This document shows, piece by piece, positions 1-64,000 of a stretch of 64,000 bases of DNA. The position numbers and the translations under genes are program-made. The notes under the pieces are model-generated. The model saw nothing but the letters and a program-made list of their open reading frames with translations, did no database searches and was not told where the DNA came from. Every line of letters starts with the position of its first letter. Positions within the stretch are counted from its first letter, which is position 1. This stretch comes from Minisyncoccota bacterium (GTDB taxonomy: Bacteria > Patescibacteriota > Minisyncoccia > Phycocordibacterales > UBA2100): assembly GCA_043780835.1 (NCBI GenBank), contig JAYWCB010000013.1:13512-77511 (forward strand), in the 5' to 3' direction.

Positions 1-1
1 T

Positions 2-469
2 ATGATCGTTTGGTACCGGCTTCCGGGATTGATTGCCGTCATTGCGCTCTCGCTCTACGTGATTGCAAACCTCGCGATTTTCTTGTTCTTCCGCGTCACG
101 ATCACGTCCGCCGGTATTGCGGGTCTTATTCTCTCCATCGGTATGGCGGTTGATGCAAACATTCTGATCTTCGAGCGCACCAAAGAAGAACTGCATGCGG
201 GGAAGAATACCGAGGATGCAATTCGCGAAGGATTCGCACGTGCATGGCTCTCAATTCGCGACTCAAATATTTCGTCTATTATAACGGCGGTCATTCTCTT
301 CTGGTTTTCGACATCGCTCGTGCGCGGATTCGCGCTGGTGTTCGGTATTGGTGTGCTCGTCTCCATGCTCACAGCAATCACGGTATCCCGCACGTTCTTG
401 ATGGCGCTCGGTGTGAACGCAAAAACAGGTATCGCGAGATTCTTATTCGGTAGCGGCACCAAAGCGTAA
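2..469 (+). CDS. secD: Protein-export membrane protein SecD, C-terminal part (5' end lies outside the window)
   Basis: ORF in frame from the window edge. The translation has the SecD/SecF C-terminal membrane-domain signature (GIAGLILSIGMAVDANILIFER, TAVILFWFSTS). SecF follows 2 nt downstream. Confidence 0.8.
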   Translation: MIVWYRLPGLIAVIALSLYVIANLAIFLFFRVTITSAGIAGLILSIGMAVDANILIFERTKEELHAGKNTEDAIREGFARAWLSIRDSNISSIITAVILFWFSTSLVRGFALVFGIGVLVSMLTAITVSRTFLMALGVNAKTGIARFLFGSGTKA

Positions 470-470
470 T

Positions 471-1385
471 ATGTTTGTCGTCAACAACAGAAATCTATTC
501 TTTGCCTTCACTGGCTTTTTGCTCGTGGCATCGATTGTTGCGATTGCGGTATTCGGACTAAAGCTCGGAACGGATTTCACTGGCGGTACGCTCGCGCAGA
601 TTACATACCAAACGCGACCTGCGCCGCAGCTGGTGCACGATGCGCTCGATGCTGCGGGATTCAAAAACTATTCGCTTCGAGAAGCGGGCGCAAAAGATTT
701 CGTGCTGCGCTCGGCAAACCTCACGGACGTGCAACGAAAATCACTGCCTGAAATCATATCCGGCGGAGAAGCGTTCAAGGGCTCTATCACACAACTCACG
801 GAAGTGGGACCGACAATCGGTGTCGAGCTCCGCAATAAGTCGCTTCTTGCAATGGCACTGGTACTTCTGTGCATCATGCTTTTTATTGCATTTGCCTTTC
901 GTCACGTTTCAGAACCAGTTTCTTCATGGACATACGGTTTCATTGCAATCGTGACGCTCGGACACGACGTTATTATTCCGGCCGGCGCGTATGCAGTATT
1001 TGGCCACTTTTGGGGCGCGCAGGTGGATACGCTTTTCGTAACTGCGCTCCTTACAATCCTCGGCTTTTCCATTCACGATACGATCGTCGTGTTTGACCGA
1101 ACACGCGAGAATTTGCGCATCAATAAAGAAAAAGGCCGTCGCGAGGACTTTTCTATCACAGCCGGGCGCTCACTCAATCAGACCATCGTGCGCTCGATCA
1201 ATACTTCACTCACTGTGGTGATTTCATTGCTCACACTGTTCTTCTTTGGCCCCGCCGCGACGAAAGATTTCGCCCTTACGCTTCTTGTGGGCATTATTGC
1301 CGGTACATACTCATCGATTTTCTTTGCGACGCCGCTTTTGGTGGTGTGGGAAAAGGCTCGTCGTAAAGTCGGCAAAACGAAATAG
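471..1385 (+). CDS. secF: Protein-export membrane protein SecF
   Basis: 304-aa multi-TM ORF with SecF-like motifs (FTGGT, HDTIVVFDR, FFATP). Directly downstream of secD. Confidence 0.85.
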   Translation: MFVVNNRNLFFAFTGFLLVASIVAIAVFGLKLGTDFTGGTLAQITYQTRPAPQLVHDALDAAGFKNYSLREAGAKDFVLRSANLTDVQRKSLPEIISGGEAFKGSITQLTEVGPTIGVELRNKSLLAMALVLLCIMLFIAFAFRHVSEPVSSWTYGFIAIVTLGHDVIIPAGAYAVFGHFWGAQVDTLFVTALLTILGFSIHDTIVVFDRTRENLRINKEKGRREDFSITAGRSLNQTIVRSINTSLTVVISLLTLFFFGPAATKDFALTLLVGIIAGTYSSIFFATPLLVVWEKARRKVGKTK

Positions 1386-1457
1386 CGATACGTTGACGCC
1401 GCTGCATTGATGCGGCATTGTGCCCTTCGGAGAAGTTTCGAACACGGGAGGCCGGCG

Positions 1458-1970
1458 ATGACAGAGCAAAACATCTACCTTACCGGCTTCATGGGAGCGG
1501 GTAAATCGACCGTGGGTATCGCATTAGCAAAGCGACTCAACTATCAATTCATTGATCTTGATGAACATATTGAGTTTGTTAACAGGCGATCGATTAGCGA
1601 TATATTTAGTTCAGGCGGGGAGGAGGGCTTTCGATGTATTGAAACCCTCGAATTACAAAAACTATGCGGCTTGGATCGCACCGTGATTTCTACCGGCGGA
1701 GGTGCATTTTGTCAGGACGGGAATCGCGAATTGATGCTCCGTACCGGCCTCGTTGTGTGTATCGACGCTCCGCTTGATCTGATACGAAAGCGGCTCTCCG
1801 GCGACACGGAGAGACCCCTCCTGCAAAATCAGAAAGCGGGCGACTTGTATAAATTGTTCATGACTCGACAACCGCTGTACCGAAAAGCGCATCTCATCGT
1901 GAACGGGAGAAAGTCGGTGCTCGGGATCGTGAATGATATTCTCAGGTATCTCATTAAAACCGGAACGTGA
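1458..1970 (+). CDS. aroK: Shikimate kinase
   Basis: Walker A motif GFMGAGKSTVG near the N-terminus. Size (about 170 aa) is typical. GGGAGG RBS sits 6 nt upstream of the ATG at 1458. The listed ORF start at 1407 is probably an upstream extension. Confidence 0.85.
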   Translation: MTEQNIYLTGFMGAGKSTVGIALAKRLNYQFIDLDEHIEFVNRRSISDIFSSGGEEGFRCIETLELQKLCGLDRTVISTGGGAFCQDGNRELMLRTGLVVCIDAPLDLIRKRLSGDTERPLLQNQKAGDLYKLFMTRQPLYRKAHLIVNGRKSVLGIVNDILRYLIKTGT

Positions 1971-1992
1971 AAAAATAACCAGGTACTTTAAT

Positions 1993-2019
1993 CGACCGGA
2001 AACACCGGTCGATCTTTTA
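1993..2019 (+). terminator. Intrinsic terminator after aroK
   Basis: Stem tcgaccgg/ccggtcga followed by a T-run. Confidence 0.6.
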
Positions 2020-2020
2020 A

Positions 2021-2050
2021 TAAATAAAATACCGATCCTGAGGATCGGTA
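2021..2050 (-). terminator. Intrinsic terminator for the minus-strand gene 2075-2338
   Basis: Stem taccgatcc/ggatcggta, followed on the minus strand by a U-run (plus-strand aaataaaa). Confidence 0.55.
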
Positions 2051-2074
2051 TTTCAAAATGCGCAACGGGATTGA

Positions 2075-2338
2075 TTAGAATCCCCGAAAATCCGCAAGAA
2101 CATTTGTGGGATGACGCCCTTTCTCGACATCGCTCAAGGCTTGTTGGTATCGCGGGTCCTTTTCGTAGCCTGAACCCCAGAGCGCGACCATGGTCTCGTG
2201 ATGACGAGCTAGCCTGGAGCGCGCATCTTCTTCTGGTTGAGCGATATCTGTGTGAGACATTGACACCTCCGGAGTGAGCGACTTGGTTTTAGTCGAGATT
2301 CCCGGTTCGCGAACGAATCCGTATCCTTTGTGTGGCAT
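2075..2338 (-). CDS. Hypothetical small protein (87 aa)
   Basis: Clean ORF with an AGAGGG RBS about 9 nt upstream. Its own terminator lies downstream. N-terminus reads MPHKGYGFVREPG. No family confidently recognised. Confidence 0.5.
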   Translation of the reverse strand: MPHKGYGFVREPGISTKTKSLTPEVSMSHTDIAQPEEDARSRLARHHETMVALWGSGYEKDPRYQQALSDVEKGRHPTNVLADFRGF

Positions 2339-2473
2339 GTAAGAACCCTCTGTGATTGAAAGAGCGCGAGGTACGAAAGAACTGGCCGGATTGATGATCC
2401 GGAATCTGGTTCGAAGGTCTTCGAGCGAGATTCCGAGGCACTATCCGTTCTCCGATAGTCTTGCCGTAACAAA

Positions 2474-2525
2474 GAAGCCCCCGCTTGGGGCGGGGGCTTC
2501 TGGTGTTGTTTCGGTTTGTTTATTT
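2474..2525. terminator. GC-rich hairpin plus T-rich tail, terminator-like
   Basis: Stem gaagcccccgc/gcgggggcttc with a ttgg loop, followed by a T-rich tract. No annotated gene ends here. Confidence 0.4.
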
Positions 2526-2755
2526 CTGAACCGTTGCATACGCCAAAGCCCCCTGTTTCCAGAAGCTATAAAAGTATACAAATGCGATGACTGCTCGATT
2601 CATTACGATTGAGAGTACGCCTGTCTGAAATTCTGTCAAGATTTGATCACATAATTATTCTTGACAGGATGCGCGTCCGCAGTAGGCTTCGTTGAGTACT
2701 GTTGCGTAGCGTGCGTAAAGGACGGTAGAAGACTGCCATTACAAGGGAGATACCA

Positions 2756-3139
2756 ATGGCGCAAGTCAGACTAAAAGAAACGGACTACGAAGACGGCGAC
2801 ACATCAGTGATGCATGTCAGTGCAAGGCAAGGTACCGGTGACGAGCTCATGGGTCCGAGCGGTCGGCTCGCGTACATGTTACGTGGTCACTGGGTCGGTA
2901 TTCTCGGCGGGGAGCCTACGGGGGCACGAGGCTCGCGCCCAAGTCGTAAGCAGTACGCGCTCTTTATCGTGAGTCAGAAGAAAGGCGGCGGGTACGACGT
3001 TCATTTCAAAGAGGCACTCACGAAGAGCGAGGTTGAGCGCGAAGAGATTTCGAAGCGCCTGCATCATTCGCATGAATTACATTCATTCGTATTGCCGGTC
3101 ACTGTGCGGAATCAACGCTGCCAACTTATTACGCTCTAG
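2756..3139 (+). CDS. Hypothetical protein (127 aa)
   Basis: ORF with an AAGGGAG RBS. Followed by a terminator hairpin at 3164-3200. Confidence 0.5.
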   Translation: MAQVRLKETDYEDGDTSVMHVSARQGTGDELMGPSGRLAYMLRGHWVGILGGEPTGARGSRPSRKQYALFIVSQKKGGGYDVHFKEALTKSEVEREEISKRLHHSHELHSFVLPVTVRNQRCQLITL

Positions 3140-3163
3140 TCACTGCGACTAGAGCACACCTCA

Positions 3164-3200
3164 ACACCGGCGTGCAATGCATGCCGGTGTTTTGTTCTTT
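3164..3200 (+). terminator. Intrinsic terminator
   Basis: Stem caccggc...gccggtg followed by tttgttcttttt. Confidence 0.6.
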
Positions 3201-3280
3201 TTATTCTTGACCGCGTTCTGATCGGGCGTACTATTCCACAAGCAAAGACAGAGTGTCTTTCTAAGAAGAGGATATCGGTC

Positions 3281-3487
3281 ATGTCGAAAACACCGCATCA
3301 TCGCAAAGATGAGAGTGCCGTTGGCGTCACTGAAAATGCATCCGAACCGTTTGTGGACGGACAGGTCGCGCACGCGCCGTTTCCGGATCAGCGTGTTCGC
3401 GCAACGTTTGCGGCACCGCATCCGCGTAAACGTGACGTGAATCGGGACTTTGACGTTCTGCCTCGCGGACGTCTTGCAACGGATTAA
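3281..3487 (+). CDS. Hypothetical small protein (68 aa)
   Basis: AAGAGGA RBS 7 nt upstream. Followed by a terminator at 3511-3550. Confidence 0.4.
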   Translation: MSKTPHHRKDESAVGVTENASEPFVDGQVAHAPFPDQRVRATFAAPHPRKRDVNRDFDVLPRGRLATD

Positions 3488-3510
3488 TGACGGCATCGCA
3501 GATACGTAGA

Positions 3511-3550
3511 CCCCGGTACATAGTGCCGGGGGCTATTTTTTTATTTTACT
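3511..3550 (+). terminator. Intrinsic terminator
   Basis: Stem ccccggtac/gtgccgggg followed by a T-run. Confidence 0.6.
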
Positions 3551-3616
3551 TTTTCTGAAAATAATTTACACTCCATCGGTCGAGCAATCCGCTCGTCGCT
3601 ACGTAGGAGACTTCGA

Positions 3617-3772
3617 GTGAATCCGAATCAACAGAAGCCGCAGTCGCAGCACGATCAGGACCAGTCGCGTCAGGGTCAGCAGAATCAAGAAAGCGGCGGA
3701 CATCAACCCGGTCGCGATGAAAAATCGGGCAACAAGCGCCAGAATCAGAAGCCCGGCTCGAAGTCGAAATAA
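3617..3772 (+). CDS. Small Gln/Lys-rich low-complexity protein (51 aa, GTG start)
   Basis: Not in the ORF track (under 60 aa). A TAGGAGA RBS sits 7 nt before a GTG start. Translation VNPNQQKPQSQHDQDQSRQGQQNQESGGHQPGRDEKSGNKRQNQKPGSKSK. A strong terminator lies at 3801-3833. Confidence 0.35.
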   Translation: MNPNQQKPQSQHDQDQSRQGQQNQESGGHQPGRDEKSGNKRQNQKPGSKSK

Positions 3773-3800
3773 CCAACGGTCATTACGACCGAAGATCTTT

Positions 3801-3833
3801 AGTCCCGGCAGCTCGCTGCCGGGACTTTTGTTA
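3801..3833 (+). terminator. Intrinsic terminator
   Basis: 12-bp stem agtcccggcagc/gctgccgggact followed by ttttgtt. Confidence 0.65.
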
Positions 3834-4149
3834 TTAGAAGCGGCGCATTGACCGGTCATTGCCGAGGTTCACAATGGTGGAAGTGCCGCGCGGAGATCCG
3901 TGGAGAAAAGGCGCCAATGCCTAGCCCTGCCATCGGACCCAGTGAGGCGTCATGCCCTCAAATGGGATTTAAAAACAGCACGTGCAATCAATCGGGAGCA
4001 ATCTGCTCAAAGCCTCGGAAATTGGCGCGCCGCTTGTCGACGCGCCCTTTCATTGTAAAAGCCCTCCCTCAGGAGGCCTTCATCACGCTTACGATATACT
4101 GCCAAAACGGGCCTTTTGTGGCTTCAATCATGGTCTTTCGGCCTTGGGG

Positions 4150-4177
4150 TTGACTCTCATGGTTTAGCGCTTATAAT
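4150..4177 (+). promoter_or_regulatory. Sigma-70-like promoter (TTGACT, 16 nt spacer, TATAAT), candidate rRNA promoter
   Basis: Near-consensus -35 and -10 hexamers about 535 nt upstream of the 16S start. No protein gene lies between them. Confidence 0.4.
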
Positions 4178-4711
4178 GGCTCGACCATCGCTCCTGATGG
4201 CCTTTTATTTGGGGTCGGAATTGATTTTCTGATCAACGAATATGCCTGACTGCCACTCGGCACGACGGCCTTCAAACCGAAGAGGGCGGGATGTGGATGG
4301 CTGAACTTTGACATTTGAATAGACAAAGCATTTTGCATCGAATTCTGTAGCGGAATTCGGTGTGAGAAAAACAATCAATGTAAATTCACAAAGATTGGTA
4401 AGACTCGAATATCCAATAAGCCGGATGTTCGAGAAGCAATGCAACACACAAGCAAGCAAACAAAATACAACGTACTGCGAAGCCCTAGGAGAGTTTCGTA
4501 GTATATGAGGAATAGAAACAGTACTGATTACATTGATCCAAATGTAAATCAGGAAACAAAAAATCAGATTGAATCATGTTCTTCGAACATGCATAAATGT
4601 GCATTCTTTTGTTTCGTCCATCCTAAAAAAGAACTAAATCAAATTTGTAACAGAATTTCATGGCAGTGCACTCAAGGATCCGTCCACGTGCACACTATGT
4701 AATACATTCTT

Positions 4712-6169
<1,458 letters not shown>

Positions 6170-6254
6170 AAATTGGACGCTGAAACACCCGCGAGGGTGC
6201 GGTAAGCTAATAGGCGATTTGGGTATCTCGATCGAGTACCCAAGGGAAATGGCA

Positions 6255-6345
6255 TTCATCCATAAATGATGCCTGACATATCGGCAAAGACCGGTAGTTT
6301 GGACGAAACAAAAGAGTGTATATTCTTTTTTGTCTGCAAGTTTGT
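6255..6345 (+). repeat. Noncoding repeat R1 (paralog of 6722-6790 and 8150-8245)
   Basis: Shares GATGCCTGAC..AAGACCGGTAGTTTGGACGAAACAAAAG(A)GTG and the downstream block ...TAAATAATGCTTTGTCTATTCA with the other copies, at about 85% identity. Confidence 0.7.
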
Positions 6346-6387
6346 GTGCTAAATAATGCTTTGTCTATTCAGATGTGAAATAAAAAA

Positions 6388-6420
6388 ACAGCCGGCTCGC
6401 AATGAGTCGGCTGTTTTTGT
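6388..6420 (+). terminator. Intrinsic terminator after 16S/R1
   Basis: Stem acagccggctc..gagtcggctgt followed by tttttg. Confidence 0.6.
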
Positions 6421-6447
6421 GTAATTCACCAATGCTATGCTTTGTTT

Positions 6448-6690
6448 ATGATTCAGGTACGTATTGTAAAGCGAAGCGAGAACCCGTCTCTGTTTTGGAG
6501 TTCTGTTTTTCAAGGGGCGTTTCTTGCTCTCTTGCCGGTACTGGGTTTTGCCGCATTTATCGGATATATCCTTCAGCTATCAACGCGGACCAATATTGTG
6601 TTCATCGCGGGCACGGGAATAATTGTATTCTTGGTAACAGCGTTCGCGCTTTCAAGGCGTGAGGTAATCCCCGAGATTGGCCTTGTATAA
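6448..6690 (+). CDS. Hypothetical small membrane protein (2 predicted TM)
   Basis: ORF with two hydrophobic segments. No clear RBS. Weak support. Confidence 0.3.
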   Translation: MIQVRIVKRSENPSLFWSSVFQGAFLALLPVLGFAAFIGYILQLSTRTNIVFIAGTGIIVFLVTAFALSRREVIPEIGLV

Positions 6691-6721
6691 GTCGCACAAA
6701 CATCCAAGTTTGTACCTACCC

Positions 6722-6790
6722 CCAAATGATGCCTGACGTACTGGGAAAGACCGGTAGTTTGGACGAAACAAAAGTGTAAATAAAAACACC
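6722..6790 (+). repeat. Noncoding repeat R2 (shorter copy of R1/R3)
   Basis: AAATGATGCCTGACGTACTGGGAAAGACCGGTAGTTTGGACGAAACAAAAGTGTAAATAAA. A terminator-like hairpin follows at 6785-6817 (aacaccc...gggtgttttttt). Confidence 0.65.
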
Positions 6791-6904
6791 CCAGAACAAT
6801 GACGGAGGGTGTTTTTTAGGTATGCCATAATTCATGGTATTTCGTCTGGTTTGATTCTCACGATGCCGCAGGTTTAACCTGCGGCATTTGGCGGTTACTT
6901 AGCA

Positions 6905-7456
6905 TTAACCGCCAAATTTCCACATTCCAAGCATAAATAAAGTCATGAGCACCGCGAATACAAGAATTCCAGACAATAGCACTTTTATAAGATTACTCAA
7001 CGCATTTTTCTTGCTTCCTGAAGCTGGGCCGGTCAAAGTATCGACACCGTTATTTTTAGCATATATATTTCTCAGCCCGACTTTCACCAGATACATGCCG
7101 AATCCAAGTAGAGCAAGGGGTCCGGCATAATCTATGTACGGTTTGTCCGACTGGCCCAATGACGTTCTCCATAGAACTAGCCCATAGAGTGCTAGAAGTG
7201 TACTAAGGCTTCCAAGAACTGTGTAAAGATATCCAGTGAAACGGCGTGAATGAGGTGTCATCTCACGGACCCCTATCCATGTGCACATGAGACCTGCCGG
7301 AATTCCTACAATCCAGAATAGTGTTTCTGTGCCTGCGAGCACAAGGTCACCAGACGAATAAAGAATGCCCACCGCGATGATGCAAAAGAGTGTAAAGAGA
7401 ATGCCGAATGCCCCAAGGGCAATACCTATGAGGGAGTAAAGAGGGTCTTTTCTCAT
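6905..7456 (-). CDS. Hypothetical integral membrane protein (about 183 aa)
   Basis: Multi-TM hydrophobic ORF. The likely start MRKDPLYSLIG overlaps the upstream gene's stop by 4 nt (ATGA). The listed ORF extends to 7615, probably an artefact. Confidence 0.5.
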   Translation of the reverse strand: MRKDPLYSLIGIALGAFGILFTLFCIIAVGILYSSGDLVLAGTETLFWIVGIPAGLMCTWIGVREMTPHSRRFTGYLYTVLGSLSTLLALYGLVLWRTSLGQSDKPYIDYAGPLALLGFGMYLVKVGLRNIYAKNNGVDTLTGPASGSKKNALSNLIKVLLSGILVFAVLMTLFMLGMWKFGG

Positions 7457-8052
7457 TTGACCGAAGAAGCAATAGCTTTTTTGGTGAAGAAATACGTCGC
7501 GTAGTAGAGGATAGCGATGGATACGAGAAGTCGGATGATGGTGACTGTATCGAGATGTTCCGAAAGAATGAACGTGCCAAGGAAGAAGAAAACGGCCCAA
7601 ATACCCGCAAACCAAAGTGCGACACGGGCGGGATCATGTTTACTTTGGAGATAGCCTTTTCGGGCAACGTATGACACTGACGCCCAGCAGCTTATTATCG
7701 TTACGATAATGCCCAACAACAGACCCACAAAGAAATTCTGGAGTAAATCTTTTGGTAAAAGATAGTATGCAGGAACGTTAAGTACGATACCGCATATAAT
7801 GAAAATAAACGCCATCCGATTCGTTACGAAGAAGTACCCGTGGTCTTTCTCAGACTGCGCCTCAGCTCTAGACATGCTACGGCCAAGCCAACCCAGTAGA
7901 AGAGCGCCGCCGATGGTGCCAATACCTGTCCCCACAAGATGAATTGAGCCCGGTGTATTCGCGGGCAACACAGATTCGAGTACAACAGCTGAAATAATCA
8001 GTCCCAAAAAAAAGCCTATAATTCCGTACAAGAAAGCGCGAATTGATAGCAT
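7453..8052 (-). CDS. Hypothetical integral membrane protein (199 aa)
   Basis: Five or six hydrophobic helices. Translationally coupled to the downstream membrane-protein gene. Confidence 0.55.
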   Translation of the reverse strand: MLSIRAFLYGIIGFFLGLIISAVVLESVLPANTPGSIHLVGTGIGTIGGALLLGWLGRSMSRAEAQSEKDHGYFFVTNRMAFIFIICGIVLNVPAYYLLPKDLLQNFFVGLLLGIIVTIISCWASVSYVARKGYLQSKHDPARVALWFAGIWAVFFFLGTFILSEHLDTVTIIRLLVSIAILYYATYFFTKKAIASSVK

Positions 8053-8149
8053 GTCAATATTTTACCCCCCCCCGTGGAGTCCGTGCCTGATACCTTTCTC
8101 ATATATGGGGACAGAGATAATACGACACTATTCGAGCGAATAAGGGAGA

Positions 8150-8245
8150 GAGACCGGTAGTTTGGACGAAACAAAAGAGTGAATATTCTTTCTGTGTTGT
8201 TTGAATGTTTGTGTGTAAATAAATGCTTTGTCTATTCAAAAGTCA
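8150..8245 (+). repeat. Noncoding repeat R3 (paralog of R1)
   Basis: AGACCGGTAGTTTGGACGAAACAAAAGAGTGAATATTCTTTCTGTG...GTGTGTAAATAAATGCTTTGTCTATTCAAAAG. Confidence 0.7.
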
Positions 8246-8401
8246 GTACTCGCGAGTAATGGTCGTAAAAAACGCCCGCTTCCTTCGAGGAACACGGTTT
8301 TTTTGTACTGGTATGCTTTCCAGATATTAAGGAAAAACTCCTCATACAACACCAATCTTGCCGCAGGTTTAACCTGCGGAAACTTTCACCTCAGGAGCGA
8401 A

Positions 8402-8568
8402 AGATTTTGGAAATGCGCAAGGGCCTGACCGAGGAGGGGATTTGTTTTCTCTCGAAGAGGTCGGAGGGAATTCGACATTACCCACGAGCGTATCCGACAA
8501 ATCGAAGCCAAAGCCTTGGAGCACATCCGTTTCTACGATTGTGCTAAACAGCTGCGAAGTTACTAGTG
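8402..8568 (+). pseudogene. Frameshifted remnant of a sigma-70 (RpoD/SigA) C-terminus, region 4
   Basis: Three frames read in succession give EMRKGLTEEG, then SLEEVGG, then EFDITHERIRQIEAKALEHIRFYDCAKQLRSY*. RIRQIEAKAL is the hallmark sigma-70 region 4.2 helix. No upstream sigma domains are present. Confidence 0.55.
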
Positions 8569-9120
8569 AGTCTTGTGAGCCTCGATTCTGTCGGCAATCT
8601 CGTCTGCGAGGTACGTTCGAATCATGTATTCAGTACTAGCGTCTTTTGGTTTTAGGACGAGAAATGAACGTGCGAACGTAGGGCTGTTATAGAATCGCTG
8701 GCCGAACATTTTACCGAGTGCTGTGTTCCCGGTAGGGACCGTACCGAAACGTGAAGTCTCGTACGCATCGCCAAACTCTGACGCGTTATGGTAGCGGTCG
8801 CCATATTTTCCGTTCCAAAATTTGAATCCGAAATATTGTGACCATGGAAGACGAACTACTTTCGCTTCACGAATCTTCGAAAGGTCGATGATGAGCGGCT
8901 TATACATGCGACCCATTGCAATCGTGAGCTTATCTTGGTGAATGGTAACGATTGTCCATCCATACATGAGTACAATGTATAAGGAGACCAGAGGAGGTGT
9001 GATTACAAGGGGCATTGTTTGGTTGGTGATGCCTTCACGAGCAATAATATAAAGAGGGATTAAAAGTGCGAGCGCGCCAAAACCCAAGTAGAAGATATGG
9101 AGTTGAACGCGCCGGTACAT
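8563..9120 (-). CDS. Hypothetical membrane protein (2 N-terminal TM plus a soluble domain, possibly bacterial PH-like)
   Basis: 185-aa ORF with two hydrophobic helices followed by a soluble domain. Domain assignment is tentative. Confidence 0.5.
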   Translation of the reverse strand: MYRRVQLHIFYLGFGALALLIPLYIIAREGITNQTMPLVITPPLVSLYIVLMYGWTIVTIHQDKLTIAMGRMYKPLIIDLSKIREAKVVRLPWSQYFGFKFWNGKYGDRYHNASEFGDAYETSRFGTVPTGNTALGKMFGQRFYNSPTFARSFLVLKPKDASTEYMIRTYLADEIADRIEAHKTH

Positions 9121-9351
9121 AAAGAAATCATAGCACTAACAATCTCGTCGCAGCTCGATGGGAAGGCGTATGACCAGCTCAATGTAGTCTTGGAGACATA
9201 ATACAGTCTGTAACAGAGAGGCGAGGCCTCCCTGTTCAAAATAATGCTTTGTCTTTATTGCGGTTCTAATTTTTAATTTTCTGCCGTAGTAATGACGCGT
9301 GACAAACCGCCGGCGGCAATGCCGGCGGTTTTCGTATGCTAGTGTCTTTTT

Positions 9352-9975
9352 ATGATAGAAATGGTCTCGTACTATCTTACAGACATATTGCCGCACGCCA
9401 TCGTATACAGTGTCATCACGATCGTCTTACTGATAAGTTTTGTCGCCGCGCTGGCGATAGCCGGAAGAGCGCCTACCACTTCCATACTGCGCTTCGAGCG
9501 TTGGCTCATGTCGCCGTTTACAGTGTGGGAGTTCCTGTATCTTTCGGCACTCTATTTACTGTTCGAAATCGCCGATCTCACACTCGGTGTTATGGCGGCA
9601 TTCGGTGTGCCACAAGTATCGGACATACAGATCTATTTCTTTTCTGGAGGAGATATATTTGCAATCCTCGCGCTACTCATAGCTGTCGCTATTGAAGAGT
9701 TAATATTCCGAGTCGTACCGCTTCTTATTTCAGTACGATTCTGGGGGTTTGGACTGCCTACATTTGCGTGCTTGATCGGGAGCTCTATCGTATTCGGATG
9801 GATGCACGGCGACATCAGAAACGTCTTTATCCAGGGCGCCGGAGGGCTCTTTTTCGGCATGTTCTTCCTTAAACTCTCATATGGCGGCAAGCGGCCGGTC
9901 CAAGCGGCCGCGTTTGTCATCGCGCTGCACTTTGCCTTCGATATGTTCATTATCATCCTTACAGGAACTTTTTAA
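9352..9975 (+). CDS. CPBP-family intramembrane glutamic endopeptidase (CAAX protease/Abi-like)
   Basis: Multi-TM protein with the CPBP motifs EELIFRVVP (EExxxR), FGWMHG (FxxxH) and HFAFD (HxxxD). Confidence 0.8.
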   Translation: MIEMVSYYLTDILPHAIVYSVITIVLLISFVAALAIAGRAPTTSILRFERWLMSPFTVWEFLYLSALYLLFEIADLTLGVMAAFGVPQVSDIQIYFFSGGDIFAILALLIAVAIEELIFRVVPLLISVRFWGFGLPTFACLIGSSIVFGWMHGDIRNVFIQGAGGLFFGMFFLKLSYGGKRPVQAAAFVIALHFAFDMFIIILTGTF

Positions 9976-9987
9976 ACCGATACGACA

Positions 9988-11223
9988 TCAGATGCAGTAG
10001 GTCTGCAGCGGTTCAAAACCATTAAAGCCGACCGAGGAGTAGCTCGATGTGTATGCACCGGTCGCATGAATGCGCAGCCGATCGCCGACTTTCAGCGAAA
10101 GCGGCAGCTGGTACTGAAATTTCTCATACAGGATATCGGCCGAGTCGCACGACGGTCCGGCAAGGATAACTGCCCCGGTCGCACCTTTACGACCGACGGC
10201 TTCGATCCTGTATTTGATGGCCTCATCAAGCGTTTCCGCAAGACCGCCGAATTTTCCGACATCGAGATAGACCCACCGCACATCTTCTCCGTATGATTTC
10301 TTCGATATCAGCACGACCTCGGCTTCAAGCACCCCGCTATCGCCGACAAGGGAACGACCCGGTTCGATAATAATGCGAGGCGAGCCGTCGGCGAAATTCT
10401 TGGAGAATGCCACACGTATGGCCGCTGCGTAGGAGTTGATCGATTCGATCTTGTCGCGGTACTGAGCGGGCAGCCCACCGCCGATGTTCACGACATCGAG
10501 CGCAATACCTTGCGCGCGTAGATTGCGAAAGATCTGTGCCGCCTGTTCCAAGGGACGTTCCCACTGTTCGAGACGAGTTTGTTGCGATCCCACATGGAAC
10601 GAAACGCCGCACGGCTCAAGTCCGAGATTCTTTGCTTTGAGGAGGAGGTCGTACGCCATATCGACTTCGCAGCCAAATTTGCGCGAAAGCGGCCAGTCCG
10701 CTCCGTCGCAGCTCGTCAGTATTCTGCAGAATACTCGTGCGCCCGGTGCCGAACGCGCGAGCTTGTCCAATTCGGACTCGGAGTCGAACGCAAAAAGCCG
10801 GCCTCCTTTTGCGTATGCATAGGCGATGTCCGTCTCTTTCTTTATTGTATTTCCATAAGAAATACGATCGCAAGAAGCGCCGGCAGCGAGAACAAGGTCA
10901 ATTTCTCCGGGGCTTGCCACATCGAAATTGGAACCGAGACCCACCAGGAGCCTGATCACATCCCGCGCAGGATTTGCTTTAACCGCATAGAAAATTTCGC
11001 CGCTGGGCATCGCGCGACGCATGTCCGCATATTTCGTGGCGACGACATCTAGATCGATAAGAAGAAAGGGTGTCGCGGGAGCGTGCTCGTCTATGTAACG
11101 AGCCATTTTCACCGTTGACGGGGCCGATTGTTTGATCGGTTGAGCACGAGAACCTAGATGTATTTTCGAAACAGGGCTCGGAGCTACCTCACGAGTCTGC
11201 AATTTCGTACCGCGATTGTTCAT
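9988..11223 (-). CDS. Fold-type III PLP-dependent decarboxylase (ornithine/lysine/diaminopimelate decarboxylase family)
   Basis: FYAVKANP PLP-lysine motif, GGGLP and EPGRSLVG motifs, about 400 aa. Substrate not assignable. The true start may be the internal Met (MARYIDEH, about 11106). Confidence 0.75.
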   Translation of the reverse strand: MNNRGTKLQTREVAPSPVSKIHLGSRAQPIKQSAPSTVKMARYIDEHAPATPFLLIDLDVVATKYADMRRAMPSGEIFYAVKANPARDVIRLLVGLGSNFDVASPGEIDLVLAAGASCDRISYGNTIKKETDIAYAYAKGGRLFAFDSESELDKLARSAPGARVFCRILTSCDGADWPLSRKFGCEVDMAYDLLLKAKNLGLEPCGVSFHVGSQQTRLEQWERPLEQAAQIFRNLRAQGIALDVVNIGGGLPAQYRDKIESINSYAAAIRVAFSKNFADGSPRIIIEPGRSLVGDSGVLEAEVVLISKKSYGEDVRWVYLDVGKFGGLAETLDEAIKYRIEAVGRKGATGAVILAGPSCDSADILYEKFQYQLPLSLKVGDRLRIHATGAYTSSYSSVGFNGFEPLQTYCI

Positions 11224-11396
11224 TTCTGATGAGCATAATTATTGTTCTAGCAATAGACCAATCATACATATCGTCACGCACTTGTATATCCTGTGGGGGT
11301 GTATACCTGCCGACCGGGATCGAAGACACTCACTCCTTCAGGTTGTCTTTTTGCCACACGGTGTTCCCAGTGGGAATGTGTCTGTGCGTTAACACT

Positions 11397-13106
11397 CTAT
11401 ACAAGGTGCAATGCCATGCGCATCTCGGCGATGGTGTGAAAGATCGTGCGATGCTCGAAGTAGGAGATGTTTTTGAGGATTTCAAATACGGGGGGCCGTA
11501 CATAAATCATCGATACACGGATGCGTTTTTGCTCAAGGCGTTCGATAAATTCTTCCAGTATTTCCATGCCGCTGATGTCGATAAAATTCACGCCCGACAT
11601 ATCAAACACCACTTCGCGCACCGTGTGGTTCACACGCATTTCGTGGAGCGCGATGAGGCCATGGATCTGATTGAGGGCATGCGAGGTGTTCGCATAATAG
11701 AGCGATACACCAATGCGCGCGATGACCACGCTTGGGAATATATGCACCTGATCGTCTTCGATCGTGCTCAAAAGGACTTTGCGTTCCAGATCAATACCGA
11801 CCTCGGAAACTTGTGCGCCCCACACGGTGCGGCGAATAAAGAGTAAGAGTGCGACAAGCATGCCTGTAAGGAGGGCGTCTTCCGGTTTCATCAGGAAGAC
11901 CATGCAGAACGTAAGTAGTGCGACGACGCCGTCTGAACGTGAAATCTTGTACATCGCCTTGATCCGATGGAAATCAACGAGCGACGCAGCAGAAAGTATC
12001 ACGATAGCGGCGAGAGCAGCGAGCGGCAAATAGTAAAAAACCGGTGTTAAAAAGAGAATGGTAATGACGGTCATTCCAGAACTTACGAGCGACGAGAAGC
12101 CCGATTTTGCACCAGCCTCATTATTTATTGCGGAGCGCGTAAACGATCCACTGATGGGGAATCCTTGGAAGAAACTTGTGGCGATATTTGCAAGACCTTG
12201 TCCGACCAATTCTTGATCGGTATTCAGGTGTTCTTTCTTCGGGCGGGCGAGCGTTGTGGCGTTAGCGTGTGTGGCGACGAATGCGACGAGTGCGATCACA
12301 ACGGCCTTCGGAAGCAGCACAGCGAGCGCAGTTACGCCAAAGAAGGGCAATAAGAAAGACGGTAATCCCGACGGTATGGTGCCCACGATCGCTACATGAT
12401 GGGTGTCGAGCCGGAAAAAATATCCCGCGAGGATTGCAAGCAAAAGTACACCAAGTGCGATCGGATATGTTTTCGGGAGCCGCTTCGTGAGATACAAAAT
12501 TGCCAGTGCCGTTATGCCGACGAGTGTTGTGAGTACGGTCAGACTCGGCAACTCATGCAACAAATTGATGATTGTTTTGAGTACCACATCAGAGCGCGCT
12601 GCAGAAATACCGAGCAAGACCGGAATTTGCGATACCACGATAAGTAATGCTGCGGCCGAGGAAAAACCCGCTATCACCGAGTGAGGAACGAGGTGAATCA
12701 TGGAACCGACACGAAATAATCCAAGGCCAAGATAGAGAAGGCCAGTCAAAAGTGCGAGCGTTGCTGCAAGCCGCACGAATTCGTCAGACCCCGGCGCGGC
12801 GAGTGATACGAGAGATGTGAGGGTGAGCAAACTTACCATTGCGACCGGTCCGGTAGAGAGCGTACGCGATGATCCCCAGAGAGATGCAATACATCCGAAA
12901 AGAGATGCGTACAGTCCGTACACGGCGGGCAGGCCGGCAGTGAGCGCAAACGCCATCGATTGTGGTATCTGAATAATGGCAACGGTGATGCCTGCCTGCA
13001 CATCGGCATGCAAAAACGATGATGAATACCTGAAACCGGGTCGCAGCCAAAGCGGAGTGAACAGGCGTGGAATACCGGCAACAAAACTTTGAACACGCGG
13101 CATCAT
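11397..13106 (-). CDS. SulP-family anion transporter with a C-terminal STAS domain
   Basis: 569 aa. Ten or more TM helices with the SulP signature region, and a C-terminal STAS-like domain (VVFDMSGVNFIDISGMEILEEF). Confidence 0.85.
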   Translation of the reverse strand: MMPRVQSFVAGIPRLFTPLWLRPGFRYSSSFLHADVQAGITVAIIQIPQSMAFALTAGLPAVYGLYASLFGCIASLWGSSRTLSTGPVAMVSLLTLTSLVSLAAPGSDEFVRLAATLALLTGLLYLGLGLFRVGSMIHLVPHSVIAGFSSAAALLIVVSQIPVLLGISAARSDVVLKTIINLLHELPSLTVLTTLVGITALAILYLTKRLPKTYPIALGVLLLAILAGYFFRLDTHHVAIVGTIPSGLPSFLLPFFGVTALAVLLPKAVVIALVAFVATHANATTLARPKKEHLNTDQELVGQGLANIATSFFQGFPISGSFTRSAINNEAGAKSGFSSLVSSGMTVITILFLTPVFYYLPLAALAAIVILSAASLVDFHRIKAMYKISRSDGVVALLTFCMVFLMKPEDALLTGMLVALLLFIRRTVWGAQVSEVGIDLERKVLLSTIEDDQVHIFPSVVIARIGVSLYYANTSHALNQIHGLIALHEMRVNHTVREVVFDMSGVNFIDISGMEILEEFIERLEQKRIRVSMIYVRPPVFEILKNISYFEHRTIFHTIAEMRMALHLV

Positions 13107-13502
13107 GTGTGCAGTATAAACGCATAAACCGATTGTATTTTATGGTACCGTTTGGACGGGTCAATGCTCCGGCTTTTGAGGGAGGTACGACATGAATATT
13201 TTTACTCTCGGTGTGAGGAGCGGAACCGATCGACACGTGAACGGTCCGAATCGTTTCACCTTTACCCATAACGGACTGTACGCGCTCCTTTCGCTAGCTG
13301 TGGTGATCGGTATCGCGGTCGCCGTGTGTCGGTGATTTCGAGCAAGCGCGCATGATTGCGCACTATTCCAAAGGCGGCTATATGGCCGCCTTTGCTTTGT
13401 GTAAAGTGAGGTTTTTTGCTACTATCGTGCGACTTGTGGTGGTTCACGGGAACGCCGTCCTGCAGTCCTCCGGACGCGGATGGGTCGCTCGGACGAATTG
13501 CG

Positions 13503-13545
13503 AGAATGTTTCTTTGTGTCTTGTGAGCCAGTAGCTCCTGTGGAT
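13503..13545 (+). repeat. Degenerate direct copy of the tRNA-Ile leader plus 5' portion
   Basis: gtttctttgtgtcttgtgagccagtagctcctgtgg versus the authentic gtgtgtttgtgtcttgtgtgcgctagtagttcagtgg about 65 nt downstream. Confidence 0.5.
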
Positions 13546-13588
13546 GATACAGGGTTATGATGTGAGGTCGTGTGTTTGTGTCTTGTGT

Positions 13589-13660
13589 GCGCTAGTAGTT
13601 CAGTGGTAGAACGCTGTCCTGATAAGACAGAGGTCGTAGGTCCGATTCCTACCTGGCGCA
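13589..13660 (+). tRNA. tRNA-Ile (anticodon GAU)
   Basis: Cloverleaf: 7-bp acceptor (GCGCTAG/CTGGCGC), D-arm gttc/gaac, anticodon stem ctgtc/gacag with loop ctGATaa, T-arm gtagg/cctac with loop tccgatt, discriminator A. CCA is not encoded. Confidence 0.85.
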
Positions 13661-13710
13661 CACAGCACGCAAAACACTCTCTGAGTCGCTCCTCACTACC
13701 ATCCGACAAA

Positions 13711-13746
13711 ACAGGGGTCATAGGTCCGATTCTTACCTGGCGCACA
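13711..13746 (+). repeat. Partial direct copy of the tRNA-Ile 3' half (33/36 identical)
   Basis: acaggggtcataggtccgattcttacctggcgcaca versus the tRNA's acagaggtcgtaggtccgattcctacctggcgcaca, 50 nt downstream of the intact gene. Confidence 0.6.
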
Positions 13747-13831
13747 AATGGGAACGAGGGTGGTCGGTTTCAAATACCGTTGCGATGTCGAGAGGGGTCG
13801 TAAAACGCGGCTAAAAACGTATAATGTCCCG

Positions 13832-15136
13832 ATGAATTACCGCGTACAGGGAGGGAGAACCCTCTCAGGAACCGTACAGACCAATATTTCCAAAAACGCC
13901 GCCGTGGCACTGCTGTGTGCTTCGATGTTGAATCGCGGCGAGACGATATTGAAGCGTATGCCGAGGATTGAAGAAGTGAAACGACTCATCGAAGTACTCG
14001 AATCCATCGGAGTTAAAATCGTGTGGGATCCAAGCGGTGATATGCGTATCACGCCTCCCGATAAGGTAGATCTCACGAATATTAACTACGAAGCGGCATC
14101 GCGTACACGATCGATCGCATTACTCATTGCGCCGCTCGCACACTTGCTCGGCGCCTTCGAGCTGCCGGCGCCGGGCGGATGTAATTTGGGCAAGCGAAGT
14201 TTGGGCTCACACATCGATTCACTCGGCAGGCTCGGCATAAAAGTCGAAGGTAACGAAGGTGCGCATACCTATCAGGTTACGACAGAGAATATGCAGCCTG
14301 CAGAAATCATTATGTACGAAGCGTCTGACACGGGCGTGGAAAACGTGCTCATGGCAGCTGCAAAGATTCCGGGCGTTACTACTATAAAATTCGCGAGCGC
14401 GAATTACATGGTGCAGGATCTGTGTGTGTTTCTTGCCCACTGTGGTGTCAAAATTGATGGCATCGGGACATCAACACTCGTTGTGCATGGAATCTCTGAT
14501 ATTAATGCTGAGGTGCACGGGCATCCGAGCGAAGACCCGATCGAGAGTATGTTTTTTATTGCGCTTGCAGCTACTACGCATTCCACCATCACCATCGAGC
14601 GCTGCCCGATCGATTTCATAGAGCTTGAACTCTTTACGCTTGGACAAATGGGACTAAAATATTCAATGGGTGAGCGATACGCATCCGAAAACGGTCACAC
14701 CGTATTACGCGACATTACGGTAGAGGCATCTGATTTAACTGCACCACCTGATAAAATCGCACCGCGTCCGTATCCAGGTATCAATATCGATAACCTTCCG
14801 TTTTTTGTGCCCATCGCGACGCAAGCATATGGGAAGACTCTTATCCATGACTGGGTATACGACGGCAGAGCACAATACTATTTAGAAATGAATCACCTGG
14901 GAGCGAATGTCGAACTCCTCGATTTGCACCGGGCGCTTGTAACCGGTCCGACGAAATTCCACCCGGCGCATATCGAAGCGCCTCCTGCGCTCCGGCCCGC
15001 TACGCTCATTTTGATCGGTATGCTTGCTGCAGAGGGCGAATCAATGCTCTATAACGTGTATCCGATAAACCGCGGGTACGAGAATCTTCACGATCGACTC
15101 AAAGCAATCGGAGCATCTGTTGAGGCGGTTGAATAA
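13832..15136 (+). CDS. murA: UDP-N-acetylglucosamine 1-carboxyvinyltransferase (MurA)
   Basis: N-terminus MNYRVQGGRTLSGTVQTNISKNAAVALL matches the MurA/EPSP-synthase family N-terminus. About 435 aa. The listed ORF starts earlier (13748). TATAAT lies 8 nt upstream of the ATG at 13832. Confidence 0.85.
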   Translation: MNYRVQGGRTLSGTVQTNISKNAAVALLCASMLNRGETILKRMPRIEEVKRLIEVLESIGVKIVWDPSGDMRITPPDKVDLTNINYEAASRTRSIALLIAPLAHLLGAFELPAPGGCNLGKRSLGSHIDSLGRLGIKVEGNEGAHTYQVTTENMQPAEIIMYEASDTGVENVLMAAAKIPGVTTIKFASANYMVQDLCVFLAHCGVKIDGIGTSTLVVHGISDINAEVHGHPSEDPIESMFFIALAATTHSTITIERCPIDFIELELFTLGQMGLKYSMGERYASENGHTVLRDITVEASDLTAPPDKIAPRPYPGINIDNLPFFVPIATQAYGKTLIHDWVYDGRAQYYLEMNHLGANVELLDLHRALVTGPTKFHPAHIEAPPALRPATLILIGMLAAEGESMLYNVYPINRGYENLHDRLKAIGASVEAVE

Positions 15137-15138
15137 TT

Positions 15139-16038
15139 ATGGGATGGGAATCAGACAAAAATAAGAAGGGCTCCGGAATACCTAAGCAAGTGGAACCTGA
15201 TATACATGAACTCCGTAAAGTAATTCGGAAGCTACAGGGTGTCGAAACGGACCCGTACGCTCCTAAAAACAGCGAGACACCCCACTCATTGGAAGCGAAG
15301 GCATATCCTGATCTCGTAGCCAAATATAGTGTATTTAAGGAGGCTGTTGCCTTCGACACCGGCGTCATCTACCACCCATGTGGCTCTGCAGATATTTCAC
15401 CCAGCGAAGCCTTTCCCGGTAGTCGTGTGATATACGCAGATATGGATGCCGATGCCATGGAGGCTGTTTTAGAAAAAGGATACGAGGCCCATGTTGTCGA
15501 TGTGACATCCTTTAACCCAGGAGAAGTCGATGTATTGATCCTGTTAAATCCGCAGATCGCTCCTGATGCACCCGCGAGTTTCATAAAGCCAGGAGGGTAC
15601 ATTGTGTGCAATGATTATCACCAGACGGCAAGGCGTCTGCATGAAAAAGGCTACAAGTCGATCGGTATCGTTTTAAACACAAAGGACGGAATTACGTATG
15701 ACAGAGAAACAGAGGGATGCTGGCAAGAGGTGGATACGGATGAAGAATTGAAAAATGCACCTTTTAGTTTTAGCTTCAGTACGGTTCGTTATGATGATGC
15801 GGTTCGTATGGTACAGAAATTCTCCGGAGATAAGACGGATATTGCGAAGGAGTATAAACGGATTATCGCGGCAATTAGAAGCGGGTCGCTTGCTGGTGTG
15901 TTGGAGCTTGAAGATGGTCACGACCAAATAACGCTGACGTACAACGGCGAACACATGATGCTGCCTTGCCGCCTTCCGCGAAAAAAAGGAGTCGCTGATG
16001 ATTTATATGTTTTTCAAAAAACAATTGCCGAGAAATAG
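15139..16038 (+). CDS. Hypothetical protein (299 aa), possibly a Rossmann/methyltransferase-like fold
   Basis: ORF tightly following murA (2-nt gap). No canonical SAM motif. Family unassigned. Confidence 0.5.
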   Translation: MGWESDKNKKGSGIPKQVEPDIHELRKVIRKLQGVETDPYAPKNSETPHSLEAKAYPDLVAKYSVFKEAVAFDTGVIYHPCGSADISPSEAFPGSRVIYADMDADAMEAVLEKGYEAHVVDVTSFNPGEVDVLILLNPQIAPDAPASFIKPGGYIVCNDYHQTARRLHEKGYKSIGIVLNTKDGITYDRETEGCWQEVDTDEELKNAPFSFSFSTVRYDDAVRMVQKFSGDKTDIAKEYKRIIAAIRSGSLAGVLELEDGHDQITLTYNGEHMMLPCRLPRKKGVADDLYVFQKTIAEK

Positions 16039-16123
16039 GTCATGGGGATCGTGATGGTGGCGCGATAACACCTTTTTATCTATAGTCGGGGCAGGTTCAT
16101 TGAAACAACAGGGGATAAAACAC

Positions 16124-17494
16124 ATGTGCGGACTGTTCGGTGTTATGAACGTCAGAAAAGCAGCAGAGCTTGTCGCAATTGGACTGCATCACAATCAACA
16201 TCGCGCAGTCGATGCCGCGGGAATTGTCGCGTCCAACGGTCGCTATCTGCATCGTGAACGCGGACCGGGAATCGTTCGAAACGCGTTCGACAAGGAAATG
16301 CTCGATCGACTCCACGGCACGGCTGCTATCGGTCACATTCGCTATGCCACGTCGGGCAAGGAAGGCGAGGACAGGAGATACGACAACGTCCAACCCATCA
16401 TGGGGTACTTTCATGGTGAGGAAATTGCACTTGCGCACAACGGTAATCTGACCAACATCAGCGAGCTCGCGCGGCATGTATCGCCAAACGAACTGAGGAC
16501 GACAATGGATAGCGAGTATATCGTGCGACTCCTCGAGCGTGAAAGATCACACGACATCGAGTATGCGCTCACGAATGTGCTCTGCATGTTGAAAGGAAGC
16601 TTTGAACTCTTGATACAACTTCCGGATCGGATTATCGCAGTGCGCGATCCTCGAGGAAATCACCCACTCTCCATCGGAAAAGAGGGGGGCGGATATTTTG
16701 TGTCGTCGGAAACATGCGCCTACCCGAGTGTCGGCGCGGAGTACATTGGCGAGATCGAGCCGGGGACATTCGTCTCTTTTATGGAGAGTGGCGAAATGAA
16801 AGTCACGCGCTACGCCGAGGCGAACAAGAAACAGTGTGTATTCGAGCTCGTGTACTATGCGCATCCGGCAAGCTTCGTATTCGGACACAACGTCGGACGT
16901 TTCCGACAACAGTTGGGTCGTCGCCTGGAAGCGGAGTTTGGTGTGCCCGGGTCGGATATCGTAGTTGGTGTTCCGGACAGCTCGAACTTCATTGCGATGG
17001 GATTTGGTACATCTCTCAAATCGGGTGAGTACTATCCGGCAATCAATCGACATCACAATGTCGGACGAACCTTCATAGCTGCTTCGCAGGCACAACGCGA
17101 CGAAGAGGTTGCCAATAAGTTCACATTCTCGGCCCAAGAAGTGGCAGGGAAAGTGGTTGTATTGATCGATGATTCAATCGTGCGTGGAACGACGCTTAGG
17201 AAAATCATCACGGTAATGCGCTTGATGAAAGCGCGGGCAGTGCATGTGCGGATTGCGTCGCCGCCGTTTCGGCACCCGTGCGCGTATGGAATCAACACCA
17301 AAACGTACGAAGAGCTCATTGCGAATCAAAAAACTATCGAAGGTATTCGCGAAGAAATCGGTGCGGACTCACTCGAATACCTCTCCATCGAAAGTCTTCG
17401 GAATCTTGTAGAGAAACCGACAGAGTTCTGTTTCGCCTGCATGGACGGGAACTTCTGGGATAAACCTGAAGCGACCCCCGAGCCCTGTCTCTAA
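16124..17494 (+). CDS. purF: Amidophosphoribosyltransferase (PurF)
   Basis: MCGLFGV N-terminus (Ntn catalytic Cys2), a PRTase type I motif (VVLIDDSIVRGTT) and a C-terminal Cys cluster (CFACMDGNF) as in [4Fe-4S] PurF. Confidence 0.9.
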   Translation: MCGLFGVMNVRKAAELVAIGLHHNQHRAVDAAGIVASNGRYLHRERGPGIVRNAFDKEMLDRLHGTAAIGHIRYATSGKEGEDRRYDNVQPIMGYFHGEEIALAHNGNLTNISELARHVSPNELRTTMDSEYIVRLLERERSHDIEYALTNVLCMLKGSFELLIQLPDRIIAVRDPRGNHPLSIGKEGGGYFVSSETCAYPSVGAEYIGEIEPGTFVSFMESGEMKVTRYAEANKKQCVFELVYYAHPASFVFGHNVGRFRQQLGRRLEAEFGVPGSDIVVGVPDSSNFIAMGFGTSLKSGEYYPAINRHHNVGRTFIAASQAQRDEEVANKFTFSAQEVAGKVVVLIDDSIVRGTTLRKIITVMRLMKARAVHVRIASPPFRHPCAYGINTKTYEELIANQKTIEGIREEIGADSLEYLSIESLRNLVEKPTEFCFACMDGNFWDKPEATPEPCL

Positions 17495-17507
17495 GATCTT
17501 TTAAAAA

Positions 17508-17548
17508 AGGAATGCCCCGCGTTGCGATTGCGACGCGGGGCATTTACT
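17508..17548. terminator. Bidirectional intrinsic terminator after purF
   Basis: Palindrome aatgccccgcg..cgcggggcatt flanked by an A-run and a T-run. Two mirror-image spurious ORFs start here. Confidence 0.6.
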
Positions 17549-17624
17549 GTGGATTAATTGGTATACGCTACTTACTTCAGGTTATTATTGTGAGATTAAG
17601 CCCGGACCAAAGCCGAAGGGGAAC

Positions 17625-18245
17625 GTGCGTATCGAATGGTCGTCTCGGTTTGCGTACGCCATTGGTTTACTCGTCGCTGACGGATGTGTGCAAAAAGATG
17701 GGCGACACGTTGATCTAACCTCAGTCGATAAAGCTCAGGCTGAGTTATTTAGAAAATGTTTGGGATTAAAGACGAGTGTGAGTACGAAGCGATCGGGACA
17801 AGGGAATATCGCTTATTGTATGCAATTTAGTGATGTACTTTTCCATCAGTTTCTTATGGGAATCGGCATATTCCCAGCAAAGTCAAAGACAATAGGTGCC
17901 GTCGCGGTCCCCGAAGAGTTTTTCGTCGACTTTGTGCGCGGATATTTTGATGGTGATGGTAGTAGCTATTCCTATTACGATCCGATTTTTAAAAAGAGCT
18001 ATCGGTTTTATCTCTCGTTTACGTCTGCGAGTCCGGTGTTCATTGCTTGGTTTCGAGAGAGACTTCGGCAGTCGATAGGGGTGAAAGGGTACATCAGTCT
18101 CAATCGTAATAATCCCTACGTACAGTTGAAGTACTCGAAACGAGAGGCGGTTCGAATATGTGTCTATATGTACCACGCGAAGGACGTGCCCTGTCTTGTT
18201 CGCAAACGATTGAAAATTATGAAATCTATGCGCATAATCGCCTGA
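17625..18245 (+). CDS. LAGLIDADG-family homing endonuclease (single chain, two motifs)
   Basis: Two dodecapeptide motifs, FAYAIGLLVADGCV and FVRGYFDGDGSS, in a 206-aa ORF. GTG start with an AAGGGG RBS. It is free-standing, not inside any gene or intron visible here. Confidence 0.75.
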   Translation: MRIEWSSRFAYAIGLLVADGCVQKDGRHVDLTSVDKAQAELFRKCLGLKTSVSTKRSGQGNIAYCMQFSDVLFHQFLMGIGIFPAKSKTIGAVAVPEEFFVDFVRGYFDGDGSSYSYYDPIFKKSYRFYLSFTSASPVFIAWFRERLRQSIGVKGYISLNRNNPYVQLKYSKREAVRICVYMYHAKDVPCLVRKRLKIMKSMRIIA

Positions 18246-18246
18246 C

Positions 18247-18330
18247 GCCGCGGTGGTGAAATTGGTAGACACGCTAGCTTCAGAAGCTAGTTCTCGGAAG
18301 GGATTGGGAGTTCGAGTCTCCCTCGCGGCA
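18247..18330 (+). tRNA. tRNA-Leu (anticodon CAG)
   Basis: Acceptor GCCGCGG/TCGCGGC, D-arm gtg/cac, anticodon stem gctag/ctagc with loop ttCAGaa, long variable arm (type II tRNA), T-arm gggag ttcgagt ctccc. The gene is uninterrupted. It starts 2 nt after the endonuclease stop. Confidence 0.8.
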
Positions 18331-18427
18331 CATTAATGCAATGCATGTACATCGACGTACATTCCGTCTGGCGTGGTATTACGGACCGGATGTTCTATCT
18401 CCCTAAAAATGCACTATACTGACAATC

Positions 18428-19303
18428 ATGAGATTCGGTGAGTCCTTTGTTCCTCGAAGTAAGCCGGACGACGGTTCTTCGGATGAGCAATCTAAAGCCA
18501 CAGTTGAGGTAAAGCCAGAGTTTAAATTTGCACCACAAATCTACTTCCGCTCGGCAGACGGCAATTTCGATGTCTTGACGAAAGAAAATAGGTACCTCAC
18601 CGATGAGGACATTCTCCAGCGGGGCTTTCTAACGAACAGCGATAAAGTGAACCTTTCCTTTGCTCGGCTGCTCGATGAGCTACCAGCAGTCTTGCACGCG
18701 CCTGGACAAAATATGTCTACCGAGCGCAGAGAAATCGTCAATTCGCTTTTGAAGCGAAGACCGACGTTTGTGCCGATAGACGTAGCAAGAGTGGACTCGG
18801 AATTTTCAAATGCAGTTACGAAGTTCGAGGGTGCCCAGCTCGGTGTAATTCTTTTCCCCGAAACCAATGAGATCATGAATCAGTTTTCGGGAGTGCGATT
18901 CACAGATGGTAGAGTTGCGCGGCTTATGCGCGGGCGCGTGAGAGAAAATCTGCAAGAATTCACGTCGCAGCTTAATATGCTTTCACCACACATTGAGGCG
19001 CGTGAAATTGACCGTAAACAGTCTGCGTACGCGGTGGAGTACATGCAAGGAGCCGAACGACCCAAAACAATTTCACCGCAAGAACGCGATGACTGGCTCA
19101 ATCGCGTGAGGTCAAGCGGATTGATTTTTGACTTTGATGTGAGTACGAAAGACGAATCGCTCGATAATCTTATGCGAAAAGATGGAAAGTTGTTTTGGGT
19201 AGATGGAAATATCTTACTCGCGAAGCCAGCAGAAAACCCTGAACAACTTGAGATGTTCATTGAGGAGCAGAGAATCGTTTTAGAGAAATTCGTAAAAGAA
19301 TAA
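18428..19303 (+). CDS. Hypothetical protein (291 aa)
   Basis: Long clean ORF with no recognisable family. Confidence 0.5.
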   Translation: MRFGESFVPRSKPDDGSSDEQSKATVEVKPEFKFAPQIYFRSADGNFDVLTKENRYLTDEDILQRGFLTNSDKVNLSFARLLDELPAVLHAPGQNMSTERREIVNSLLKRRPTFVPIDVARVDSEFSNAVTKFEGAQLGVILFPETNEIMNQFSGVRFTDGRVARLMRGRVRENLQEFTSQLNMLSPHIEAREIDRKQSAYAVEYMQGAERPKTISPQERDDWLNRVRSSGLIFDFDVSTKDESLDNLMRKDGKLFWVDGNILLAKPAENPEQLEMFIEEQRIVLEKFVKE

Positions 19304-19439
19304 GTTGGTGTGTCGCGGAGCGTCGGTTCTGTTGTCCGACATCGACGGTACCGATTTACAAGAGCTTGGCATCGCGCGAAACGCAGACGGCCTAACAAAA
19401 GGCCGCACAAAGTACGGTCTTTTGTTGGCGCGGTCACGT

Positions 19440-20435
19440 TTAGATCACCTTTTTCTTTTCGCTGTCGCCTGAGTTCACTTCGTAGTTTGTATTTTGTGAC
19501 TCGAAGAAGTTCACGAGTTCGAACACATCCGTTGCGGTCGACATCCATTTTGCGGGATTCGACGCGTTGTAGTGCTTCTCCATGCCAAGCTCAACAAGAC
19601 GGCGGTCGGCCACGTACTGCACGTACTGATTTACATAGTCAGCATTCAGTCCAAGGATGCCACGCGGGAACAAGTCGGCATTGAATGTGGTTTCAAGATT
19701 TACGCCTTCGATCACGATTTGGCGGATTTCTTCGGCAAATTCTGCGGTCACGAGTTCCGGATTTTCTTCAAGAATGGAGTGAATGAGGTTGATGCCGAAC
19801 TTCAAATGCAGCGATTCGTCACGAAGCACCCAGTTGATCATCGATCCCAGATTGCGCAGTTGATTTCTTTGTCTAAACGAGAGTGCCACCATGAAGCCCG
19901 AGTAAAACCACACGCCTTCCATAACCACGTTTGTTGCAACAAGATTGCGCACAAAGTCTCGCTTACCATCGAGTGTAGACACATCAAGCTCGTCCTCAGT
20001 CATGCGCTTCATGTATTTGTTGATGAATGCTTCTTTTGCAGCCATTGACGGCACCTGCGTGTGCAGATTGAATACCTTTTCGCGATCGAGCGGGAACGTT
20101 TGCAGAACGTATTCAAACGCGACGCAGTGGTTTGCTTCCTCCCACATTTGCTTTGCGAGATAGAGATGGCATTCAGCCGACTTGAGGTGCGGATACACGC
20201 CAAGCGCGAGTGAACGGTTCACCACCAGTTCCGCTGGATTAAAAAATGCGACGAGGAATTCAACCGCATGGCGTTCGTCATCGGTCATCTTTGCCCAATC
20301 GTCGAGATCTTCTTTGAGTGCAATTTCGTGTGGGAACCACGTGTTTCGGACGGCCTGGTTGTAGAGGTCGTATGCCCACGGATATTGCGAGGGGTGCAAG
20401 TTGTAATCGTCTGGTGATGGTTTGCCTAAGAGCAT
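19440..20435 (-). CDS. nrdB: Ribonucleoside-diphosphate reductase beta subunit (class I R2)
   Basis: Ferritin-like di-iron motifs (EANHCVAFEY, EGVWFYSGFMVALSF) and the radical Tyr region. Lies downstream of nrdA in an operon. Confidence 0.85.
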   Translation of the reverse strand: MLLGKPSPDDYNLHPSQYPWAYDLYNQAVRNTWFPHEIALKEDLDDWAKMTDDERHAVEFLVAFFNPAELVVNRSLALGVYPHLKSAECHLYLAKQMWEEANHCVAFEYVLQTFPLDREKVFNLHTQVPSMAAKEAFINKYMKRMTEDELDVSTLDGKRDFVRNLVATNVVMEGVWFYSGFMVALSFRQRNQLRNLGSMINWVLRDESLHLKFGINLIHSILEENPELVTAEFAEEIRQIVIEGVNLETTFNADLFPRGILGLNADYVNQYVQYVADRRLVELGMEKHYNASNPAKWMSTATDVFELVNFFESQNTNYEVNSGDSEKKKVI

Positions 20436-20502
20436 AATTGAAGTTGCGCACTACTTCTTGGTAATTGAGTTGTGGAATTTTACTTTGAGACTGTGTGATT
20501 TC

Positions 20503-23394
20503 CTATTGACACGCGATGCAAACGTTCGGACTATCTGCACCGTCATCGGGCATATCGTATTCCTGCTTTGCAGGAGCTGGCGCCTGTGCGGCCGGTGCAT
20601 GAGACGCGGTTGCTACTGGTATGGAAGCGGGAGTTTCGGCAACTGATTTAAGCGTTGCGAATCCCATCGGAGTATTCTGATCGCTTATTGATGCACCTGT
20701 GGATGCGCTTGGTACCACTGATGCAACAGACGAGAATCCTCCCCTGGAGGCCACAGCCGGTGCGGGAGCGGTCTCTTGGGTCGCCTGGGCATCTATAGAT
20801 GCTATCGAGCTCTCGGCTGCGTCTGTAGGCAGGTGGGCGGCTGCGGCACTTACCGCTGCAAAGCCCCGAGCCGGTTGCGCAGGAACCGGTACGGGCGTGT
20901 GGGTTGGCATTTGAACAGGAGTGTCGAATGTGATCGGCGATGGTGACATATCGAGCGGTGAGAGTGTTGCATCTGACGGGATACCCGCAGCAGCGAGCTT
21001 GATCGATCCGAATCCGCGCTTGCCCGTCATTTCAGATTTGTTCACATTGGTCGTCGATTGTTCTGCAGTATGACGAGGCTTCATGTGCAAGTAGTAGGTC
21101 GTCTTCAAACCCTTTTTCCATGCAGTCATATAGACCTGTTTCATATCAACCATGTCGCGACTATCGAGATACATGTTGCGCGAGAGGGCCTGGTCGACCC
21201 ATTTTTGCGCACGCGCAGCAACCTCGATGTATGCGTACGGATTGGTAGTAAACGCGGTTTTGTAGATTTCTTTGAAGTATGCGGGAAGGCCTTCGATGTT
21301 TGAGATGTCGCCCTGCGCTTCGATAATCTTCTCTTTCATCTCATCCCAGAGACCCATGTTCTTGAGATCCTTTACGAGATTGTGGTTGAGGTCGAGGTAC
21401 TTTCCGGAAATCTTGTTGCGTGCAAAGACCTGTGCAAAGCGGGGATCGATGCCCGGCGTGGTGCCGGCAACGAGTCCGATGTTTGCATTTGGTGCAACTG
21501 CCATGAGTGTTGCGTTGCGCATGCCAAGCTTCACGCGGGCGCGAAGCTTGTCCCAATCCAATCGCTTTTGCTTGGTAATTTTTGTGAGATCGGTCGTCAT
21601 GCCGCGATCTTTTTCCATACGCTCAATAGTATCGAGCGGCACCATGCCCTCGGACCATCCGGAACCGGGGAAATTCTTATAGCTGCCGCGCTCTTGCGCC
21701 AAATTCGCGCTTTCATCAATTGCCATGTAACTGATGAATTCAAATACACGATCCGCAAAATCCCAGGCATGCGGACTCTCGTAGCTCATCGAGAGTTGTT
21801 CAAGCGCATCGGAGAATCCCATAACGCCAAGTCCGATCGCACGGTTTTCGTTGTCGGAGCGCGCAGCCTCTTCGATGGGAAGTACATTGATGTCGATGAG
21901 GTTGTCGAGCTGACGCACTGCGGTACGGACCGTGTCTTCGAGCTTCGCCCAATTGATCTGCTTACCCTCAATATGTCCCGCTATGTTGAGCGACGCGAGA
22001 TTGCAGACTGCAATGTTGTTGCGATCCTGAGGAAGCGTGATTTCCGTGCAGAGATTCGACATGTGGATGGTGCCGGTGTTGTTGTTGAGCGCGCGCAGGT
22101 TGATCGGATCTTTCCACGTGAGCCACGGGTGAGAGGTGGACTGGAGGGCAGTCAAAATATGCTGGAACTGTTCCGTTGCAGGCACTTTCTTGAACATGCG
22201 TAGTTTGCCGGCCTTTGCCATTTCCACGTACTCTCCGTAGCGCTTTGAGAACGCGGAACCGTAGAGCTCGTTCAGATCCATGGTTTCTTTCGGATCGAAC
22301 ATGTACCAGTCGTCGCCCGATTCCACACGCTTCATAAATTCATCGGAGATGAATACGGCGGTGTTTGCCGTGCGCATACGCAGATAGTCGTCGCCCGCAT
22401 TGTGCTTCCAGTCAATAAACTCGGGGAAATCGTAGTGCCAGTTCTCCATGTAGAAGCAGAGTGCACCGAGCTTCTTGCCGCCGCGCTGCACCGCGCGAAT
22501 TGCGGTGTCCATGATTTTTGCAAACGGTGTCGGACCGCTCGACACTGTGTTCGAAGATTTGAGAGGCGATCCTGTTGCACGGAGCTTGGTGATTGAAACA
22601 CCGATACCGCCGGATCCTTTTGAGATTTTCAGCACGTCGGCAACCGATTTTGCGATGTGGTCCATGTCGTCGTGCACTTCGAGTAGGAAGCAGTTCGAGA
22701 GTGACGGTCGGGATGTGCCTGCACCGAGATTCGTGGAGCCACCTGCAAGATAGAGCAGCTGCGACATCTTTTCGTAGAACTTAATTGCAGAGACGGTAGG
22801 ATTCTTTTCGTTGTAGGAGAGTCCCATCGCCACACGCATAAAGAAATACTGCGGCGTCTCGATGCGCTTTTGGTTTTCGTCGCGCATCGAGTATCGGTCG
22901 AGGAGGGAAGAAAGTCCCGCGTAATTCAAGAGCTCATCGCGTTCCATCTTGAGTGTGGCACCGAGCGTTTCAAGGTCAAACATGGATACCATCCTCTCTT
23001 CGAGGAGTCCTGCAGTGACGTACTTTTGTATATGGAGCGGAAACTGCGTAGCATGCTTTGCGGCAAGTTCAGTCTTATCATCGTTGTATTCTCCCACGAC
23101 GCGGCGATAGACGGTTTTGAGGAGGAGTCGTACGGCAACTTTGTCGTACTCGATGTCTTCTTTGATGTTTTGAACGGCGGCGTTGATCGTGGCCAAGTCC
23201 ATTTCATCGGTGGTGATGCCATCGTAAAGCGTGAGACGTGTTTCGGTCGCGATTTGCGTGACCATCGAAATCGGATCCGAGAGGCCTTCGGCCGCTCGTT
23301 CGATTGAACGATTGATCCTATCTGCGTTGAAAAGTTCTTTCTGTCCGTCGCGTTTTGTAATTGAGATGTTTGTCATATGGCTTGCCGCTACCAT
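20503..23394 (-). CDS. nrdA: Ribonucleoside-diphosphate reductase alpha subunit (class I) with an N-terminal ATP-cone and an extended low-complexity C-terminal linker
   Basis: ATP-cone (ITKRDGQKELFNADRINRSIERA), catalytic core motifs (NLCTEI, SNLCTE region, GLGVMGF), and a C-terminal CIACQ redox pair preceded by about 180 aa rich in A/P/S/T. The start may be the Met at 23376. Confidence 0.9.
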   Translation of the reverse strand: MVAASHMTNISITKRDGQKELFNADRINRSIERAAEGLSDPISMVTQIATETRLTLYDGITTDEMDLATINAAVQNIKEDIEYDKVAVRLLLKTVYRRVVGEYNDDKTELAAKHATQFPLHIQKYVTAGLLEERMVSMFDLETLGATLKMERDELLNYAGLSSLLDRYSMRDENQKRIETPQYFFMRVAMGLSYNEKNPTVSAIKFYEKMSQLLYLAGGSTNLGAGTSRPSLSNCFLLEVHDDMDHIAKSVADVLKISKGSGGIGVSITKLRATGSPLKSSNTVSSGPTPFAKIMDTAIRAVQRGGKKLGALCFYMENWHYDFPEFIDWKHNAGDDYLRMRTANTAVFISDEFMKRVESGDDWYMFDPKETMDLNELYGSAFSKRYGEYVEMAKAGKLRMFKKVPATEQFQHILTALQSTSHPWLTWKDPINLRALNNNTGTIHMSNLCTEITLPQDRNNIAVCNLASLNIAGHIEGKQINWAKLEDTVRTAVRQLDNLIDINVLPIEEAARSDNENRAIGLGVMGFSDALEQLSMSYESPHAWDFADRVFEFISYMAIDESANLAQERGSYKNFPGSGWSEGMVPLDTIERMEKDRGMTTDLTKITKQKRLDWDKLRARVKLGMRNATLMAVAPNANIGLVAGTTPGIDPRFAQVFARNKISGKYLDLNHNLVKDLKNMGLWDEMKEKIIEAQGDISNIEGLPAYFKEIYKTAFTTNPYAYIEVAARAQKWVDQALSRNMYLDSRDMVDMKQVYMTAWKKGLKTTYYLHMKPRHTAEQSTTNVNKSEMTGKRGFGSIKLAAAGIPSDATLSPLDMSPSPITFDTPVQMPTHTPVPVPAQPARGFAAVSAAAAHLPTDAAESSIASIDAQATQETAPAPAVASRGGFSSVASVVPSASTGASISDQNTPMGFATLKSVAETPASIPVATASHAPAAQAPAPAKQEYDMPDDGADSPNVCIACQ

Positions 23395-23903
23395 TGGTAA
23401 TCTCTCTCAAATATAGATTTGAAGAGAGCGCACGCTACCCAGCCGAAGACTCAAAAGGGGGCCACAAAAGACCTGGCAGGGTTAGCTCCCAGGCGGACCG
23501 ATCTCTCGAGTCAAGATACATCTCGGAGAGAAAACGAGATGTATCTGTTGGATGCGACTCTTATTTTTGCACGATAGCCTTCCACGCTTGATGCTATGGA
23601 GTGGGGATAACACGCGATTGAATACAAAAATGGCTTACTTATTGAGCGTCGGAAACGTCGCACATCGCAACCGGAAACGCTTACGAAACGATACCTCGGG
23701 ATGTCAATTTTTGTATGAAGAGTGATGGTTTTTATGCAACAAAAAACGCGTCGCGGTATACAATACGGCACTGTGCCCGCACACACGAAACGGCATAGTA
23801 TGCGTCGACTCTTTTACCTACCTACAACAAAGTAACAATCTCTATGTCTTCATTATCAATTTCAAACGGCATACAGAGACGATGCCGTTTCGTGTGATCG
23901 GGT

Positions 23904-25130
23904 ATGCAGAACAATCCATGGGAACGCGCGCTTCGTCAGCTGCACACCGCCGCAGCTCATATTGATATCCCAAAGCCATTGCTCGAACGACTGGAAACTC
24001 CTGATCACGTAATCGATGTTTCGATCCCTGTGGTTATGGATGACGGTCGAACCGAAACATTTCAGGGGTACCGCGTGCAGCACAACAACATCCGCGGACC
24101 GTACAAAGGAGGATTGCGCTATCACCCAAATGTAGACATGGACGAGGTCAAGGCGCTCGCATTTTGGATGACAATGAAAAATGCGGTGATCGGTGTGCCG
24201 TTTGGGGGAGGAAAGGGTGGCATCCGCGTTGACCCGAAACAACTTTCCAGCGGCGAACTGGAGCGCTTAACACGCGGATTTACGCGCGAACTCGCACCGC
24301 ACATCGGTCCGCACGTAGATGTGCCTGCGCCGGATGTAAATACGAATTCCACGATCATGAGTTGGATCCGCGATGAGTACTCAAAAATCGTCGGTGAGGA
24401 CACTCCGGCAGTGATTACCGGCAAAGCAGTTGAGCATGGCGGATCGCGTGGCCGAACCGAGGCAACGGGTATCGGTGGTTTTTATGCGCTCGACGAATAT
24501 TTGAAACAGACCGGTCAACAACACAATTTAAGCGCCGCGATTCAAGGAATGGGAAATGTGGGCGGATATTTGGCCGGATACATGCAACAGAGCGGATTCA
24601 AGATCGAAGCTCTCACTGATTCGAAAAGCGGAGTGTATGTGCCCGGCGGATTGCGCGACATTGAGGCAATTCGGACATTCAAAGAGTCGCACGGTTCGCT
24701 TGAGGGTTCTGCAGATTCGGGTGATGCGCAGTACATCGCCTCCGGCGATATTGTTGCGCTTCCGGTCGATATTCTCATACCTTGCGCACTTGAAAATTCA
24801 ATCACCGGTGACAACGCGGGTTCTGTGCAGGCACGGATTATTTTGGAAATGGCAAACGGTCCGACCACGACTGACGCTGATGCAATCCTTGAAAAGAAAT
24901 CGGTGGTAGTAATTCCGGACATTCTTGCAAACGCAGGAGGCGTCGCGGTCTCATATTTTGAGTGGTACCAAAATATTCACCATGAATCATGGACGAAAGA
25001 CGATGTATTTTCTAAACTCTCAGACCTCATGCGTGCAGCTGTCGATACGGTGCTCGTAACCGCACAAGAGAAAAACGTATCGCTGCGAACGGCGGCATAT
25101 ATCGTTGCGCTCAAAAAGCTCTCTGAGTGA
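23904..25130 (+). CDS. gdhA: Glutamate dehydrogenase (Glu/Leu/Phe/Val dehydrogenase family)
   Basis: Catalytic motif GGGKGGIRVDP and the NAD(P)-binding motif GMGNVGGY. Confidence 0.9.
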   Translation: MQNNPWERALRQLHTAAAHIDIPKPLLERLETPDHVIDVSIPVVMDDGRTETFQGYRVQHNNIRGPYKGGLRYHPNVDMDEVKALAFWMTMKNAVIGVPFGGGKGGIRVDPKQLSSGELERLTRGFTRELAPHIGPHVDVPAPDVNTNSTIMSWIRDEYSKIVGEDTPAVITGKAVEHGGSRGRTEATGIGGFYALDEYLKQTGQQHNLSAAIQGMGNVGGYLAGYMQQSGFKIEALTDSKSGVYVPGGLRDIEAIRTFKESHGSLEGSADSGDAQYIASGDIVALPVDILIPCALENSITGDNAGSVQARIILEMANGPTTTDADAILEKKSVVVIPDILANAGGVAVSYFEWYQNIHHESWTKDDVFSKLSDLMRAAVDTVLVTAQEKNVSLRTAAYIVALKKLSE

Positions 25131-25142
25131 TAGAGTATTTCT

Positions 25143-26477
25143 ATGGAGATACACGGGCCTGATTTCAGGGCTTATTTCAAGGGTAAAAAGGTAACCGTCA
25201 TGGGTTTAGGGCTATTGGGACGCGGGGTAGGTGACGCCGCGTTTCTTTCTGATTGCGGAGCGCTCGTAACCGTGACCGATATGAAAGACGAGATCGCACT
25301 TGCGAGCTCTCTGCAGCAGCTGAAGTCATATACAAATATTACGTATCATCTCGGCGGGCACGTTATATCAGATTTTACCGATACGGATCTCGTGATTAAA
25401 GCGGCGGGCGTCAAATTGGATTCACCGTTCATCGAAGCGGCCCGCGAAGCGGGAATACCGATCGCGATGTCGACTTCGCTCTTCGCACAATTTGCGCAGG
25501 CTCAGGGAGTGACGATCGTGGGGGTAACGGGTACCCGTGGAAAATCCACTGTTTCTCATATGATCTATCACGCACTTACCCACGCCGGTAAGCGGGCGCA
25601 TCTGGGCGGGAACATTCGCGGACTCTCCACACTCGCCATGTTGCCCGACATGTGTGCAGGTGACATTGCGGTGCTTGAATTGGATTCGTGGCAACTTCAG
25701 GGATTCGGGGACGCATACATGAGTCCGCATATTTCCATATTTACGAACCTGATGCCCGATCACCAGAATTATTATCCAGACATGGATTCGTATTTTAGAG
25801 ATAAGGCGAATATCTTTTTGTACCAAACGAAAGACGATGCGCTGTTTGTGGGCGCAGATATTGAGGCACAGGTGCGCGCAGCGCATCCACCGGTAGAGCC
25901 AACGGTTATCAGCGAACTCGCACCTGATTGGGAGCTTAAGATCCTTGGCATCCACAACAGAATAAATGCCGCACTCGCAGCCGCAGCGTGCCTTCGCTTG
26001 GGACTCACCAGTGAAGTCATTCGCGCCGGACTCGAATCATTTAACGGTGTGGAAGGTCGACTACAATTTATGGGCCTCGCAGGCGGCGTGCGTGTATTCA
26101 ATGACAACAACGCAACCACGCCTGAGGCAACGATTGCGGCGCTGCGCGCGCTCGATCAGGGGAGGCGCGACATCGTGCTCATTGCAGGCGGCGCTGATAA
26201 AAATCTAGATCTGGATATATTGGTCTCAGAAATTCAGCGCACGTGCAAAGCGGTCTTTCTTATTGCAGGCACAGGGACCGATCGTATCAAGCCGTTGCTC
26301 AATGATCCGCAAATATTCCAATCGCTCGAGACGGCGACAGACTCCGCGTTTGATACCGCAGTGTTCGGTGATGCGGTCTTATTCTCACCCGCATTTACAT
26401 CGTTCAGTGCCTACGCAAACGAATACGAACGTAATGATCACTTTTTATCACTGGTACGGCCGCGTATAGAGACGTAG
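25143..26477 (+). CDS. murD: UDP-N-acetylmuramoyl-L-alanine--D-glutamate ligase (MurD)
   Basis: N-terminal Rossmann (VMGLGLLGRG), Mur-ligase P-loop (GVTGTRGKSTV) and Mur ligase C-domain. Lies in a mur cluster. Confidence 0.85.
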   Translation: MEIHGPDFRAYFKGKKVTVMGLGLLGRGVGDAAFLSDCGALVTVTDMKDEIALASSLQQLKSYTNITYHLGGHVISDFTDTDLVIKAAGVKLDSPFIEAAREAGIPIAMSTSLFAQFAQAQGVTIVGVTGTRGKSTVSHMIYHALTHAGKRAHLGGNIRGLSTLAMLPDMCAGDIAVLELDSWQLQGFGDAYMSPHISIFTNLMPDHQNYYPDMDSYFRDKANIFLYQTKDDALFVGADIEAQVRAAHPPVEPTVISELAPDWELKILGIHNRINAALAAAACLRLGLTSEVIRAGLESFNGVEGRLQFMGLAGGVRVFNDNNATTPEATIAALRALDQGRRDIVLIAGGADKNLDLDILVSEIQRTCKAVFLIAGTGTDRIKPLLNDPQIFQSLETATDSAFDTAVFGDAVLFSPAFTSFSAYANEYERNDHFLSLVRPRIET

Positions 26478-26531
26478 GTGGAAGGCTAAATTTTCGGCTG
26501 AATTGAACACGCACCGTGATATATTGCCGAA

Positions 26532-27041
26532 ATGATCGATTTCTCAAAGTACGCCATCAAAGGGAAAAATCGAATGGATCTCAATGCATTATTTAGGGAT
26601 GTAGGTGCGTTCGATGCCGCGATACAGTCTATGGCGGAACCGTTCCGCGCGAAGAGCGTATCAGCAGTTGCTGCACTTGATGCACTCGGATTTGTCTTTG
26701 GAACCGCAATCGCACGAGAGCTCGGCTGTGGATTGATATTGGTACGTAAAGGAGGAAAACTTCCTGTTGAATGCGAGTCCACAACATTTGTTGATTACTC
26801 AGGGGATACGAAAACATTTGAGATTGCACGTGGAGTAATTTTCGAAGGTGACACTGTGCTTATCGTTGACGAATGGTCATCGACTGGTGCGCAACTTGAG
26901 GCGAGTGCGTTATTGATTGAAAAGATGGGGGGAGTCGTTATTGGCGCGGCATGTTACAGCATGAACGCACGGGTTAAAGCCAACCCACTTCTATCGAAAT
27001 ACGTATTGCATTCATTGCTTGTGTCCGAATCGACGATGTAA
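26532..27041 (+). CDS. apt: Adenine phosphoribosyltransferase-like (type I PRTase)
   Basis: PRPP-binding motif VLIVDEWSSTGAQ and an APRT-like core (GFVFGTAIARELGCGLILVRKGGKLP). Confidence 0.75.
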   Translation: MIDFSKYAIKGKNRMDLNALFRDVGAFDAAIQSMAEPFRAKSVSAVAALDALGFVFGTAIARELGCGLILVRKGGKLPVECESTTFVDYSGDTKTFEIARGVIFEGDTVLIVDEWSSTGAQLEASALLIEKMGGVVIGAACYSMNARVKANPLLSKYVLHSLLVSESTM

Positions 27042-27094
27042 GGTGGAAAGCTAAACCTTCCACATGACGTTGGAAATGATAGAGTCGAAATAAT

Positions 27095-28174
27095 ATGGAT
27101 ACACCGGAAATCGCAAGCCCCGCATTTTTCATAGGGAAAGGAACAAATGCTGAGGGAGATCTCATTTCTTTCGGCTCCGGCCAGCCGGACTTACCGCCGC
27201 CGCCAAGTGCGTTTTCGGTATTGCAGAATTACCGGGGATTTAAATACGGCATGGTGCAGGGCGAAGAGAATCTGCGCGCAGCTATCGCAAAAGAGTATCC
27301 GAGTGCGATTGCAGAGGAAATCGTCATTACCAACGGTGCCTCCGAAGCAATCGATCTAGTGCTGCGCGCTATTTCGGTCTCCGGTGGACGCGTTGCATTA
27401 CCGCGGCCGTTTTACTATTCGTATCCGCACAATGTAACGCTCGCTGGGATGACTCCGGTGTACTACGACCTTGAAAAAGGCAAGATCAATTTCGAGACAT
27501 TTGAACAAGCGGTTCAGGGATGTCGTGCCGTCATGATCAACTCACCGTCAAATCCGACCGGCACCGTGCAAGACGTGGAAACACTGCGGAAAATTGAAGA
27601 GCTGTGCAATGATCTCGGCATCTACGTGCTCTCCGACGAAGTCTATAAAGAACTCATGTACGAGCGCGAAAATTATTTGCTTAAGGGCAAGCGCGTGGTG
27701 ACTATCAATTCATTTTCAAAAACCTATGCCATGTGCGGACATCGTCTCGGATATTTTCATTCGCTCGATCGTGAACTCGTTGCTCGAGTGGTTGAGATGA
27801 AATCGCATACATCGATGAACACGTCGGTTGTAGCTCAGGCGATGGGCTTAGCGGCAATGAGCGAGCGCTCAACGTATGTAGCGTCGCACGTGCCGATATG
27901 GGAAAAGCGCCGCGACAATATTTATACCGGCATGCAGACACTCGGACTCGATCTCTGGAAACCGGAAGGGGCGTTTTATGTGCTGCCGAAATTCAAAAAC
28001 CCGTCTCGTGTCATGCACGATCTGTATTACAACTACAAAATGATTACGTACGACGGCACGTGGTTTGGTGCGCCGGATCGTTTGCGCTTCAGTTATGCCC
28101 TCGATGAGGCGAAGATCACCGAAGGTCTTGCGCGACTCGGTCGGTTCTTAGAATCGGAATACAAAACGTATTGA
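27095..28174 (+). CDS. PLP-dependent aminotransferase, class I/II
   Basis: SFSKTYAMCGHRLGY (PLP lysine motif SFSKxxxxxGxRxGY). About 360 aa. Substrate unknown. Confidence 0.75.
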   Translation: MDTPEIASPAFFIGKGTNAEGDLISFGSGQPDLPPPPSAFSVLQNYRGFKYGMVQGEENLRAAIAKEYPSAIAEEIVITNGASEAIDLVLRAISVSGGRVALPRPFYYSYPHNVTLAGMTPVYYDLEKGKINFETFEQAVQGCRAVMINSPSNPTGTVQDVETLRKIEELCNDLGIYVLSDEVYKELMYERENYLLKGKRVVTINSFSKTYAMCGHRLGYFHSLDRELVARVVEMKSHTSMNTSVVAQAMGLAAMSERSTYVASHVPIWEKRRDNIYTGMQTLGLDLWKPEGAFYVLPKFKNPSRVMHDLYYNYKMITYDGTWFGAPDRLRFSYALDEAKITEGLARLGRFLESEYKTY

Positions 28175-28310
28175 TGCATGCCCGCACACTAACACTGTCG
28201 TCGTTATGCATGCAGAACAGTGTCTATTTCAGAATATGGCTACCAAATCAGTCAGTCCAAGAGTTGTCAAAATTGTTTCCACGGCATTACGACAGTGTTA
28301 GTGTGCGGGT

Positions 28311-29072
28311 ATGATCGGGATATTTGACTCAGGAGTCGGTGGTCTTACGGTATTGCACGCGATTCGCGAAAATTTGCCGAGCGCAGACGTGATCTATTTC
28401 GGCGATACAAAGAATGCGCCCTACGGTGAAAAAAGTCGGGAACAATTATCTGACCTCACCGTTGCCGCCATTCAGTTATTACAGAAACGCGGAGCGAATA
28501 ATATCGTGAGTGCGTGTAATAGTGTCTCCGCGTCGCTCGCGGTCTCACTTCTTGATGCGTTCGATCTTCAACCGGGACAATTAATCGAGATGGTCGGGCC
28601 AACGGTCAGCGTATTTCGCGGCGCGGATATGCGTATCGCATTGGCAGCGACTCCCGCAACGATCTTGTCTGAAATCTATCAAAATGCATTCCGTATGATT
28701 GGAAAGGATATCCAAGCGATTCCTGTGCCGGGACTCGCTGGTGCCATTGAACTTGGAAAACCGAACGAAGAAATAGAATCAATCATCGCCACTGCCTTTG
28801 CCGGGGTGGATCCTGCATCGTTCGATGTGTTGGTGCTTGCATGTACACACTATCCGTTTGCGACCACTTCATTCAAAGCAGTCCTCGGGGAACAGGTTTC
28901 TCTATTTGATCCGGCACTCGCGGTTGCGGCTCGCGTGGAGAAACAGTTCTGGCCCCGCGAAGTAGGCGACGGTACGACAAGATTTATCATCAGCGCTGAA
29001 TCTGCTGAATTTCGCCGTCTTGTTACACAATTTTTCCCCGACACGCGCATCGATATCGAGGTGCTCGTTTGA
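28311..29072 (+). CDS. murI: Glutamate racemase (MurI)
   Basis: N-terminus IGIFDSGVGGLTVL and the second catalytic Cys motif ACTHYP. Confidence 0.9.
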   Translation: MIGIFDSGVGGLTVLHAIRENLPSADVIYFGDTKNAPYGEKSREQLSDLTVAAIQLLQKRGANNIVSACNSVSASLAVSLLDAFDLQPGQLIEMVGPTVSVFRGADMRIALAATPATILSEIYQNAFRMIGKDIQAIPVPGLAGAIELGKPNEEIESIIATAFAGVDPASFDVLVLACTHYPFATTSFKAVLGEQVSLFDPALAVAARVEKQFWPREVGDGTTRFIISAESAEFRRLVTQFFPDTRIDIEVLV

Positions 29073-29162
29073 CATTTATAGATACTGTGTTAATATCCTG
29101 CCCGGTCGAGGCAGTCTCGAAACAGGCTCAATGAGTCGAAACACGCACGGTAGGAGTTCTAA

Positions 29163-29615
29163 ATGTCCGTCAAATCGCCGCATCTCATGGACAAGTACGT
29201 CGGCGCCCGCATTCGCATGCGACGCATGCAGGTTGGTATGTCGCAGGAAAAACTCGCCACGGGAATGGAATTGTCGTTCCAGCAGGTGCAGAAGTATGAA
29301 AAGGGTACCAATCGGGTGAGTGCGAGCAGACTACAGAAACTCTGCGAATTACTGGAGGTTACCGTTTCGCTCTTCTTCGAAGGTGCTCCCGGGTCGTCGA
29401 AAATAGCTGTTGCCTCACCGGCACAGGACCTGATGATAATGCTTTCGACAAGGGCGGGGGTTCGCCTCGCGAGCGCCATCAACGTCATCAAGCACGACCA
29501 GGAACTCATGGATCTCGTGGTCGGATTCGCGCAGACGGTGGCAACACGTGTTGCTTCACCGGAGCGGAAGGTCACGAGTATCGCGTCACGAGCAAAGAAG
29601 CGCGCGACACGGTAA
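29163..29615 (+). CDS. XRE-family helix-turn-helix transcriptional regulator
   Basis: HTH_XRE core (IRMRRMQVGMSQEKLATGMELSFQQVQKYEKGTNRVSASRL). TAGGAG RBS. Terminator at 29645-29675. Confidence 0.7.
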   Translation: MSVKSPHLMDKYVGARIRMRRMQVGMSQEKLATGMELSFQQVQKYEKGTNRVSASRLQKLCELLEVTVSLFFEGAPGSSKIAVASPAQDLMIMLSTRAGVRLASAINVIKHDQELMDLVVGFAQTVATRVASPERKVTSIASRAKKRATR

Positions 29616-29644
29616 TCTTCGGAACCCATCATCACGCTGTTCGT

Positions 29645-29675
29645 TAAAGGCCGCATCATTGCGGCCTTTTTCATT
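29645..29675 (+). terminator. Intrinsic terminator after the XRE gene
   Basis: Stem aaaggccgca..tgcggccttt followed by ttc. Confidence 0.6.
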
Positions 29676-29704
29676 TGTGTGTCGCAAACGCGTATACTGG
29701 TGCA

Positions 29705-30976
29705 ATGAAGCTTCCGAAACGCATACATATGGTGGGTATCGGCGGCATCGGTATGTCTGCGCTCGCGCAGTATTTGGTGCACACAGGGTACGAAATCACC
29801 GGTGAAGACCGCGATCAATCGCCGACCACTGATTTACTCGAAGCAAAAGGAATCGAAGTTTCAATTGGCACGGGAGTCCACGCAGACGCGGGGATGATTA
29901 TTTACAGTGATGCAATTCAGTCTGAACATCCTTCGCGCATCTATGCCAAAGACGCGGGACTACCTGAACTTTCGTACTTCGAAGCGCTTGGCGAAGTTTC
30001 AAAAAAAGCTCGCACCATTGCAGTAGCCGGTACACACGGGAAAACCACGACCACCGGCATGCTCGCAAAGATCTTGCAGCACGCAGGAAAAGAGCCGACG
30101 GCGATCGTCGGATCAATCGTGCGCGATTTTGAATCCAATTTCTTACCGGGCAAACCTGATTTGTTTGTGGTGGAAGCATGCGAGTATCGCGACCATTTGT
30201 TGAAACTCACGCCCTCAATACTGGTGATTACAAATCTCGAGCTCGATCACACGGATTACTTTCCCTCGATTGAGGCATTGCAAGAAACATTTCGCACCGC
30301 GATAAAAGCCGTGCCATACGACGGCGCGATTATCACCAATCCGAATGACACGATTATTGCTGCGGCACTTGATGGCGCCATTGCACCCGTAATCGATTAC
30401 ACCGGAACCCCTGTGCCGCATTTAAATCAAATTGGAGATTTCAATAAAGAGAACGCGCGTGCTGCGAAAACTGCGGCAAAAGTCGCGTTTCCTGATCTTG
30501 AAGAGAATGTAATTGATGATGCGCTCGCCGCATTTAAAGGCTCATGGCGACGATTTGAATATCGGGGGGAGACACCACGCGGTGCATTGGTATACGACGA
30601 CTATGCGCATCACCCAACAGCGATAGAGAAGACCATTACAGCAGCGCGTGAAAGGTTTCCTGCAAAAGAAATTGTTGTTGCGTTTCATCCGCATCTCTAC
30701 AGCAGAACAAAATCGTTCTTCGAACCATTTGCAGAAGCGCTCGCACGTGCAGACCGAACATATATCGCACCGATATACGCTGCTCGCGAAACGCCGGACC
30801 CATCGGTTTCGAGCGAGGCACTTGCGGAGCGCGCGACCGATAAGGGAGGGAATGTAATTGCACTTCCATCTTTCGATACGATTCGCGAGAAGCTTCTCGA
30901 AGAAGACGAAAACTCGCTCATTATTACAATGGGGGCGGGGGATATTTACAAGGTTGCGGAACAAATCGCTGATTGA
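29705..30976 (+). CDS. murC: UDP-N-acetylmuramate--L-alanine ligase (MurC)
   Basis: N-terminus HMVGIGGIGMSALAQ and Mur-ligase P-loop VAGTHGKTTTTGM. The listed ORF start (29675) is probably an upstream extension. Confidence 0.9.
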   Translation: MKLPKRIHMVGIGGIGMSALAQYLVHTGYEITGEDRDQSPTTDLLEAKGIEVSIGTGVHADAGMIIYSDAIQSEHPSRIYAKDAGLPELSYFEALGEVSKKARTIAVAGTHGKTTTTGMLAKILQHAGKEPTAIVGSIVRDFESNFLPGKPDLFVVEACEYRDHLLKLTPSILVITNLELDHTDYFPSIEALQETFRTAIKAVPYDGAIITNPNDTIIAAALDGAIAPVIDYTGTPVPHLNQIGDFNKENARAAKTAAKVAFPDLEENVIDDALAAFKGSWRRFEYRGETPRGALVYDDYAHHPTAIEKTITAARERFPAKEIVVAFHPHLYSRTKSFFEPFAEALARADRTYIAPIYAARETPDPSVSSEALAERATDKGGNVIALPSFDTIREKLLEEDENSLIITMGAGDIYKVAEQIAD

Positions 30977-30978
30977 GT

Positions 30979-31413
30979 ATGGAACCAATCGCCGGAAAGA
31001 AGAGGCTCGTCGCAGCATATGTGGCTTATAGAAGACGCGGTGAGGAGTATGAATTTTATTTGCAAAAACGTGATGCAAATGCACCTCGGGGCGCAGGAAT
31101 GTTCGGTGTCTTTGGCGGAGGAGTAGACGAGGGTGAGTCGATAGAAGCCGGGTTGTATCGTGAGGTCGCGGAAGAGCTCCGCTATCGGCCAGTTGCGATT
31201 CGCTATTTCAGCCGATACGAACACGCACAGAATCTTATGCATGCATTTATAGAGGAGGTTGGGACGGAATTTGAAACGAAGATTGAGGTGTGCGAAGGCG
31301 AATACGGTAAGTTCTTCACAGCGAGTGAGGCTCGCGCAGAGCCGACAGCATCAGATACGGTAAGGTTGATTACATTGCAGGTCTCGGAGTATCTCGCGCA
31401 GAAAGGTGATTAG
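30979..31413 (+). CDS. NUDIX hydrolase
   Basis: Nudix box GGGVDEGESIEAGLYREVAEELRY (GX5EX7REUXEEXGU). Confidence 0.7.
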   Translation: MEPIAGKKRLVAAYVAYRRRGEEYEFYLQKRDANAPRGAGMFGVFGGGVDEGESIEAGLYREVAEELRYRPVAIRYFSRYEHAQNLMHAFIEEVGTEFETKIEVCEGEYGKFFTASEARAEPTASDTVRLITLQVSEYLAQKGD

Positions 31414-31428
31414 TGGTAGCGTCGAGGC

Positions 31429-32151
31429 ATGAACGAAGGCGCGAGTGAAGATTCAGAGAACCCGAACCCGAATGGGCGGCTCTCGGTTGTAGCTACTCCC
31501 ATCGGAAACATGGGGGATATTACATTTCGGGGACTCTGGAATCTCAAAGAGGCGAATGTGATTTACGCAGAAGATACGAGGGTTACGTCGAAGCTCCTCG
31601 CGCACTACGGTCTTCGCACGTCGCTCCAACGCCTCGACGCGGCAACCGAAGGAAAAAAGGGACCAGAAATTGCTGATCGACTCGCGGCAGGGGAACATGT
31701 GGCACTTGTGACGGATGCGGGCACGCCAGGGATTTCCGACCCGGGTTCGCGTCTGATTGCATACATTCGAGAACACGCGCCACTCGCAGTTATTGATGCC
31801 ATTCCCGGTGCAAGCGCACTTACTGCCGCGCTTTCAATTGCGGGTATTGATGCAACGCAATTTACATTTCTTGGATTTCTGCCGCACAAAAAAGGTCGTC
31901 AAACAGCGGTAACAAATATCTCGAAAAGCACGATACCGGTTGTGCTTTATGAATCGCCGCATCGCGTCCTGAAACTCCTTGCCGAAATCCAAAAGGCGGC
32001 ACCGAAGTTTCGCGTGACCATTGCCCGTGAAATCACGAAGATGCACGAAGAAGTGCTTGTGGGCACTGCTTCGGAGCTTGCGGCAGCGCTCGAAAAGAAG
32101 AAAGGAGTACGAGGGGAATTTGTGGTCATACTTGAACCCGTTAAAAAATAG
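31429..32151 (+). CDS. rsmI: 16S rRNA (cytidine1402-2'-O)-methyltransferase RsmI (tetrapyrrole-methylase fold)
   Basis: N-terminus LSVVATPIGNMGDITFRGLWNLKEANVIYAEDTRVT is typical of RsmI. About 240 aa. Confidence 0.8.
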   Translation: MNEGASEDSENPNPNGRLSVVATPIGNMGDITFRGLWNLKEANVIYAEDTRVTSKLLAHYGLRTSLQRLDAATEGKKGPEIADRLAAGEHVALVTDAGTPGISDPGSRLIAYIREHAPLAVIDAIPGASALTAALSIAGIDATQFTFLGFLPHKKGRQTAVTNISKSTIPVVLYESPHRVLKLLAEIQKAAPKFRVTIAREITKMHEEVLVGTASELAAALEKKKGVRGEFVVILEPVKK

Positions 32152-32214
32152 GAAGCACTATTGCCACAGTGCTTCATAATTGGAGCCGTTTATCCGACGG
32201 GGTATACTCGTGCC

Positions 32215-32439
32215 ATGACACTCGATTCTTTGATCATGCTGTGTGGAGCGCTCGTGGCAATTCTGCCGTTTCTCGGATTTCCGAATAGCTGGGATGCGGT
32301 CATTCTTTTGATACTTGGCGTGATAGTGATTTCACTCGGAATTGTGGTGCGGCGACGTTCGCCGCGTCGTGCCATGCATGAGCGCGATTCCATATTTGTA
32401 GAAAATTCTCCAAAACAAGACGACTCGCATGAGTCGTAA
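32215..32439 (+). CDS. Hypothetical small membrane protein (2 TM)
   Basis: ATG at 32215 (MTLDSLIMLCGALVAIL...). Two hydrophobic helices. The listed ORF starts at a TTG at 32161. Confidence 0.35.
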   Translation: MTLDSLIMLCGALVAILPFLGFPNSWDAVILLILGVIVISLGIVVRRRSPRRAMHERDSIFVENSPKQDDSHES

Positions 32440-33541
32440 GGCGGAGCACGCGGAACGTTTTAGCCCGATGGTACTCGGTGCGATAACCGGTTTTGCAATC
32501 GTCGTTATCGTTATCGGTGTTTCGACGACTTTCTTTTTTAGCGCATCACCAATTTCGTTTTCGCGGACTGCAACCTCAACGCCACCGGTGAAGATCGACA
32601 CACGACCCGTACTTAATACGCATGCCTACGATGTAAAACTACTTTCGATGGCGCATATCGCAACATCCAGTCCGTACTACGGTCGATTTTTAAAGAACGA
32701 TTTCGGTACGTCATCTCGACCTACGTGGCCAGTGAAAACTGCATATCCGAAAGCGGGCGCGCTCCTGCCGTTTAATCGAATCGTCGCATATTACGGCAAT
32801 TTTTATTCCAAGGGCATGGGTGTGCTCGGCGAATATCCTGAAGATGTAATGCTTGCAAAGCTCCATACCGAATCCTCTCGATGGGAAGCGGCAGATCCCG
32901 CAACGCCAGTTATTCCGGCCATCCACTACATTGTAGAAACCGCACAAAGTTCTGCCGGGAAAGAAGGGCTCTACCTTGCACGTATGCCTGATAGTCAAAT
33001 CGATAAAGCGCTCGCAATAGCCGACAAAATCCATGGCATCGTGTTTATAGATTTCCAGGTCTCGCTGAGTTCCTTGCAAAAAGAGCTGCCCATGTACGAG
33101 GAGTATTTGAAAAAGCCGAATGTGCACCTTGGTATCGATCCCGAGTTCTCGATGAAAACCCGCGTTGCTCCCGGGCGTGAGATCGGTTCATTTGACGCAG
33201 CGGATATCAATTATGCGATTGATTTTTTGGCCAAACTCGTAAAAGACAACGATCTGCCGCCGAAAATCCTCGTGGTACATCGCTTTACACTGGATATGGT
33301 CACGAATTACAAACGCATTAAAACGGTCCCAGAAGTACAGTTTGTAATGGATATGGACGGTTGGGGATCAACCGCCAAGAAAAACGGCACATACCAACGC
33401 GTTATTGTTCCGGAACCGGTGCAGTTTACCGGCTTCAAACTGTTTTATAAAAACGATCTATTTGCACCATCGACAGGAATATTTACTCCTGCGGAGCTCC
33501 TCAAGATGACGCCGCAGCCGATGTACATTCAGTATCAATAA
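32429..33541 (+). CDS. Hypothetical membrane-anchored protein (N-terminal TM, about 340-aa extracytoplasmic domain, possibly glycoside-hydrolase-like)
   Basis: N-terminal hydrophobic helix followed by a soluble domain. Family uncertain. Confidence 0.5.
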   Translation: MSRKAEHAERFSPMVLGAITGFAIVVIVIGVSTTFFFSASPISFSRTATSTPPVKIDTRPVLNTHAYDVKLLSMAHIATSSPYYGRFLKNDFGTSSRPTWPVKTAYPKAGALLPFNRIVAYYGNFYSKGMGVLGEYPEDVMLAKLHTESSRWEAADPATPVIPAIHYIVETAQSSAGKEGLYLARMPDSQIDKALAIADKIHGIVFIDFQVSLSSLQKELPMYEEYLKKPNVHLGIDPEFSMKTRVAPGREIGSFDAADINYAIDFLAKLVKDNDLPPKILVVHRFTLDMVTNYKRIKTVPEVQFVMDMDGWGSTAKKNGTYQRVIVPEPVQFTGFKLFYKNDLFAPSTGIFTPAELLKMTPQPMYIQYQ

Positions 33542-33580
33542 TTGAACGTACTCGCGAAGCGCTTTTGATATACTGGCGAC

Positions 33581-35749
33581 ATGGCGGATCACTCACACCA
33601 CGACGAGCACGATCACGGCGCAGCAAAGCCGGTGCACATGGATCATGCAAACGATGATCGCCGCATTACGTATTTTGCCGCAACGCACACACGCGGAAAG
33701 CGCGACATGTTTGGCATTCGGGCAATTGATCGCGGAAAACATATTTACGTTATCGGTAAAACCGGTATGGGTAAATCCACCATGCTTGAGAACATGGCTA
33801 TTCAGGATATCCAAAACGGCGAAGGAATCGCATTTATCGATCCGCACGGATCGACTGCCGAAAAACTGCTCGATTTCATTCCGCAGGAGCGCATCAATGA
33901 CGTTGTGTATCTTGCACCGTTCGATACGGACTATCCGATGGGATTCAACGTCATGGAGGACGTGGGATACGACAAGCGGCATCTCATTGTGTCGGGATTG
34001 ATGGGTGCATTCGAGCGCATTTGGGAAGATCAGTGGAGTGCTCGTATGGCATACATTCTGCAGAATGTAATGCTCGCGCTTTTGGAATATCCAGACTCAT
34101 CGCTCCTCGATGTAAACCGCATGCTCACCAACAAAACGTTTCGCGAAGCGGTTATTGAAAAAGTAACCGATCCGATCGTGAAAGCATTTTGGACAGAGGA
34201 GTTTGCAAGCTTTACGGATCGTTACACCGCAGAGGCAACGCCTGCAATTCAAAACAAAATCGGTCAGTTCATCGCAAATCCGCTCATTCGACACATCGTC
34301 GGACAATCGACGTCGTCATTTGATCTTCGTAAGATCATGGATGAGAAAAAGATTTTTATCGTGAACTTATCGAAAGGCCGCATGGGCGAAACCAATGCAG
34401 CGCTTCTCGGCTCCATGCTCACGGTGAAAATTTATCTCGCGGCCATGTCGCGCGCAGATGAGCCGGCATCGCGAATGGCAAAATTGCCGCGCTTCTATTT
34501 CTACGTCGATGAATTCCAGTCGATGATGAATAAGGCATTTGCCGATATTCTCTCTGAATCCCGAAAATATAAACTCGCCCTTACGCTTGCTAACCAATAT
34601 ATAGAGCAAATGGATGAAGAGGTGCGAGACGCGGTGTTTGGCAACGTAGGCACGTTAATCGTGTTTCGTGTAGGTCCGTTCGATGCGGAAGTGCTCGAGA
34701 CTGTATTCCAACCGACCTTTTTACCGGAAGACTTAGTCGGACTTGGTATCGGACAAATTTATCTCACACTGATGATCGATGGTGTGGGTAGTCCGCCGTT
34801 TTCAGCGGAAACAATTCCGCCGATCGAAGCGCCGTCGATTTCATATCGCAACGATGTAGTTATGGCGTCGCGCGCGCATTATAGTCGCAGTCGCGAGGAA
34901 GTCGTCGCAGAAATCAACCGAAAGCAGACTGAATTTGTGGCACCTCCGAAAGAAAAGAAAGGCGAGCGACGTGATGCGCCTCGTTCATCCAACGGATGGA
35001 ACGCGGCACCCCAAGGTGGTACCACGCCACGAGAAAAGTTCGCCGCGGCAGCACCGGCAAGCGCATCGCTCAGCATGCCACTACAGAGCCCGCCTCCGCA
35101 GAGCTCCTTGAGCGAAAAGATACAGCAAATACAACACGCTCCGCGTCCTGTACAACAATACGCGCGTCCTGCGGACAGAGCACCGGAACGTGCCGGACAT
35201 GTAAACCCGATGGCCGTGCGCCAAACCCCGCAAACGCCGCGACCATTTAATCTGCAGTCCAAGCGTGAGGCTGAGGGGAACGTGCACCGGAACGCTTTGA
35301 AAGACGCAATCGAAAAAGCGAAGGGCGAAAAGCAGATTCGCGAATCTGCGCCGGGAACACCTGCCAAATCGCCGCTCGAACTCATTCGCGAAAAAAACGC
35401 ATCCAAAATGCAACAACACCGGCCGCATGATTCGCAGTCGCCGCGTCACAACCCGCCGGCGCAACACGAGCAAAAACAACGCGACTGGGAACCCGCACAT
35501 TCTGCTCACGTGAGAAAACCGGATACTCAAACCGCGCCAGTCGAAACAAAAATCCCAGAAAAGTCTGCCGAAACCATTCGCGAGCGTCCCGTATCGGAAG
35601 TGAAGCCTGAACAACAGCAAGCGCAAAATCAAACGCAAACGGGCAACAGATCAAATTCATATACGCCCGAGGCTCATCACGGAGAAGTCTCGCATCGTGA
35701 ATTGCAACGAGTACTCAACGGTTCCGACCGCGACTCGGATGATCTATGA
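33581..35749 (+). CDS. P-loop NTPase of the VirD4/TraG/TraD (type IV coupling protein, HerA/FtsK-like) type, with an about 280-aa disordered Q/P/R/E-rich C-terminal tail
   Basis: Walker A GKTGMGKST. Walker B-like FYFYVDEFQSM. LALTLANQ sensor. Sequence is collinear with TraG/VirD4-like ATPases. No N-terminal TM. Residues from about 440 onward are low-complexity. Confidence 0.65.
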   Translation: MADHSHHDEHDHGAAKPVHMDHANDDRRITYFAATHTRGKRDMFGIRAIDRGKHIYVIGKTGMGKSTMLENMAIQDIQNGEGIAFIDPHGSTAEKLLDFIPQERINDVVYLAPFDTDYPMGFNVMEDVGYDKRHLIVSGLMGAFERIWEDQWSARMAYILQNVMLALLEYPDSSLLDVNRMLTNKTFREAVIEKVTDPIVKAFWTEEFASFTDRYTAEATPAIQNKIGQFIANPLIRHIVGQSTSSFDLRKIMDEKKIFIVNLSKGRMGETNAALLGSMLTVKIYLAAMSRADEPASRMAKLPRFYFYVDEFQSMMNKAFADILSESRKYKLALTLANQYIEQMDEEVRDAVFGNVGTLIVFRVGPFDAEVLETVFQPTFLPEDLVGLGIGQIYLTLMIDGVGSPPFSAETIPPIEAPSISYRNDVVMASRAHYSRSREEVVAEINRKQTEFVAPPKEKKGERRDAPRSSNGWNAAPQGGTTPREKFAAAAPASASLSMPLQSPPPQSSLSEKIQQIQHAPRPVQQYARPADRAPERAGHVNPMAVRQTPQTPRPFNLQSKREAEGNVHRNALKDAIEKAKGEKQIRESAPGTPAKSPLELIREKNASKMQQHRPHDSQSPRHNPPAQHEQKQRDWEPAHSAHVRKPDTQTAPVETKIPEKSAETIRERPVSEVKPEQQQAQNQTQTGNRSNSYTPEAHHGEVSHRELQRVLNGSDRDSDDL

Positions 35750-36465
35750 GTCTTGAGCGTCCAGATCCGATGCGATCGTCGATTCGTCCTGCGTCGACGA
35801 GGAATCTCAATAAAATTGGTGCGAACCCACGCGGGCACGGCATATACAAGGATACAGAGGGTCGTATATATCACGAAATCAAAGGATATCCAGCAGACCA
35901 GATGCTTGTCTCCCGAATGCTAAAAGGAATAGTTAATGTGTGCGATGTTATTTATAACAAGGATCGCGACCTCTACATGTCGAATCAAGTCGACATGAAT
36001 ACGGTGGCGCCACAAGACCCTGGGCAGGTGTATGCGCAGGCCAAGGCCGACGAGGATATTCTCATGTTCATTTTTAATGATGCTGATCACGGAAGCAGTA
36101 ACTATGTGGTATCCGAATTTGCATATGTTTTACACGACTTCGGGAACGTGGGTTCGCATTTTTGGAAGAGAGGGGAAGATATGAACGCAACTGTAGTTGC
36201 GGCAATGAATCTCGGTAGTGAGCGTGATGCGTTGCGTGTACGCGTAGAAAAGCTATCAACGCGCTTTTCCGGTGATGAGGGATACAAATTTATCAATGCA
36301 ATAGTTTTAGAAATCAAAGAAAGTGGAGCTGAAACACCAAGTATTCTACGTTTCGCCTCAGATTCCTCTGATCCCGTGCGTGCTTTTCAGGCTCAATTAT
36401 TGCAGCGTCTAGATAATATAAGTTCGGCGATTGCAGCGTATGAACAAACTATTCACAGTGACTAA
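35746..36465 (+). CDS. Hypothetical protein (239 aa), translationally coupled to the upstream ATPase
   Basis: Start overlaps the ATPase stop (ATGA). No recognisable domain. Confidence 0.5.
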   Translation: MSLERPDPMRSSIRPASTRNLNKIGANPRGHGIYKDTEGRIYHEIKGYPADQMLVSRMLKGIVNVCDVIYNKDRDLYMSNQVDMNTVAPQDPGQVYAQAKADEDILMFIFNDADHGSSNYVVSEFAYVLHDFGNVGSHFWKRGEDMNATVVAAMNLGSERDALRVRVEKLSTRFSGDEGYKFINAIVLEIKESGAETPSILRFASDSSDPVRAFQAQLLQRLDNISSAIAAYEQTIHSD

Positions 36466-37315
36466 AACATCGGCACTTCTGTTCATATGTGCATTGTCGC
36501 TACCCGCGACGGCGGGCGCTGCTATTCGTATCACGGAAATCATGTATGACCCGGACGGCGCCGATGCGAAGCATGAATGGGTGGAGATATATAACACAGG
36601 TAGCGACGCAGTGGATCTTTCGAAATATAAATTCTCGGACACATCGGCACATGTATTGAATGCACCGCCAAAAAACGGCGGAACAGGATCCCTTGTGATT
36701 CCCGCGGGGAGCTTTGCGGTCCTTGCGTCTGATGCTGCGACATTCTCGCTCGAGTATCCCGGCAGAGCCCTAGTTATCGACACCGCCATGAATTTGAGAA
36801 ATTCTGGATCAACCATCCTACTGACGAACGGCACAACTCTGGTGGATAGTGCGACATATGCAAAATCTGAGGGGGCAGCGGGAAACGGCAATTCACTCCA
36901 GTTGAATGGAACTACATGGATTCATGCGAAACCGACACCGGGCGAAGCGAATGCCACTCTGCCGTCAGTGACTATTGCGCCGATTGTGGCGTCCAAGACT
37001 GTGAAGATACAGAAAGCGCAGAAAGTACAGAAAGTACAGAAACTCCAGGCCGAGCCGAAGCAAAAGTTGTCGCAAAAGAAAAGCCGACAAAAGAAACCCA
37101 TAGCAATCTCCGAAGCAGAGGCCGCGGCGAATGATCCGGTCGCGGTCGTAAATGTAACGTCGACAGAAGTAGTCGCGCAAACTGCAGCAGCAGGATCCCT
37201 TGGCGGCTCGTACTGGTGGATCGCCGCAGCCGCACTTGCGATCACGGTTGCTGCGACCGCAACGATTATGTCCCGATCCAAAAAACAGGAATGGGATATT
37301 GAGGAAATCGAGTAG
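36440..37315 (+). CDS. Surface lamin-tail-domain (LTD) protein with a signal peptide, a Lys-rich KxQK repeat segment and a C-terminal TM anchor
   Basis: LTD signature (ITEIMYDPDGADAKHEWVEIYNTGSDAVDLSKYKF). N-terminal signal peptide (MNKLFTVTKTSALLFICALSLPATAGA). KIQKAQKVQKVQKLQAEPKQKLSQKKSRQKK segment. C-terminal hydrophobic helix YWWIAAAALAITVAATATIM. Confidence 0.7.
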   Translation: MNKLFTVTKTSALLFICALSLPATAGAAIRITEIMYDPDGADAKHEWVEIYNTGSDAVDLSKYKFSDTSAHVLNAPPKNGGTGSLVIPAGSFAVLASDAATFSLEYPGRALVIDTAMNLRNSGSTILLTNGTTLVDSATYAKSEGAAGNGNSLQLNGTTWIHAKPTPGEANATLPSVTIAPIVASKTVKIQKAQKVQKVQKLQAEPKQKLSQKKSRQKKPIAISEAEAAANDPVAVVNVTSTEVVAQTAAAGSLGGSYWWIAAAALAITVAATATIMSRSKKQEWDIEEIE

Positions 37316-37335
37316 TACGTGTACGCTGTTCCGAT

Positions 37336-38229
37336 ATGGCCGCACACGAGACTGATTTGAAAGAAGCGGTACTTGTTACCGGCGGGGCAGGACTTATCGG
37401 AACGCACTTGGTCAAATTGCTGCTCGACAAAGGGTACCGCGTCGTATCGCTCGATAATTACTTCATCGGCTCCAAAGATAATCACGTACCCGGTGTCGAG
37501 TACATCGAGGGGCACACGAAAGACATTGAAACATTGTTCGGGCACGAAAACCCAAAACTTATTATTCACCTGGGTGAATACTCGCGTGTGGAGCAGAGCT
37601 TCGAAGACTTGGAATTAGTATGGCAAAGCAATGTGCATGGCACACACTGTGTATTTGAATACTGGAGAAAGCGAGGTTGCAAACTTGTGTACGCAGGATC
37701 GAGTACAAAATTCGCCGATGGTGGGCTTGGGCGTGATCAGAGTCCGTATGCGTGGATGAAGGCGAGTAATACCGAACTCGTCGGCAACTACGGTAAATGG
37801 TTCAACCTTCCGTATGCGATTACGTACTTTTATAACGCGTACGGGGCGCAAGAGCTTGCAACCGGTCCGTATGCGTCGGTGATCGGTCGATTCAAATCAC
37901 AATATTTTGCGGGCGATCCGATCACGGTGCGTGCTCCCGGTACGCAAAAAAGAAATTTCACATTCGCGGGTGATATCGCGCGCGGTCTCATGCTCGTGGG
38001 CGAGGGTGGTAATGGCGATGACTATGGACTGGGCTCCCACGAATCACACACAATTCTTGAAATTGCACAGATGTTCGGCGGTGAAATTACGATGCTCGAA
38101 GAGCGTCCCGGAAACCGAATGGATTCTATTTGTGACACCTCTCGTGCCGAAAAAGAATTCGGATGGAAAACAGAGCAAACGGTGGAGCAATACATCGAAA
38201 GTCTCAAGAAGCAGAAGTTGACTGTCTAA
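37336..38229 (+). CDS. NAD-dependent epimerase/dehydratase (extended SDR; UDP-sugar epimerase or decarboxylase-like)
   Basis: TGGAGLIGTHLVKLL Rossmann motif and YxxxK (YAWMK). Confidence 0.75.
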   Translation: MAAHETDLKEAVLVTGGAGLIGTHLVKLLLDKGYRVVSLDNYFIGSKDNHVPGVEYIEGHTKDIETLFGHENPKLIIHLGEYSRVEQSFEDLELVWQSNVHGTHCVFEYWRKRGCKLVYAGSSTKFADGGLGRDQSPYAWMKASNTELVGNYGKWFNLPYAITYFYNAYGAQELATGPYASVIGRFKSQYFAGDPITVRAPGTQKRNFTFAGDIARGLMLVGEGGNGDDYGLGSHESHTILEIAQMFGGEITMLEERPGNRMDSICDTSRAEKEFGWKTEQTVEQYIESLKKQKLTV

Positions 38230-38270
38230 GCAAAAAATGGTATAAGCCTCACAGAAGATAGGGGGATTTC

Positions 38271-38717
38271 ATGGCCAATTCCTGGCTCTCACAGTCGTTT
38301 ATCGCAGTTATCTTGCTGACACCGCCATGGCTCGCCATGCCGTTTTTCAGCAAGAATTTCGGAGTATCCGGAAGCGTGTTCGCAGTCTGGTACTTTCTCG
38401 GTGCAGCGCTCTCAATCGGGCTTGTACAGGGATCGGTTGCGTTTAAACCGTCCGTCGGCGTCATCGCAGGCATCGTCGCAATTGGAATTGTATTCGGCGG
38501 CGTCGCAAACAGCACGCTTTTTAGTGCGGTAAACGCGGCACCGAATCCGGGCATTCCGATAGCGATCAGCACGGTTTCGAGTCTCACGACATTCATTGCT
38601 GCGGTTGCACTGTTTCGGCTCATGCCGGAATATTTCGCACCCGCAGCACTTGATTGGAAATCATTCGCCGGAGCGATACTCATTATCGCCGGCGCCACAC
38701 TCATCTCAGCGAAATGA
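38271..38717 (+). CDS. Small 4-TM EamA/SMR-like transporter (ArnE/ArnF-like candidate lipid-linked sugar flippase subunit)
   Basis: 148 aa with four hydrophobic helices. Sits in a glycan cluster context. Confidence 0.6.
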   Translation: MANSWLSQSFIAVILLTPPWLAMPFFSKNFGVSGSVFAVWYFLGAALSIGLVQGSVAFKPSVGVIAGIVAIGIVFGGVANSTLFSAVNAAPNPGIPIAISTVSSLTTFIAAVALFRLMPEYFAPAALDWKSFAGAILIIAGATLISAK

Positions 38718-38729
38718 AGGAAGCTTCAC

Positions 38730-39449
38730 ATGCGTCAAATTGAGATACTCACTCATATCAGCGGATATAATTTGCGCGAGATACCGAAGCTCAAGACGGT
38801 CAATAAGGCCGGTGAGCCGCAACTCATGACCGACGGCGACTGGGAACATGCGTGCATGGGGGATGCGGATACGAATCAGCTCGGCAGAGTGCCTATGGGA
38901 CTGTGGGTTGCTAGAAAGTTCGGCGCAAAGACTGTTATCTTCTCGACCGGTTGCTCACGCCGCGTGAGCGACGGCAAAAGTGAGGCTGAGGTTACCTACG
39001 AGATGGCGCGCGAGCGTTACCATGATCTGCACGGATTTTTTCCGCACCGCTTTTCGAAGCGGATGTGGTCGACCGAGCAGGCGTATCATTCATGGCTCAC
39101 CCGAGTGAGCGTGTTTGATAACGTAAGCAAAAACACGAGTGAATCAATGCAGGTGTTGCAGACGAAAGTCTTGGAAGCCAAGCACCGCCGTCAGCACGTT
39201 GTTGTGTTTCTCGTGACATCAGCCAACCATGCCCCTCGTGTCCTACGTGATGCGGAGTTAGCCTTCGGTATCGGTACTGCATCAGCTGCAGCGTCGTTCA
39301 AGCAATTTGTGACGCTCTGCTCGATACCTGCCGAAACGAATTACGGCAAGCGACAGGTTCAGGACGTCAAGGTTGACGATCTGGGCAACTCACTGTTCAC
39401 CCGCAAGGAATGGCTCGCATTGAGTACGGGAGTGGGGGAAAGTGAATAG
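38730..39449 (+). CDS. Hypothetical protein, possibly DUF218 (YdcF/ElyC/SanA-like)
   Basis: The motif VVFLVTSANHAPRVLRDA resembles the DUF218 VTSxxHxxR signature. Tentative. Confidence 0.45.
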   Translation: MRQIEILTHISGYNLREIPKLKTVNKAGEPQLMTDGDWEHACMGDADTNQLGRVPMGLWVARKFGAKTVIFSTGCSRRVSDGKSEAEVTYEMARERYHDLHGFFPHRFSKRMWSTEQAYHSWLTRVSVFDNVSKNTSESMQVLQTKVLEAKHRRQHVVVFLVTSANHAPRVLRDAELAFGIGTASAAASFKQFVTLCSIPAETNYGKRQVQDVKVDDLGNSLFTRKEWLALSTGVGESE

Positions 39450-39461
39450 TTCTATTTAGAA

Positions 39462-39500
39462 ATCAGCAGCGCGGGAGCAATCCCGCGCTGCTTTCTTTTT
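39462..39500 (+). terminator. Intrinsic terminator
   Basis: Stem cagcagcgcggg..cccgcgctgctt followed by tctttttg. Confidence 0.6.
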
Positions 39501-39529
39501 GCCTACGGTCCGCTACCATGCGCTGAATG

Positions 39530-39598
39530 AATCCCGTTAGAAATAGCCCGCCCGTAGGCCCTGTGGGCGCGCCTAGCGCGGGCGCGATTTCTAACGGG
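39530..39598 (+). repeat. Hairpin-forming inverted-repeat element, copy 1 (arms ATCCCGTTAGAAAT / ATTTCTAACGGGAT)
   Basis: 14-bp perfect IR flanking a 42-nt GC-rich internal palindrome. Flanked by direct ATGAA at 39527 and 39599. The downstream ATG is the start of the GT4 gene. The element is in frame with that gene. Confidence 0.7.
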
Positions 39599-40810
39599 AT
39601 GAAGAAAATTCTTATTTTCTCGCTCACGTACCATCCGTATGTGGGTGGCGCAGAAGTTGCTCTGAAAGAAATCACGGACCGCTTGCCGGAATACGAATTC
39701 CACATGATCACGCTTCGCTTTGACAGTGCGCTACCGTATGCGGAAGAAAAAGGAAATATTACGCTCTATCGCATCGGGCCCTCGGTTTCGAATCCGACGG
39801 TATCCGACAGGAACATGCCGTTTATGCTGCGTCTCGCTAAATGGCTGTATCCGATCAATGCCGCGCTCACTGCACTCGCGCTGCACCGCACGCAACGCTT
39901 TGACCTGACGTGGTCAATGATGGCGAATCACGCAGGGTTTGCGGGCATGATTTTCAAACTGTTTCATCCAAATGTGCCGCACGTGCTTGAGCTACAGGAT
40001 GGCCGCGCATTTGCAGACATGAAAGATCGTCAGCCGATCCTGCGCCTTATCTGGCCGCTCTATACCCGCGTGTACCGATGTGCGGATGCTATCAAGGTGA
40101 TTTCGAACTTCCTCGCGAATGAAGTACAGAAACTCGGCGTATCCGCGCCGGTGCATATTATTCCCAACGGAGTCGATGTCGCAAAATTTTCCGCACCGAT
40201 TTCAGACGAGCGGATTCTCGATTTGAAAAACAAACTGAATAAAAAAATGGGGGATGTGATTTTGTTCACCGCGTCACGTCTCGTGCTCTCCCGTGGTGTC
40301 GAGGACACCATCCGCGCACTCTCACATTTGCCTGATAACGTGCGGTTTGTCGTGGCGGGTACCGGTGACGACAAAGAAAAACTTGAAACAATCGCTCGCG
40401 AGGCGCAGGTTGCAGATCGTGTGCAGTTCGTGGGGCATGTCGATCACCGAGAACTCCCGGCGTATTACAAAGCGTCGGATATTTTTGTGAGACCGTCGAT
40501 CATCGAAGGTTTCGGGAATGCATTTGTTGAAGCCTTTGCGGCCGGGATTCCGGTGGTTGCAACTGCAGTCGGGGGCATTCCTGATTTTCTTTTTGATCCG
40601 GATAAAAATAGCGACAAACCACCGACGGGGCTTTTTTGTTCGGTCCGTGATCCGGTATCGATTGCCGCAGCGGTGACGCGATACATCGATACTCCGGCAT
40701 TGGTATCAGAGGTTGTCTCAAACGCAAAAATACTGGTCGCAGAAAAGTACGACTGGAATAGTATTGCGAAAATGCAAAAAGATTTCATGTTCGAGGCTCT
40801 CTTAAAATAA
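39599..40810 (+). CDS. Glycosyltransferase family 4 (GT4)
   Basis: EX7E motif region (EGFGNAFVEAFAAGIPVV). The ORF could extend upstream through the repeat to the ATG at 39527 (extra MNPVRNSPPVGPVGAPSAGAISNG). Confidence 0.8.
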   Translation: MKKILIFSLTYHPYVGGAEVALKEITDRLPEYEFHMITLRFDSALPYAEEKGNITLYRIGPSVSNPTVSDRNMPFMLRLAKWLYPINAALTALALHRTQRFDLTWSMMANHAGFAGMIFKLFHPNVPHVLELQDGRAFADMKDRQPILRLIWPLYTRVYRCADAIKVISNFLANEVQKLGVSAPVHIIPNGVDVAKFSAPISDERILDLKNKLNKKMGDVILFTASRLVLSRGVEDTIRALSHLPDNVRFVVAGTGDDKEKLETIAREAQVADRVQFVGHVDHRELPAYYKASDIFVRPSIIEGFGNAFVEAFAAGIPVVATAVGGIPDFLFDPDKNSDKPPTGLFCSVRDPVSIAAAVTRYIDTPALVSEVVSNAKILVAEKYDWNSIAKMQKDFMFEALLK

Positions 40811-41214
40811 TCCTGCGCACCGAAACCGCTTGCGTGCTTCGTATATACGCGCTTATGTGAATACAGCGTCAACCACGGGAGGCTCTGATGGACTCAGTTC
40901 TTACGGCCTACATCGATGCGAATGAACGTGCTGCTCGAGCACATATGGGTCTCGTGCATGCGTCTATGGCGTTTTATCTCACGTTCGTGACGAGGTGCAT
41001 TGTTGAACCATTGCTTGCGGTTTTGCCGCCGTCTGCCGCACAGCGCGCAATTTCCGCAGTGAGACGATCGTCTTTCGGTGCACATGTGGTCATCGAGACC
41101 AATGTACCGCAATGGAATCTGCGCGCATAAGCGGAACTGGCGCGATGGAAAATCGGTGATAGTTTAACGATAGGCATAGCGTTCAATTGTGCCTCAACGG
41201 AAAGGAGTGACAGA

Positions 41215-41391
41215 ATGACAACCATCTGCACCTCAAGGCCCGAAGCGGATGCGCGTCTTTTATATCCACCGCTCGCACGCGAAGTTGCCCAATTCTGGGC
41301 CGGCGCTCTGGATACCACTGTGCTCTTGCCGTTCAATATCTGGTTTCGAATTGTGTTTGCAATAACTCCTCGGAAACCGGAAACTGCATAG
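41215..41391 (+). CDS. Possible small ORF (58 aa)
   Basis: AAAGGAG RBS 7 nt upstream of the ATG. Not in the ORF track (under 60 aa). Weak support. Confidence 0.25.
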   Translation: MTTICTSRPEADARLLYPPLAREVAQFWAGALDTTVLLPFNIWFRIVFAITPRKPETA

Positions 41392-41472
41392 CCCTCAGTG
41401 CTGACCTGAACCTTTTTTGATGGCGTGCTACATCTCGTAGCGCGCCATCATGCTTTGCGCTATGGTGACCTC

Positions 41473-41757
41473 ATGAATCCCGTTAGAGATTCTGACAATT
41501 GGTACACCTATGTTTTGCGTAGTAAAAAGGACCAGAAATGGTATACAGGGTTCACGCACGATCTTCGGAAGCGCTTCAAAGAGCATAGCGATGGTCAGAG
41601 CGTGTCAACAAAAAACCGTGGCCCATTTGAGCTCATATATTATGAAATGTGTCGGAATGAAACAGATGCAAGGTCGAGAGAATTATTTCTTAAATCGGGA
41701 ATGGGCAAGCGTTTCCTCAAAACTCGTATGAAGCGCTTCCTATCTCTAACGGGATGA
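41473..41757 (+). CDS. GIY-YIG nuclease-family small protein (UPF0213/YhbQ-like)
   Basis: WYTYVLRS...WYTGFTHDLRKRFKEHSDG...FELIYYEMCRNETDARSRELFLK matches the GIY-YIG core. The N-terminal MNPVRD and C-terminal SLTG residues are encoded by the inverted-repeat arms. The stop overlaps the next gene's ATG (ATGA). Confidence 0.75.
   Translation: MNPVRDSDNWYTYVLRSKKDQKWYTGFTHDLRKRFKEHSDGQSVSTKNRGPFELIYYEMCRNETDARSRELFLKSGMGKRFLKTRMKRFLSLTG
41476..41753 (+). repeat. Hairpin-forming inverted-repeat element, copy 2 (arms ATCCCGTTAGAGAT / ATCTCTAACGGGAT) carrying a GIY-YIG ORF
   Basis: 14-bp perfect IR. Flanking direct ATGAA at 41473 and 41754. The loop region equals the GIY-YIG coding sequence. Confidence 0.7.
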
Positions 41758-42746
41758 AGGTGGTAATAGCGACCGGAATATTCCCGCCCGAAGTGGGCGG
41801 TCCTGCGTTTTACTCCAAGAGCCTCTCCGAAGCGCTCAGTGCACAAGGACACGACGTGCGCGTTGTGTTGTATGGAACTTTAAAGTCGTGGCCGAGCGGG
41901 CTTCGTCACGCGCTGTACTGTTTTAAGCTTATGCGGCATGCATTTGGTGCAACATCTATCATCGCGTTCGATACATATTCTGTCGGATTGCCTGCGGTCG
42001 TTGCGGGGATGTTGATGCGAGTGCCGGTCACGATTCGCATCGGCGGGGATTTTATATGGGAAATGTATACCGAGCGCACGGGCGATTTAATACCACTTAC
42101 GGAGATTTATCATGAGCGGGGACGATGGGACTCGAAAGAACGTTTTATCTTCCGAGTGCAGCGCTGGGTCATTCCGCGTGCGACACTCGCGTTTTCGTGC
42201 GCATGGATCCGCGACTTGTGGAAAGATGTCTATTCATTTGATGACACGCAAACAAGTGTTATCGAAAATCCGATACCGCAGAAGCTCGAATCTAAGAAGC
42301 CGCTTCGAAAGAATTTTGCGTTTTACACGCGGCAGATCGCACTCAAGAATAACGATGCGTTCCGCCGAGCGTTTAATCGCGCAAAAAATGTGCACCCCGA
42401 CATTGAGCTCGAAGAGGGCATGGTGCCAAAGGACGATCTGATGCGCCGCATGCAGGAATGCTACGCGGTTGTGCTCCCGTCAATCTCCGACGTGACGCCG
42501 AATTACATAATCGACGCGATACGATGTGGAAAACCTTTTTTGCTGACGAAATACAGTGGCTACGCCGAGCGGTTCAAGGAGTATGGTGTGATCGTGGATC
42601 CGTTAAGCGAAGAGGATATGACCCGGGGCATCATGGCACTTGCCGAAGAAAAGACGTATGACATCTACAAAAAACGGCTTGCGGAGTTCGACACCGTACG
42701 CACGTTTGATGACATCGCGCGCGAGTTTATCGCGCTTACGAACTGA
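41754..42746 (+). CDS. Glycosyltransferase (GT4-like)
   Basis: N-terminus MKVVIATGIFPPEVGGPAFYSKSL is typical of the GT4 N-domain. Confidence 0.75.
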   Translation: MKVVIATGIFPPEVGGPAFYSKSLSEALSAQGHDVRVVLYGTLKSWPSGLRHALYCFKLMRHAFGATSIIAFDTYSVGLPAVVAGMLMRVPVTIRIGGDFIWEMYTERTGDLIPLTEIYHERGRWDSKERFIFRVQRWVIPRATLAFSCAWIRDLWKDVYSFDDTQTSVIENPIPQKLESKKPLRKNFAFYTRQIALKNNDAFRRAFNRAKNVHPDIELEEGMVPKDDLMRRMQECYAVVLPSISDVTPNYIIDAIRCGKPFLLTKYSGYAERFKEYGVIVDPLSEEDMTRGIMALAEEKTYDIYKKRLAEFDTVRTFDDIAREFIALTN

Positions 42747-43497
42747 CCTTCTTCGCCTTTACGATAAAAGCGGTCCCAAGAAATCGAAGTGGGGTGCGAT
42801 CGAGATGCTCGCACACTTTCGACAACCACACGGTGAATTTTGGGAGAAGTCTATCAAGCGGAAAGGGAACGAGTTTAAAATTGTAGTAGAGGACTTCCGT
42901 CGTCTCTAATCCGTGCTCACGTTGGAGTGCGATTACATGTTCGTGCGTGTATTCGCGGTGCAGCAAAATCTTCTTTTTACCCGGTTGTACGATAGATACT
43001 AAAAAACGGAGGAAGCGATTCCAGAGCCGCCACGGACTACGCACATTCGGGTAGGTGATGATTGATATACCGTCGTCTTTTAAAATACGGTTCGTTTCTT
43101 TGAGGTATCGCGGTTCGTCGTCGAGGTATTCAATAAGCCCCATTGCGGTCACGATGTCGAACGCTTTATCTGGAACAGCAAGCACATACGCATCGCCCAC
43201 TGCACATGTAACATGCGGGTCACCGGCCGCTTCTTGTTTTGCGAGCTCCACCATATCCGGTGCGGCATCAATCGCGGTCACCTCGTAGTGCTTTGCGCGC
43301 AAACCTTTGATCATAATGCCCGGCCCGCACGCGAGATCGAGAATGTGCAGCCCCGCGCCGTCCGGGAGCATATCGAGCACCTTTTCGCGCCGCACTCGAA
43401 ATGAGTAGCCTTCGGGTGTTTCGTCCGTGTACCAGCCGAGGTAGGTCTTACTTAAGTCATTGAAATATGTCACCTCTGTTCTTCGATCTGTAGTCAT
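42736..43497 (-). CDS. Class I SAM-dependent methyltransferase
   Basis: Motif I ILDLACGPGIM. Confidence 0.8.
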   Translation of the reverse strand: MTTDRRTEVTYFNDLSKTYLGWYTDETPEGYSFRVRREKVLDMLPDGAGLHILDLACGPGIMIKGLRAKHYEVTAIDAAPDMVELAKQEAAGDPHVTCAVGDAYVLAVPDKAFDIVTAMGLIEYLDDEPRYLKETNRILKDDGISIITYPNVRSPWRLWNRFLRFLVSIVQPGKKKILLHREYTHEHVIALQREHGLETTEVLYYNFKLVPFPLDRLLPKFTVWLSKVCEHLDRTPLRFLGTAFIVKAKKVSS

Positions 43498-44462
43498 AGT
43501 CGTGATTTCAGGAATAATCGCACACCGCTCAGTATATTGGCAAATGTCGCAAAGTCCTCCGTCGCATCGAGCGCGAATCGATGAAGCCGATACGGCGAAG
43601 TCGTCGCATCGTTTACGCCCTCGATGGTAGTGAGAGCGTATGCAAAACCTGCCTCTTTCAACAGCACTTCGGTATCAGCATTCCAATCGCCTGATTGACC
43701 GTTGGGATACGCGAATACCGACGAAACAGTCACTCCGAGCGCTTCCAGATCGTGCTTTGAGCCCAGGATTTCATCTCGTTGTTCAGTGGTAGATTGTGTG
43801 GCCAAAATCGGATGCGTTTTGGTATGCGCCCCGAACGATATGCCATGCGTCTGCATCTCTAGGATCTCACTCTCTGAGAGCGGAGCGTACACCGCTCGAT
43901 CGTCGTCAAAATCTTCGAATTTCGTCCAACCGATTTGTTCGACGTTGCGCAGGTCGTGTTCGAGCATCAATGGTGAAAGTTTCTTGAACCGATCCCGGGT
44001 CTCGGCATCAAGCGCAATTTTCTCGGCATACGTGCCCTCGTCTTTTCCGATTGCATATTCGAGCCGATCGACCCACAAGGGAACTGATCGACACACGAAG
44101 TCTGTTGCGAGATATACGATAGCAGGAATGCCGCGTGCGCGCAGGATGGGAAACGCATGTGTGTAGAAATTTTTGTAGCCGTCATCAAATGTAATCACGA
44201 GCGCATTTTCCGGAAGCGTTCCCGCGATCATGCGCTGCGCCGCCTCTTCCATGGGCAGTATTGTGTACCGATTTTTCATGTATTCGATCTGTTGGGCGAA
44301 GCTTTCCGGCGTAATGAATTTGCCCCGGTAATTGTAAATGCCCGAGTCAATACGGGGTGCTACACCGTGATACAGTACGATCGTAAGCGAATGTTTATGC
44401 CTAGTACGGAACAAAGCGGGGACACCGCACAGATACAACAGTCGAAAGAAGAGGCGCTTCAT
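43494..44462 (-). CDS. Polysaccharide deacetylase (NodB-homology, CE4)
   Basis: NodB motifs (VITFDDGYKNFY, H-rich motif region). The likely start MKRLFF is at 44462. The listed ORF extends to 44498 through the repeat arm (MRHCRPRPISNG). Confidence 0.8.
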   Translation of the reverse strand: MKRLFFRLLYLCGVPALFRTRHKHSLTIVLYHGVAPRIDSGIYNYRGKFITPESFAQQIEYMKNRYTILPMEEAAQRMIAGTLPENALVITFDDGYKNFYTHAFPILRARGIPAIVYLATDFVCRSVPLWVDRLEYAIGKDEGTYAEKIALDAETRDRFKKLSPLMLEHDLRNVEQIGWTKFEDFDDDRAVYAPLSESEILEMQTHGISFGAHTKTHPILATQSTTEQRDEILGSKHDLEALGVTVSSVFAYPNGQSGDWNADTEVLLKEAGFAYALTTIEGVNDATTSPYRLHRFALDATEDFATFANILSGVRLFLKSRL

Positions 44463-44573
44463 CCCGTTAGAAATAGGACGCGGACGACAATGTCGCACAC
44501 CCTAAACCGCTATGCCCAATAAAGACGACCATATGGAAGATAGTACCAGCGCGTCCGCGATTTCTAACGGGAT
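44463..44573 (-). repeat. Hairpin-forming inverted-repeat element, copy 3 (opposite orientation; arms ATTTCTAACGGGAT / ATCCCGTTAGAAAT)
   Basis: 14-15-bp IR flanking an 85-nt segment. In minus-strand orientation the flanks read ATGAAT...ATGAAG, as in copies 1 and 2. The minus-strand deacetylase gene starts at the duplicated ATG. Confidence 0.7.
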
Positions 44574-44691
44574 TCATCCGCTGCATTATAGGCCATATTC
44601 GGTACTCACTGTAGGTACTGAGCTCGCCGTGCTTTCCCCTGAGTCGCCGGTACGAAAACGAATTTTTTCATATGGTAGGTATTTCAAGGCA

Positions 44692-45669
44692 ATGCACATT
44701 GTGCTCATGAGTGGAATTACCGGTCAGGGTAATGCGCACGACGAAAACGTGACGGTGTACCCGACGAATTCACCGTCAAAAATACTTCGCTACTTTGACG
44801 CCCTCAAGATCGGCAAGACAATTGCAGGAATCGACATTGTTTCGTCGCAGGACCCGTTTGAGATCGGATTTATTTCCTGGCGTATCTCGCGACACCACAA
44901 GGTGCCGCTGCATGTGCAGGTACATACTGACTTTCTTTCACCGGAATACGCCGCGCATTCAATCATCAATTTGATACGGGTCGTGATCGCAGGATTTATT
45001 TTGCATCGTGCGGCACATGTACGCGTTGTTTCAAAAGAAGTCGCGGATCGCATCATCGCAAAGTACGGGACAAAAATCCCGCTTTCAATACTACCGATTT
45101 ACGTAGATCTCGAACGGTTCCGTTCCGCAACGGTTCCCGTGTCGATGTCGCAACGATTCCTCACATTTCCGCACAAGGTTCTGGTGGTTGCGCGATTTGA
45201 GCCTGAGAAAAATGTGCTGTTGGCAATTGATGCGTTTTTTGAAGGTGCACCGAAAGACGCGTGCCTCATAATCCTCGGCGAGGGGAGCGAGTATACGATG
45301 CTCGAGCGGCGTGTCACCAAACTCGGGCTTGATGCACGCGTGTTTTTTGAGGGGTACAAAGACCCATCGCCGTATTACGCGCTTGCCGATATCGTGCTCG
45401 TGCCGTCCGTGTATGAGGGCTACGGACAAGTGATAATTGAGGCACTCGCGGCACATAAACCGGTCCTTTCAACGGATGTGGGAATTGCAAAAGAAAGCGG
45501 CGCGATGATCGCCGCACCCGAGCAATTCGGCGCTGCACTGAAGGCGTGGTACGAAAACGGACCGCGAACGGCAGAACTCGTAAACTACCCGTACCCGTCA
45601 CTTCAAGATTACGTGGAGAAATATTGCGACGACATCGCATCTGTTAAAAAAGAAAAAACCGCGGTGTAA
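44692..45669 (+). CDS. Glycosyltransferase family 4 (GT4)
   Basis: C-terminal GT4 motif VPSVYEGYGQVIIEALAAHKPVLSTDVG. The start is taken at MHIVLMSG. The listed ORF extends upstream to 44512 through the repeat (..AISNGIHP..). Confidence 0.75.
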   Translation: MHIVLMSGITGQGNAHDENVTVYPTNSPSKILRYFDALKIGKTIAGIDIVSSQDPFEIGFISWRISRHHKVPLHVQVHTDFLSPEYAAHSIINLIRVVIAGFILHRAAHVRVVSKEVADRIIAKYGTKIPLSILPIYVDLERFRSATVPVSMSQRFLTFPHKVLVVARFEPEKNVLLAIDAFFEGAPKDACLIILGEGSEYTMLERRVTKLGLDARVFFEGYKDPSPYYALADIVLVPSVYEGYGQVIIEALAAHKPVLSTDVGIAKESGAMIAAPEQFGAALKAWYENGPRTAELVNYPYPSLQDYVEKYCDDIASVKKEKTAV

Positions 45670-45690
45670 CCCGCGGTTTTTTTACACAAA
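45656..45690. terminator. Bidirectional intrinsic terminator
   Basis: aaaaaaccgcggtgtaacccgcggttttttt. Confidence 0.6.
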
Positions 45691-45751
45691 GGCACCTCTC
45701 ACAAGCTGGTGCTTTTGGCAATGTTGCGATAGCCCAATGAATACGCCATAA

Positions 45752-46687
45752 TTGGCCACTATGAAGAAGCTACCCCTAAAAAAGACGTCAAAAAAGGGGC
45801 CTCTCGTCGGGTTTGTTGGTCAGGGCTGGCTCGGAAAAAACTATGCAGACGATTTTGAAAAGAGAGGCTATTCGGTGATTCGCTACTCATTGGAAGAACC
45901 GCATGTAAAGAATAGGGACGCAATTTCAACCTGCGATATTGTTTTTATCGCGGTGCCTACGCCGACGACACCGAAAGGTTTTCAGGACCACATTGTGCGC
46001 GAGGCTCTCGCACACGTGGGGAATGGAAAGATTGCCGTCATTCGCTCAACACTGATGCCGGGAACGTTGCGCTCGATGCAAAAGCAGTATCCCAAGAAGA
46101 TTCTCATGCATGCACCTGAATTCTTGAGCAGAATTACTGCGGCAGATGATGCCGCGCATCCGGCACAAAATATTATTGGCATAGCGCGGGCGACACCTGC
46201 CTACACGGCGGCGGCAAAGAAGGTCCTCGCAGTGATGCCAAAAGCGCCGTCCATGATTGTTTCTGCGGAGACCGCCGAACTCTACAAATACGTGCACAAC
46301 ACGTCATTGTTTGCACGCTCAATTTTTATGAATCTACTTTATGAGATAGCTGTCGGATTTGGCGTTGATTGGGATGATATAAAACGTGCCATCCAGCGAG
46401 ATCCGATGATCGCGTTTCAGGTGGAAAATGTATCGCACTGGCATATTGAGCCGCGACACACGGGGGGACGCGGCATCGGCGGTGATTGTCATATCAAAGA
46501 TATCGAGACACTCTCGCGTGTGTACGCGCAGGTTGTTGGTGACACGGACGGAACAAAGGCCATCGATGCGATGAAGCGCAAAAACATTCATTTACTTTTG
46601 CAGAGCAAAAAAGATCTGCACTTGCTTGAAGGTGTATACGGCACACAGGTACACAAAAAGATTTTAAAGAAAGGTTCAAAGAAATAG
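45752..46687 (+). CDS. UDP-glucose/GDP-mannose dehydrogenase-family protein, short (311 aa)
   Basis: N-terminal NAD-binding motif (GFVGQGWLG), IAVPTP motif and a catalytic-Cys motif GGDCHIKD. The usual C-terminal UDP-binding domain is missing. The stop lies 1 nt before repeat copy 4. Confidence 0.65.
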   Translation: MATMKKLPLKKTSKKGPLVGFVGQGWLGKNYADDFEKRGYSVIRYSLEEPHVKNRDAISTCDIVFIAVPTPTTPKGFQDHIVREALAHVGNGKIAVIRSTLMPGTLRSMQKQYPKKILMHAPEFLSRITAADDAAHPAQNIIGIARATPAYTAAAKKVLAVMPKAPSMIVSAETAELYKYVHNTSLFARSIFMNLLYEIAVGFGVDWDDIKRAIQRDPMIAFQVENVSHWHIEPRHTGGRGIGGDCHIKDIETLSRVYAQVVGDTDGTKAIDAMKRKNIHLLLQSKKDLHLLEGVYGTQVHKKILKKGSKK

Positions 46688-46691
46688 TATG

Positions 46692-46810
46692 CGTCCCGTT
46701 AGAGGCCGCGGAAGCTACCGCATGTTTTTGTTCACGGTATAGTGTTTTACATGAACGAACCTACGCAGAGCGAGCGGGTTCGGGAAGCGACGCTTCCTGC
46801 CTCTAACGGG
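46692..46810 (+). repeat. Hairpin-forming inverted-repeat element, copy 4 (arms GTCCCGTTAGAGGC / GCCTCTAACGGGAT)
   Basis: 13-14-bp IR with compensatory changes relative to the other copies. Flanking direct ATGCG at 46689 and 46811. The downstream ATG starts a GT gene. Confidence 0.7.
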
Positions 46811-47842
46811 ATGCGCCTTTTGATCGTCACACAGGCGGTCGACACAAAGGATCCGGTACTCGGTTTTTTTCACCGATGGATCGAGGAAATGGCAGCGCAC
46901 ACGGAGCGCGCGCACGTGATCTGTCTCAAAGAGGGTACGCACTCGCTGCCTGCACATGTGACCGTGCATTCATTGGGAAAGGAGACGGGTCGCTCTCGTC
47001 TCAAATACGTCTTACGGTTTTATTCGTATATATGGCGCTTACGAGGCGAGTATGACGCGGTGTATGTGCACATGAATCAAGAATACGTGCTGCTGGGAGG
47101 TTTGTTGTGGAGGCTCCTCGGTAAAAAAATCGTGCTGTGGCGCAATCATAAGATCGGTACGGTGTGGACGAACATTGCTTGTGTACTTTCAAATACCGTC
47201 TGCTTCACCTCTGGCGCCGCGTATGTTGCGCGTGAACGTAACGCGGTTCAAATGCCGATCGGTGTAGACACGACACTGTTCGCGCCGCGCGGTGCTGTGC
47301 TTGCGCGATCAGTTCTGTTCCTCGGGCGTCTTGATCCCGTAAAGAATGTGCACTTGTTCGTCTCTGCGCTCACAAAAATGTACGAGTCAGGAGAAGTATT
47401 CAAGGCGGCAATATACGGTTCACCGACGGATCCGAGATCAAAATATGCGCACGATGTGCGAAATCAAGCAACTGTCCTCGCGACCGAAGGAGTCCTGAGT
47501 GTACACGACGGCGTGACCAACGACGATGCCGCAAAGCTCTTCGCGGAACACGAAGTGTACGTAAACCTCACACCCTCGGGAAGTTTCGACAAGACAATCG
47601 GTGAGGCAATGTCAGCGGGTGCGATTGTCGTAGCGATGAACGCTGAGGTACAGCCGGTGCTGCCAGCGTCTCTTTTTGTACACGATGAAACACCCGAGAG
47701 TGCTGCGTATGCAATTACCGCAGCACTTGCACTCCCATCAGTGGAGCGCGATCGGATCGTCAATATTTCGCGTCGCTACATCAGCGATGAGCATTCACTT
47801 ACAAAGCTCGTTACAAAACTCATGCCGTTGCTATCTACCTAG
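46811..47842 (+). CDS. Glycosyltransferase (GT4-like)
   Basis: The start MRLLIVTQ sits directly at the repeat's 3' flank. GT-B fold-like sequence. Confidence 0.7.
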   Translation: MRLLIVTQAVDTKDPVLGFFHRWIEEMAAHTERAHVICLKEGTHSLPAHVTVHSLGKETGRSRLKYVLRFYSYIWRLRGEYDAVYVHMNQEYVLLGGLLWRLLGKKIVLWRNHKIGTVWTNIACVLSNTVCFTSGAAYVARERNAVQMPIGVDTTLFAPRGAVLARSVLFLGRLDPVKNVHLFVSALTKMYESGEVFKAAIYGSPTDPRSKYAHDVRNQATVLATEGVLSVHDGVTNDDAAKLFAEHEVYVNLTPSGSFDKTIGEAMSAGAIVVAMNAEVQPVLPASLFVHDETPESAAYAITAALALPSVERDRIVNISRRYISDEHSLTKLVTKLMPLLST

Positions 47843-48633
47843 CGTCGAGCGTAAATAAATTTGTACGGCACTGGTGCGCGCGAGACTTTGAATCCTTTTT
47901 GTGCGAGGAGCACGTCGAGTTCCTCGGGTTGATGACTTTCGACACGGTGCCACTGCAAAAGTACCGAATCGATCTTTGAGAACATCTCATCAGTGAGTCC
48001 GCCGAGTATCTCGTATTCCGCACCTTCGCAATTCATTTTCAAAATACTGCATCGCTCAATACCATACGCATCGAATAGTTCTTTCATGGTCATGCACGGC
48101 ACCGAAATACCTTCGTTCAGATCACGTCCCGCGCGTTTAAACAATGAGCTTGATACGCCACCACCTTCGTCGAGGAAGAGGAGTCGTTCGCTGCTCGAGT
48201 TGGCGACCGCTTTTTCAATGCATACGATACGGCTTTCCAACGCGTTTGCGGCGACGCTTTTTTGCAGATAGGTAAATACTGCAGGATTCGGCTCAAGGGC
48301 AAATATACGGGCCCTCGGGGCTTTGAGGGCAGCGTAGACTGCGTATGTACCGATGTGTGCCCCAACGTCGATCACAACTGGATCTGCTATGTTCGCGATC
48401 TCACCGAGGTCTCCGTATACTTTGTCACTCCAGACAGCCGTGAGGTCGTCGATGCCCCATCCGCGCTTGTCCGCAACATAGACGGGACCCTGCCGGAGTT
48501 TCAGGTACGTGTCGCCGGAAAACGCAGAGATACGGAATTTTTGTAAAAACATCTGCGGCCAATTGCTGAGCAAGTTCCACGTGCGTATGAACCAGTGGAC
48601 ATGCATCTGTACGGTCAGGAGGATCTTTTTCAT
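47839..48633 (-). CDS. FkbM-family methyltransferase
   Basis: VIDVGAHIGTYAVYAA...IFALEPNP (Methyltransf_21 motif). Confidence 0.8.
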   Translation of the reverse strand: MKKILLTVQMHVHWFIRTWNLLSNWPQMFLQKFRISAFSGDTYLKLRQGPVYVADKRGWGIDDLTAVWSDKVYGDLGEIANIADPVVIDVGAHIGTYAVYAALKAPRARIFALEPNPAVFTYLQKSVAANALESRIVCIEKAVANSSSERLLFLDEGGGVSSSLFKRAGRDLNEGISVPCMTMKELFDAYGIERCSILKMNCEGAEYEILGGLTDEMFSKIDSVLLQWHRVESHQPEELDVLLAQKGFKVSRAPVPYKFIYARR

Positions 48634-49481
48634 ACGGTTTTTGTTATGCTAAAGAGTTTCAAGAACATCACGCGCGTGGCAAGCCATGTCGTAACAATGA
48701 GATACTTGAAACGCCAGAGCTCGTACGAGACGGGGAGTTTATTGCCACGTGAAATCAGACGAACACGTAAGAATCGAATCGTAAAAAGTACGAGCTGCGC
48801 ACTTGTGTGAAAGACGGCGTAGATCCATTTACGGGGTGTGATTGATGCATGGTAATGGCGGCGATCCCAATCAAGTGCGCGCTGCAAGCGCTTTCCGTCA
48901 AAATCCTGGTAGGTGTCGAACATTGGCACATACATCACGTTTTTCATGATACCGACGGGTTCTCCCGGATGAATGACAACACGCTCGTGCGTCATTTTTG
49001 TGTAGCCTCCAATCGCGTCGCGTCGAAAGAGCCGGATTTGCCGGTTTGGGTACGTGATGGTGTCGTCGATTATTTTTCCCTGCCAGATGTACTTGCGGGG
49101 AATTTTGTAGATGCGGTATGGAGGATTCGGATCCGCCACAATCGCGCGAATTTCCTCGATCGCCTCGGGCGATAGAAATTCATCGGAGTCGAGCCTGAAA
49201 TGCCAATCCTCGAGAGAGGCATTCACACAGGTTGTGCGTGCGACTCCGAAGTCGGTAATCTTTTGGTGCGGTTCGTCGGTTTCTACTTGCTTTGTTATTC
49301 GTGCACCATGAGCTCGGGCTATATCTTGAGTGCCGTCGGTTGAGTTACCGTCACAGATAAATTTGTCCGAAAATGCGGCGACACTCTCCAATGCGCGGGG
49401 CAGGTCATGTGCGCTATTGAGCGTAAGGATGCCTATCGAAGCCCTGATCTTCTCCGTTTGTCCCATAGCGTAAAGCATCAT
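48630..49481 (-). CDS. Glycosyltransferase family 2
   Basis: GT-A N-terminal motif (SIGILTLNSAHDLPRALESV) and a DxD region. Confidence 0.8.
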   Translation of the reverse strand: MMLYAMGQTEKIRASIGILTLNSAHDLPRALESVAAFSDKFICDGNSTDGTQDIARAHGARITKQVETDEPHQKITDFGVARTTCVNASLEDWHFRLDSDEFLSPEAIEEIRAIVADPNPPYRIYKIPRKYIWQGKIIDDTITYPNRQIRLFRRDAIGGYTKMTHERVVIHPGEPVGIMKNVMYVPMFDTYQDFDGKRLQRALDWDRRHYHASITPRKWIYAVFHTSAQLVLFTIRFLRVRLISRGNKLPVSYELWRFKYLIVTTWLATRVMFLKLFSITKTV

Positions 49482-49506
49482 ACTATGCTCGGTATAGAAA
49501 AGGTCT

Positions 49507-49893
49507 ATGGATGTTAAACAGAGACACGAAAACAGTAGATGGGGACATCAGACGCAGTATTTGGAATTCCGGCATCAGGAGACGCTCGGCGCACTAAAGG
49601 CGGTTGGTCACCTCTACGCGAATACGCCGAATTTTAATGCGGTCGGCAATCGGCTGCGTGTTGTGTGGGGAATGGTGCCGTGGCAGAAGCGACACAGCAA
49701 AGGGTACGTGTATTGGATGAATGTAGCTGTGTTCAGTAAACTCGTTCTCGACGCCGACTTTGAAAGCGAAGAATTTAAATCCCTTGACTATCGCCGTGGG
49801 AAATCTTTCGCGGCATTTTTTGATTCGCTCGCACAAAAATGGCCTGCTCTGTTTGCGCTCTCATTCTTTATACGCTCGCGGTCTCGCATATAG
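49507..49893 (+). pseudogene. Internally deleted paralog of the class I SAM methyltransferase at 52269-52931
   Basis: N-terminal 34 aa and C-terminal about 95 aa align with the intact paralog. The SAM-binding core (about 95 aa, including the DIGCGDG motif) is missing. Confidence 0.55.
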
Positions 49894-49902
49894 TATTTCA
49901 CA

Positions 49903-50376
49903 ATGTACTATCCTTTCACTATGTTTTTTCGATTGTGGATCCGTATTTCAACCATCATGCGAACAATATATTGGAGTCGTGCGTTCGGTTCGTGCGGAGC
50001 AGGTTTGAAAATTTACGGGCGTATTACTGCATTTCCCACTGCACACGTGCATGTCGGCGCACGTGTTTCAATAAACGATCTCGTCATTTTGAATGCCCGC
50101 GATCACATTACAATCGGTGATGACGTGAGTATCTCCCCGGGAGTAATCATTAATACCGGAGGTCTCGATTACACGGCTCCCAGAGGCCATCGTGGCCACA
50201 AAAAAGCGCCGGTTGTAATTAAAGATGGCGTATGGATCTGTTCAGGTGCGGTCATCAATCCAGGCGTCACCATAGGAGAAGACGCCGTGGTTGCTGCTGG
50301 TGCAGTCGTTACAAAAGATGTAGAGGCTCGAACGGTTGTTGCTGGTGTTCCTGCACGTTTCATCAAGTCGCTATAG
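49903..50376 (+). CDS. Hexapeptide-repeat (LbH) acetyltransferase, sugar O-acetyltransferase-like
   Basis: Left-handed beta-helix hexapeptide repeats (ISPGVIINTG...ICSGAVINPGVTIGEDAVVAAGAVV). Confidence 0.75.
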   Translation: MYYPFTMFFRLWIRISTIMRTIYWSRAFGSCGAGLKIYGRITAFPTAHVHVGARVSINDLVILNARDHITIGDDVSISPGVIINTGGLDYTAPRGHRGHKKAPVVIKDGVWICSGAVINPGVTIGEDAVVAAGAVVTKDVEARTVVAGVPARFIKSL

Positions 50377-50677
50377 CAACGGCGATACTCTCTCATACTG
50401 ACTAGGTATTTTTTGGCAGCTTGCCCTTAAAGAATAACCGGTATCATTATTCTTAAGATGTTTTCTTCAACGCAAAGAAAGAAGTGTTTACGAGAAAGTT
50501 CTTGGCATAGCGCTTAGGGAGCAGCCACCACAATACGGTGATTTAAATATGAGTAGCTGCGGTAAGCCGGTTCATGTAGCACCTATCATTAAACAGTGCT
50601 TAAGATGCCTGTAGATGATAAAAGCACCACTGGCAACTACTGCCAGCGGTGCTCCATATCTTTTCAAACTCCTCTCG

Positions 50678-52048
50678 TTAGAGAGTTTGGTGCGAAATCA
50701 CGATGTCATCCCACCATCCTGTTACGATACCGCCAAAGCCGTTATCATTTATTCCTAACCACAAGGCTGTAATTCCAGTTTCCACATATGAAGCCACTTG
50801 CCATGAGCTCCATGCGCCGCCACCGACTCGTGCTCGTGCTCGACTATTCGTGTAGTCGAATTGAACATCCACTGAATATACCGTGTTTGGTGTAAACGGG
50901 GTAAGGTTCTGCACGCCCGTTCCGGACGCAAACCGGACTTCATTCGAGCCAGGGTCTAAACTGACGTTCCATGTAAACGGGTAGACTCCGTCACTTCCTT
51001 GGAATATGACAAAAATACCTTTGTTATCTGAGTTGCTCGCTTCTTTCATTTTAAAACTGATGATGTCACCGTCAGTATGCGAATCAATCAATCGTTTAAT
51101 GGCTAGATTTTTTTGTATTGTCGTTACCGTATTGCTTGCAGTTACGCTCTCGAGCCCGGAAATTGCATTTGAAGTCGCAAGAAATCCAGCTGTTTCGCTT
51201 GTGCTGAAGTTATTACCGAACACTGCTCCGTCCACATTTGACCACGGCCCGAGCCATCCCGTACCGCCGTTTGCGCCGTTCAAATTCTGTCCATTCGAAT
51301 AACTCTCGAAGTTTTCAGCAACCGGTGTGATCGCGCGAATTACAATTTGTTGCGATACCCAGTTCAAGCTCTTATTACTATTGATTGCACTCGATACGGT
51401 GCCGCTTGGTCCTGCAACCGCCTGTGTGGCATTAAATGACGCAATGGAAGGTCCAAACGGCGCATTGCTCGTATCGTATTTCCTCGTCATCCCGGTGGGG
51501 GGAAAGAAATAATTCCCTGCAGTTCCCGCTTTGCCTGCAGTCACCGCGAACACGGAAACGATTGTACTACTTGCGACCACGCTGGTTACAGATGGAGAGG
51601 TCGCGACTGTTCCGTTTCCTATACTGCTGGTTGCGGCGTCGATCGGATTATTAGTATCTACGTTATTGTATGGTGTGATCCCGCCTTGCATGGTCGTTTG
51701 ATTATCCACCTGCCATAAGTAGCTACTCGGTTCCTGTCCCGTAGCAATTTTCTTATATGTGATCAGGCTTACGTTCGTATCGTTGTCGGTTCGAATTACC
51801 TGTGTCCAACCGGCTGGTGCCGTTGTCGTTGCAGATGAACCGCCGTTTATTGCGATACTGGCTAACATAAGCGTACCGGTTGAAACTCCGGTAGGTTTTG
51901 CGAGCGTAAGCTGTGTGAAAGTTACGTCGTTAGAGGATCCCGTTGTTGCGGCTCCTGAAATAATGTCCGCGACAGCAATTGAGCCGACGAAAATTGATGC
52001 AGCGAACGAAGCGAGGAGAACGAGCCGTCCGCCCTTGTGAATGGTCAT
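50678..52048 (-). CDS. Secreted/surface protein, Ser/Thr/Asn/Gly-rich (456 aa)
   Basis: N-terminal signal/anchor helix (LVLLASFAASIFVGSIAVA), then a T/S/N/G-rich beta-type sequence. No enzymatic motif. Confidence 0.55.
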   Translation of the reverse strand: MTIHKGGRLVLLASFAASIFVGSIAVADIISGAATTGSSNDVTFTQLTLAKPTGVSTGTLMLASIAINGGSSATTTAPAGWTQVIRTDNDTNVSLITYKKIATGQEPSSYLWQVDNQTTMQGGITPYNNVDTNNPIDAATSSIGNGTVATSPSVTSVVASSTIVSVFAVTAGKAGTAGNYFFPPTGMTRKYDTSNAPFGPSIASFNATQAVAGPSGTVSSAINSNKSLNWVSQQIVIRAITPVAENFESYSNGQNLNGANGGTGWLGPWSNVDGAVFGNNFSTSETAGFLATSNAISGLESVTASNTVTTIQKNLAIKRLIDSHTDGDIISFKMKEASNSDNKGIFVIFQGSDGVYPFTWNVSLDPGSNEVRFASGTGVQNLTPFTPNTVYSVDVQFDYTNSRARARVGGGAWSSWQVASYVETGITALWLGINDNGFGGIVTGWWDDIVISHQTL

Positions 52049-52180
52049 ATTGAGATAACTAAACTTCTAATAGTATGAAGTGTAGCCTGTCAAAATATAT
52101 GCAGAACACCGCATATAAAATAGTTTTGTGGGGAAAAGCGGGGGATAAGCTTCAGATCATCCTATCGCTATCACCTGAAA

Positions 52181-52243
52181 TTACGTGACCTGAAGGGTTA
52201 GATACAAGTATTTTGCTGTTTGGACCATCGCGTAAAACATCAT
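52181..52243 (-). pseudogene. 20-aa remnant of a GT2 N-terminus (paralog of 48630-49481)
   Basis: MMFYAMVQTAKYLYLTLQVT* versus the intact MMLYAMGQTEKIRASIGILTLN. The flanking intergenic DNA is also duplicated. Confidence 0.45.
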
Positions 52244-52268
52244 ACTATGGTGCGTACGCAGACGCTCT

Positions 52269-52931
52269 ATGGGAGATAAACAACAGCATGAAAACGATCG
52301 GTGGAAAAACCAGGATCAATATATTGAATTTTGGCATCAACACACATTGCAGCGAATACAAAGCGGCAGTGTGCTCGATATCGGATGCGGCGATGGCTTG
52401 CTTCAGTCTGAACTGTCAAAGAAAGGCGTTACGGATACCATCGGAGTCGATGTATCAGAAAGCGGAATAGAAAAAGTTCGTGCCAAAGGATTTAAAGCAG
52501 CTTTGGCTGACACGACCGATTTCAGGAATATTCCTGAACTCAGAGGTAAGACGTTTGATCACGTTGCGGTGCTCGAGGTGCTGGAGCACGTGTTTGATCC
52601 CGCTGCAGTACTTACCGGGATCCGTGCCGTGCTCAAAGACGACGGTCACCTCTACGCAAGCACGCCCAATTTCAATGCAATCGGAGATCGAATACGTGTG
52701 ATACGAGGAATGGTGCCGTGGCAGAAGAAACACGGCAAAGGGCACGTGTACTGGATGAATGTGGCTGTGTTTAAGGACCTTATCCAGGATGCCGGATTCG
52801 ATATTGTGGAATTTCGTTCATTAGGTTACCGCCGCGGGAAATCATTTGCCAGCCTATTTGATCAACTCGCACAGGCGTGGCCAACAATGTTTGCGCTTTC
52901 ATTCTTTGTACACGCGAGGCCAAAAAATTAA
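52269..52931 (+). CDS. Class I SAM-dependent methyltransferase
   Basis: Motif I VLDIGCGDGLL and motif II/III regions. Confidence 0.75.
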   Translation: MGDKQQHENDRWKNQDQYIEFWHQHTLQRIQSGSVLDIGCGDGLLQSELSKKGVTDTIGVDVSESGIEKVRAKGFKAALADTTDFRNIPELRGKTFDHVAVLEVLEHVFDPAAVLTGIRAVLKDDGHLYASTPNFNAIGDRIRVIRGMVPWQKKHGKGHVYWMNVAVFKDLIQDAGFDIVEFRSLGYRRGKSFASLFDQLAQAWPTMFALSFFVHARPKN

Positions 52932-52990
52932 CGCGAACGTGAGTGGTTGCCTTGTCTGCCTAATCCCGCATACTGCGCGAATATCTGTGT

Positions 52991-54103
52991 ATGGACACTG
53001 CAGTAAAAAAACGAATCATAATACTTTTTGCTGGGCGCTTTCCGAGTGAAAAAGCGGCGGCCCTGTTTGTTGATTTGAATGCGCGATCGCTCGTGGACGC
53101 CGGTGCAGATGTAATAGTCCTTGCGCCTCGGCGGCTTGGACGACATCGCATGGAACAGGTCCCGTATTCACTCGTATTCTTGCCGACGCTTGATTTGTCG
53201 CATATCCCGATCCTGTGGAACATCGCAAATTACATTACCGTCGCCGTGTATTCAAAAGTGCTCTTTTTTTGGTTGCTTTTGAAATCGAACAAGTCAGACG
53301 TCATTATTTCAAATGATGTGGTGCCGCTTCTCGTTGCATCACTTATCCGGAAAAATCTGATGTATGAGATGCATGATTTCCCGGATCGTGCACGCACGAT
53401 GTACGGTATCCTTTTCAGGCGGGTGCGGTGGATTCTTGCCACAAACGAGTGGAAGGCAAAAGAAATTCAACGGAAATTTGCCGTAGATACGAAGAAGATC
53501 TTTGTAGAGCGAAACGCCGTGGATATTTCTGCATTCGGGCAGATGACCCGCCACGAAGCTCGTGAGAAGCTCGGGCTCGACGGGAATGCACGGTTTGCGG
53601 TTTATACCGGGCACCTATACGAATGGAAGGGCGCAGACACGCTTGCCCAGGCCGCGAAAGATGTCCCAGACGTCACGGTTGTTTTTGTGGGTGGAACCGA
53701 TTCCGACGTCGCACGCTTTCGGACGACATATAGCGATATTCTAAATATAAAAATTATCGGACACGTACCACACGAAAATATACCAATCTGGCAGTCTGCT
53801 GCAGATGTGCTCGTATTGCCGAATTCCGGCAAAGAAGAAATATCGGTACATTACACTTCGCCGATGAAGCTGTTTGAATACATGGCGAGTGCTCGTCCTA
53901 TTGTGGCGTCTGATCTACCCTCGATTCGAGAGATCTTACCGACCGATGCGGGGTATTTTGCCATATCTGATAATCCCGAGTCCTTTGCATCCGAGATATA
54001 CGCGGCGCTATCTGATTCAACGCGAGCGTCTCGTGCCCGGGACGTCGTTGTGGAATATTCTTGGAGCAAACGAGCGCAGCGTATACTGAGCCGATTCATA
54101 TGA
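52991..54103 (+). CDS. Glycosyltransferase family 4
   Basis: GT-B. C-domain motif (YTGHLYEWKGADTLAQAA). Confidence 0.8.
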   Translation: MDTAVKKRIIILFAGRFPSEKAAALFVDLNARSLVDAGADVIVLAPRRLGRHRMEQVPYSLVFLPTLDLSHIPILWNIANYITVAVYSKVLFFWLLLKSNKSDVIISNDVVPLLVASLIRKNLMYEMHDFPDRARTMYGILFRRVRWILATNEWKAKEIQRKFAVDTKKIFVERNAVDISAFGQMTRHEAREKLGLDGNARFAVYTGHLYEWKGADTLAQAAKDVPDVTVVFVGGTDSDVARFRTTYSDILNIKIIGHVPHENIPIWQSAADVLVLPNSGKEEISVHYTSPMKLFEYMASARPIVASDLPSIREILPTDAGYFAISDNPESFASEIYAALSDSTRASRARDVVVEYSWSKRAQRILSRFI

Positions 54104-55470
54104 ATGTTGTATCGACAGTGGGGCGAGGAGTGGCGTGGAATAGTGCCTCCGCGATTGTCGGCAAGGCTCTCATGTTCACCAATGTGTTAATCATTCTCAC
54201 GTTTGTATCTGTATACGAATATGGGTTTTCCGAGCTCGTATTGTCAGTCATCTCCATGATCGGTATCGTGCTTCTTCCCGGTCTTACGAGCACGCTTATT
54301 GCTGATATGTCAGTAGAGAGAGGGCGAGAGAATTATACACATCTCAATGAGCTTTTTTTCCATCAATTATTACTCAATATAGTTCTGGGTGTCTGTTCGT
54401 GGGCATTCCTATTCTTTCTTTCAAATCCTGTTGCCGCACTTGCGGGTAATCCGTATGCCGCACAATTTCTACAAATTGCGTCATTTTTATTCTTAATTTC
54501 ACCATTTCGTACTAGTGGTCAAACGCTTGCCGCGGTCATGTTGCGATTTTTCGATCAGTCGTTTTATGGTGTTATAGAAGAAGTGTGTAAGCTCATTATT
54601 TTGCTTATATGTGTGGTTTGGTTATCAATGGGTATTCATGGACTCATGTATGCCATAGTGTTTTCTCAACTCGCTGGGGTTATTATTTTCGCTCCGCGCA
54701 CATACTCTGCCTACCGGCTCTTTGCGGCGTATCCGTCCAATGATTGGTTTCGATTTTGGGATATCGTACGAGGTCACCGTACCTGGAGCGTTGGTACATC
54801 TTACATTGGCACATTTACTCAAAATGCCCGAATCTGGATCATCAAATTCTTCCTTGGGACCGAGGCTGTCGCGCTGTTCTCATTTGCATACGGTTTGTTC
54901 TCACACATTGTGTCTCTTTTTCCGCTGACGACCGTACTCGCGCCGATCATCCCGCGGTACATTGAAAGACGTGATCAAATGGCGCGAATTTTGCGTGCCG
55001 CTCTCAAAATTCAACTTGTAGTTGCGATCGCATTTGTGATAGGGAGTTATATCTTCGGCTATCTGTTTGTTTCACTTTTCTTTCCGAAATATATTGCTGC
55101 GGTCCCGCTACTCTATGTGATTCTGCTTGGAACTATTTCCAATAGTGCAATCGCACTTTTTACTCCGGTCTTTGCTGCGTTTAAAGACCAGAGATCATTT
55201 CTGTTTTCCAATGTATTTAAGACCTTCTTAATGCTCGTCCTGCTTCCGTTGATGATTATGGCATTTGGTATTGTCGGTATCGGCGTGGAAATCGTCCTTA
55301 CGACATTCATCAACGGTATCGAACGCTACTTCCGACTCCGTCGCATTCTGCCGGAATTTACTCTTCAATTCCGTGAGTTATTTCGTTCAGATGAGTACGA
55401 GAGCGAGGCGATGCGAACAGTATTGAACACATTGCAATCAAGTATTGCTCGAATTTACCCGAGAAATTAG
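54100..55470 (+). CDS. Wzx-like polysaccharide/oligosaccharide flippase (MOP superfamily)
   Basis: About 456 aa with 12 or more TM helices. Typical polysaccharide biosynthesis protein topology. The start is taken at the ATG at 54100, overlapping the upstream stop. Confidence 0.75.
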   Translation: MNVVSTVGRGVAWNSASAIVGKALMFTNVLIILTFVSVYEYGFSELVLSVISMIGIVLLPGLTSTLIADMSVERGRENYTHLNELFFHQLLLNIVLGVCSWAFLFFLSNPVAALAGNPYAAQFLQIASFLFLISPFRTSGQTLAAVMLRFFDQSFYGVIEEVCKLIILLICVVWLSMGIHGLMYAIVFSQLAGVIIFAPRTYSAYRLFAAYPSNDWFRFWDIVRGHRTWSVGTSYIGTFTQNARIWIIKFFLGTEAVALFSFAYGLFSHIVSLFPLTTVLAPIIPRYIERRDQMARILRAALKIQLVVAIAFVIGSYIFGYLFVSLFFPKYIAAVPLLYVILLGTISNSAIALFTPVFAAFKDQRSFLFSNVFKTFLMLVLLPLMIMAFGIVGIGVEIVLTTFINGIERYFRLRRILPEFTLQFRELFRSDEYESEAMRTVLNTLQSSIARIYPRN

Positions 55471-55471
55471 A

Positions 55472-56143
55472 TTAGTTTTCTGCGCGTGCCGCAAAACCGT
55501 ACCCCTCCGTGTATTTCGGGATCGACGGTGAAGTAATGAGAAAGCGAATGACGCGCATTTCCGCACGCCTCCATACGCGGATGATATTGAGGAGTACTCC
55601 GGAGAGAGCTCCTGCTTTCGCCGCATGACCAAAGAATTTCAGTTCCGCCGTGTTATACGTATCGGTCAAACGACCGAGCGGAACCACTCGTACATGTGTA
55701 AATCCTGCTTCCGTAAGGAGTCGCTCCAACTGGAAGTGCGTATAGCGATTGAAGTCGTAGGGTTCCTGGTGTTCCTGAACAAGAAACGGAACGGTGCCGA
55801 AAATGTACCCGCCGTTTCGTACGATACGTCGACTTTCCTTCAAGAGAGGCAAGGGATCGGGAATATGTTCAAGTGTATTAGAAAGTGTGATGATATCCGC
55901 GCTTCCGTCATCAAGCGGAATGCCTTTGGTAAGATCGGTCACGATTGAAACGTCGGGAAATGCCACAAAATCGACACCCGTGTATTTGAACAGTTTGAAA
56001 ATATCCCGGAACTGCAGGGGGCCGGCGCCTAAATCGACGAGCTCAAGATCCACCGGGAGTGATAGTAATTCATGCGCGTAAAAATCATAATTCGCATTAC
56101 GCCATTCGCTCCAGAAGGGATTCATGCTGCGCGACTCGTTCAT
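55472..56143 (-). CDS. Class I SAM-dependent methyltransferase
   Basis: Motif I LVDLGAGPLQF. Confidence 0.75.
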   Translation of the reverse strand: MNESRSMNPFWSEWRNANYDFYAHELLSLPVDLELVDLGAGPLQFRDIFKLFKYTGVDFVAFPDVSIVTDLTKGIPLDDGSADIITLSNTLEHIPDPLPLLKESRRIVRNGGYIFGTVPFLVQEHQEPYDFNRYTHFQLERLLTEAGFTHVRVVPLGRLTDTYNTAELKFFGHAAKAGALSGVLLNIIRVWRRAEMRVIRFLITSPSIPKYTEGYGFAARAEN

Positions 56144-56215
56144 CCGCGTAACTATACAGTACGACGGCGCGGTAGCGAATGGTTACATACCAGTCGCGTG
56201 TATAATCAGTAATGT

Positions 56216-57595
56216 ATGAAATCGGCCCTGCTCCTCATGCGCGAGGAAATGCCACTATTGGCAGGAATTATCGCACTTGCAATCGCATTTCGGCTCTGCA
56301 TACTTGCCGCGCTGGTGCATTTCAACGGATATGATTCTCTGCTGCTCGGAGACAGCGTTCACTATCTTCGGCTCGCGGAGCACATGCGCGACGGCATTGG
56401 CTACGTATATGAGGGTGTGACTGAGACATACCGTGCCCCGGGATACCCGGCATTTCTTTATGTGTTTGTTGTCACCGGCGTACCGCTCATCGCCGCTTCT
56501 CTTGTGCAGATAATTATGTCCTCGCTCATACCACCCGGCGCATACCTTCTCATGCGGCGACTCAGCGTTCCGCGGGCCTGGAGTATTGGCGCCGCACTGT
56601 TTCTCGCAATTGAACCGGTGCTCGCATTTTATAGCGTTGTCTTGATGCCTGACGTGTTTTTCTCGATACTCACGCTGGTGGCTGCGTGGTGTGCAGTGCG
56701 GTGGTGTGAAGAGGGTGCGGTCAAATGGGCGGTTTCTGCGGGATTGAGTTGTGGAGTGGCTAATTATTTGCGACCCGCAGATTTATATTTGCCGATAGCA
56801 TTCTTCTTGGGTGGACTTATGGTGCTCGCGGTTCGACGTACAATCACTCCGCGCGCAGTGTTCGTGCTCGCGATGGTGCCGTTTTTTTCGTTTCTCGTAA
56901 TGGCACCGTGGTCCTTGAGGAATCTGTATCTTTTCAATACGACAGAGTTTGTTTCAGCGAAAGCGTCGAATCTCTATAAATACGGCGCGGGAGCAACGCT
57001 CGCGACTGCTGAACATCGCGATCTCAACCTGGTGATTCACGACCTGAACGCAAAAGCCGAAGCGGAAGCACCGAATCCGCACTTGAATACGTTCGAGGAC
57101 GAAGATTACCTCCTGCGTGAGTCTAAAAAAATCATCTTTGCTCACCCGTTCGACTACTTGAAAACGTATCTCCTCGGGCTGAATGGATTCTGGTTTTCCG
57201 GTAATTATCACAGTCTGCTCGCGAGTTACGGAATGATTTCGGCTGAACATCGCAGCGTGTCGTACTCACTCATTTTTGCGCAGGAAGGAATCAGTGGACT
57301 TGTACACGCCGTACTCCAGACCCTCGACGTGTATGTGTTGATCGCGCTCTTCGGTAAAGCCCTTTGGTTTGTTCTCACCGCGTTCGCGCTTGGCGGCTTC
57401 TGGATTTTGCGTCGGCGCCCGGAAGTATGGGTGAGCGCACTGCTGAGTGCATATTTTTCGGCTACGCTCCTCTCGACGACGATTGGTGTAGAGGCGCGTC
57501 ATCGCTTCGCACTTATTCCGCTCGTAAGCGTGTTTGCATTCGCGGCGATGGCTACTGTATACCGACACTTTACGCGCGCAAAACGCGTCCTATGA
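56216..57595 (+). CDS. GT39/GT83-family membrane glycosyltransferase (ArnT/PMT-like; polyprenyl-phosphate-sugar-dependent)
   Basis: Multi-TM protein with the periplasmic-loop motif YRAPGYPAFLYVF, typical of ArnT/PMT_2 glycosyltransferases. Confidence 0.7.
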   Translation: MKSALLLMREEMPLLAGIIALAIAFRLCILAALVHFNGYDSLLLGDSVHYLRLAEHMRDGIGYVYEGVTETYRAPGYPAFLYVFVVTGVPLIAASLVQIIMSSLIPPGAYLLMRRLSVPRAWSIGAALFLAIEPVLAFYSVVLMPDVFFSILTLVAAWCAVRWCEEGAVKWAVSAGLSCGVANYLRPADLYLPIAFFLGGLMVLAVRRTITPRAVFVLAMVPFFSFLVMAPWSLRNLYLFNTTEFVSAKASNLYKYGAGATLATAEHRDLNLVIHDLNAKAEAEAPNPHLNTFEDEDYLLRESKKIIFAHPFDYLKTYLLGLNGFWFSGNYHSLLASYGMISAEHRSVSYSLIFAQEGISGLVHAVLQTLDVYVLIALFGKALWFVLTAFALGGFWILRRRPEVWVSALLSAYFSATLLSTTIGVEARHRFALIPLVSVFAFAAMATVYRHFTRAKRVL

Positions 57596-58320
57596 CAGAG
57601 CAGCGGTCCACTCCGAATCTGTCAGTCGTGATCCTCTGTTATCGGGCCGGAGAGCTCGCTCGAACCGTAGTCTCACGTATGCAGCAATCACTTGATGATG
57701 CAGCGATTTCGTACGAACTCGTCCTTGTCGGCAACTACGATGAGGAGCGGTCAGATTCCGATACCACGCCGGGCGTCGTACGCGACATTGCCGCACACGA
57801 TAATCGCATCATTGCACTGACCGAAATCAAGAAGGGCATGTTCGGCTGGGACGTACGTAGCGGATTGCGCACCGCACAGGGAAACATTGTTGCGTTCATC
57901 GACGGGGATGCTCAAAATCCGGTGGAAGACGTTCTCAGATTGTACAAGGCGATGCAGGCGGAGGGGACGGATATGGCACAGACGTACCGCGTCACGCGAC
58001 ATGATGGCGCGCGGAGAATTTTAATCTCACGCATTTTCAACGCATTTTCGCGTCTGCTTTTCCCTCGTATAAAAATAGTGGATATCAATTCAAAACCAAA
58101 ACTTTTCAGACGAGCAGTGCTGGAGAAACTCGATTTGCATTCTGATGACTGGTTCATCGATGCGGAGATCGCCATCCAGGCGACTCGACACTCTTTCACC
58201 GTCACGCAGCTTCCGACGGTGTTCTTAAAAAACGAACACCGTTCGTCATTCGTGCAACTCAGAACGCTCGCTGAGTTTGTATATCATCTCCTTCGTTATC
58301 GTTTCACCGGGCGCGTATAG
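57593..58320 (+). CDS. GT2 polyprenyl-phosphate glycosyltransferase (ArnC/DPM1-like)
   Basis: LSVVILCYRAGE...AFIDGDAQNP (DxD). The start ATG overlaps the upstream stop (ATGA). The listed ORF starts earlier, inside the previous gene. Confidence 0.75.
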
Positions 58321-59273
58321 GCGCGGTACCATTCGAGCGTCTTCTTAAGTCCCTCGTCAAATTGTATACGGGGCTTCCACCCGAGACGTCGAAGTTTTAC
58401 CGAGGAGAGTGCATACCGAAAGTCATGGCCAAGTCGATCTTGTACATATTCGATGCGGGATGACGGAGACTTGGTAAGTGCGAGCAATTTTCGAACAACA
58501 TCGATATTGCGATATTCATTGGATGCGCCGACGTTGTATACCTCGCCGACGTTGCCTTTGCGTAGGACTGTTTCAAACGCAGCTGCCGAATCTTCGACGT
58601 ATATCCAGTCCCGTACGTTGAGCCCTTTTCCATACAAAGGGAGTTGTTTACCGGAGAGGAGTCGTGTAATGAAAAGCGGTATGAATTTTGAGAGATCTTG
58701 TCCCGGTCCGTAGGTATTGGATGATCGTGCAATCACGACGGGTAGTCCGTATGTTTCATGGAACGCACGCAACACGAGTTCCGCCGACGCTTTTGAGGCG
58801 CTGTACGGACTGTTCGGTTTCATCGAGTCAGTTTCGATGAATGGTCGCGCTTTTGCGCTCAGGGCACCGTAGATCTCATCGGTTGAAATGTGAAGTACTC
58901 GCGAGACGTTTTGTGCGAGTGATAGCGCTGCTACATTGTGGGTGCCGATTACGTTTGTTTCAAGAAACAGCAGCGGGTTTTTGATACTTTCGTCCACATG
59001 GGTTTCAGCGGCAAAATGAACGACGAGGGTCGGTTTAAATTCGACAAAGACGCGCTCGAGCGCTTTTTTGTCTCGAATATCGCATTTTCGAAACACAAAA
59101 TTTGGTGCGTCCCACACATGAATGTTCTTTTTGTCGGCAACTGCTGTGAGCGCGTCGACAACCACGATACGTGATTTCGGCCGCTTCGCGACGATCATAT
59201 TCGTAAAGCAGCTGCCCATGAAGCCAGCGCCTCCCGTAATGAGGATGACTTCGTTAGTGTTTCTTTTTGCCAT
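58296..59273 (-). CDS. rfbB: dTDP-glucose 4,6-dehydratase
   Basis: ILITGGAGFMGSCF and the YSASKA (YxxxK) catalytic motif. Extended SDR. Confidence 0.9.
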   Translation of the reverse strand: MAKRNTNEVILITGGAGFMGSCFTNMIVAKRPKSRIVVVDALTAVADKKNIHVWDAPNFVFRKCDIRDKKALERVFVEFKPTLVVHFAAETHVDESIKNPLLFLETNVIGTHNVAALSLAQNVSRVLHISTDEIYGALSAKARPFIETDSMKPNSPYSASKASAELVLRAFHETYGLPVVIARSSNTYGPGQDLSKFIPLFITRLLSGKQLPLYGKGLNVRDWIYVEDSAAAFETVLRKGNVGEVYNVGASNEYRNIDVVRKLLALTKSPSSRIEYVQDRLGHDFRYALSSVKLRRLGWKPRIQFDEGLKKTLEWYRAYTRPVKR

Positions 59274-59997
59274 GGCGCGATTTCATAAATGTCGAGGCCT
59301 CGTGGAGGCTGTCGATGGTGCCGATGTCAAACCACTCTTTCGTCAATTCAACTGCGCGGAGTGTACCCTCCTTGAGGAATTTGTTATTGACCCATGTGAT
59401 CTCTTTTTCTCCTCGTTTCGATACTGGTTGACCAATCATCTTTTTAAATACTGAGTTGTCATAGAGATAGACTCCAACAACAGCAAGATCAGATTTCGGT
59501 TTTGTAGGTTTTTCTTCGATCGCAATTACTTTGCCTTTCGCATCACGGGTTGCGATACCGAACCGTCGAGGATCAGACACTTTCTTGAGAAACACGGTTG
59601 CGCCCTTCTTGAATTTTGAAATATGTGGCTCAAGGTCGTCCTCAATTATATTGTCGCCGAGGTAGAGTACACAGTTGTCGTTTCCTACATAGTCGCGCGC
59701 AATGTAGAGTCCGAATGCGATTCCGTTCGCTTCATTCTGAATACCATACACGATCTGGATTTGTTTTCCCGTTCTCCTCGAATTGAAGTACTGACCGCTT
59801 CCGAGCAGCTGCACGAAATCGTCGAGATGATGCGGGGAAGTGACTATCATGATCCGATCGACCCCTGCAGCAGCAAGCTTTTCAACCGCGTAATAAATGA
59901 CCGGTTTGTCGTAGATCGGGAGGAGGTGTTTGTTCGTCACTCGAGTAAGAGGATCGAGTCTCGTACCTCTTCCACCGGCCAAAATAATGCCCTTCAT
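59254..59997 (-). CDS. rfbA: Glucose-1-phosphate thymidylyltransferase
   Basis: N-terminus MKGIILAGGRGTRLDPLTRVTNKHLLPIYDKPVIYY. The start is taken at this Met. The listed ORF extends to 60096. Confidence 0.85.
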   Translation of the reverse strand: MKGIILAGGRGTRLDPLTRVTNKHLLPIYDKPVIYYAVEKLAAAGVDRIMIVTSPHHLDDFVQLLGSGQYFNSRRTGKQIQIVYGIQNEANGIAFGLYIARDYVGNDNCVLYLGDNIIEDDLEPHISKFKKGATVFLKKVSDPRRFGIATRDAKGKVIAIEEKPTKPKSDLAVVGVYLYDNSVFKKMIGQPVSKRGEKEITWVNNKFLKEGTLRAVELTKEWFDIGTIDSLHEASTFMKSRHGKKKH

Positions 59998-60087
59998 AGC
60001 CCACGAAGAATATAGTATTTGCAAAGGCGCGGCAACAGGTACACATACACCCGCGGCTTTCGCAAATAGACGCCCATACAGTATTAT

Positions 60088-60948
60088 GTGCTCCACATGT
60101 ACAAAATATCTCGCCTCCTCAACGAGCTCTCTGTTATCTTATCGCGCGAGTATCTTACCGGCGGACAGAAAGCAGATCTCGTGTTTCACTATTACTGGAT
60201 GAAGATCCGGTACATGTTTTCCGGACGCGACGTGCACGAGGTGCGGTTCATGGGATTCAATTTTTATGTACCGTCATTTATCAACTTCGTCGGGATTGTG
60301 CGCGAAGTATTCGTATTCGGCGATTATTACTTTAAAGCGACAACGTCGTCTCCGGTAATTATTGATTGCGGCGCAAATATTGGTACAACAACCATTTTCT
60401 TTAAGTGGTTGTATCCGCAGGCTCGCATTACGGCATTCGAACCATCGCCGATCGCTGTAGCGGCACTTCGGAAGAATATCGAACTCAATGCGCTGACTGA
60501 TATCGACGTGGTGGAAGCCGCTGCGTCCAATTCAGAAGAGCCGATCAGTTTCTGGGAGCAGCCGAATAAATCGGGCGGATCGACCGCCGTTCGCGACGTC
60601 TTTGAAACAAAAGCGAACACTGCAAAGTTTGAAGAAGTATCGGTAAAGTCGATCATGCTCTCAACGTACGTCACCGGTCCCGTCGATCTTTTGAAAATGG
60701 ATATTGAGGGAGGAGAAGGAATCGTGATACAAGATCTTGCGACGCACGATTCACTTAAACACATCAAAACCATCATTTTGGAATTTCACGAGAGTGAGGA
60801 AAATAAAAGCAATGATCTCCCCACGCTTCTCTCAACGCTCAAAAAAAGTGGTTACAAGCTTGTGATCTACGCCAGTGAAATCACACCATCAAGCGAGAAG
60901 ATGATGAAGCGCTCTGGGCACCACTTCCTTATACGCGCAACCCGTTAA
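60088..60948 (+). CDS. FkbM-family methyltransferase
   Basis: IIDCGANIGTTTIFF...ITAFEPSP. Confidence 0.8.
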   Translation: MLHMYKISRLLNELSVILSREYLTGGQKADLVFHYYWMKIRYMFSGRDVHEVRFMGFNFYVPSFINFVGIVREVFVFGDYYFKATTSSPVIIDCGANIGTTTIFFKWLYPQARITAFEPSPIAVAALRKNIELNALTDIDVVEAAASNSEEPISFWEQPNKSGGSTAVRDVFETKANTAKFEEVSVKSIMLSTYVTGPVDLLKMDIEGGEGIVIQDLATHDSLKHIKTIILEFHESEENKSNDLPTLLSTLKKSGYKLVIYASEITPSSEKMMKRSGHHFLIRATR

Positions 60949-60966
60949 ATCGCACGCCTGCGCACT

Positions 60967-61797
60967 ATGCGAGCGTTTCTTACAGGCGGATCAGGATTTA
61001 TAGGTACTCGACTCAAGTCTGATTTGATTGCGCTCGGATACGAAGTAATTGCGCCTTCGCACGCTGAGATGGATATCATCTCGCAGATATCTGTGCACAG
61101 AGCTATTGAAACCGCACAACCCGACGTGGTCTTTCACTGCGCAGCCCTCACGAGCGGCGACGAAGAAGCGATGTATCGAGTCAATGTGGATGGCCTGCGC
61201 AACGTGATGGGTGCTTCGAGATCAGTACAACTGTCCGCTGTGGTAATTGTTGGTAGCAATGTGGAGTACGGAAATGCTGCCACACCTTTTTTTGAAACAA
61301 CCGTTCCACTGCCAACCAGTGTGTACGGTTGTACGAAAAATGAAGCGACACAGTTGGCTCTTCAAGACGAAACGGTACCCGTTGTGGTATTGCGGTTTTC
61401 AAACGTGTACGGAGAAGGAGGGCATTCATTTATTGAGCGTCTTGCCAGCGCGGTATATGCAGGCACGACGGTACAAATTTCAGATACGCTTGTGCGGGAT
61501 TTTGTACATGTGAGCGATGCGTCCCGTGCGTGTGTTCTCGCCGCAACACACATCACTGCATGCAGAGGACAGATTTTAAATATTGCATCGGGAGACGTGT
61601 ATACGACGCGACAGATTGTACAGATGTTCTGTGACATGAAACACATGCCGCTTTCAACGTTTGTATCAAACATTCCATATGTGCCAAAATCCGACGATCA
61701 ACTCTCAAATGTTGCAGATAGTACCAAGGCGCGCGCCCGTATTCATTGGAAACCTCTTATATCCCTACGGGATGCGCTCGCGACACTCGCACAATAA
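60967..61797 (+). CDS. rfbD: dTDP-4-dehydrorhamnose reductase-like NAD(P)-dependent epimerase/reductase
   Basis: About 276 aa, short SDR. LTGGSGFIG...VFHCAALTS. Similar in size and pattern to RmlD. Confidence 0.65.
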   Translation: MRAFLTGGSGFIGTRLKSDLIALGYEVIAPSHAEMDIISQISVHRAIETAQPDVVFHCAALTSGDEEAMYRVNVDGLRNVMGASRSVQLSAVVIVGSNVEYGNAATPFFETTVPLPTSVYGCTKNEATQLALQDETVPVVVLRFSNVYGEGGHSFIERLASAVYAGTTVQISDTLVRDFVHVSDASRACVLAATHITACRGQILNIASGDVYTTRQIVQMFCDMKHMPLSTFVSNIPYVPKSDDQLSNVADSTKARARIHWKPLISLRDALATLAQ

Positions 61798-61817
61798 GGT
61801 TCCTGTATACTGCCGCT

Positions 61818-62543
61818 ATGGATCAACGGGCGCTGGATCGCATGAAAAGCGGAGAGCGCTCCTGGTGGTATGCGGGACGACGTCGCATCATTACAGACGC
61901 GCTTGCATATACATCTTTGAAGAAGATGCAAAACGCCCTGGATTTCGGAGCCGGGTACGGCGCAATGCATTCGCTCCTGTCACGATACGCAGATCGTGTG
62001 TATGCATACGAGCCTGTTCCTGAGATTGCGCAGTATGTCCGAACGGAAGGGTACGCCGAAGTCTTCGAGACTGAAGTATCCGCGCTTGCAAACTCCTACG
62101 GCCTCATCGGTATATTCGATGTCCTTGAGCATATTGAGGGAGACCTCGAGGTATTGAAGAGTCTCTACGCTGCAACAGCAGTGGGCGGCACGATCGTCAT
62201 AACAGTTCCTGCCGGCATGCTCCTGTGGAGCATGCATGACGAGCAAAATAAACATTTTCGTAGATACTCGCGTCGCACATTGGTAAAGGTGGTCGAGTCG
62301 ACAGGATTTCGGGTAGAGTTTGTGAGTTACTGGAATACGATTCTGTACCCGCTTGCACTCGCGGCACGTCTGAGCGGTAATTCTGGAGAAAGTTCATTTT
62401 CGCTGCCCCCCTTCATCGACTCGCTTTTCTATGCCTGCATTGCGTTGGAATCATGGCTCATGCGCAGGATCCGGCTTCCGTTTGGTGTGAGTCTCGTACT
62501 TGTGGCAACGAAACCTAGTGTTTCGGCTTCACCCCAGTCTTGA
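61818..62543 (+). CDS. Class I SAM-dependent methyltransferase
   Basis: Motif I LDFGAGYGAM. The start is taken at MDQRAL (61818). Confidence 0.7.
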   Translation: MDQRALDRMKSGERSWWYAGRRRIITDALAYTSLKKMQNALDFGAGYGAMHSLLSRYADRVYAYEPVPEIAQYVRTEGYAEVFETEVSALANSYGLIGIFDVLEHIEGDLEVLKSLYAATAVGGTIVITVPAGMLLWSMHDEQNKHFRRYSRRTLVKVVESTGFRVEFVSYWNTILYPLALAARLSGNSGESSFSLPPFIDSLFYACIALESWLMRRIRLPFGVSLVLVATKPSVSASPQS

Positions 62544-63435
62544 TGAGTTTGCCGGACAGTGCAAATTTCTGCTCCGGAGTCATAGTCGCGATTGCTGCTT
62601 TTGTTGACGCTTGCGTGATGGTGAACCGTGCTCCCTCGGAAAATGCGGCGGAACTGTAGCCTGCGGTGAACATAGTGCGCGGTTTTGTTTTTGCGCGGCC
62701 ACCGAAATGAAGTCCTGCAGGATCACAGAAGATCACCGTACCGGCTTCTCCTGTGCACGATTTCACGTACTCGGGAGGTATGACTGCCTCAAGCTCTTCG
62801 CTATTAGGGTAGCTGCCCATCGGTGGATGCTGCATAAAAAGTTTGCCGAACTTCAGACCGTACGCACTTTTGCGTACATAGGTAAACGGACCCGTGTCTT
62901 GATCAACATCATTCAGGTACAGGAAGACTTTCATGTAGCGCTTCTCCTCAGGATCGCGGTGCCAGTTTTGCGAGAATGCAGGGTCGGACTCCGTGTCAGG
63001 TTCGATTTTTGCGAGATGCGCGAGTGAATATCGCGACCACATGCCGTAGTACGCGTTTGCGGTATGCAGATACATATCAGAGAGCCCCAGATTCATAAAC
63101 GGATTGTTCAAATCAAGCTCGGGAACAGTACTCCAGTATTCGTGCAAAAACTTTTTCTTTGAGGTCTGCGGCAGAGGATTATGGGTTGCAATCCAATCCC
63201 GCAATTGCGCGAGCCTATTTTCTCCTGGAAAAAGCTCATCGAGTGAGCTGAACGCAATACCGTCGGTGCGCATATCGCGAAGAATACGCTCCTGCACTGA
63301 ATTGAGGGGGCGGGGATGCTGGGCGTACAATCTGCGCGGCCTCAGATTGAGGATGCCGTACCATACGAACCAAGAATTTCTGACCGAAAAATAGACTTGA
63401 ATCAATCGAAGATACACCTGTGTAAGCAGTCTCAT
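62515..63435 (-). CDS. Phytanoyl-CoA dioxygenase (PhyH)-family Fe(II)/2-oxoglutarate oxygenase-like protein
   Basis: WHRD and GPFTYV...HFGG patterns resemble PhyH-family facial-triad regions. Moderate confidence. Confidence 0.5.
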   Translation of the reverse strand: MRLLTQVYLRLIQVYFSVRNSWFVWYGILNLRPRRLYAQHPRPLNSVQERILRDMRTDGIAFSSLDELFPGENRLAQLRDWIATHNPLPQTSKKKFLHEYWSTVPELDLNNPFMNLGLSDMYLHTANAYYGMWSRYSLAHLAKIEPDTESDPAFSQNWHRDPEEKRYMKVFLYLNDVDQDTGPFTYVRKSAYGLKFGKLFMQHPPMGSYPNSEELEAVIPPEYVKSCTGEAGTVIFCDPAGLHFGGRAKTKPRTMFTAGYSSAAFSEGARFTITQASTKAAIATMTPEQKFALSGKLIKTGVKPKH

Positions 63436-63454
63436 AGCGATATCCTAACACTCG

Positions 63455-64000
63455 TTACACTTTCGTGAATAGGACAAAAACAGTTTCAACGAATACGTTT
63501 TTCATGTGTCTCGGAAGCAGTGCGGTGAGAATTGGATACAGAATACGGTGCCACATGCGGGTAGCAGGTGCGTGGTAGACGAGAGCAGAAAGTGTGTGCG
63601 TGTTTGCGTGCTTAAGTGCGCGATATGTAAGAAACGATACGGCGTCTTCCGTGTTGAAATACCAATGGTGACGATCCTTCGGTAATTCCAGCTGTAATCC
63701 GTAACTTGCGGTAGTTCCGCTGCCCCATACGATATCTCGCGCTGCTTTTCTCCAGCAATTGGGTAGAGATATAAGAACCGCTCCATTCGACACGCGCAAT
63801 AGATCATCAAATGCATAATGAATCCTATTGATGTGCTCGAGCGTGTCCAAACACAGTACGGTATCTATACTTTTGTCCGTGAACGGTAATGAATCAATTT
63901 CCCAGTCAAACGATGGAATGTCTGGATTGTTTTTGTCGATCTGTTGCGATCGGATGCCAAAAATCCGAAAAAATGTGTCGTTGCGACTACCCATGTCCAA
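63455..64000 (-). CDS. Class I SAM-dependent methyltransferase, N-terminus outside the window
   Basis: C-terminal methyltransferase core (SIDTVLCLDTLEHI). The ORF runs off the window edge. Confidence 0.5.
   Translation of the reverse strand: MDMGSRNDTFFRIFGIRSQQIDKNNPDIPSFDWEIDSLPFTDKSIDTVLCLDTLEHINRIHYAFDDLLRVSNGAVLISLPNCWRKAARDIVWGSGTTASYGLQLELPKDRHHWYFNTEDAVSFLTYRALKHANTHTLSALVYHAPATRMWHRILYPILTALLPRHMKNVFVETVFVLFTKV

Follow-up and report, generated by a model that had tools for sequence, protein, structure and literature searches.

Introduction

The closest described relatives of the elements reported here are the Ssn nucleases and their SRM hairpins (NTS/dRS3 of Neisseria). In the part of the article drawn on here, SsnA is described as a 94-aa single-domain GIY-YIG protein which binds its hairpin only as ssDNA, cleaves on the 5' side at a distance of a few nucleotides and also accepts a hairpin divided between two strands (Chenal et al. 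2025, Nat Commun; PMC11893778). The authors hypothesised that the system is IS-like in nature, and Rickettsia is listed among the SRM-rich genomes (PMC11893778). By term search the article makes no mention of target-site duplication, start codons or CPR bacteria, and the part drawn on here contains no empty-site comparison (PMC11893778).

Here we describe four hairpin loci which probably belong to a single CPR/Patescibacteria family of miniature mobile elements, in which one member, copy 2, would be autonomous and copies 1, 3 and 4 its non-coding MITE-like derivatives. The first-pass annotation had found no known architecture to match, which was too strong a statement: the arrangement of terminal inverted repeats (TIR), target-site duplication (TSD) and autonomous partner is MITE-like and resembles the association of Ssn nuclease with SRM and NTS repeats (PMC11893778).

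Results

Four hairpins on start codons

Within the window (the whole 64,000-nt stretch of DNA that was analysed) we observed four inverted-repeat pairs with arms ATCCCGTTAGAnnn/nnnTCTAACGGGAT, one at the start codon of each of four glycan-cluster genes. The sequence CCCGTTAGA occurs exactly eight times, as inverted pairs at 39533/39590, 41479/41745, 44463/44563 and 46695/46802, and an independent repeat search of the window returned the same four pairs, confirming the loci first proposed. The stem is 14 bp long and, as originally claimed for every copy, perfect in copies 1-3, but copy 4 has 13 Watson-Crick pairs and one G:T at the outermost position. When copies 1, 3 and 4 were folded as ssDNA, z-scores of -4.5 to -5.4 were obtained and none of 200 shuffles folded as well. 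The compensatory changes reported in the distal arms (GAAAT/ATTTC, GAGAT/ATCTC, GAGGC/GCCTC) are real in the window, and the pattern extends to 131 elements. Repeats flanking the copies (ATGAA at three, ATGCG at one) are likewise present, but the duplication, previously given as 5 bp, is best parsed as 4 bp (TGAA/TGCG). Parsed in this way, the element is YCCCGTTAGA...TCTAACGGGR bracketed by TGAA or TGCG, the A of the downstream ATG being the element's own last base; in the C...G-ended variant the downstream start codon becomes GTG. The downstream repeat unit, as proposed, begins the ORFs MKKIL, MKVVI, MKRLF and MRLLI.

Copy 1 is a short non-coding hairpin of 68 bp (39532..39599, minus strand) with TGAA at 39528-39531 and 39600-39603. 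Its last base is the first base of the start codon of a GT4 glycosyltransferase gene (MKKIL, 39599..40810, plus strand), and it can be read in frame with this gene from the upstream ATG, giving a 24-codon N-terminal extension (ORF 39527-40810). The same subfamily also holds an element in a Kaiserbacteria genome (L011:17077-17142). Copy 3, also on the minus strand (111 bp, 44462..44572), is flanked by TTCA, the reverse complement of TGAA, at 44458-44461 and 44573-44576, and contains an inner stem CGCGGAC/GTCCGCG with a 3' TCCT bulge; the polysaccharide deacetylase ORF (MKRLF, 43494..44462, minus strand) starts at its edge. Copy 3 had been singled out as inverted; it does lie on the minus strand, but it is co-directional with its gene, and copy 1 is the one inverted against the canonical polarity of the family. 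Copy 4 (118 bp, 46694..46811, plus strand) has TGCG at 46690-46693 and 46812-46815 and a right subterminal hairpin GGAAGCG/CGCTTCC followed by CCTG, and its last base starts a glycosyltransferase ORF (MRLLI, 46811..47842, plus strand).

All three short copies retain the arms together with the right subterminal bulge and hairpin. One short copy in the family corresponds directly to its full-length neighbour with an internal segment deleted; the origin of the short copies is nevertheless only partly explained, because their interiors are mostly unrelated to one another and to the nuclease ORF described below.

A second hairpin family is also present in the window, with CCCG...CGGG termini as in the first family and different arms. 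One member, CCCGCACAC...GTGTGATCGGG (23776..23902, plus strand), runs right up to the TATG start of ORF 23904-25130 and another, CCCGCACACTAACACTGTCG...CGACAGTGTTAGTGTGCGGG (28181..28309, plus strand), to that of ORF 28311-29072.

Copy 2 encodes a GIY-YIG nuclease

The element proper of copy 2, TCCCGTTAGAGAT...ATCTCTAACGGGA, spans 277 bp on the plus strand (41478..41754; arms 41478-41490 and 41742-41754) and is bounded by TGAA at 41474-41477 and 41755-41758. The inner segments had been regarded as unrelated; the roughly 250 nt inside copy 2 is not filler but a complete 94-codon GIY-YIG nuclease ORF, MNPVRD...RFLSLTG (41473..41757, plus strand; Pfam PF01541, E=9e-16), so it was wrong to say that the window shows no transposase-like gene. 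The codons for N-P-V-R-D at the beginning of this ORF and for L-S-L-T-G at its end are the 14-bp terminal inverted repeats themselves, and the element is without start and stop codons of its own: the ATG (41473-41475) falls in the left flank and TSD copy, and the TGA (41755-41757) in the right TSD copy, where it overlaps as ATGA the ATG (41754-41756) of the host glycosyltransferase gene (MKVVI, 41754..42746, plus strand).

All family-invariant residues are found in the copy 2 protein, which by Pfam is a single domain lacking the DNA-binding domains of homing GIY-YIG enzymes. The AF2 model has a pLDDT of 84, with tails of low model confidence, and among solved structures UPF0213 BH0048 and Slx1 come nearest. 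We regard UPF0213, Slx1 and Ssn as the branch of the GIY-YIG superfamily to which the nuclease is related.

Conservation across the CPR

Homologues of the nuclease numbered 1,869, nearly all of 94 aa among the homologues listed, from Kaiserbacteria, Paceibacterota and other CPR lineages, and at least 583 loci in species-representative genomes carry one. Covariation and duplication were counted in 131 elements from 80 other genomes and the window. Stem positions 0, 10, 11 and 12 are variable yet Watson-Crick paired in 95-99% of these elements, and the covariation extends to non-synonymous pairs such as D6G with S91P in L017. G:T mismatches were not in excess over A:C, a result which does not discriminate an RNA or ssDNA stem from a double-stranded TIR.

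The most conserved stretches of the protein are its termini, MNPVRD and RFLSLTG. The terminal codons CCC, GTT, AGA, TCT, CTA and ACG are identical in 97-100% of the ORFs bearing the residue (n=36), whereas interior invariant residues use 2-6 synonymous codons each. Because the terminal codons are fixed, the interior codons vary and the protein tails are modelled with low confidence, the pattern of sequence conservation points to a constraint on the arms at the DNA level rather than at the protein level.

Target duplication and empty sites

An exact 4-bp flank repeat was found at 82 of the 131 elements, compared with 4 in an adjacent-4-bp control, the other 49 being without a perfect repeat. 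Among elements not flanked by TGAA the repeat was exact in 27 of 59 (permutation mean 2.4, maximum 8). The duplication has the form T-G-N-N, with TGAA commonest and TGCG and others also seen. The empty-site comparison covers one related genome, L081, which is syntenic with the window at approximately 70% nucleotide identity. Its sites 2, 3 and 4 are empty with a single copy of the target, that orthologous to copy 4 reading cataacATGCGactcc, and at site 1 it holds a full-length GIY-YIG element where the window has the short copy 1. Tandem insertions that regenerate the target were found in L033, L061 and L073. From the 4-bp duplication and the empty or different sites in L081 we therefore consider these to be mobile elements and not conserved leaders, which bears out the earlier suggestion that they were inserted in the manner of a transposon, having terminal inverted repeats and a duplication involving the start codon.

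Host genes

A downstream ORF of at least 80 codons begins exactly at the last base of the element in 55 of 80 full-length and 20 of 34 short copies, the latter count being limited to the 34 copies with assigned polarity. In the 60 T...A-ended copies with exact duplication the conserved target positions are ATGAA only; the window contains 199 ATGAA pentamers, of which only about 16 lie at candidate gene starts. Many C...G-ended copies are located away from start codons, and an internal ATG of their own is present in some full-length copies. The association with start codons could stem from selection against disruptive insertions and not from targeting.

The link to glycan genes drawn at first proved unspecific, since in other genomes elements occupy the start codons of topA, alaS, pheT, folD and type IV pilus genes. 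As topA (three times), alaS and pheT are among the hosts, insertion does not abolish host expression. The recurrence at topA and, twice, at pilC across lineages may be a sign of old vertical descent and not of continuing mobility.

This recurrence, together with the grouping of elements within clusters of glycan genes and of type IV pilus genes (the window, L025, L008, L063) and strong purifying selection on the nuclease ORF, would also suit a domesticated Ssn-type system, in which hairpin-adjacent cutting of incoming ssDNA modulates recombination or transformation at surface loci and the insertions are old, mobility being no longer the point. A parallel exists in the NTS clusters around surface genes of Neisseria, as far as the part of that article drawn on here describes them (PMC11893778). 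We consider this reading unlikely, as all four sites differ in presence or absence between the window and L081, tandem re-insertions are seen, housekeeping genes are also occupied and the annotated loci are a non-random sample. Domestication is compatible with mobility and concerns the reason for which the elements persist.

Discussion

Proposed life cycle

For a family of miniature mobile elements, the best explanation of the four loci, the arrangement at the host gene is as follows. Insertion duplicates 4 bp of the target (T-G-N-N), the common T...A-ended form sitting on A|TGAA of a start codon. The nuclease ORF now starts at the original ATG of the host, with any ribosome-binding context before it, and stops at the duplicated TGA, and the host start codon is rebuilt as an ATGA overlap from the last base of the element and the duplicated TG. 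The host gene would then be expressed through termination-reinitiation coupling; in short copies the stem may bring upstream signals beside the new AUG, or there may be in-frame read-through.

The nuclease would recognise the arms as an ssDNA hairpin, with recognition depending on sequence at the inner ten positions and on structure at the distal three, and by analogy with Ssn might introduce a nick a few bases away from the stem on its 5' side, where the 4-bp duplication has its edge, the move perhaps being completed by host replication, repair or ligation. The transposition chemistry is inferred. To our knowledge there is no case of strand transfer by a GIY-YIG enzyme, and no ligase or recombinase is encoded in the element, which leaves the joining step unexplained.

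GIY-YIG nucleases cut DNA and are not known to join it, and the distal arms of short copies differ from those of the full-length copy in the same genome; both facts would fit an unlinked enzyme that moves the hairpins, the GIY-YIG ORF being a passenger or a homing-type endonuclease riding in one of them. This we hold to be improbable, more so than domestication, given that the element is exactly filled by the ORF, whose end codons form the arms in hundreds of genomes, that no copy contains a further ORF and no transposase-like partner is consistently adjacent at the loci examined, and that, unlike phage homing endonucleases, the nuclease has no relatives in 2.9 million viral contigs and lacks the homing DNA-binding domains. 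The earlier alternative of vertically inherited leader stem-loops that sequester the AUG for shared translational control, to which the pairing of the host AUG's A and U at the stem base would lend itself, can be set aside almost entirely as the origin of the structures, since the L081 orthologues lack them and have the flank repeat in single copy, the same arms are found at unrelated genes across many phyla-level lineages of the CPR, a nuclease is encoded in one copy and the hairpins match no Rfam family. An RNA-level influence on host-gene translation is possible.

Comparison with known systems

The proposed mobile family shares with free-standing and intron-encoded GIY-YIG homing endonucleases (I-TevI, Seg proteins) the catalytic domain and the lifestyle of a selfish gene located between host genes or in front of them. 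Its protein is, however, of 94 aa as against >200 aa and has no DNA-binding domain. No intron is present, the elements insert at many unrelated genes with a duplication instead of homing to a single allele, and the family is absent from the viral contig collection. The IS200/IS605 and REP/RAYT systems (REPtrons) likewise have a hairpin recognised as ssDNA, a tiny element, a nuclease gene bracketed by its hairpins and dispersed copies, but no HUH/Y1 transposase is present here, and IS200/IS605 has no terminal inverted repeats and inserts without duplicating its target, whereas the elements here as a rule carry a 4-bp duplication.

Rickettsia palindromic elements are palindromic repeats which can be read in frame with host proteins, as can copy 1, but they sit inside coding regions, unlike the start-codon elements here, and we know of no autonomous copy defined for them. 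Pairs of MITE and autonomous IS (for example Correia/NEMIS, Nezha) resemble the family in their TIRs, short duplication of fixed length, excess of non-coding over coding copies and presence/absence polymorphism between relatives. They differ in that a GIY-YIG nuclease, rather than a DDE, HUH, serine or tyrosine enzyme, is all that is encoded here, and that the autonomous copy is just 277 bp and has no start or stop codon of its own.

The published SRM search pattern had no match in the window, and with the CPR protein profile the score was 34 bits for SRM-flanked homologues, as compared with 41 bits for UPF0213 BH0048 and 25 bits for UPF0213 EF2693, so that either clade is possible. An SRM-flanked homologue in Azospirillum lies between sufB and sufC. 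With Ssn/SRM, as presented in the part of the article drawn on here, the family shares a single-domain GIY-YIG protein of approximately 94 aa, a gene bracketed by hairpins, hairpins dispersed beside genes, hairpin polarity set by non-palindromic neighbours and a repeat core starting TCCC(C)G (PMC11893778). The difference is that the CPR gene occupies the loop of one hairpin, whose arms are part of the coding sequence.

Four hairpin elements at start codons

Exactly eight occurrences of the nine-base core CCCGTTAGA were counted in the 64-kb window; they form four inverted pairs (39533/39590, 41479/41745, 44463/44563 and 46695/46802), which a repeat finder also returned. Read directly, each pair gives a stem of 14 bp, ATCCCGTTAGAnnn/nnnTCTAACGGGAT, with flanks that are ATGAA three times and ATGCG once, and the downstream copy of the flank supplies the start codon for a gene encoding a glycosyltransferase or a polysaccharide deacetylase. 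The elements are referred to as copy 1 (39532-39599, minus strand), copy 2 (41478-41754, plus), copy 3 (44462-44572, minus) and copy 4 (46694-46811, plus). The three short copies (1, 3 and 4), taken as single-stranded DNA, form much stabler folds than their shuffled counterparts (z = -4.5 to -5.4). The arm pairs, flanks and start-codon position had thus been described accurately in the first-pass annotation. The ~250-nt inner segment of copy 2, which had been described as unrelated, proved to be an intact 94-codon ORF (MNPVRD...RFLSLTG*, 41473-41757) for a GIY-YIG nuclease (PF01541, E=9e-16).

Empty sites in a related contig

Insertion is supported by L081, a contig from another sample (SRR28401816) which is syntenic with the glycan cluster at ~65-77% nucleotide identity and carries one element only. 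At site 1, the start of a GT4 gene (403 aa), the window has a short, inverted hairpin and L081 a full-length nuclease element. Site 2 (GT, 330 aa), occupied in the window by the full-length nuclease element, is empty in L081 (gcgtcATGAAgctcgtg), as are site 3 (deacetylase; gctcTTCAtgtgg) and site 4 (GT, 343 aa; cataacATGCGactcc), each of which holds a short hairpin in the window. At sites 2-4 of L081 the target is single-copy, the arms are absent and the coding sequence is aligned from the ATG on. Site 4 is the most telling, since the duplication there is TGCG and not the usual TGAA. Such a comparison had been suggested at first pass as a check; the orthologous empty sites support the transposition-type insertion proposed there, and they contradict the alternative under which the same sequences would be ordinary conserved leaders. 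The nuclease copies of the window and L081 are 82.6% identical, above the flanking genes. A terminator-like GC-rich hairpin with a T-run (cagcgcgggagcaatcccgcgctgctttcttttt) is conserved just upstream of site 1 (window 39463-39500, L081 5738-5765), so that the site-1 element lies between a terminator and the start of the next gene.

Target duplication and placement

A catalogue of 131 distinct elements (80 full-length and 51 short) was assembled from 80 fetched loci and the window, and for flank counts each element was delimited symmetrically as YCCCGTTAGA...TCTAACGGGR. The 4-bp flanks were identical in 82 of the 131 elements, while the next four bases outward, taken as a control, were identical in 4. 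An exact 4-bp repeat was also found for 27 of 59 elements with non-TGAA flanks (permutation mean 2.4, maximum 8), and these repeats include TGAG, TGAT, TGGA, TGCG, TTTA, TAAA, TATG, CTCA, TTGA and CTGG. The 5-bp direct repeat originally reported is therefore present at the flanks, but it consists of a 4-bp duplication plus the terminal A of the element itself. The elements are an inserted, target-duplicating, inverted-repeat family.

For elements ending in T...A the reconstructed target is A-T-G-A-A with no further conserved position, and no Shine-Dalgarno-like signal was seen in their target logo. The variant that ends in C...G rebuilds the host start codon as GTG; not all copies of this C...G-ended kind lie at start codons. 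Start-codon placement is strongly non-random. An ORF of at least 80 codons starts exactly at the last base of the element in 55 of the 80 full-length copies; among short copies with an assigned polarity such an ORF lies downstream in 20 of 34 and on the opposite side in only 2, including window copy 1. The window holds 199 ATGAA pentamers, only about 16 of which are candidate gene starts. Tandem arrays were found in which one element has inserted into a target regenerated by another, a short copy following a full-length one (L033 2763-3161, L061 5262-5661 and L073 about 10000); that of L061 reads ATGAA[full]TGAA[short]TGAA. Each insertion thus regenerates a usable target.

The nuclease ORF and its family

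The only gene of the autonomous copy is a conserved GIY-YIG nuclease, the domain of which covers residues 9-75 with no other domain in the 94 aa. Its ATG is that of the left ATGAA and its TGA falls within the right ATGAA, overlapping the host ATG, and the two arms serve as its first codons (AAT CCC GTT AGA GAT) and last codons (TCT CTA ACG GGA). The window derives from a CPR bacterium, and the top matches at the protein level come from Kaiserbacteria and Paceibacterota. In all 1,869 homologues were detectable, nearly all of 94 aa among the matches listed, and species-representative genomes contained at least 583 loci, nearly all from CPR/Patescibacteria, with some bins labelled Omnitrophota. 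No record was returned by exact-protein look-ups with the nuclease sequence, nor with those of two host proteins begun at their true ATG. A protein-profile scan of viral contigs gave no relatives of the nuclease; two viral-contig matches to the DNA pattern were without a GIY-YIG ORF and were attributed to chance.

The most conserved parts of the nuclease alignment are both termini. In 36 intact ORFs, residues P3, V4, R5, S91, L92 and T93 are each specified by one codon in 97-100% of the ORFs carrying the residue, whereas interior residues that are invariant draw on between two and six synonymous codons. The AlphaFold model has a core pLDDT of ~90, and residues 1-10 and 91-94 are not confident. 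Because the terminal codons are fixed, the interior codons vary and the tails are of low confidence in the model, the terminal conservation is conservation acting on DNA. The palindrome GAAGCGCTTC is present twice within the ORF, at window positions 41565-41585 and 41727-41742, coding for K33-R34-F35 and K87-R88-F89, and in the family codon table the neighboring codons of R32 (CGG, 97%) and F89 (TTC, 97%) are unusually fixed. These palindromes could be extra cis-acting sites.

Arms and stem

Across the 131 catalogued elements the stem spans positions -1 to 12, with arms that are 95-100% complementary. Positions 0, 10, 11 and 12 are variable (T:A or C:G; G:C or A:T; etc.) and yet remain Watson-Crick in 95-99%. 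The arms show both nucleotide-level constraint and covariation. The covarying pairs sometimes alter the protein, as in L017 where D6G is accompanied by S91P. At the distal stem positions, copies that share a genome with a full-length copy do not match it but stay paired, which suggests recognition of the distal positions by structure and of the inner ten by sequence. Stem mismatches of the G:T and A:C types numbered ~11 and 9, too few to separate an RNA or single-stranded DNA stem from a double-stranded terminal inverted repeat (TIR). Rfam covariance models gave no matches at the elements, either at gathering thresholds or at E<=1.

Short copies and a second hairpin family

The 14-bp stem and the 3' (A/T)CCT bulge are retained in short copies, as is, in most cases, a small hairpin beside the right arm, the counterpart of GAAGCGCTTCCT at the 3' end of the nuclease ORF. 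Almost no similarity was found between their interiors, as had been noted for the inner segments at first pass, and this rules out the short copies being one conserved non-coding RNA. The short copy at L033:3043 corresponds to the adjoining full-length copy with a simple internal deletion. A clear relative of window copy 1 was identified in a Kaiserbacteria genome, where it lies at another gene (L011:17077). A weak tblastn similarity at 46566-46811 was judged to be anchored on the arm-encoded peptide only.

A second hairpin family, sharing the CCCG...CGGG termini of the first but with other arms (CCCGCACAC...), was also observed. Its copies at 23776-23902 and 28181-28309 end directly on the TATG starts of the long ORFs 23904-25130 and 28311-29072, respectively. 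Counted over the whole window, CCCG...CGGG hairpins number six, whereas shuffles gave at most 1, and no coding partner for this family was found within the window. Elsewhere in the window, several imperfect inverted repeats lie at ~11318-11831. The RNA genes at 4711-6171, 13589-13661 and 18247-18331 are 16S rRNA, tRNA-Ile(GAT), 7 kb away, and tRNA-Leu(CAG), and no match to 23S rRNA was obtained anywhere in the window.

Coding consequences, host genes and annotation

The element proper in the common subfamily is without a start or stop codon of its own, both being supplied by the target and its duplicate; placement at start codons thus comes with a borrowed ATG and TGA. In other subfamilies, some full-length copies contain an ATG of their own, a few codons further inside. 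The right arm TCTAACGGGATGA deals with all three frames from the upstream ATG. The copy 3 frame stops at a TAA within the right arm, that of copy 2 at the TGA overlapping the host ATG and that of copy 4 earlier, at an internal TAG, while the copy 1 frame continues into the host protein to give a 427-aa ORF, as annotated by the gene caller.

Host genes in other genomes include topA (three lineages), alaS, pheT, folD, pilM, pilB, pilC and glycan genes, so no specific link to glycan genes exists, and an insertion does not preclude the expression of essential genes. The topA start codon carries full-length or short elements recurrently in three CPR lineages (L005, L032 and L074), and in type IV pilus operons elements are found on several genes (pilM, pilB and pilC; L008 and L063); this recurrence may stem from old inheritance or from repeated hits.

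Over 21 kb the window shares identical sequence with a Logan contig of SRR23617225 (L082, corresponding to window 31754-52746). In the public gene calls for this contig the nuclease ORF was missed, a 52-aa ORF being called on the opposite strand instead, and hairpin copy 1 was fused to the glycosyltransferase (427 aa). From these miscalls, elements of this GIY-YIG/hairpin kind are likely to be under-annotated.

Proposed mechanism and significance

The overall reading of these sequences as a mobile GIY-YIG/hairpin element family is one that we consider probable. The nuclease would be the mobilising enzyme and, by analogy with the Ssn nucleases, may act on arms folded as a single-stranded DNA hairpin, nicking at the edge of the 4-bp duplication, with host functions presumably completing the move. 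Host genes may be kept expressed by translational coupling, the stem perhaps juxtaposing upstream signals with the new AUG. The main gap in this mechanism is the joining step, for which to our knowledge GIY-YIG enzymes give no precedent. The stronger proposal, that a GIY-YIG nuclease acting on a DNA hairpin together with host repair suffices for transposition, which would make this a new mechanistic class with a 277-bp autonomous transposon, is put forward tentatively, and we place it somewhat short of even odds.

Should the stronger proposal be true, a 277-bp element lacking its own start and stop codons parasitises host start codons for its expression while essential genes stay functional. 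The smallest known insertion sequences are roughly 700 bp, and 277 bp is far below this. On the overall reading, the element would be a selfish gene of extreme economy, in which the first and last codons double as the inverted repeats and the duplicated target provides start and stop, and it would have a route to insert on the start codons of essential genes (topA, tRNA synthetases) without killing them. The target duplications and empty sites would also be the first comparative-genomic evidence for small GIY-YIG nuclease/hairpin units as real transposons; in the Ssn paper their transposon nature is raised as a hypothesis only (Chenal et al. 2025, PMC11893778). Start-codon insertion of this kind would be relevant to translational coupling and to the annotation of gene starts in CPR genomes, and the family would point to a large reservoir of nuclease/hairpin pairs with matched specificities, such as have been proposed for use as single-stranded DNA tools.

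Comparison with known systems

Text searches of the literature on GIY-YIG proteins with CPR bacteria, MITEs or TIR and target-site duplication (TSD) found no description of this hairpin element. As in TIR transposons and MITEs, TIRs are present together with a fixed-length TSD, confirmed by the three empty sites of L081; the difference is that the sole ORF is a GIY-YIG nuclease and not a DDE, HUH, serine or tyrosine recombinase. Elements of the IS200/IS605 or REP/RAYT type were rejected, the element having no HUH (Y1) domain and, unlike those systems, having both TIR and TSD. A homing GIY-YIG endonuclease would share the catalytic domain, but joined to a DNA-binding domain, in a phage or intron setting and directed to a single cognate site; the protein here is of 94 aa only, has no DNA-binding domain and no viral-contig relatives, and occurs at many unrelated target genes; its match to TIGR01453 was 19 bits against a cut-off of 56. 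Integron attC sites were dismissed by eye, since the arm order GTTAGA...TCTAAC reverses R''...R' and GTTAGAA/GTTAGAG misfit GTTRRRY.

The architecture, which the first-pass annotation could match to nothing nameable, is not unclassifiable: it is a variant of the recently described small-GIY-YIG/hairpin association, for which Ssn is the nearest published system. SsnA is a 94-aa single-domain GIY-YIG protein reported to bind its hairpin repeat (NTS/dRS3, generalised as SRM) solely as single-stranded DNA, to cut a few nucleotides 5' of the hairpin and to tolerate a hairpin split across two strands; the ssn gene is flanked by repeats, an arrangement which the authors liken to an insertion sequence, suggesting domestication (PMC11893778). 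A term search of that paper gave no mention of target duplications, start codons or CPR bacteria, and no empty-site comparison was noticed in it (PMC11893778). The window nuclease is likewise single-domain, with 94 aa and only PF01541. Its tyrosines Y13 and Y24 are 11 residues apart, the same as Y6 to Y17 in N. meningitidis SsnA, and the catalytic Glu follows 46 residues on (E70) compared with 47 (E64). In both cases the gene is flanked by a hairpin repeat on both sides with dispersed copies; here three further hairpins lie within 7.3 kb of copy 2, with many more in other genomes. The window ORF differs from Ssn in that its flanks are the two halves of one hairpin and not two complete hairpins.

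The SRM pattern HGTCWY N0-2 YYVSBRH N0-5 WNVSBRG N0-2 RNCYNB had no matches on either strand of the window, and the same search gave 4 matches around the Azospirillum homologue. The Ssn clade is cd10448, with a criterion in the paper of E<1e-10 to N. meningitidis SsnA (PMC11893778); in place of that protein, two SRM-flanked homologues, of Azospirillum and Sinorhizobium, served here for comparison, and the CPR profile matched these hairpin-flanked homologues at 34 bits (E about 2e-7). Two UPF0213 structures were matched at 41 and 25 bits, and the next structural neighbor was Slx1. Azospirillum lipoferum 4B plasmid AZO_p3 carries, at 255506-255799, a GIY-YIG gene for 97 aa that sits between sufB and sufC with NTS-like hairpins (CGTCATCCCCGCGAAGGCGGGGATCCAG) in two inverted pairs around it, an arrangement which looks like an Ssn-type unit inserted into an operon. 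The finding is real. The GIY-YIG/hairpin association is accompanied here by direct comparative evidence of transposition and by an unusual start-codon-parasitic design. The CPR family is Ssn-like in design and perhaps a member of the Ssn clade, and by analogy its nuclease would share the Ssn mode of cleavage, on single-stranded DNA only and a few nucleotides 5' of the hairpin.

Follow-up and report, generated by a model that had tools for sequence, protein, structure and literature searches.

A Probable Mobile DNA Element of 277 bp with a GIY-YIG Nuclease as Its Only Gene at a Glycosyltransferase Start Codon

GIY-YIG nucleases accompanied by hairpin repeats are known from the Ssn family (cd10448), whose genes occur with NTS/SRM repeats and whose insertion-sequence-like architecture was noted by the authors who described them (Chenal et al. 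2025, Nat Commun, PMC11893778). In Ssn loci, a self-contained hairpin of 20–50 nt is located on each side of the gene. Other GIY-YIG enzymes include the homing endonucleases, which have long DNA-binding domains, are specific for one cognate site, and rely on recombination for their spread, with neither inverted-repeat ends nor duplications. Slx1, a eukaryotic repair enzyme that is not mobile, contains a RING domain, acts with Slx4 as its partner, and cuts branch points and stem bases. Among mobile DNAs, the smallest known autonomous insertion sequences comprise ~600–700 bp, and several DDE insertion-sequence families have 4-bp duplications and short terminal inverted repeats (TIRs). The REP/RAYT and IS200/IS605 systems use HUH Y1 transposases, which act via covalent intermediates and produce neither TIRs nor duplications.

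In the window (the whole 64-kb stretch of DNA analyzed here), positions 41478–41754 are read, with a probability of about 0.75, as a tiny mobile DNA element that has TIRs and a 4-bp target-site duplication, carries a 94-aa GIY-YIG nuclease as its sole gene, and has inserted at the start codon of a host gene. The features of this locus are:

41478–41754, plus strand: full-length element, 277 bp, T-CCCGTTAGAGAT ... ATCTCTAACGGG-A, delimited by sequence, arm pairing, and empty orthologous sites
41473–41757, plus strand: GIY-YIG nuclease ORF, 94 aa (Pfam PF01541, 94-aa family, AlphaFold model)
41478–41490, plus strand: left TIR TCCCGTTAGAGAT, coding for (N)PVRD
41742–41754, plus strand: right TIR ATCTCTAACGGGA, coding for SLTG
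41474–41477, plus strand: left copy of the 4-bp target-site duplication, TGAA (a single ATGAA is present at this site in relatives)
41755–41758, plus strand: right copy of the duplication, TGAA, which gives the nuclease stop TGA and the TG of the host ATG
41754–42746, plus strand: host gene, a GT4-family glycosyltransferase of 330 aa, whose start codon is the target

Counting one copy of the duplication, the insertion has a length of 281 bp. The nuclease ORF is intact; it opens with ATG (41473–41475) followed by AAT CCC GTT AGA GAT (MNPVRD) and closes with TCT CTA ACG GGA TGA (41743–41757; SLTG and stop). Its stop TGA (41755–41757) overlaps the glycosyltransferase ATG (41754–41756), and the final A of the right arm is the A of the regenerated host ATG. 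The initial annotation, which had described an ORF of this kind bounded by repeat arms and overlapping the downstream start codon, is borne out in these respects. Its statement that the arms encode the termini holds for the terminal codons, but the ATG at the start and the TGA at the stop belong to the TGAA direct repeat that flanks the arms and not to the arms proper. The duplication, the empty sites, the insertion point in the start codon, and the start and stop codons donated by the target go beyond that annotation.

The extended arms (41468–41490 and 41742–41764) measure 23 nt with 83% complementarity and contain a perfect core (41478–41490 and 41742–41754); perfect inverted-repeat arms in the window are 12–13 bp long. 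An alternative in-frame GTG at 41425 would yield a protein of 110 aa, but the start at 41473 is supported because more than 100 homologues have exactly 94 aa and begin with MNPVRD. A GGTGA upstream of 41473 was considered as a ribosome-binding site and rejected, as the 16S rRNA is without a CCUCC tail and such motifs precede only 2 of 46 long ORFs. The 8-mer CCCGTTAG/CTAACGGG has eight exact occurrences in the 64 kb, all in convergent pairs (four pairs, 39.5–46.8 kb). When one mismatch is allowed, the arm 11-mer has 10 matches versus 0.6 expected, a number reached in 0 of 100 shuffles. The arm pairs are thus far above chance in the window.

No gene is enclosed by the remaining three arm pairs of the window (66, 109, and 116 nt), each of which has a 4-bp duplication of its own:

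39532–39599, plus strand: miniature copy 1, 68 bp including the terminal T and A, with TGAA at 39528–39531 and 39600–39603
44462–44572, minus strand: miniature copy 3, 111 bp, in reverse orientation, with TTCA (TGAA on the minus strand) at 44458–44461 and 44573–44576
46694–46811, plus strand: miniature copy 4, 118 bp, with TGCG at 46690–46693 and 46812–46815

Miniature copy 1 occupies the start codon (ATG at 39599) of a GT4 gene of 403 aa and is in frame from an upstream ATG at 39527, read-through adding 24 extra codons. Copy 3 is on the ATG of a minus-strand polysaccharide deacetylase gene (43494–44462), and copy 4, which has a subterminal hairpin GGGAAGCGACGCTTCC immediately 5′ of its 3′ arm, is on the ATG (46811) of a 343-aa ORF. 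These short arm pairs are non-autonomous, MITE-like members of the same family, inserted in the same manner at other start codons.

For all four window sites, an empty counterpart (a single 4-mer with homologous flanks) was detected in one or more of the related loci L082–L086 or L092, whose host proteins are 75–84% identical to those of the window. At the nuclease site, relatives that share the gene order carry ...ctcATGAAG... without interruption, and the element is therefore an insertion with target-site duplication on the host start codon. This site is empty in L082/L083, L084, L085/L086, and L092, and the glycosyltransferase orthologues in L082, L084, and L085 begin at an uninterrupted ATGAA. 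The site of miniature copy 1 is empty in L084 (CTCGGAATGAAGAAGATTC) and occupied by a full-length element in L092; that of copy 3 is empty in L084 (GCGCTTCATCCGGCGCATTATA) and L083; and that of copy 4 is empty in L084 (CATAACATGCGGCTGCTC) and L085, with an orthologue of the copy present in L082 at 11514–11631. In L092, which is syntenic, the closest nuclease (P0001, 88% aa identity) occupies the start codon of the first GT4 gene, and the start of the second glycosyltransferase is empty (GGTTGCGTCATGAAGCTCGTG). Further close homologues precede NUDIX and aroA genes, and two copies with 94.9% identity (L018 and L025) occupy different sites of one metagenome-assembled genome. IS200-like Y1_Tnp genes were also observed near the syntenic loci of relatives.

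A survey of the family covered 122 arm pairs in 80 genome loci (mostly of Patescibacteria) and the window, with nearly all data derived from metagenome-assembled genomes. More than 1800 homologues, nearly all of 94 aa, were found, and at least 583 loci occur among species-representative genomes. Arms at the DNA level surround nearly every homologue fetched. GIY-YIG genes between the same arms, for which the initial annotation had suggested looking in other genomes, exist at hundreds of loci in ultra-small bacteria. It had left two origins open; the capture of a cellular gene between the arms loses ground, since no arm-less orthologue was seen among the homologues fetched, and the evidence, including the conservation of the arm-coded termini, fits the nuclease being the element's own gene.

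The termini of the family have the general form Y-CCCGTTAGAGA...TCTCTAACGGG-R; across loci, 125 pairings of the 8-mer core were counted, and 121 of the 122 arm pairs have a complementary Y:R pair at their outermost position. A perfect 4-bp duplication flanks 75 of the 122 pairs, the other 47 being without one. In an off-register control, distant registers gave 0–6 identical pairs and the two adjacent registers 59 and 25, because the repeat is often one base longer. The duplication consensus is TNNA (T 100%/84%, N, N, A 89%/84%), usually TGAA.

Several full-length copies are decayed, with internal stops or a lost start codon. One short copy (L033:3043–3161) retains 5′ nuclease coding sequence and is therefore a deletion derivative. 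Miniature subfamilies whose members have internal modules in common are met repeatedly in different genomes, at sites that are not homologous, and tandem pairs of a full-length and a miniature copy with one ATGAA in common are present in L061 and L033. Within loci, the Y:R class of miniature and full-length copies matched weakly and not significantly (27/44, p about 0.06). A scan of viral contigs for ATGAATCCCGTTAGAGA gave no match and hence no indication of a phage vector. The palindrome AAGCGCTT before the 3′ arm of full-length copies was rejected as a hairpin candidate, being too short and confounded by the K-R-F codons.

With regard to target choice, 56 of 73 full-length copies directly abut a host ORF with 80 codons or more in the frame observed here, compared with 2 and 4 in the other frames. 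A stop codon directly follows GGR in 63 of the 73, and an ATG is present at codon −6 in 42. In 31 of 67 copies analyzed, the nuclease ORF has no in-frame ATG before this −6 ATG; about 28 of the 67 start at an internal ATG instead of that of the host, and the borrowing of the host start is therefore not universal. The 76 host genes represent 91 Pfam families and are unrelated to one another; topoisomerase I, tRNA synthetases, and ClpP are among their products. The enrichment at start codons could partly reflect survivorship, with insertions within genes being lost and full-length copies away from starts remaining unexpressed.

The position of the arms raises the question of whether they are cis-regulatory RNA hairpins that sequester the start codons of polysaccharide genes, one of them containing a gene by chance. 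In all four window copies, the 3′ arm adjoins the ATG, good folding is predicted for the single strands (z = −3.9 to −5.6), and the inner stems differ between copies with complementarity kept. The inverted repeats are, however, flanked by direct 4-bp repeats, and the orthologous genes of relatives are wholly without the hairpin. Some copies are located away from start codons, others front unrelated housekeeping genes, and no Rfam family was matched at the elements (gathering threshold over the whole window; E ≤ 1 over 39300–47000). Effects on translation are likely a consequence of the insertion and not its purpose, and this explanation is regarded as very improbable.

The nuclease matches PF01541 (E = 9e-16, 58 bits versus a cut-off of 22.6) with a sole domain at residues 9–75; an exact-protein look-up returned no record of it. 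The AlphaFold model (pLDDT 85.8) predicts one compact domain with the GIY-YIG beta-beta-alpha-beta-alpha-alpha fold. The catalytic motifs are conserved across the family, and the MNPVRD and FLSLTG termini are among the best-conserved parts of the more than 1800 proteins, the invariant residues coded by the arms being V4, R5, F89, L90, S91, L92, and T93. In the model, the arm-encoded N-terminus appears disordered, in keeping with conservation that acts on the DNA sequence.

The best solved relative is BH0048 (1zg2), with a profile E of 2.1e-9, and 1zg2 is likewise the top Foldseek match in the PDB. Identity to B. subtilis YazA is 40% over 70 aa (52.8 bits). As a proxy for cd10448, SRM-flanked Ssn-type proteins were used, including an Azospirillum homologue from plasmids; they score 34–36 bits against the window protein and 65–110 bits among themselves. 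Judged by sequence, the protein therefore appears nearer to UPF0213/YazA than to the Ssn nucleases and outside the Ssn clade, a placement that is not final, as it comes from the proxy comparison. The resemblance to stand-alone UPF0213-type proteins proposed in the initial annotation is in agreement with these scores. For homing endonucleases, with whose profiles it had also suggested a comparison, the match to the NCBIfam group I intron endonuclease family TIGR01453 was weak (E = 9.5e-4, 19 bits versus a cut-off of 56).

That weak match, the GIY-YIG domain itself, and the location between operon genes are what speaks for classical homing by a free-standing endonuclease gene, in which the empty allele is cut and the gene is then introduced through homologous recombination. 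However, the protein consists of the 94-aa catalytic core and has no DNA-binding domain, the ends are inverted repeats with target-site duplications, gene-less miniature derivatives exist, and the insertion sites are non-homologous, spread over 91 gene families instead of one cognate allele. Homing in the classical sense is accordingly hardly credible here.

A different account would be a domesticated, Ssn-like host system, in which a site-specific single-strand nuclease uses the hairpins as recognition sites and mobility is ancestral only; such a system might, for example, limit recombination or DNA uptake near surface-polysaccharide genes, a role proposed for SsnA/NTS in Neisseria. The Ssn proteins are also single-domain and of ~94 aa, and the hairpin repeats flanking their genes are concentrated near surface genes (PMC11893778); the four window copies are grouped in one 7-kb glycosyltransferase locus. 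Profile comparison with an Ssn-type protein gives 96% probability over the core. In addition, L088 has an Ssn-type gene with four SRM copies, whose repeat starts GTCAT-CCCCG (compare TTCAT-CCCG in the present arms). The bit scores given above favor YazA over the Ssn-type proteins, however, and the published SRM pattern HGTCWYN(0-2)YYVSBRHN(0-5)WNVSBRGN(0-2)RNCYNB has no match in the 64-kb window and none within ±300 nt of 77 full-length elements, compared with 4 matches in the L088 control. Sites that are polymorphic between relatives this similar, targets that belong to no single functional class, and many decayed copies likewise speak against a host system. We consider it unlikely as the whole explanation; a host function and mobility are not mutually exclusive.

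It may also be asked whether the arms serve as ends for an unrelated transposase encoded elsewhere (e.g., a DDE enzyme), with the GIY-YIG gene as a passenger. The 4-bp duplications and short TIRs would be typical of several DDE insertion-sequence families, strand transfer by GIY-YIG enzymes is not known, and the IS200-like genes near the syntenic loci could be pointed to. Y1 transposases, however, work without TIRs or duplications. In ~1.2 Mb of loci, no arm pairs were found 430–6000 nt apart, which indicates no larger parent element, and nothing above 283 nt is bracketed by an arm pair. The GIY-YIG ORF is the only one in the element, which encodes no transposase of the DDE, DEDD, HUH, serine, tyrosine, or Cas1 class. 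This ORF spans the element from end to end, with arm-coded termini, in hundreds of species across phyla, and its catalytic residues are conserved in a way that a mere 94-codon passenger would not be. The passenger status of the nuclease is thus considered quite improbable.

In the preferred reading, a mobile element with its own nuclease, the insertion split the glycosyltransferase start after its A and before TGAA (A-TGAA-G). The host start codon and its upstream initiation region now open the nuclease ORF (ATG AAT CCC GTT...), the 3′ duplication copy supplies the nuclease stop (GGA TGA), and the last A of the element together with the duplication rebuilds the host ATGAAG. This rebuilding makes the two ORFs overlap as ATGA, so that termination-reinitiation coupling could still allow translation of the host gene and may keep host genes expressed. 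Mobility is presumably driven by the nuclease. The GIY-YIG protein may recognize the arms and cut at the element ends and, with a 4-nt stagger, in the target. Going by its relatives Ssn and Slx1, it may bind the arms in the form of a stem, within DNA that is single-stranded or extruded. To our knowledge, GIY-YIG nucleases are hydrolases with no strand-transfer activity; for this reason, it is proposed that host ligation or repair would finish the move.

We know of no case in which the GIY-YIG catalytic class drives cut-or-copy DNA transposition. Searches of the literature (with the arm sequence, and for GIY-YIG together with MITE, duplication, Patescibacteria, or transposon) found no description of the element, and the family appears to be undescribed. 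The chances seem evenly balanced that it represents a new class of prokaryotic DNA transposon, with a 94-aa GIY-YIG protein as its sole enzyme and, at ~277 bp, the smallest autonomous cellular mobile element, parasitizing translation and not transcription, and that the Ssn/NTS systems of Neisseria, Wolbachia, and Rickettsia are its domesticated or collapsed relatives. Under such a scheme, the element would borrow its start, derive its stop from the duplication, and hand an ATG back to the host; because the host ATG is rebuilt, its stay would be harmless even before essential genes.

If the nuclease moves the element, GIY-YIG would be added to the DDE, HUH, serine, tyrosine, and Cas1 classes of transposases, and the minimum size of autonomous mobile elements would fall below 300 bp. 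Donated start and stop codons and a rebuilt ATG would mean that a parasite can occupy the starts of essential genes in tiny, gene-dense genomes and the host survive. A testable origin for the Ssn/NTS hairpin repeats is offered as well, and a putative family of compact sequence- and structure-specific nucleases could serve as laboratory tools. Gene callers extend host ORFs through the miniature copies (a 427-aa GT4 call at 39527; MNPVR.../...ISNG extensions), and many Patescibacteria proteins in databases therefore have spurious N-termini.

In comparison with known systems, the element resembles the Ssn loci in that a single-domain GIY-YIG protein of ~94 aa is encoded by a gene bracketed by inverted, hairpin-forming repeats, with many gene-less copies close to other genes (PMC11893778), and in the repeat termini TCAT-CCCG...CGGG-A. 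Unlike the paired Ssn hairpins, the present arms form one long palindrome with the gene in its loop, and the C-terminus is LKSGMGKRYLKNRLKRFLSLTG instead of KKWxRxWKxxLIExxNPxWxDL. The present family shows duplications, empty sites, insertion at start codons, and start and stop codons donated by the target; the text of PMC11893778 contains none of the terms 'target site duplication', 'start codon', 'Patescibacteria', and 'Parcubacteria'. The UPF0213 proteins (B. subtilis YazA, E. coli YhbQ, BH0048/1zg2, and EF2693/1ywl) are closest by sequence and fold and have the same length class and catalytic core; however, yazA is fixed between trmNF and rsmI, whereas members of the present family are bounded by arms and occupy many sites, which are polymorphic. 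In structural comparison with the predicted model, Slx1 ranks directly behind 1zg2, with a query-normalized TM-score of 0.56–0.63. With the GIY-YIG homing endonucleases (I-TevI and the T4 Seg proteins), the family has in common the catalytic domain, selfish behavior, and a location between operon genes; it differs from them in its 94-aa protein, many unrelated target genes, inverted-repeat ends, and duplications.

Like REP/RAYT (REPIN) and IS200/IS605, the family has one small nuclease gene between inverted palindromic repeats and many gene-less palindromic copies, and recognition of folded single-stranded DNA, as in those systems, is probable by analogy. It departs from them in its GIY-YIG fold and in its TIRs and clear 4-bp duplications. 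In common with insertion sequences and MITEs (such as the Correia elements of Neisseria and the Rickettsia palindromic elements), it has TIRs, short duplications, full-length and deleted members, and tolerated insertions in or beside genes, some of which are read in frame. Unlike insertion sequences, its sole gene encodes a 94-aa GIY-YIG nuclease and no DDE, HUH, serine, or tyrosine transposase, the whole element has ~277 bp, and the window-type design is without a start or stop codon of its own. As in transposable elements generally, TIRs, a target-site duplication, empty sites, non-homologous copies, and non-autonomous derivatives are all found in this family.

The open reading frame (ORF) at 41473-41757 was re-read from the sequence and begins and ends as the initial annotation had described, with ATG AAT CCC GTT AGA GAT at one end and TCT CTA ACG GGA TGA at the other, its stop overlapping the ATG (41754) of a 330-aa GT4 glycosyltransferase. 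It encodes a protein with a GIY-YIG domain (Pfam PF01541, E=9e-16). The core 8-mer of the arms occurs eight times in 64 kb, always in convergent pairs, and all four pairs are confined to one 7-kb glycosyltransferase/deacetylase/methyltransferase locus; an 11-mer with one mismatch allowed gives 10 matches versus 0.6 expected by chance. By their names, the closest homologues, like the 16S gene (4711-6171), point to a Patescibacteria genome of Kaiserbacteria/Paceibacterota type.

Arms and arm pairs in the window
41478-41490, left arm of the inverted repeat, perfect core T-CCCGTTAGAGAT
41742-41754, right arm of the inverted repeat, perfect core ATCTCTAACGGG-A
39533-39598, core 8-mer pair
41479-41753, core 8-mer pair with the nuclease gene inside
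44463-44571, core 8-mer pair
46695-46810, core 8-mer pair

Synteny provided the decisive test and shows the element to be an insertion with a target-site duplication. Relatives fetched via the neighbouring glycosyltransferase share the gene order DUF218, GT4, small ORFs, GT, methyltransferase, deacetylase, and GT4, with host proteins 75-84% identical to those of the window. The three short window copies also have empty counterparts in relatives, each with a single TGAA, TTCA or TGCG, and copy 4 is held in common with relative L082.

The nuclease site in the window and in two syntenic relatives
L084, empty: ...tatggtgacctcATGAAAATTGTAATCGCGACGGG
L082, empty: ...tgtgaactcATGAAGCTCGTCATAGCGACCGG
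Window, occupied: ...tatggtgacctcATGAA[T CCC...GGG A]TGAAGGTGGTAATAGCGACCGG

The sequence immediately outside the arms is a direct, not an inverted, repeat (e.g., ATGAA T...A TGAAG, GTATGC...GTATGC, and GTCAAC...GTCAAC). The outermost base pair is complementary in 121 of 122 arm pairs (T:A in 78, C:G in 43), and the four bases beyond it are identical on both sides in 75 of the 122. Registers well off this position gave 0-6 such identities, and the two adjacent ones 59 and 25 because the repeat is often one base longer. The duplicated 4-mer has the consensus T-N-N-A, most commonly TGAA, and duplications are imperfect in about a third.

With regard to the host genes, an ORF of at least 80 codons directly follows 56 of 73 full-length copies, versus 2 and 4 in the other two frames, and starts at R-TG, which is composed of the element's last base and the duplication. 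A stop codon, lying inside the duplication, comes right after GGR in 63 of these copies (TGA in 56), and the codon at -6 is ATG in 42. The nuclease ORF has two main designs. In 31 of 67 copies, the window included, the host's former start codon, 6 nt beyond the element, is the first in-frame ATG and yields a product of 94-95 aa; in 28, an internal ATG at +12 to +23 opens an 86-88-aa protein and the host ATG opens a short leader only. The 277-bp unit with inverted-repeat ends enters between A and TNNA, duplicating four bases; at an ATGAA start codon, insertion puts the host initiation region upstream of the nuclease ORF, whose stop codon then comes from the duplicated TGA, and leaves the host gene with a restored ATGAA that overlaps the nuclease stop as ATGA. 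Two copies (L070 9976-10254 and L075 7362-7639) have the duplication TTTA instead of TGAx, and their nuclease ORFs, without a stop at the element end, run 379-478 nt on into the flank, possibly as fusion proteins or dead copies.

The fronted genes are mutually unrelated (91 Pfam families among 76 genes) and include topoisomerase I (four times), alanyl- and class II tRNA synthetases, ClpP, and type IV pilus genes; therefore, the element targets start codons generally and not the polysaccharide pathway of the window. The start-codon enrichment is a mix of target preference and survivorship. Duplications, empty sites, and the range of targets contradict both a purely regulatory hairpin and classical homing, which the initial annotation had brought up for GIY-YIG enzymes.

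The start codon on which the element sits also varies from one related genome to another. The nuclease most similar to the window's (P0001, 88% identical) belongs to syntenic locus L092 and takes up the start codon of the first GT4 gene, where the window has a 66-nt miniature copy and L084 has nothing, while the second-GT start is empty in L092. Between the window and L092, the nucleases are closer (88%) than the flanking host proteins (76-79%). Other close homologues lie upstream of a NUDIX gene and of aroA, and one metagenome-assembled genome has two copies, at separate sites, with 94.9% DNA identity. Nearly all sequences compared are metagenome assemblies, and some copies are decayed.

More than 1800 nuclease homologues were found, almost all exactly 94 aa, and conservation is among the highest in the columns of the termini encoded by the arms, M-N-P-V-R-D and F-L-S-L-T-G. 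Species-representative genomes contain at least 583 loci, mainly in Patescibacteria, plus some Omnitrophota and other bins. GIY-YIG genes bounded by the same arms, which the initial annotation had suggested looking for in other genomes, do occur there: in nearly all of 80 fetched loci the gene is enclosed by the DNA arms, and the same loci hold many short arm pairs without a gene. The full HMM search returned 2552 clusters (50% identity) at E<=1e-10, and some more distant subfamilies also terminate in ...YLTG, the same 3′ arm. The arms are a property of the nuclease gene family and not of the window locus.

The short copies (30 to 187 nt, mode 114-122 nt) are miniature copies belonging to the element's family. 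One, L033:3043-3161, retains the codons for ...FYTYLLQS.KDKRWYTG and is thus an internal-deletion derivative; others form subfamilies with their own conserved modules, such as a subterminal hairpin of variable sequence immediately 5′ of CCTGTCTCTAACGGG, or a AGAAATAGGACGCGGAC extension common to window copy 3 (44462-44572, minus strand), L029, and L074. The same subfamilies turn up in different genomes at sites that are not homologous, an argument that miniature copies move as such. Window copies form strong single-strand hairpins (z = -3.9 to -5.6). Full-length and miniature copies also stand in tandem with one shared ATGAA (L061, L033), so that the start codon rebuilt by one insertion served as the target of the next.

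Tandem elements with a shared ATGAA(T) as sole separator (...AACGGGATGAATCCCGTT...)
L061, 5262-5661
L033, 2763-3161
L073, about 9992-10284
L039, about 10000

ORF callers extend host genes through miniature copies (39527-39598, 44512-44572). For the first GT4 they give 427 aa, beginning at 39527 (MNPVRNSPPVGPVGAPSAGAISNG + MKK...), against 403-408 aa in its orthologues. The GT4 at 44512 uses an ATG within copy 3, and its L084 orthologue starts at a downstream GTG; insertion of this copy may have supplied a new start codon.

In about 1.2 Mb of loci, no arm pair brackets more than 283 nt, which gives no hint of a larger parent element. That an unrelated transposase mobilises the element is unlikely, since no larger element was found and the nuclease ORF spans the whole element in hundreds of species. 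In the most likely mechanism, the nuclease would recognise the paired arms, which it may read as a stem in single-stranded or extruded DNA by analogy with the Ssn and Slx1 nucleases, would cut the element ends, and would open the target at T-N-N-A with a 4-nt stagger; the host, by ligase or repair, would complete the move, and the host gene would be translated via termination-reinitiation. The joining chemistry is where this scheme is weakest, since GIY-YIG enzymes are hydrolases.

Several other features were observed in passing.

Other repeats and mobile genes
28177-28313 and 23776-23902, second inverted-repeat family, ends CCCGCACAC...GTGTG(C/A)(G/T)CGGG
13575-13673, 21-nt inverted repeat TTTGTGTCTTGTGTGCGCTAG / CTGGCGCACACAGCACGCAAA bracketing a tRNA gene (13589-13660)
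L084 1-527 and L085 1361-2023, IS200-like Y1 transposase genes (PF01797, weak matches)

The second family has arms of 24-25 nt with 79-87 nt in between, opens and closes with CCCG/CGGG as the GIY-YIG element does, and has near-repeats outside (CATG/TATG and TGTG/TATG). Each copy lies one base upstream of a long ORF's ATG (28311 and 23904), and by sequence it may be another miniature element landing on start codons; no copy turned up in the fetched loci. The repeat around the tRNA gene reaches well past the acceptor stem and could be a precursor-processing stem or another repeat element. The transposase genes lie a few kb from the relatives' syntenic polysaccharide loci, which points to a neighbourhood generally rich in mobile elements. 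The 16S 3′ end (6140-6171) reads ...GTGGATTCATTCCAAA where ...GGATCACCTCCTTA is usual, and therefore lacks the CCUCC anti-Shine-Dalgarno; GAGG-type motifs precede just 2 of 46 long ORFs, and the tail is much alike in L094 (GGAATCATTCC). Reverse-complemented, the window's tail is GGAATGAATCC; this sequence includes the element's 5′ junction ATGAATCC and is found in full in L092, a match that may be due to chance.

No description of the element was found in the full text of open-access papers and preprints, so that an earlier one elsewhere is possible, and a 2006 survey of the GIY-YIG superfamily lists no such elements. In the AlphaFold model (pLDDT 85.8) the GIY-YIG fold is compact and its C-terminal helix long and basic. 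The residues encoded by the left arm (1-9) are disordered there, which suggests that their conservation is imposed at the DNA level. Slx1 is a structure-specific nuclease; among solved relatives it ranks second, behind the UPF0213 protein BH0048 and ahead of I-TevI and UvrC. The proposed UPF0213 resemblance is borne out by this ranking and by 52.8 bits against YazA, versus 34-36 bits against Ssn-type proteins, which score 65-110 bits among themselves.

The most pertinent published counterpart, the Ssn family, comprises 94-aa single-domain GIY-YIG enzymes that cut single-stranded DNA beside a hairpin repeat (NTS/SRM); copies of this repeat flank their genes (PMC11893778). An Ssn-type gene (97 aa) was recovered between sufB and sufC on Azospirillum lipoferum 4B plasmid AZO_p3 (L088, 255.4-255.9 kb), with four NTS-like repeats CGTCATCCCCGCGAAGGCGGGGATCCAG, one head-to-head pair per side; its insertion in an essential operon is reminiscent of the window element's behaviour. 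It is possible that the nuclease belongs to a domesticated Ssn-like host system, which could coexist with mobility. The repeat termini of Ssn resemble those of the element (TCAT-CCCG...CGGG-A), whereas its C-terminus differs, and neither the window nor any of the 77 elements contains the published SRM pattern. From the bit scores, the C-termini, and this absence, the window family would therefore be a sister group of Ssn and not a member.
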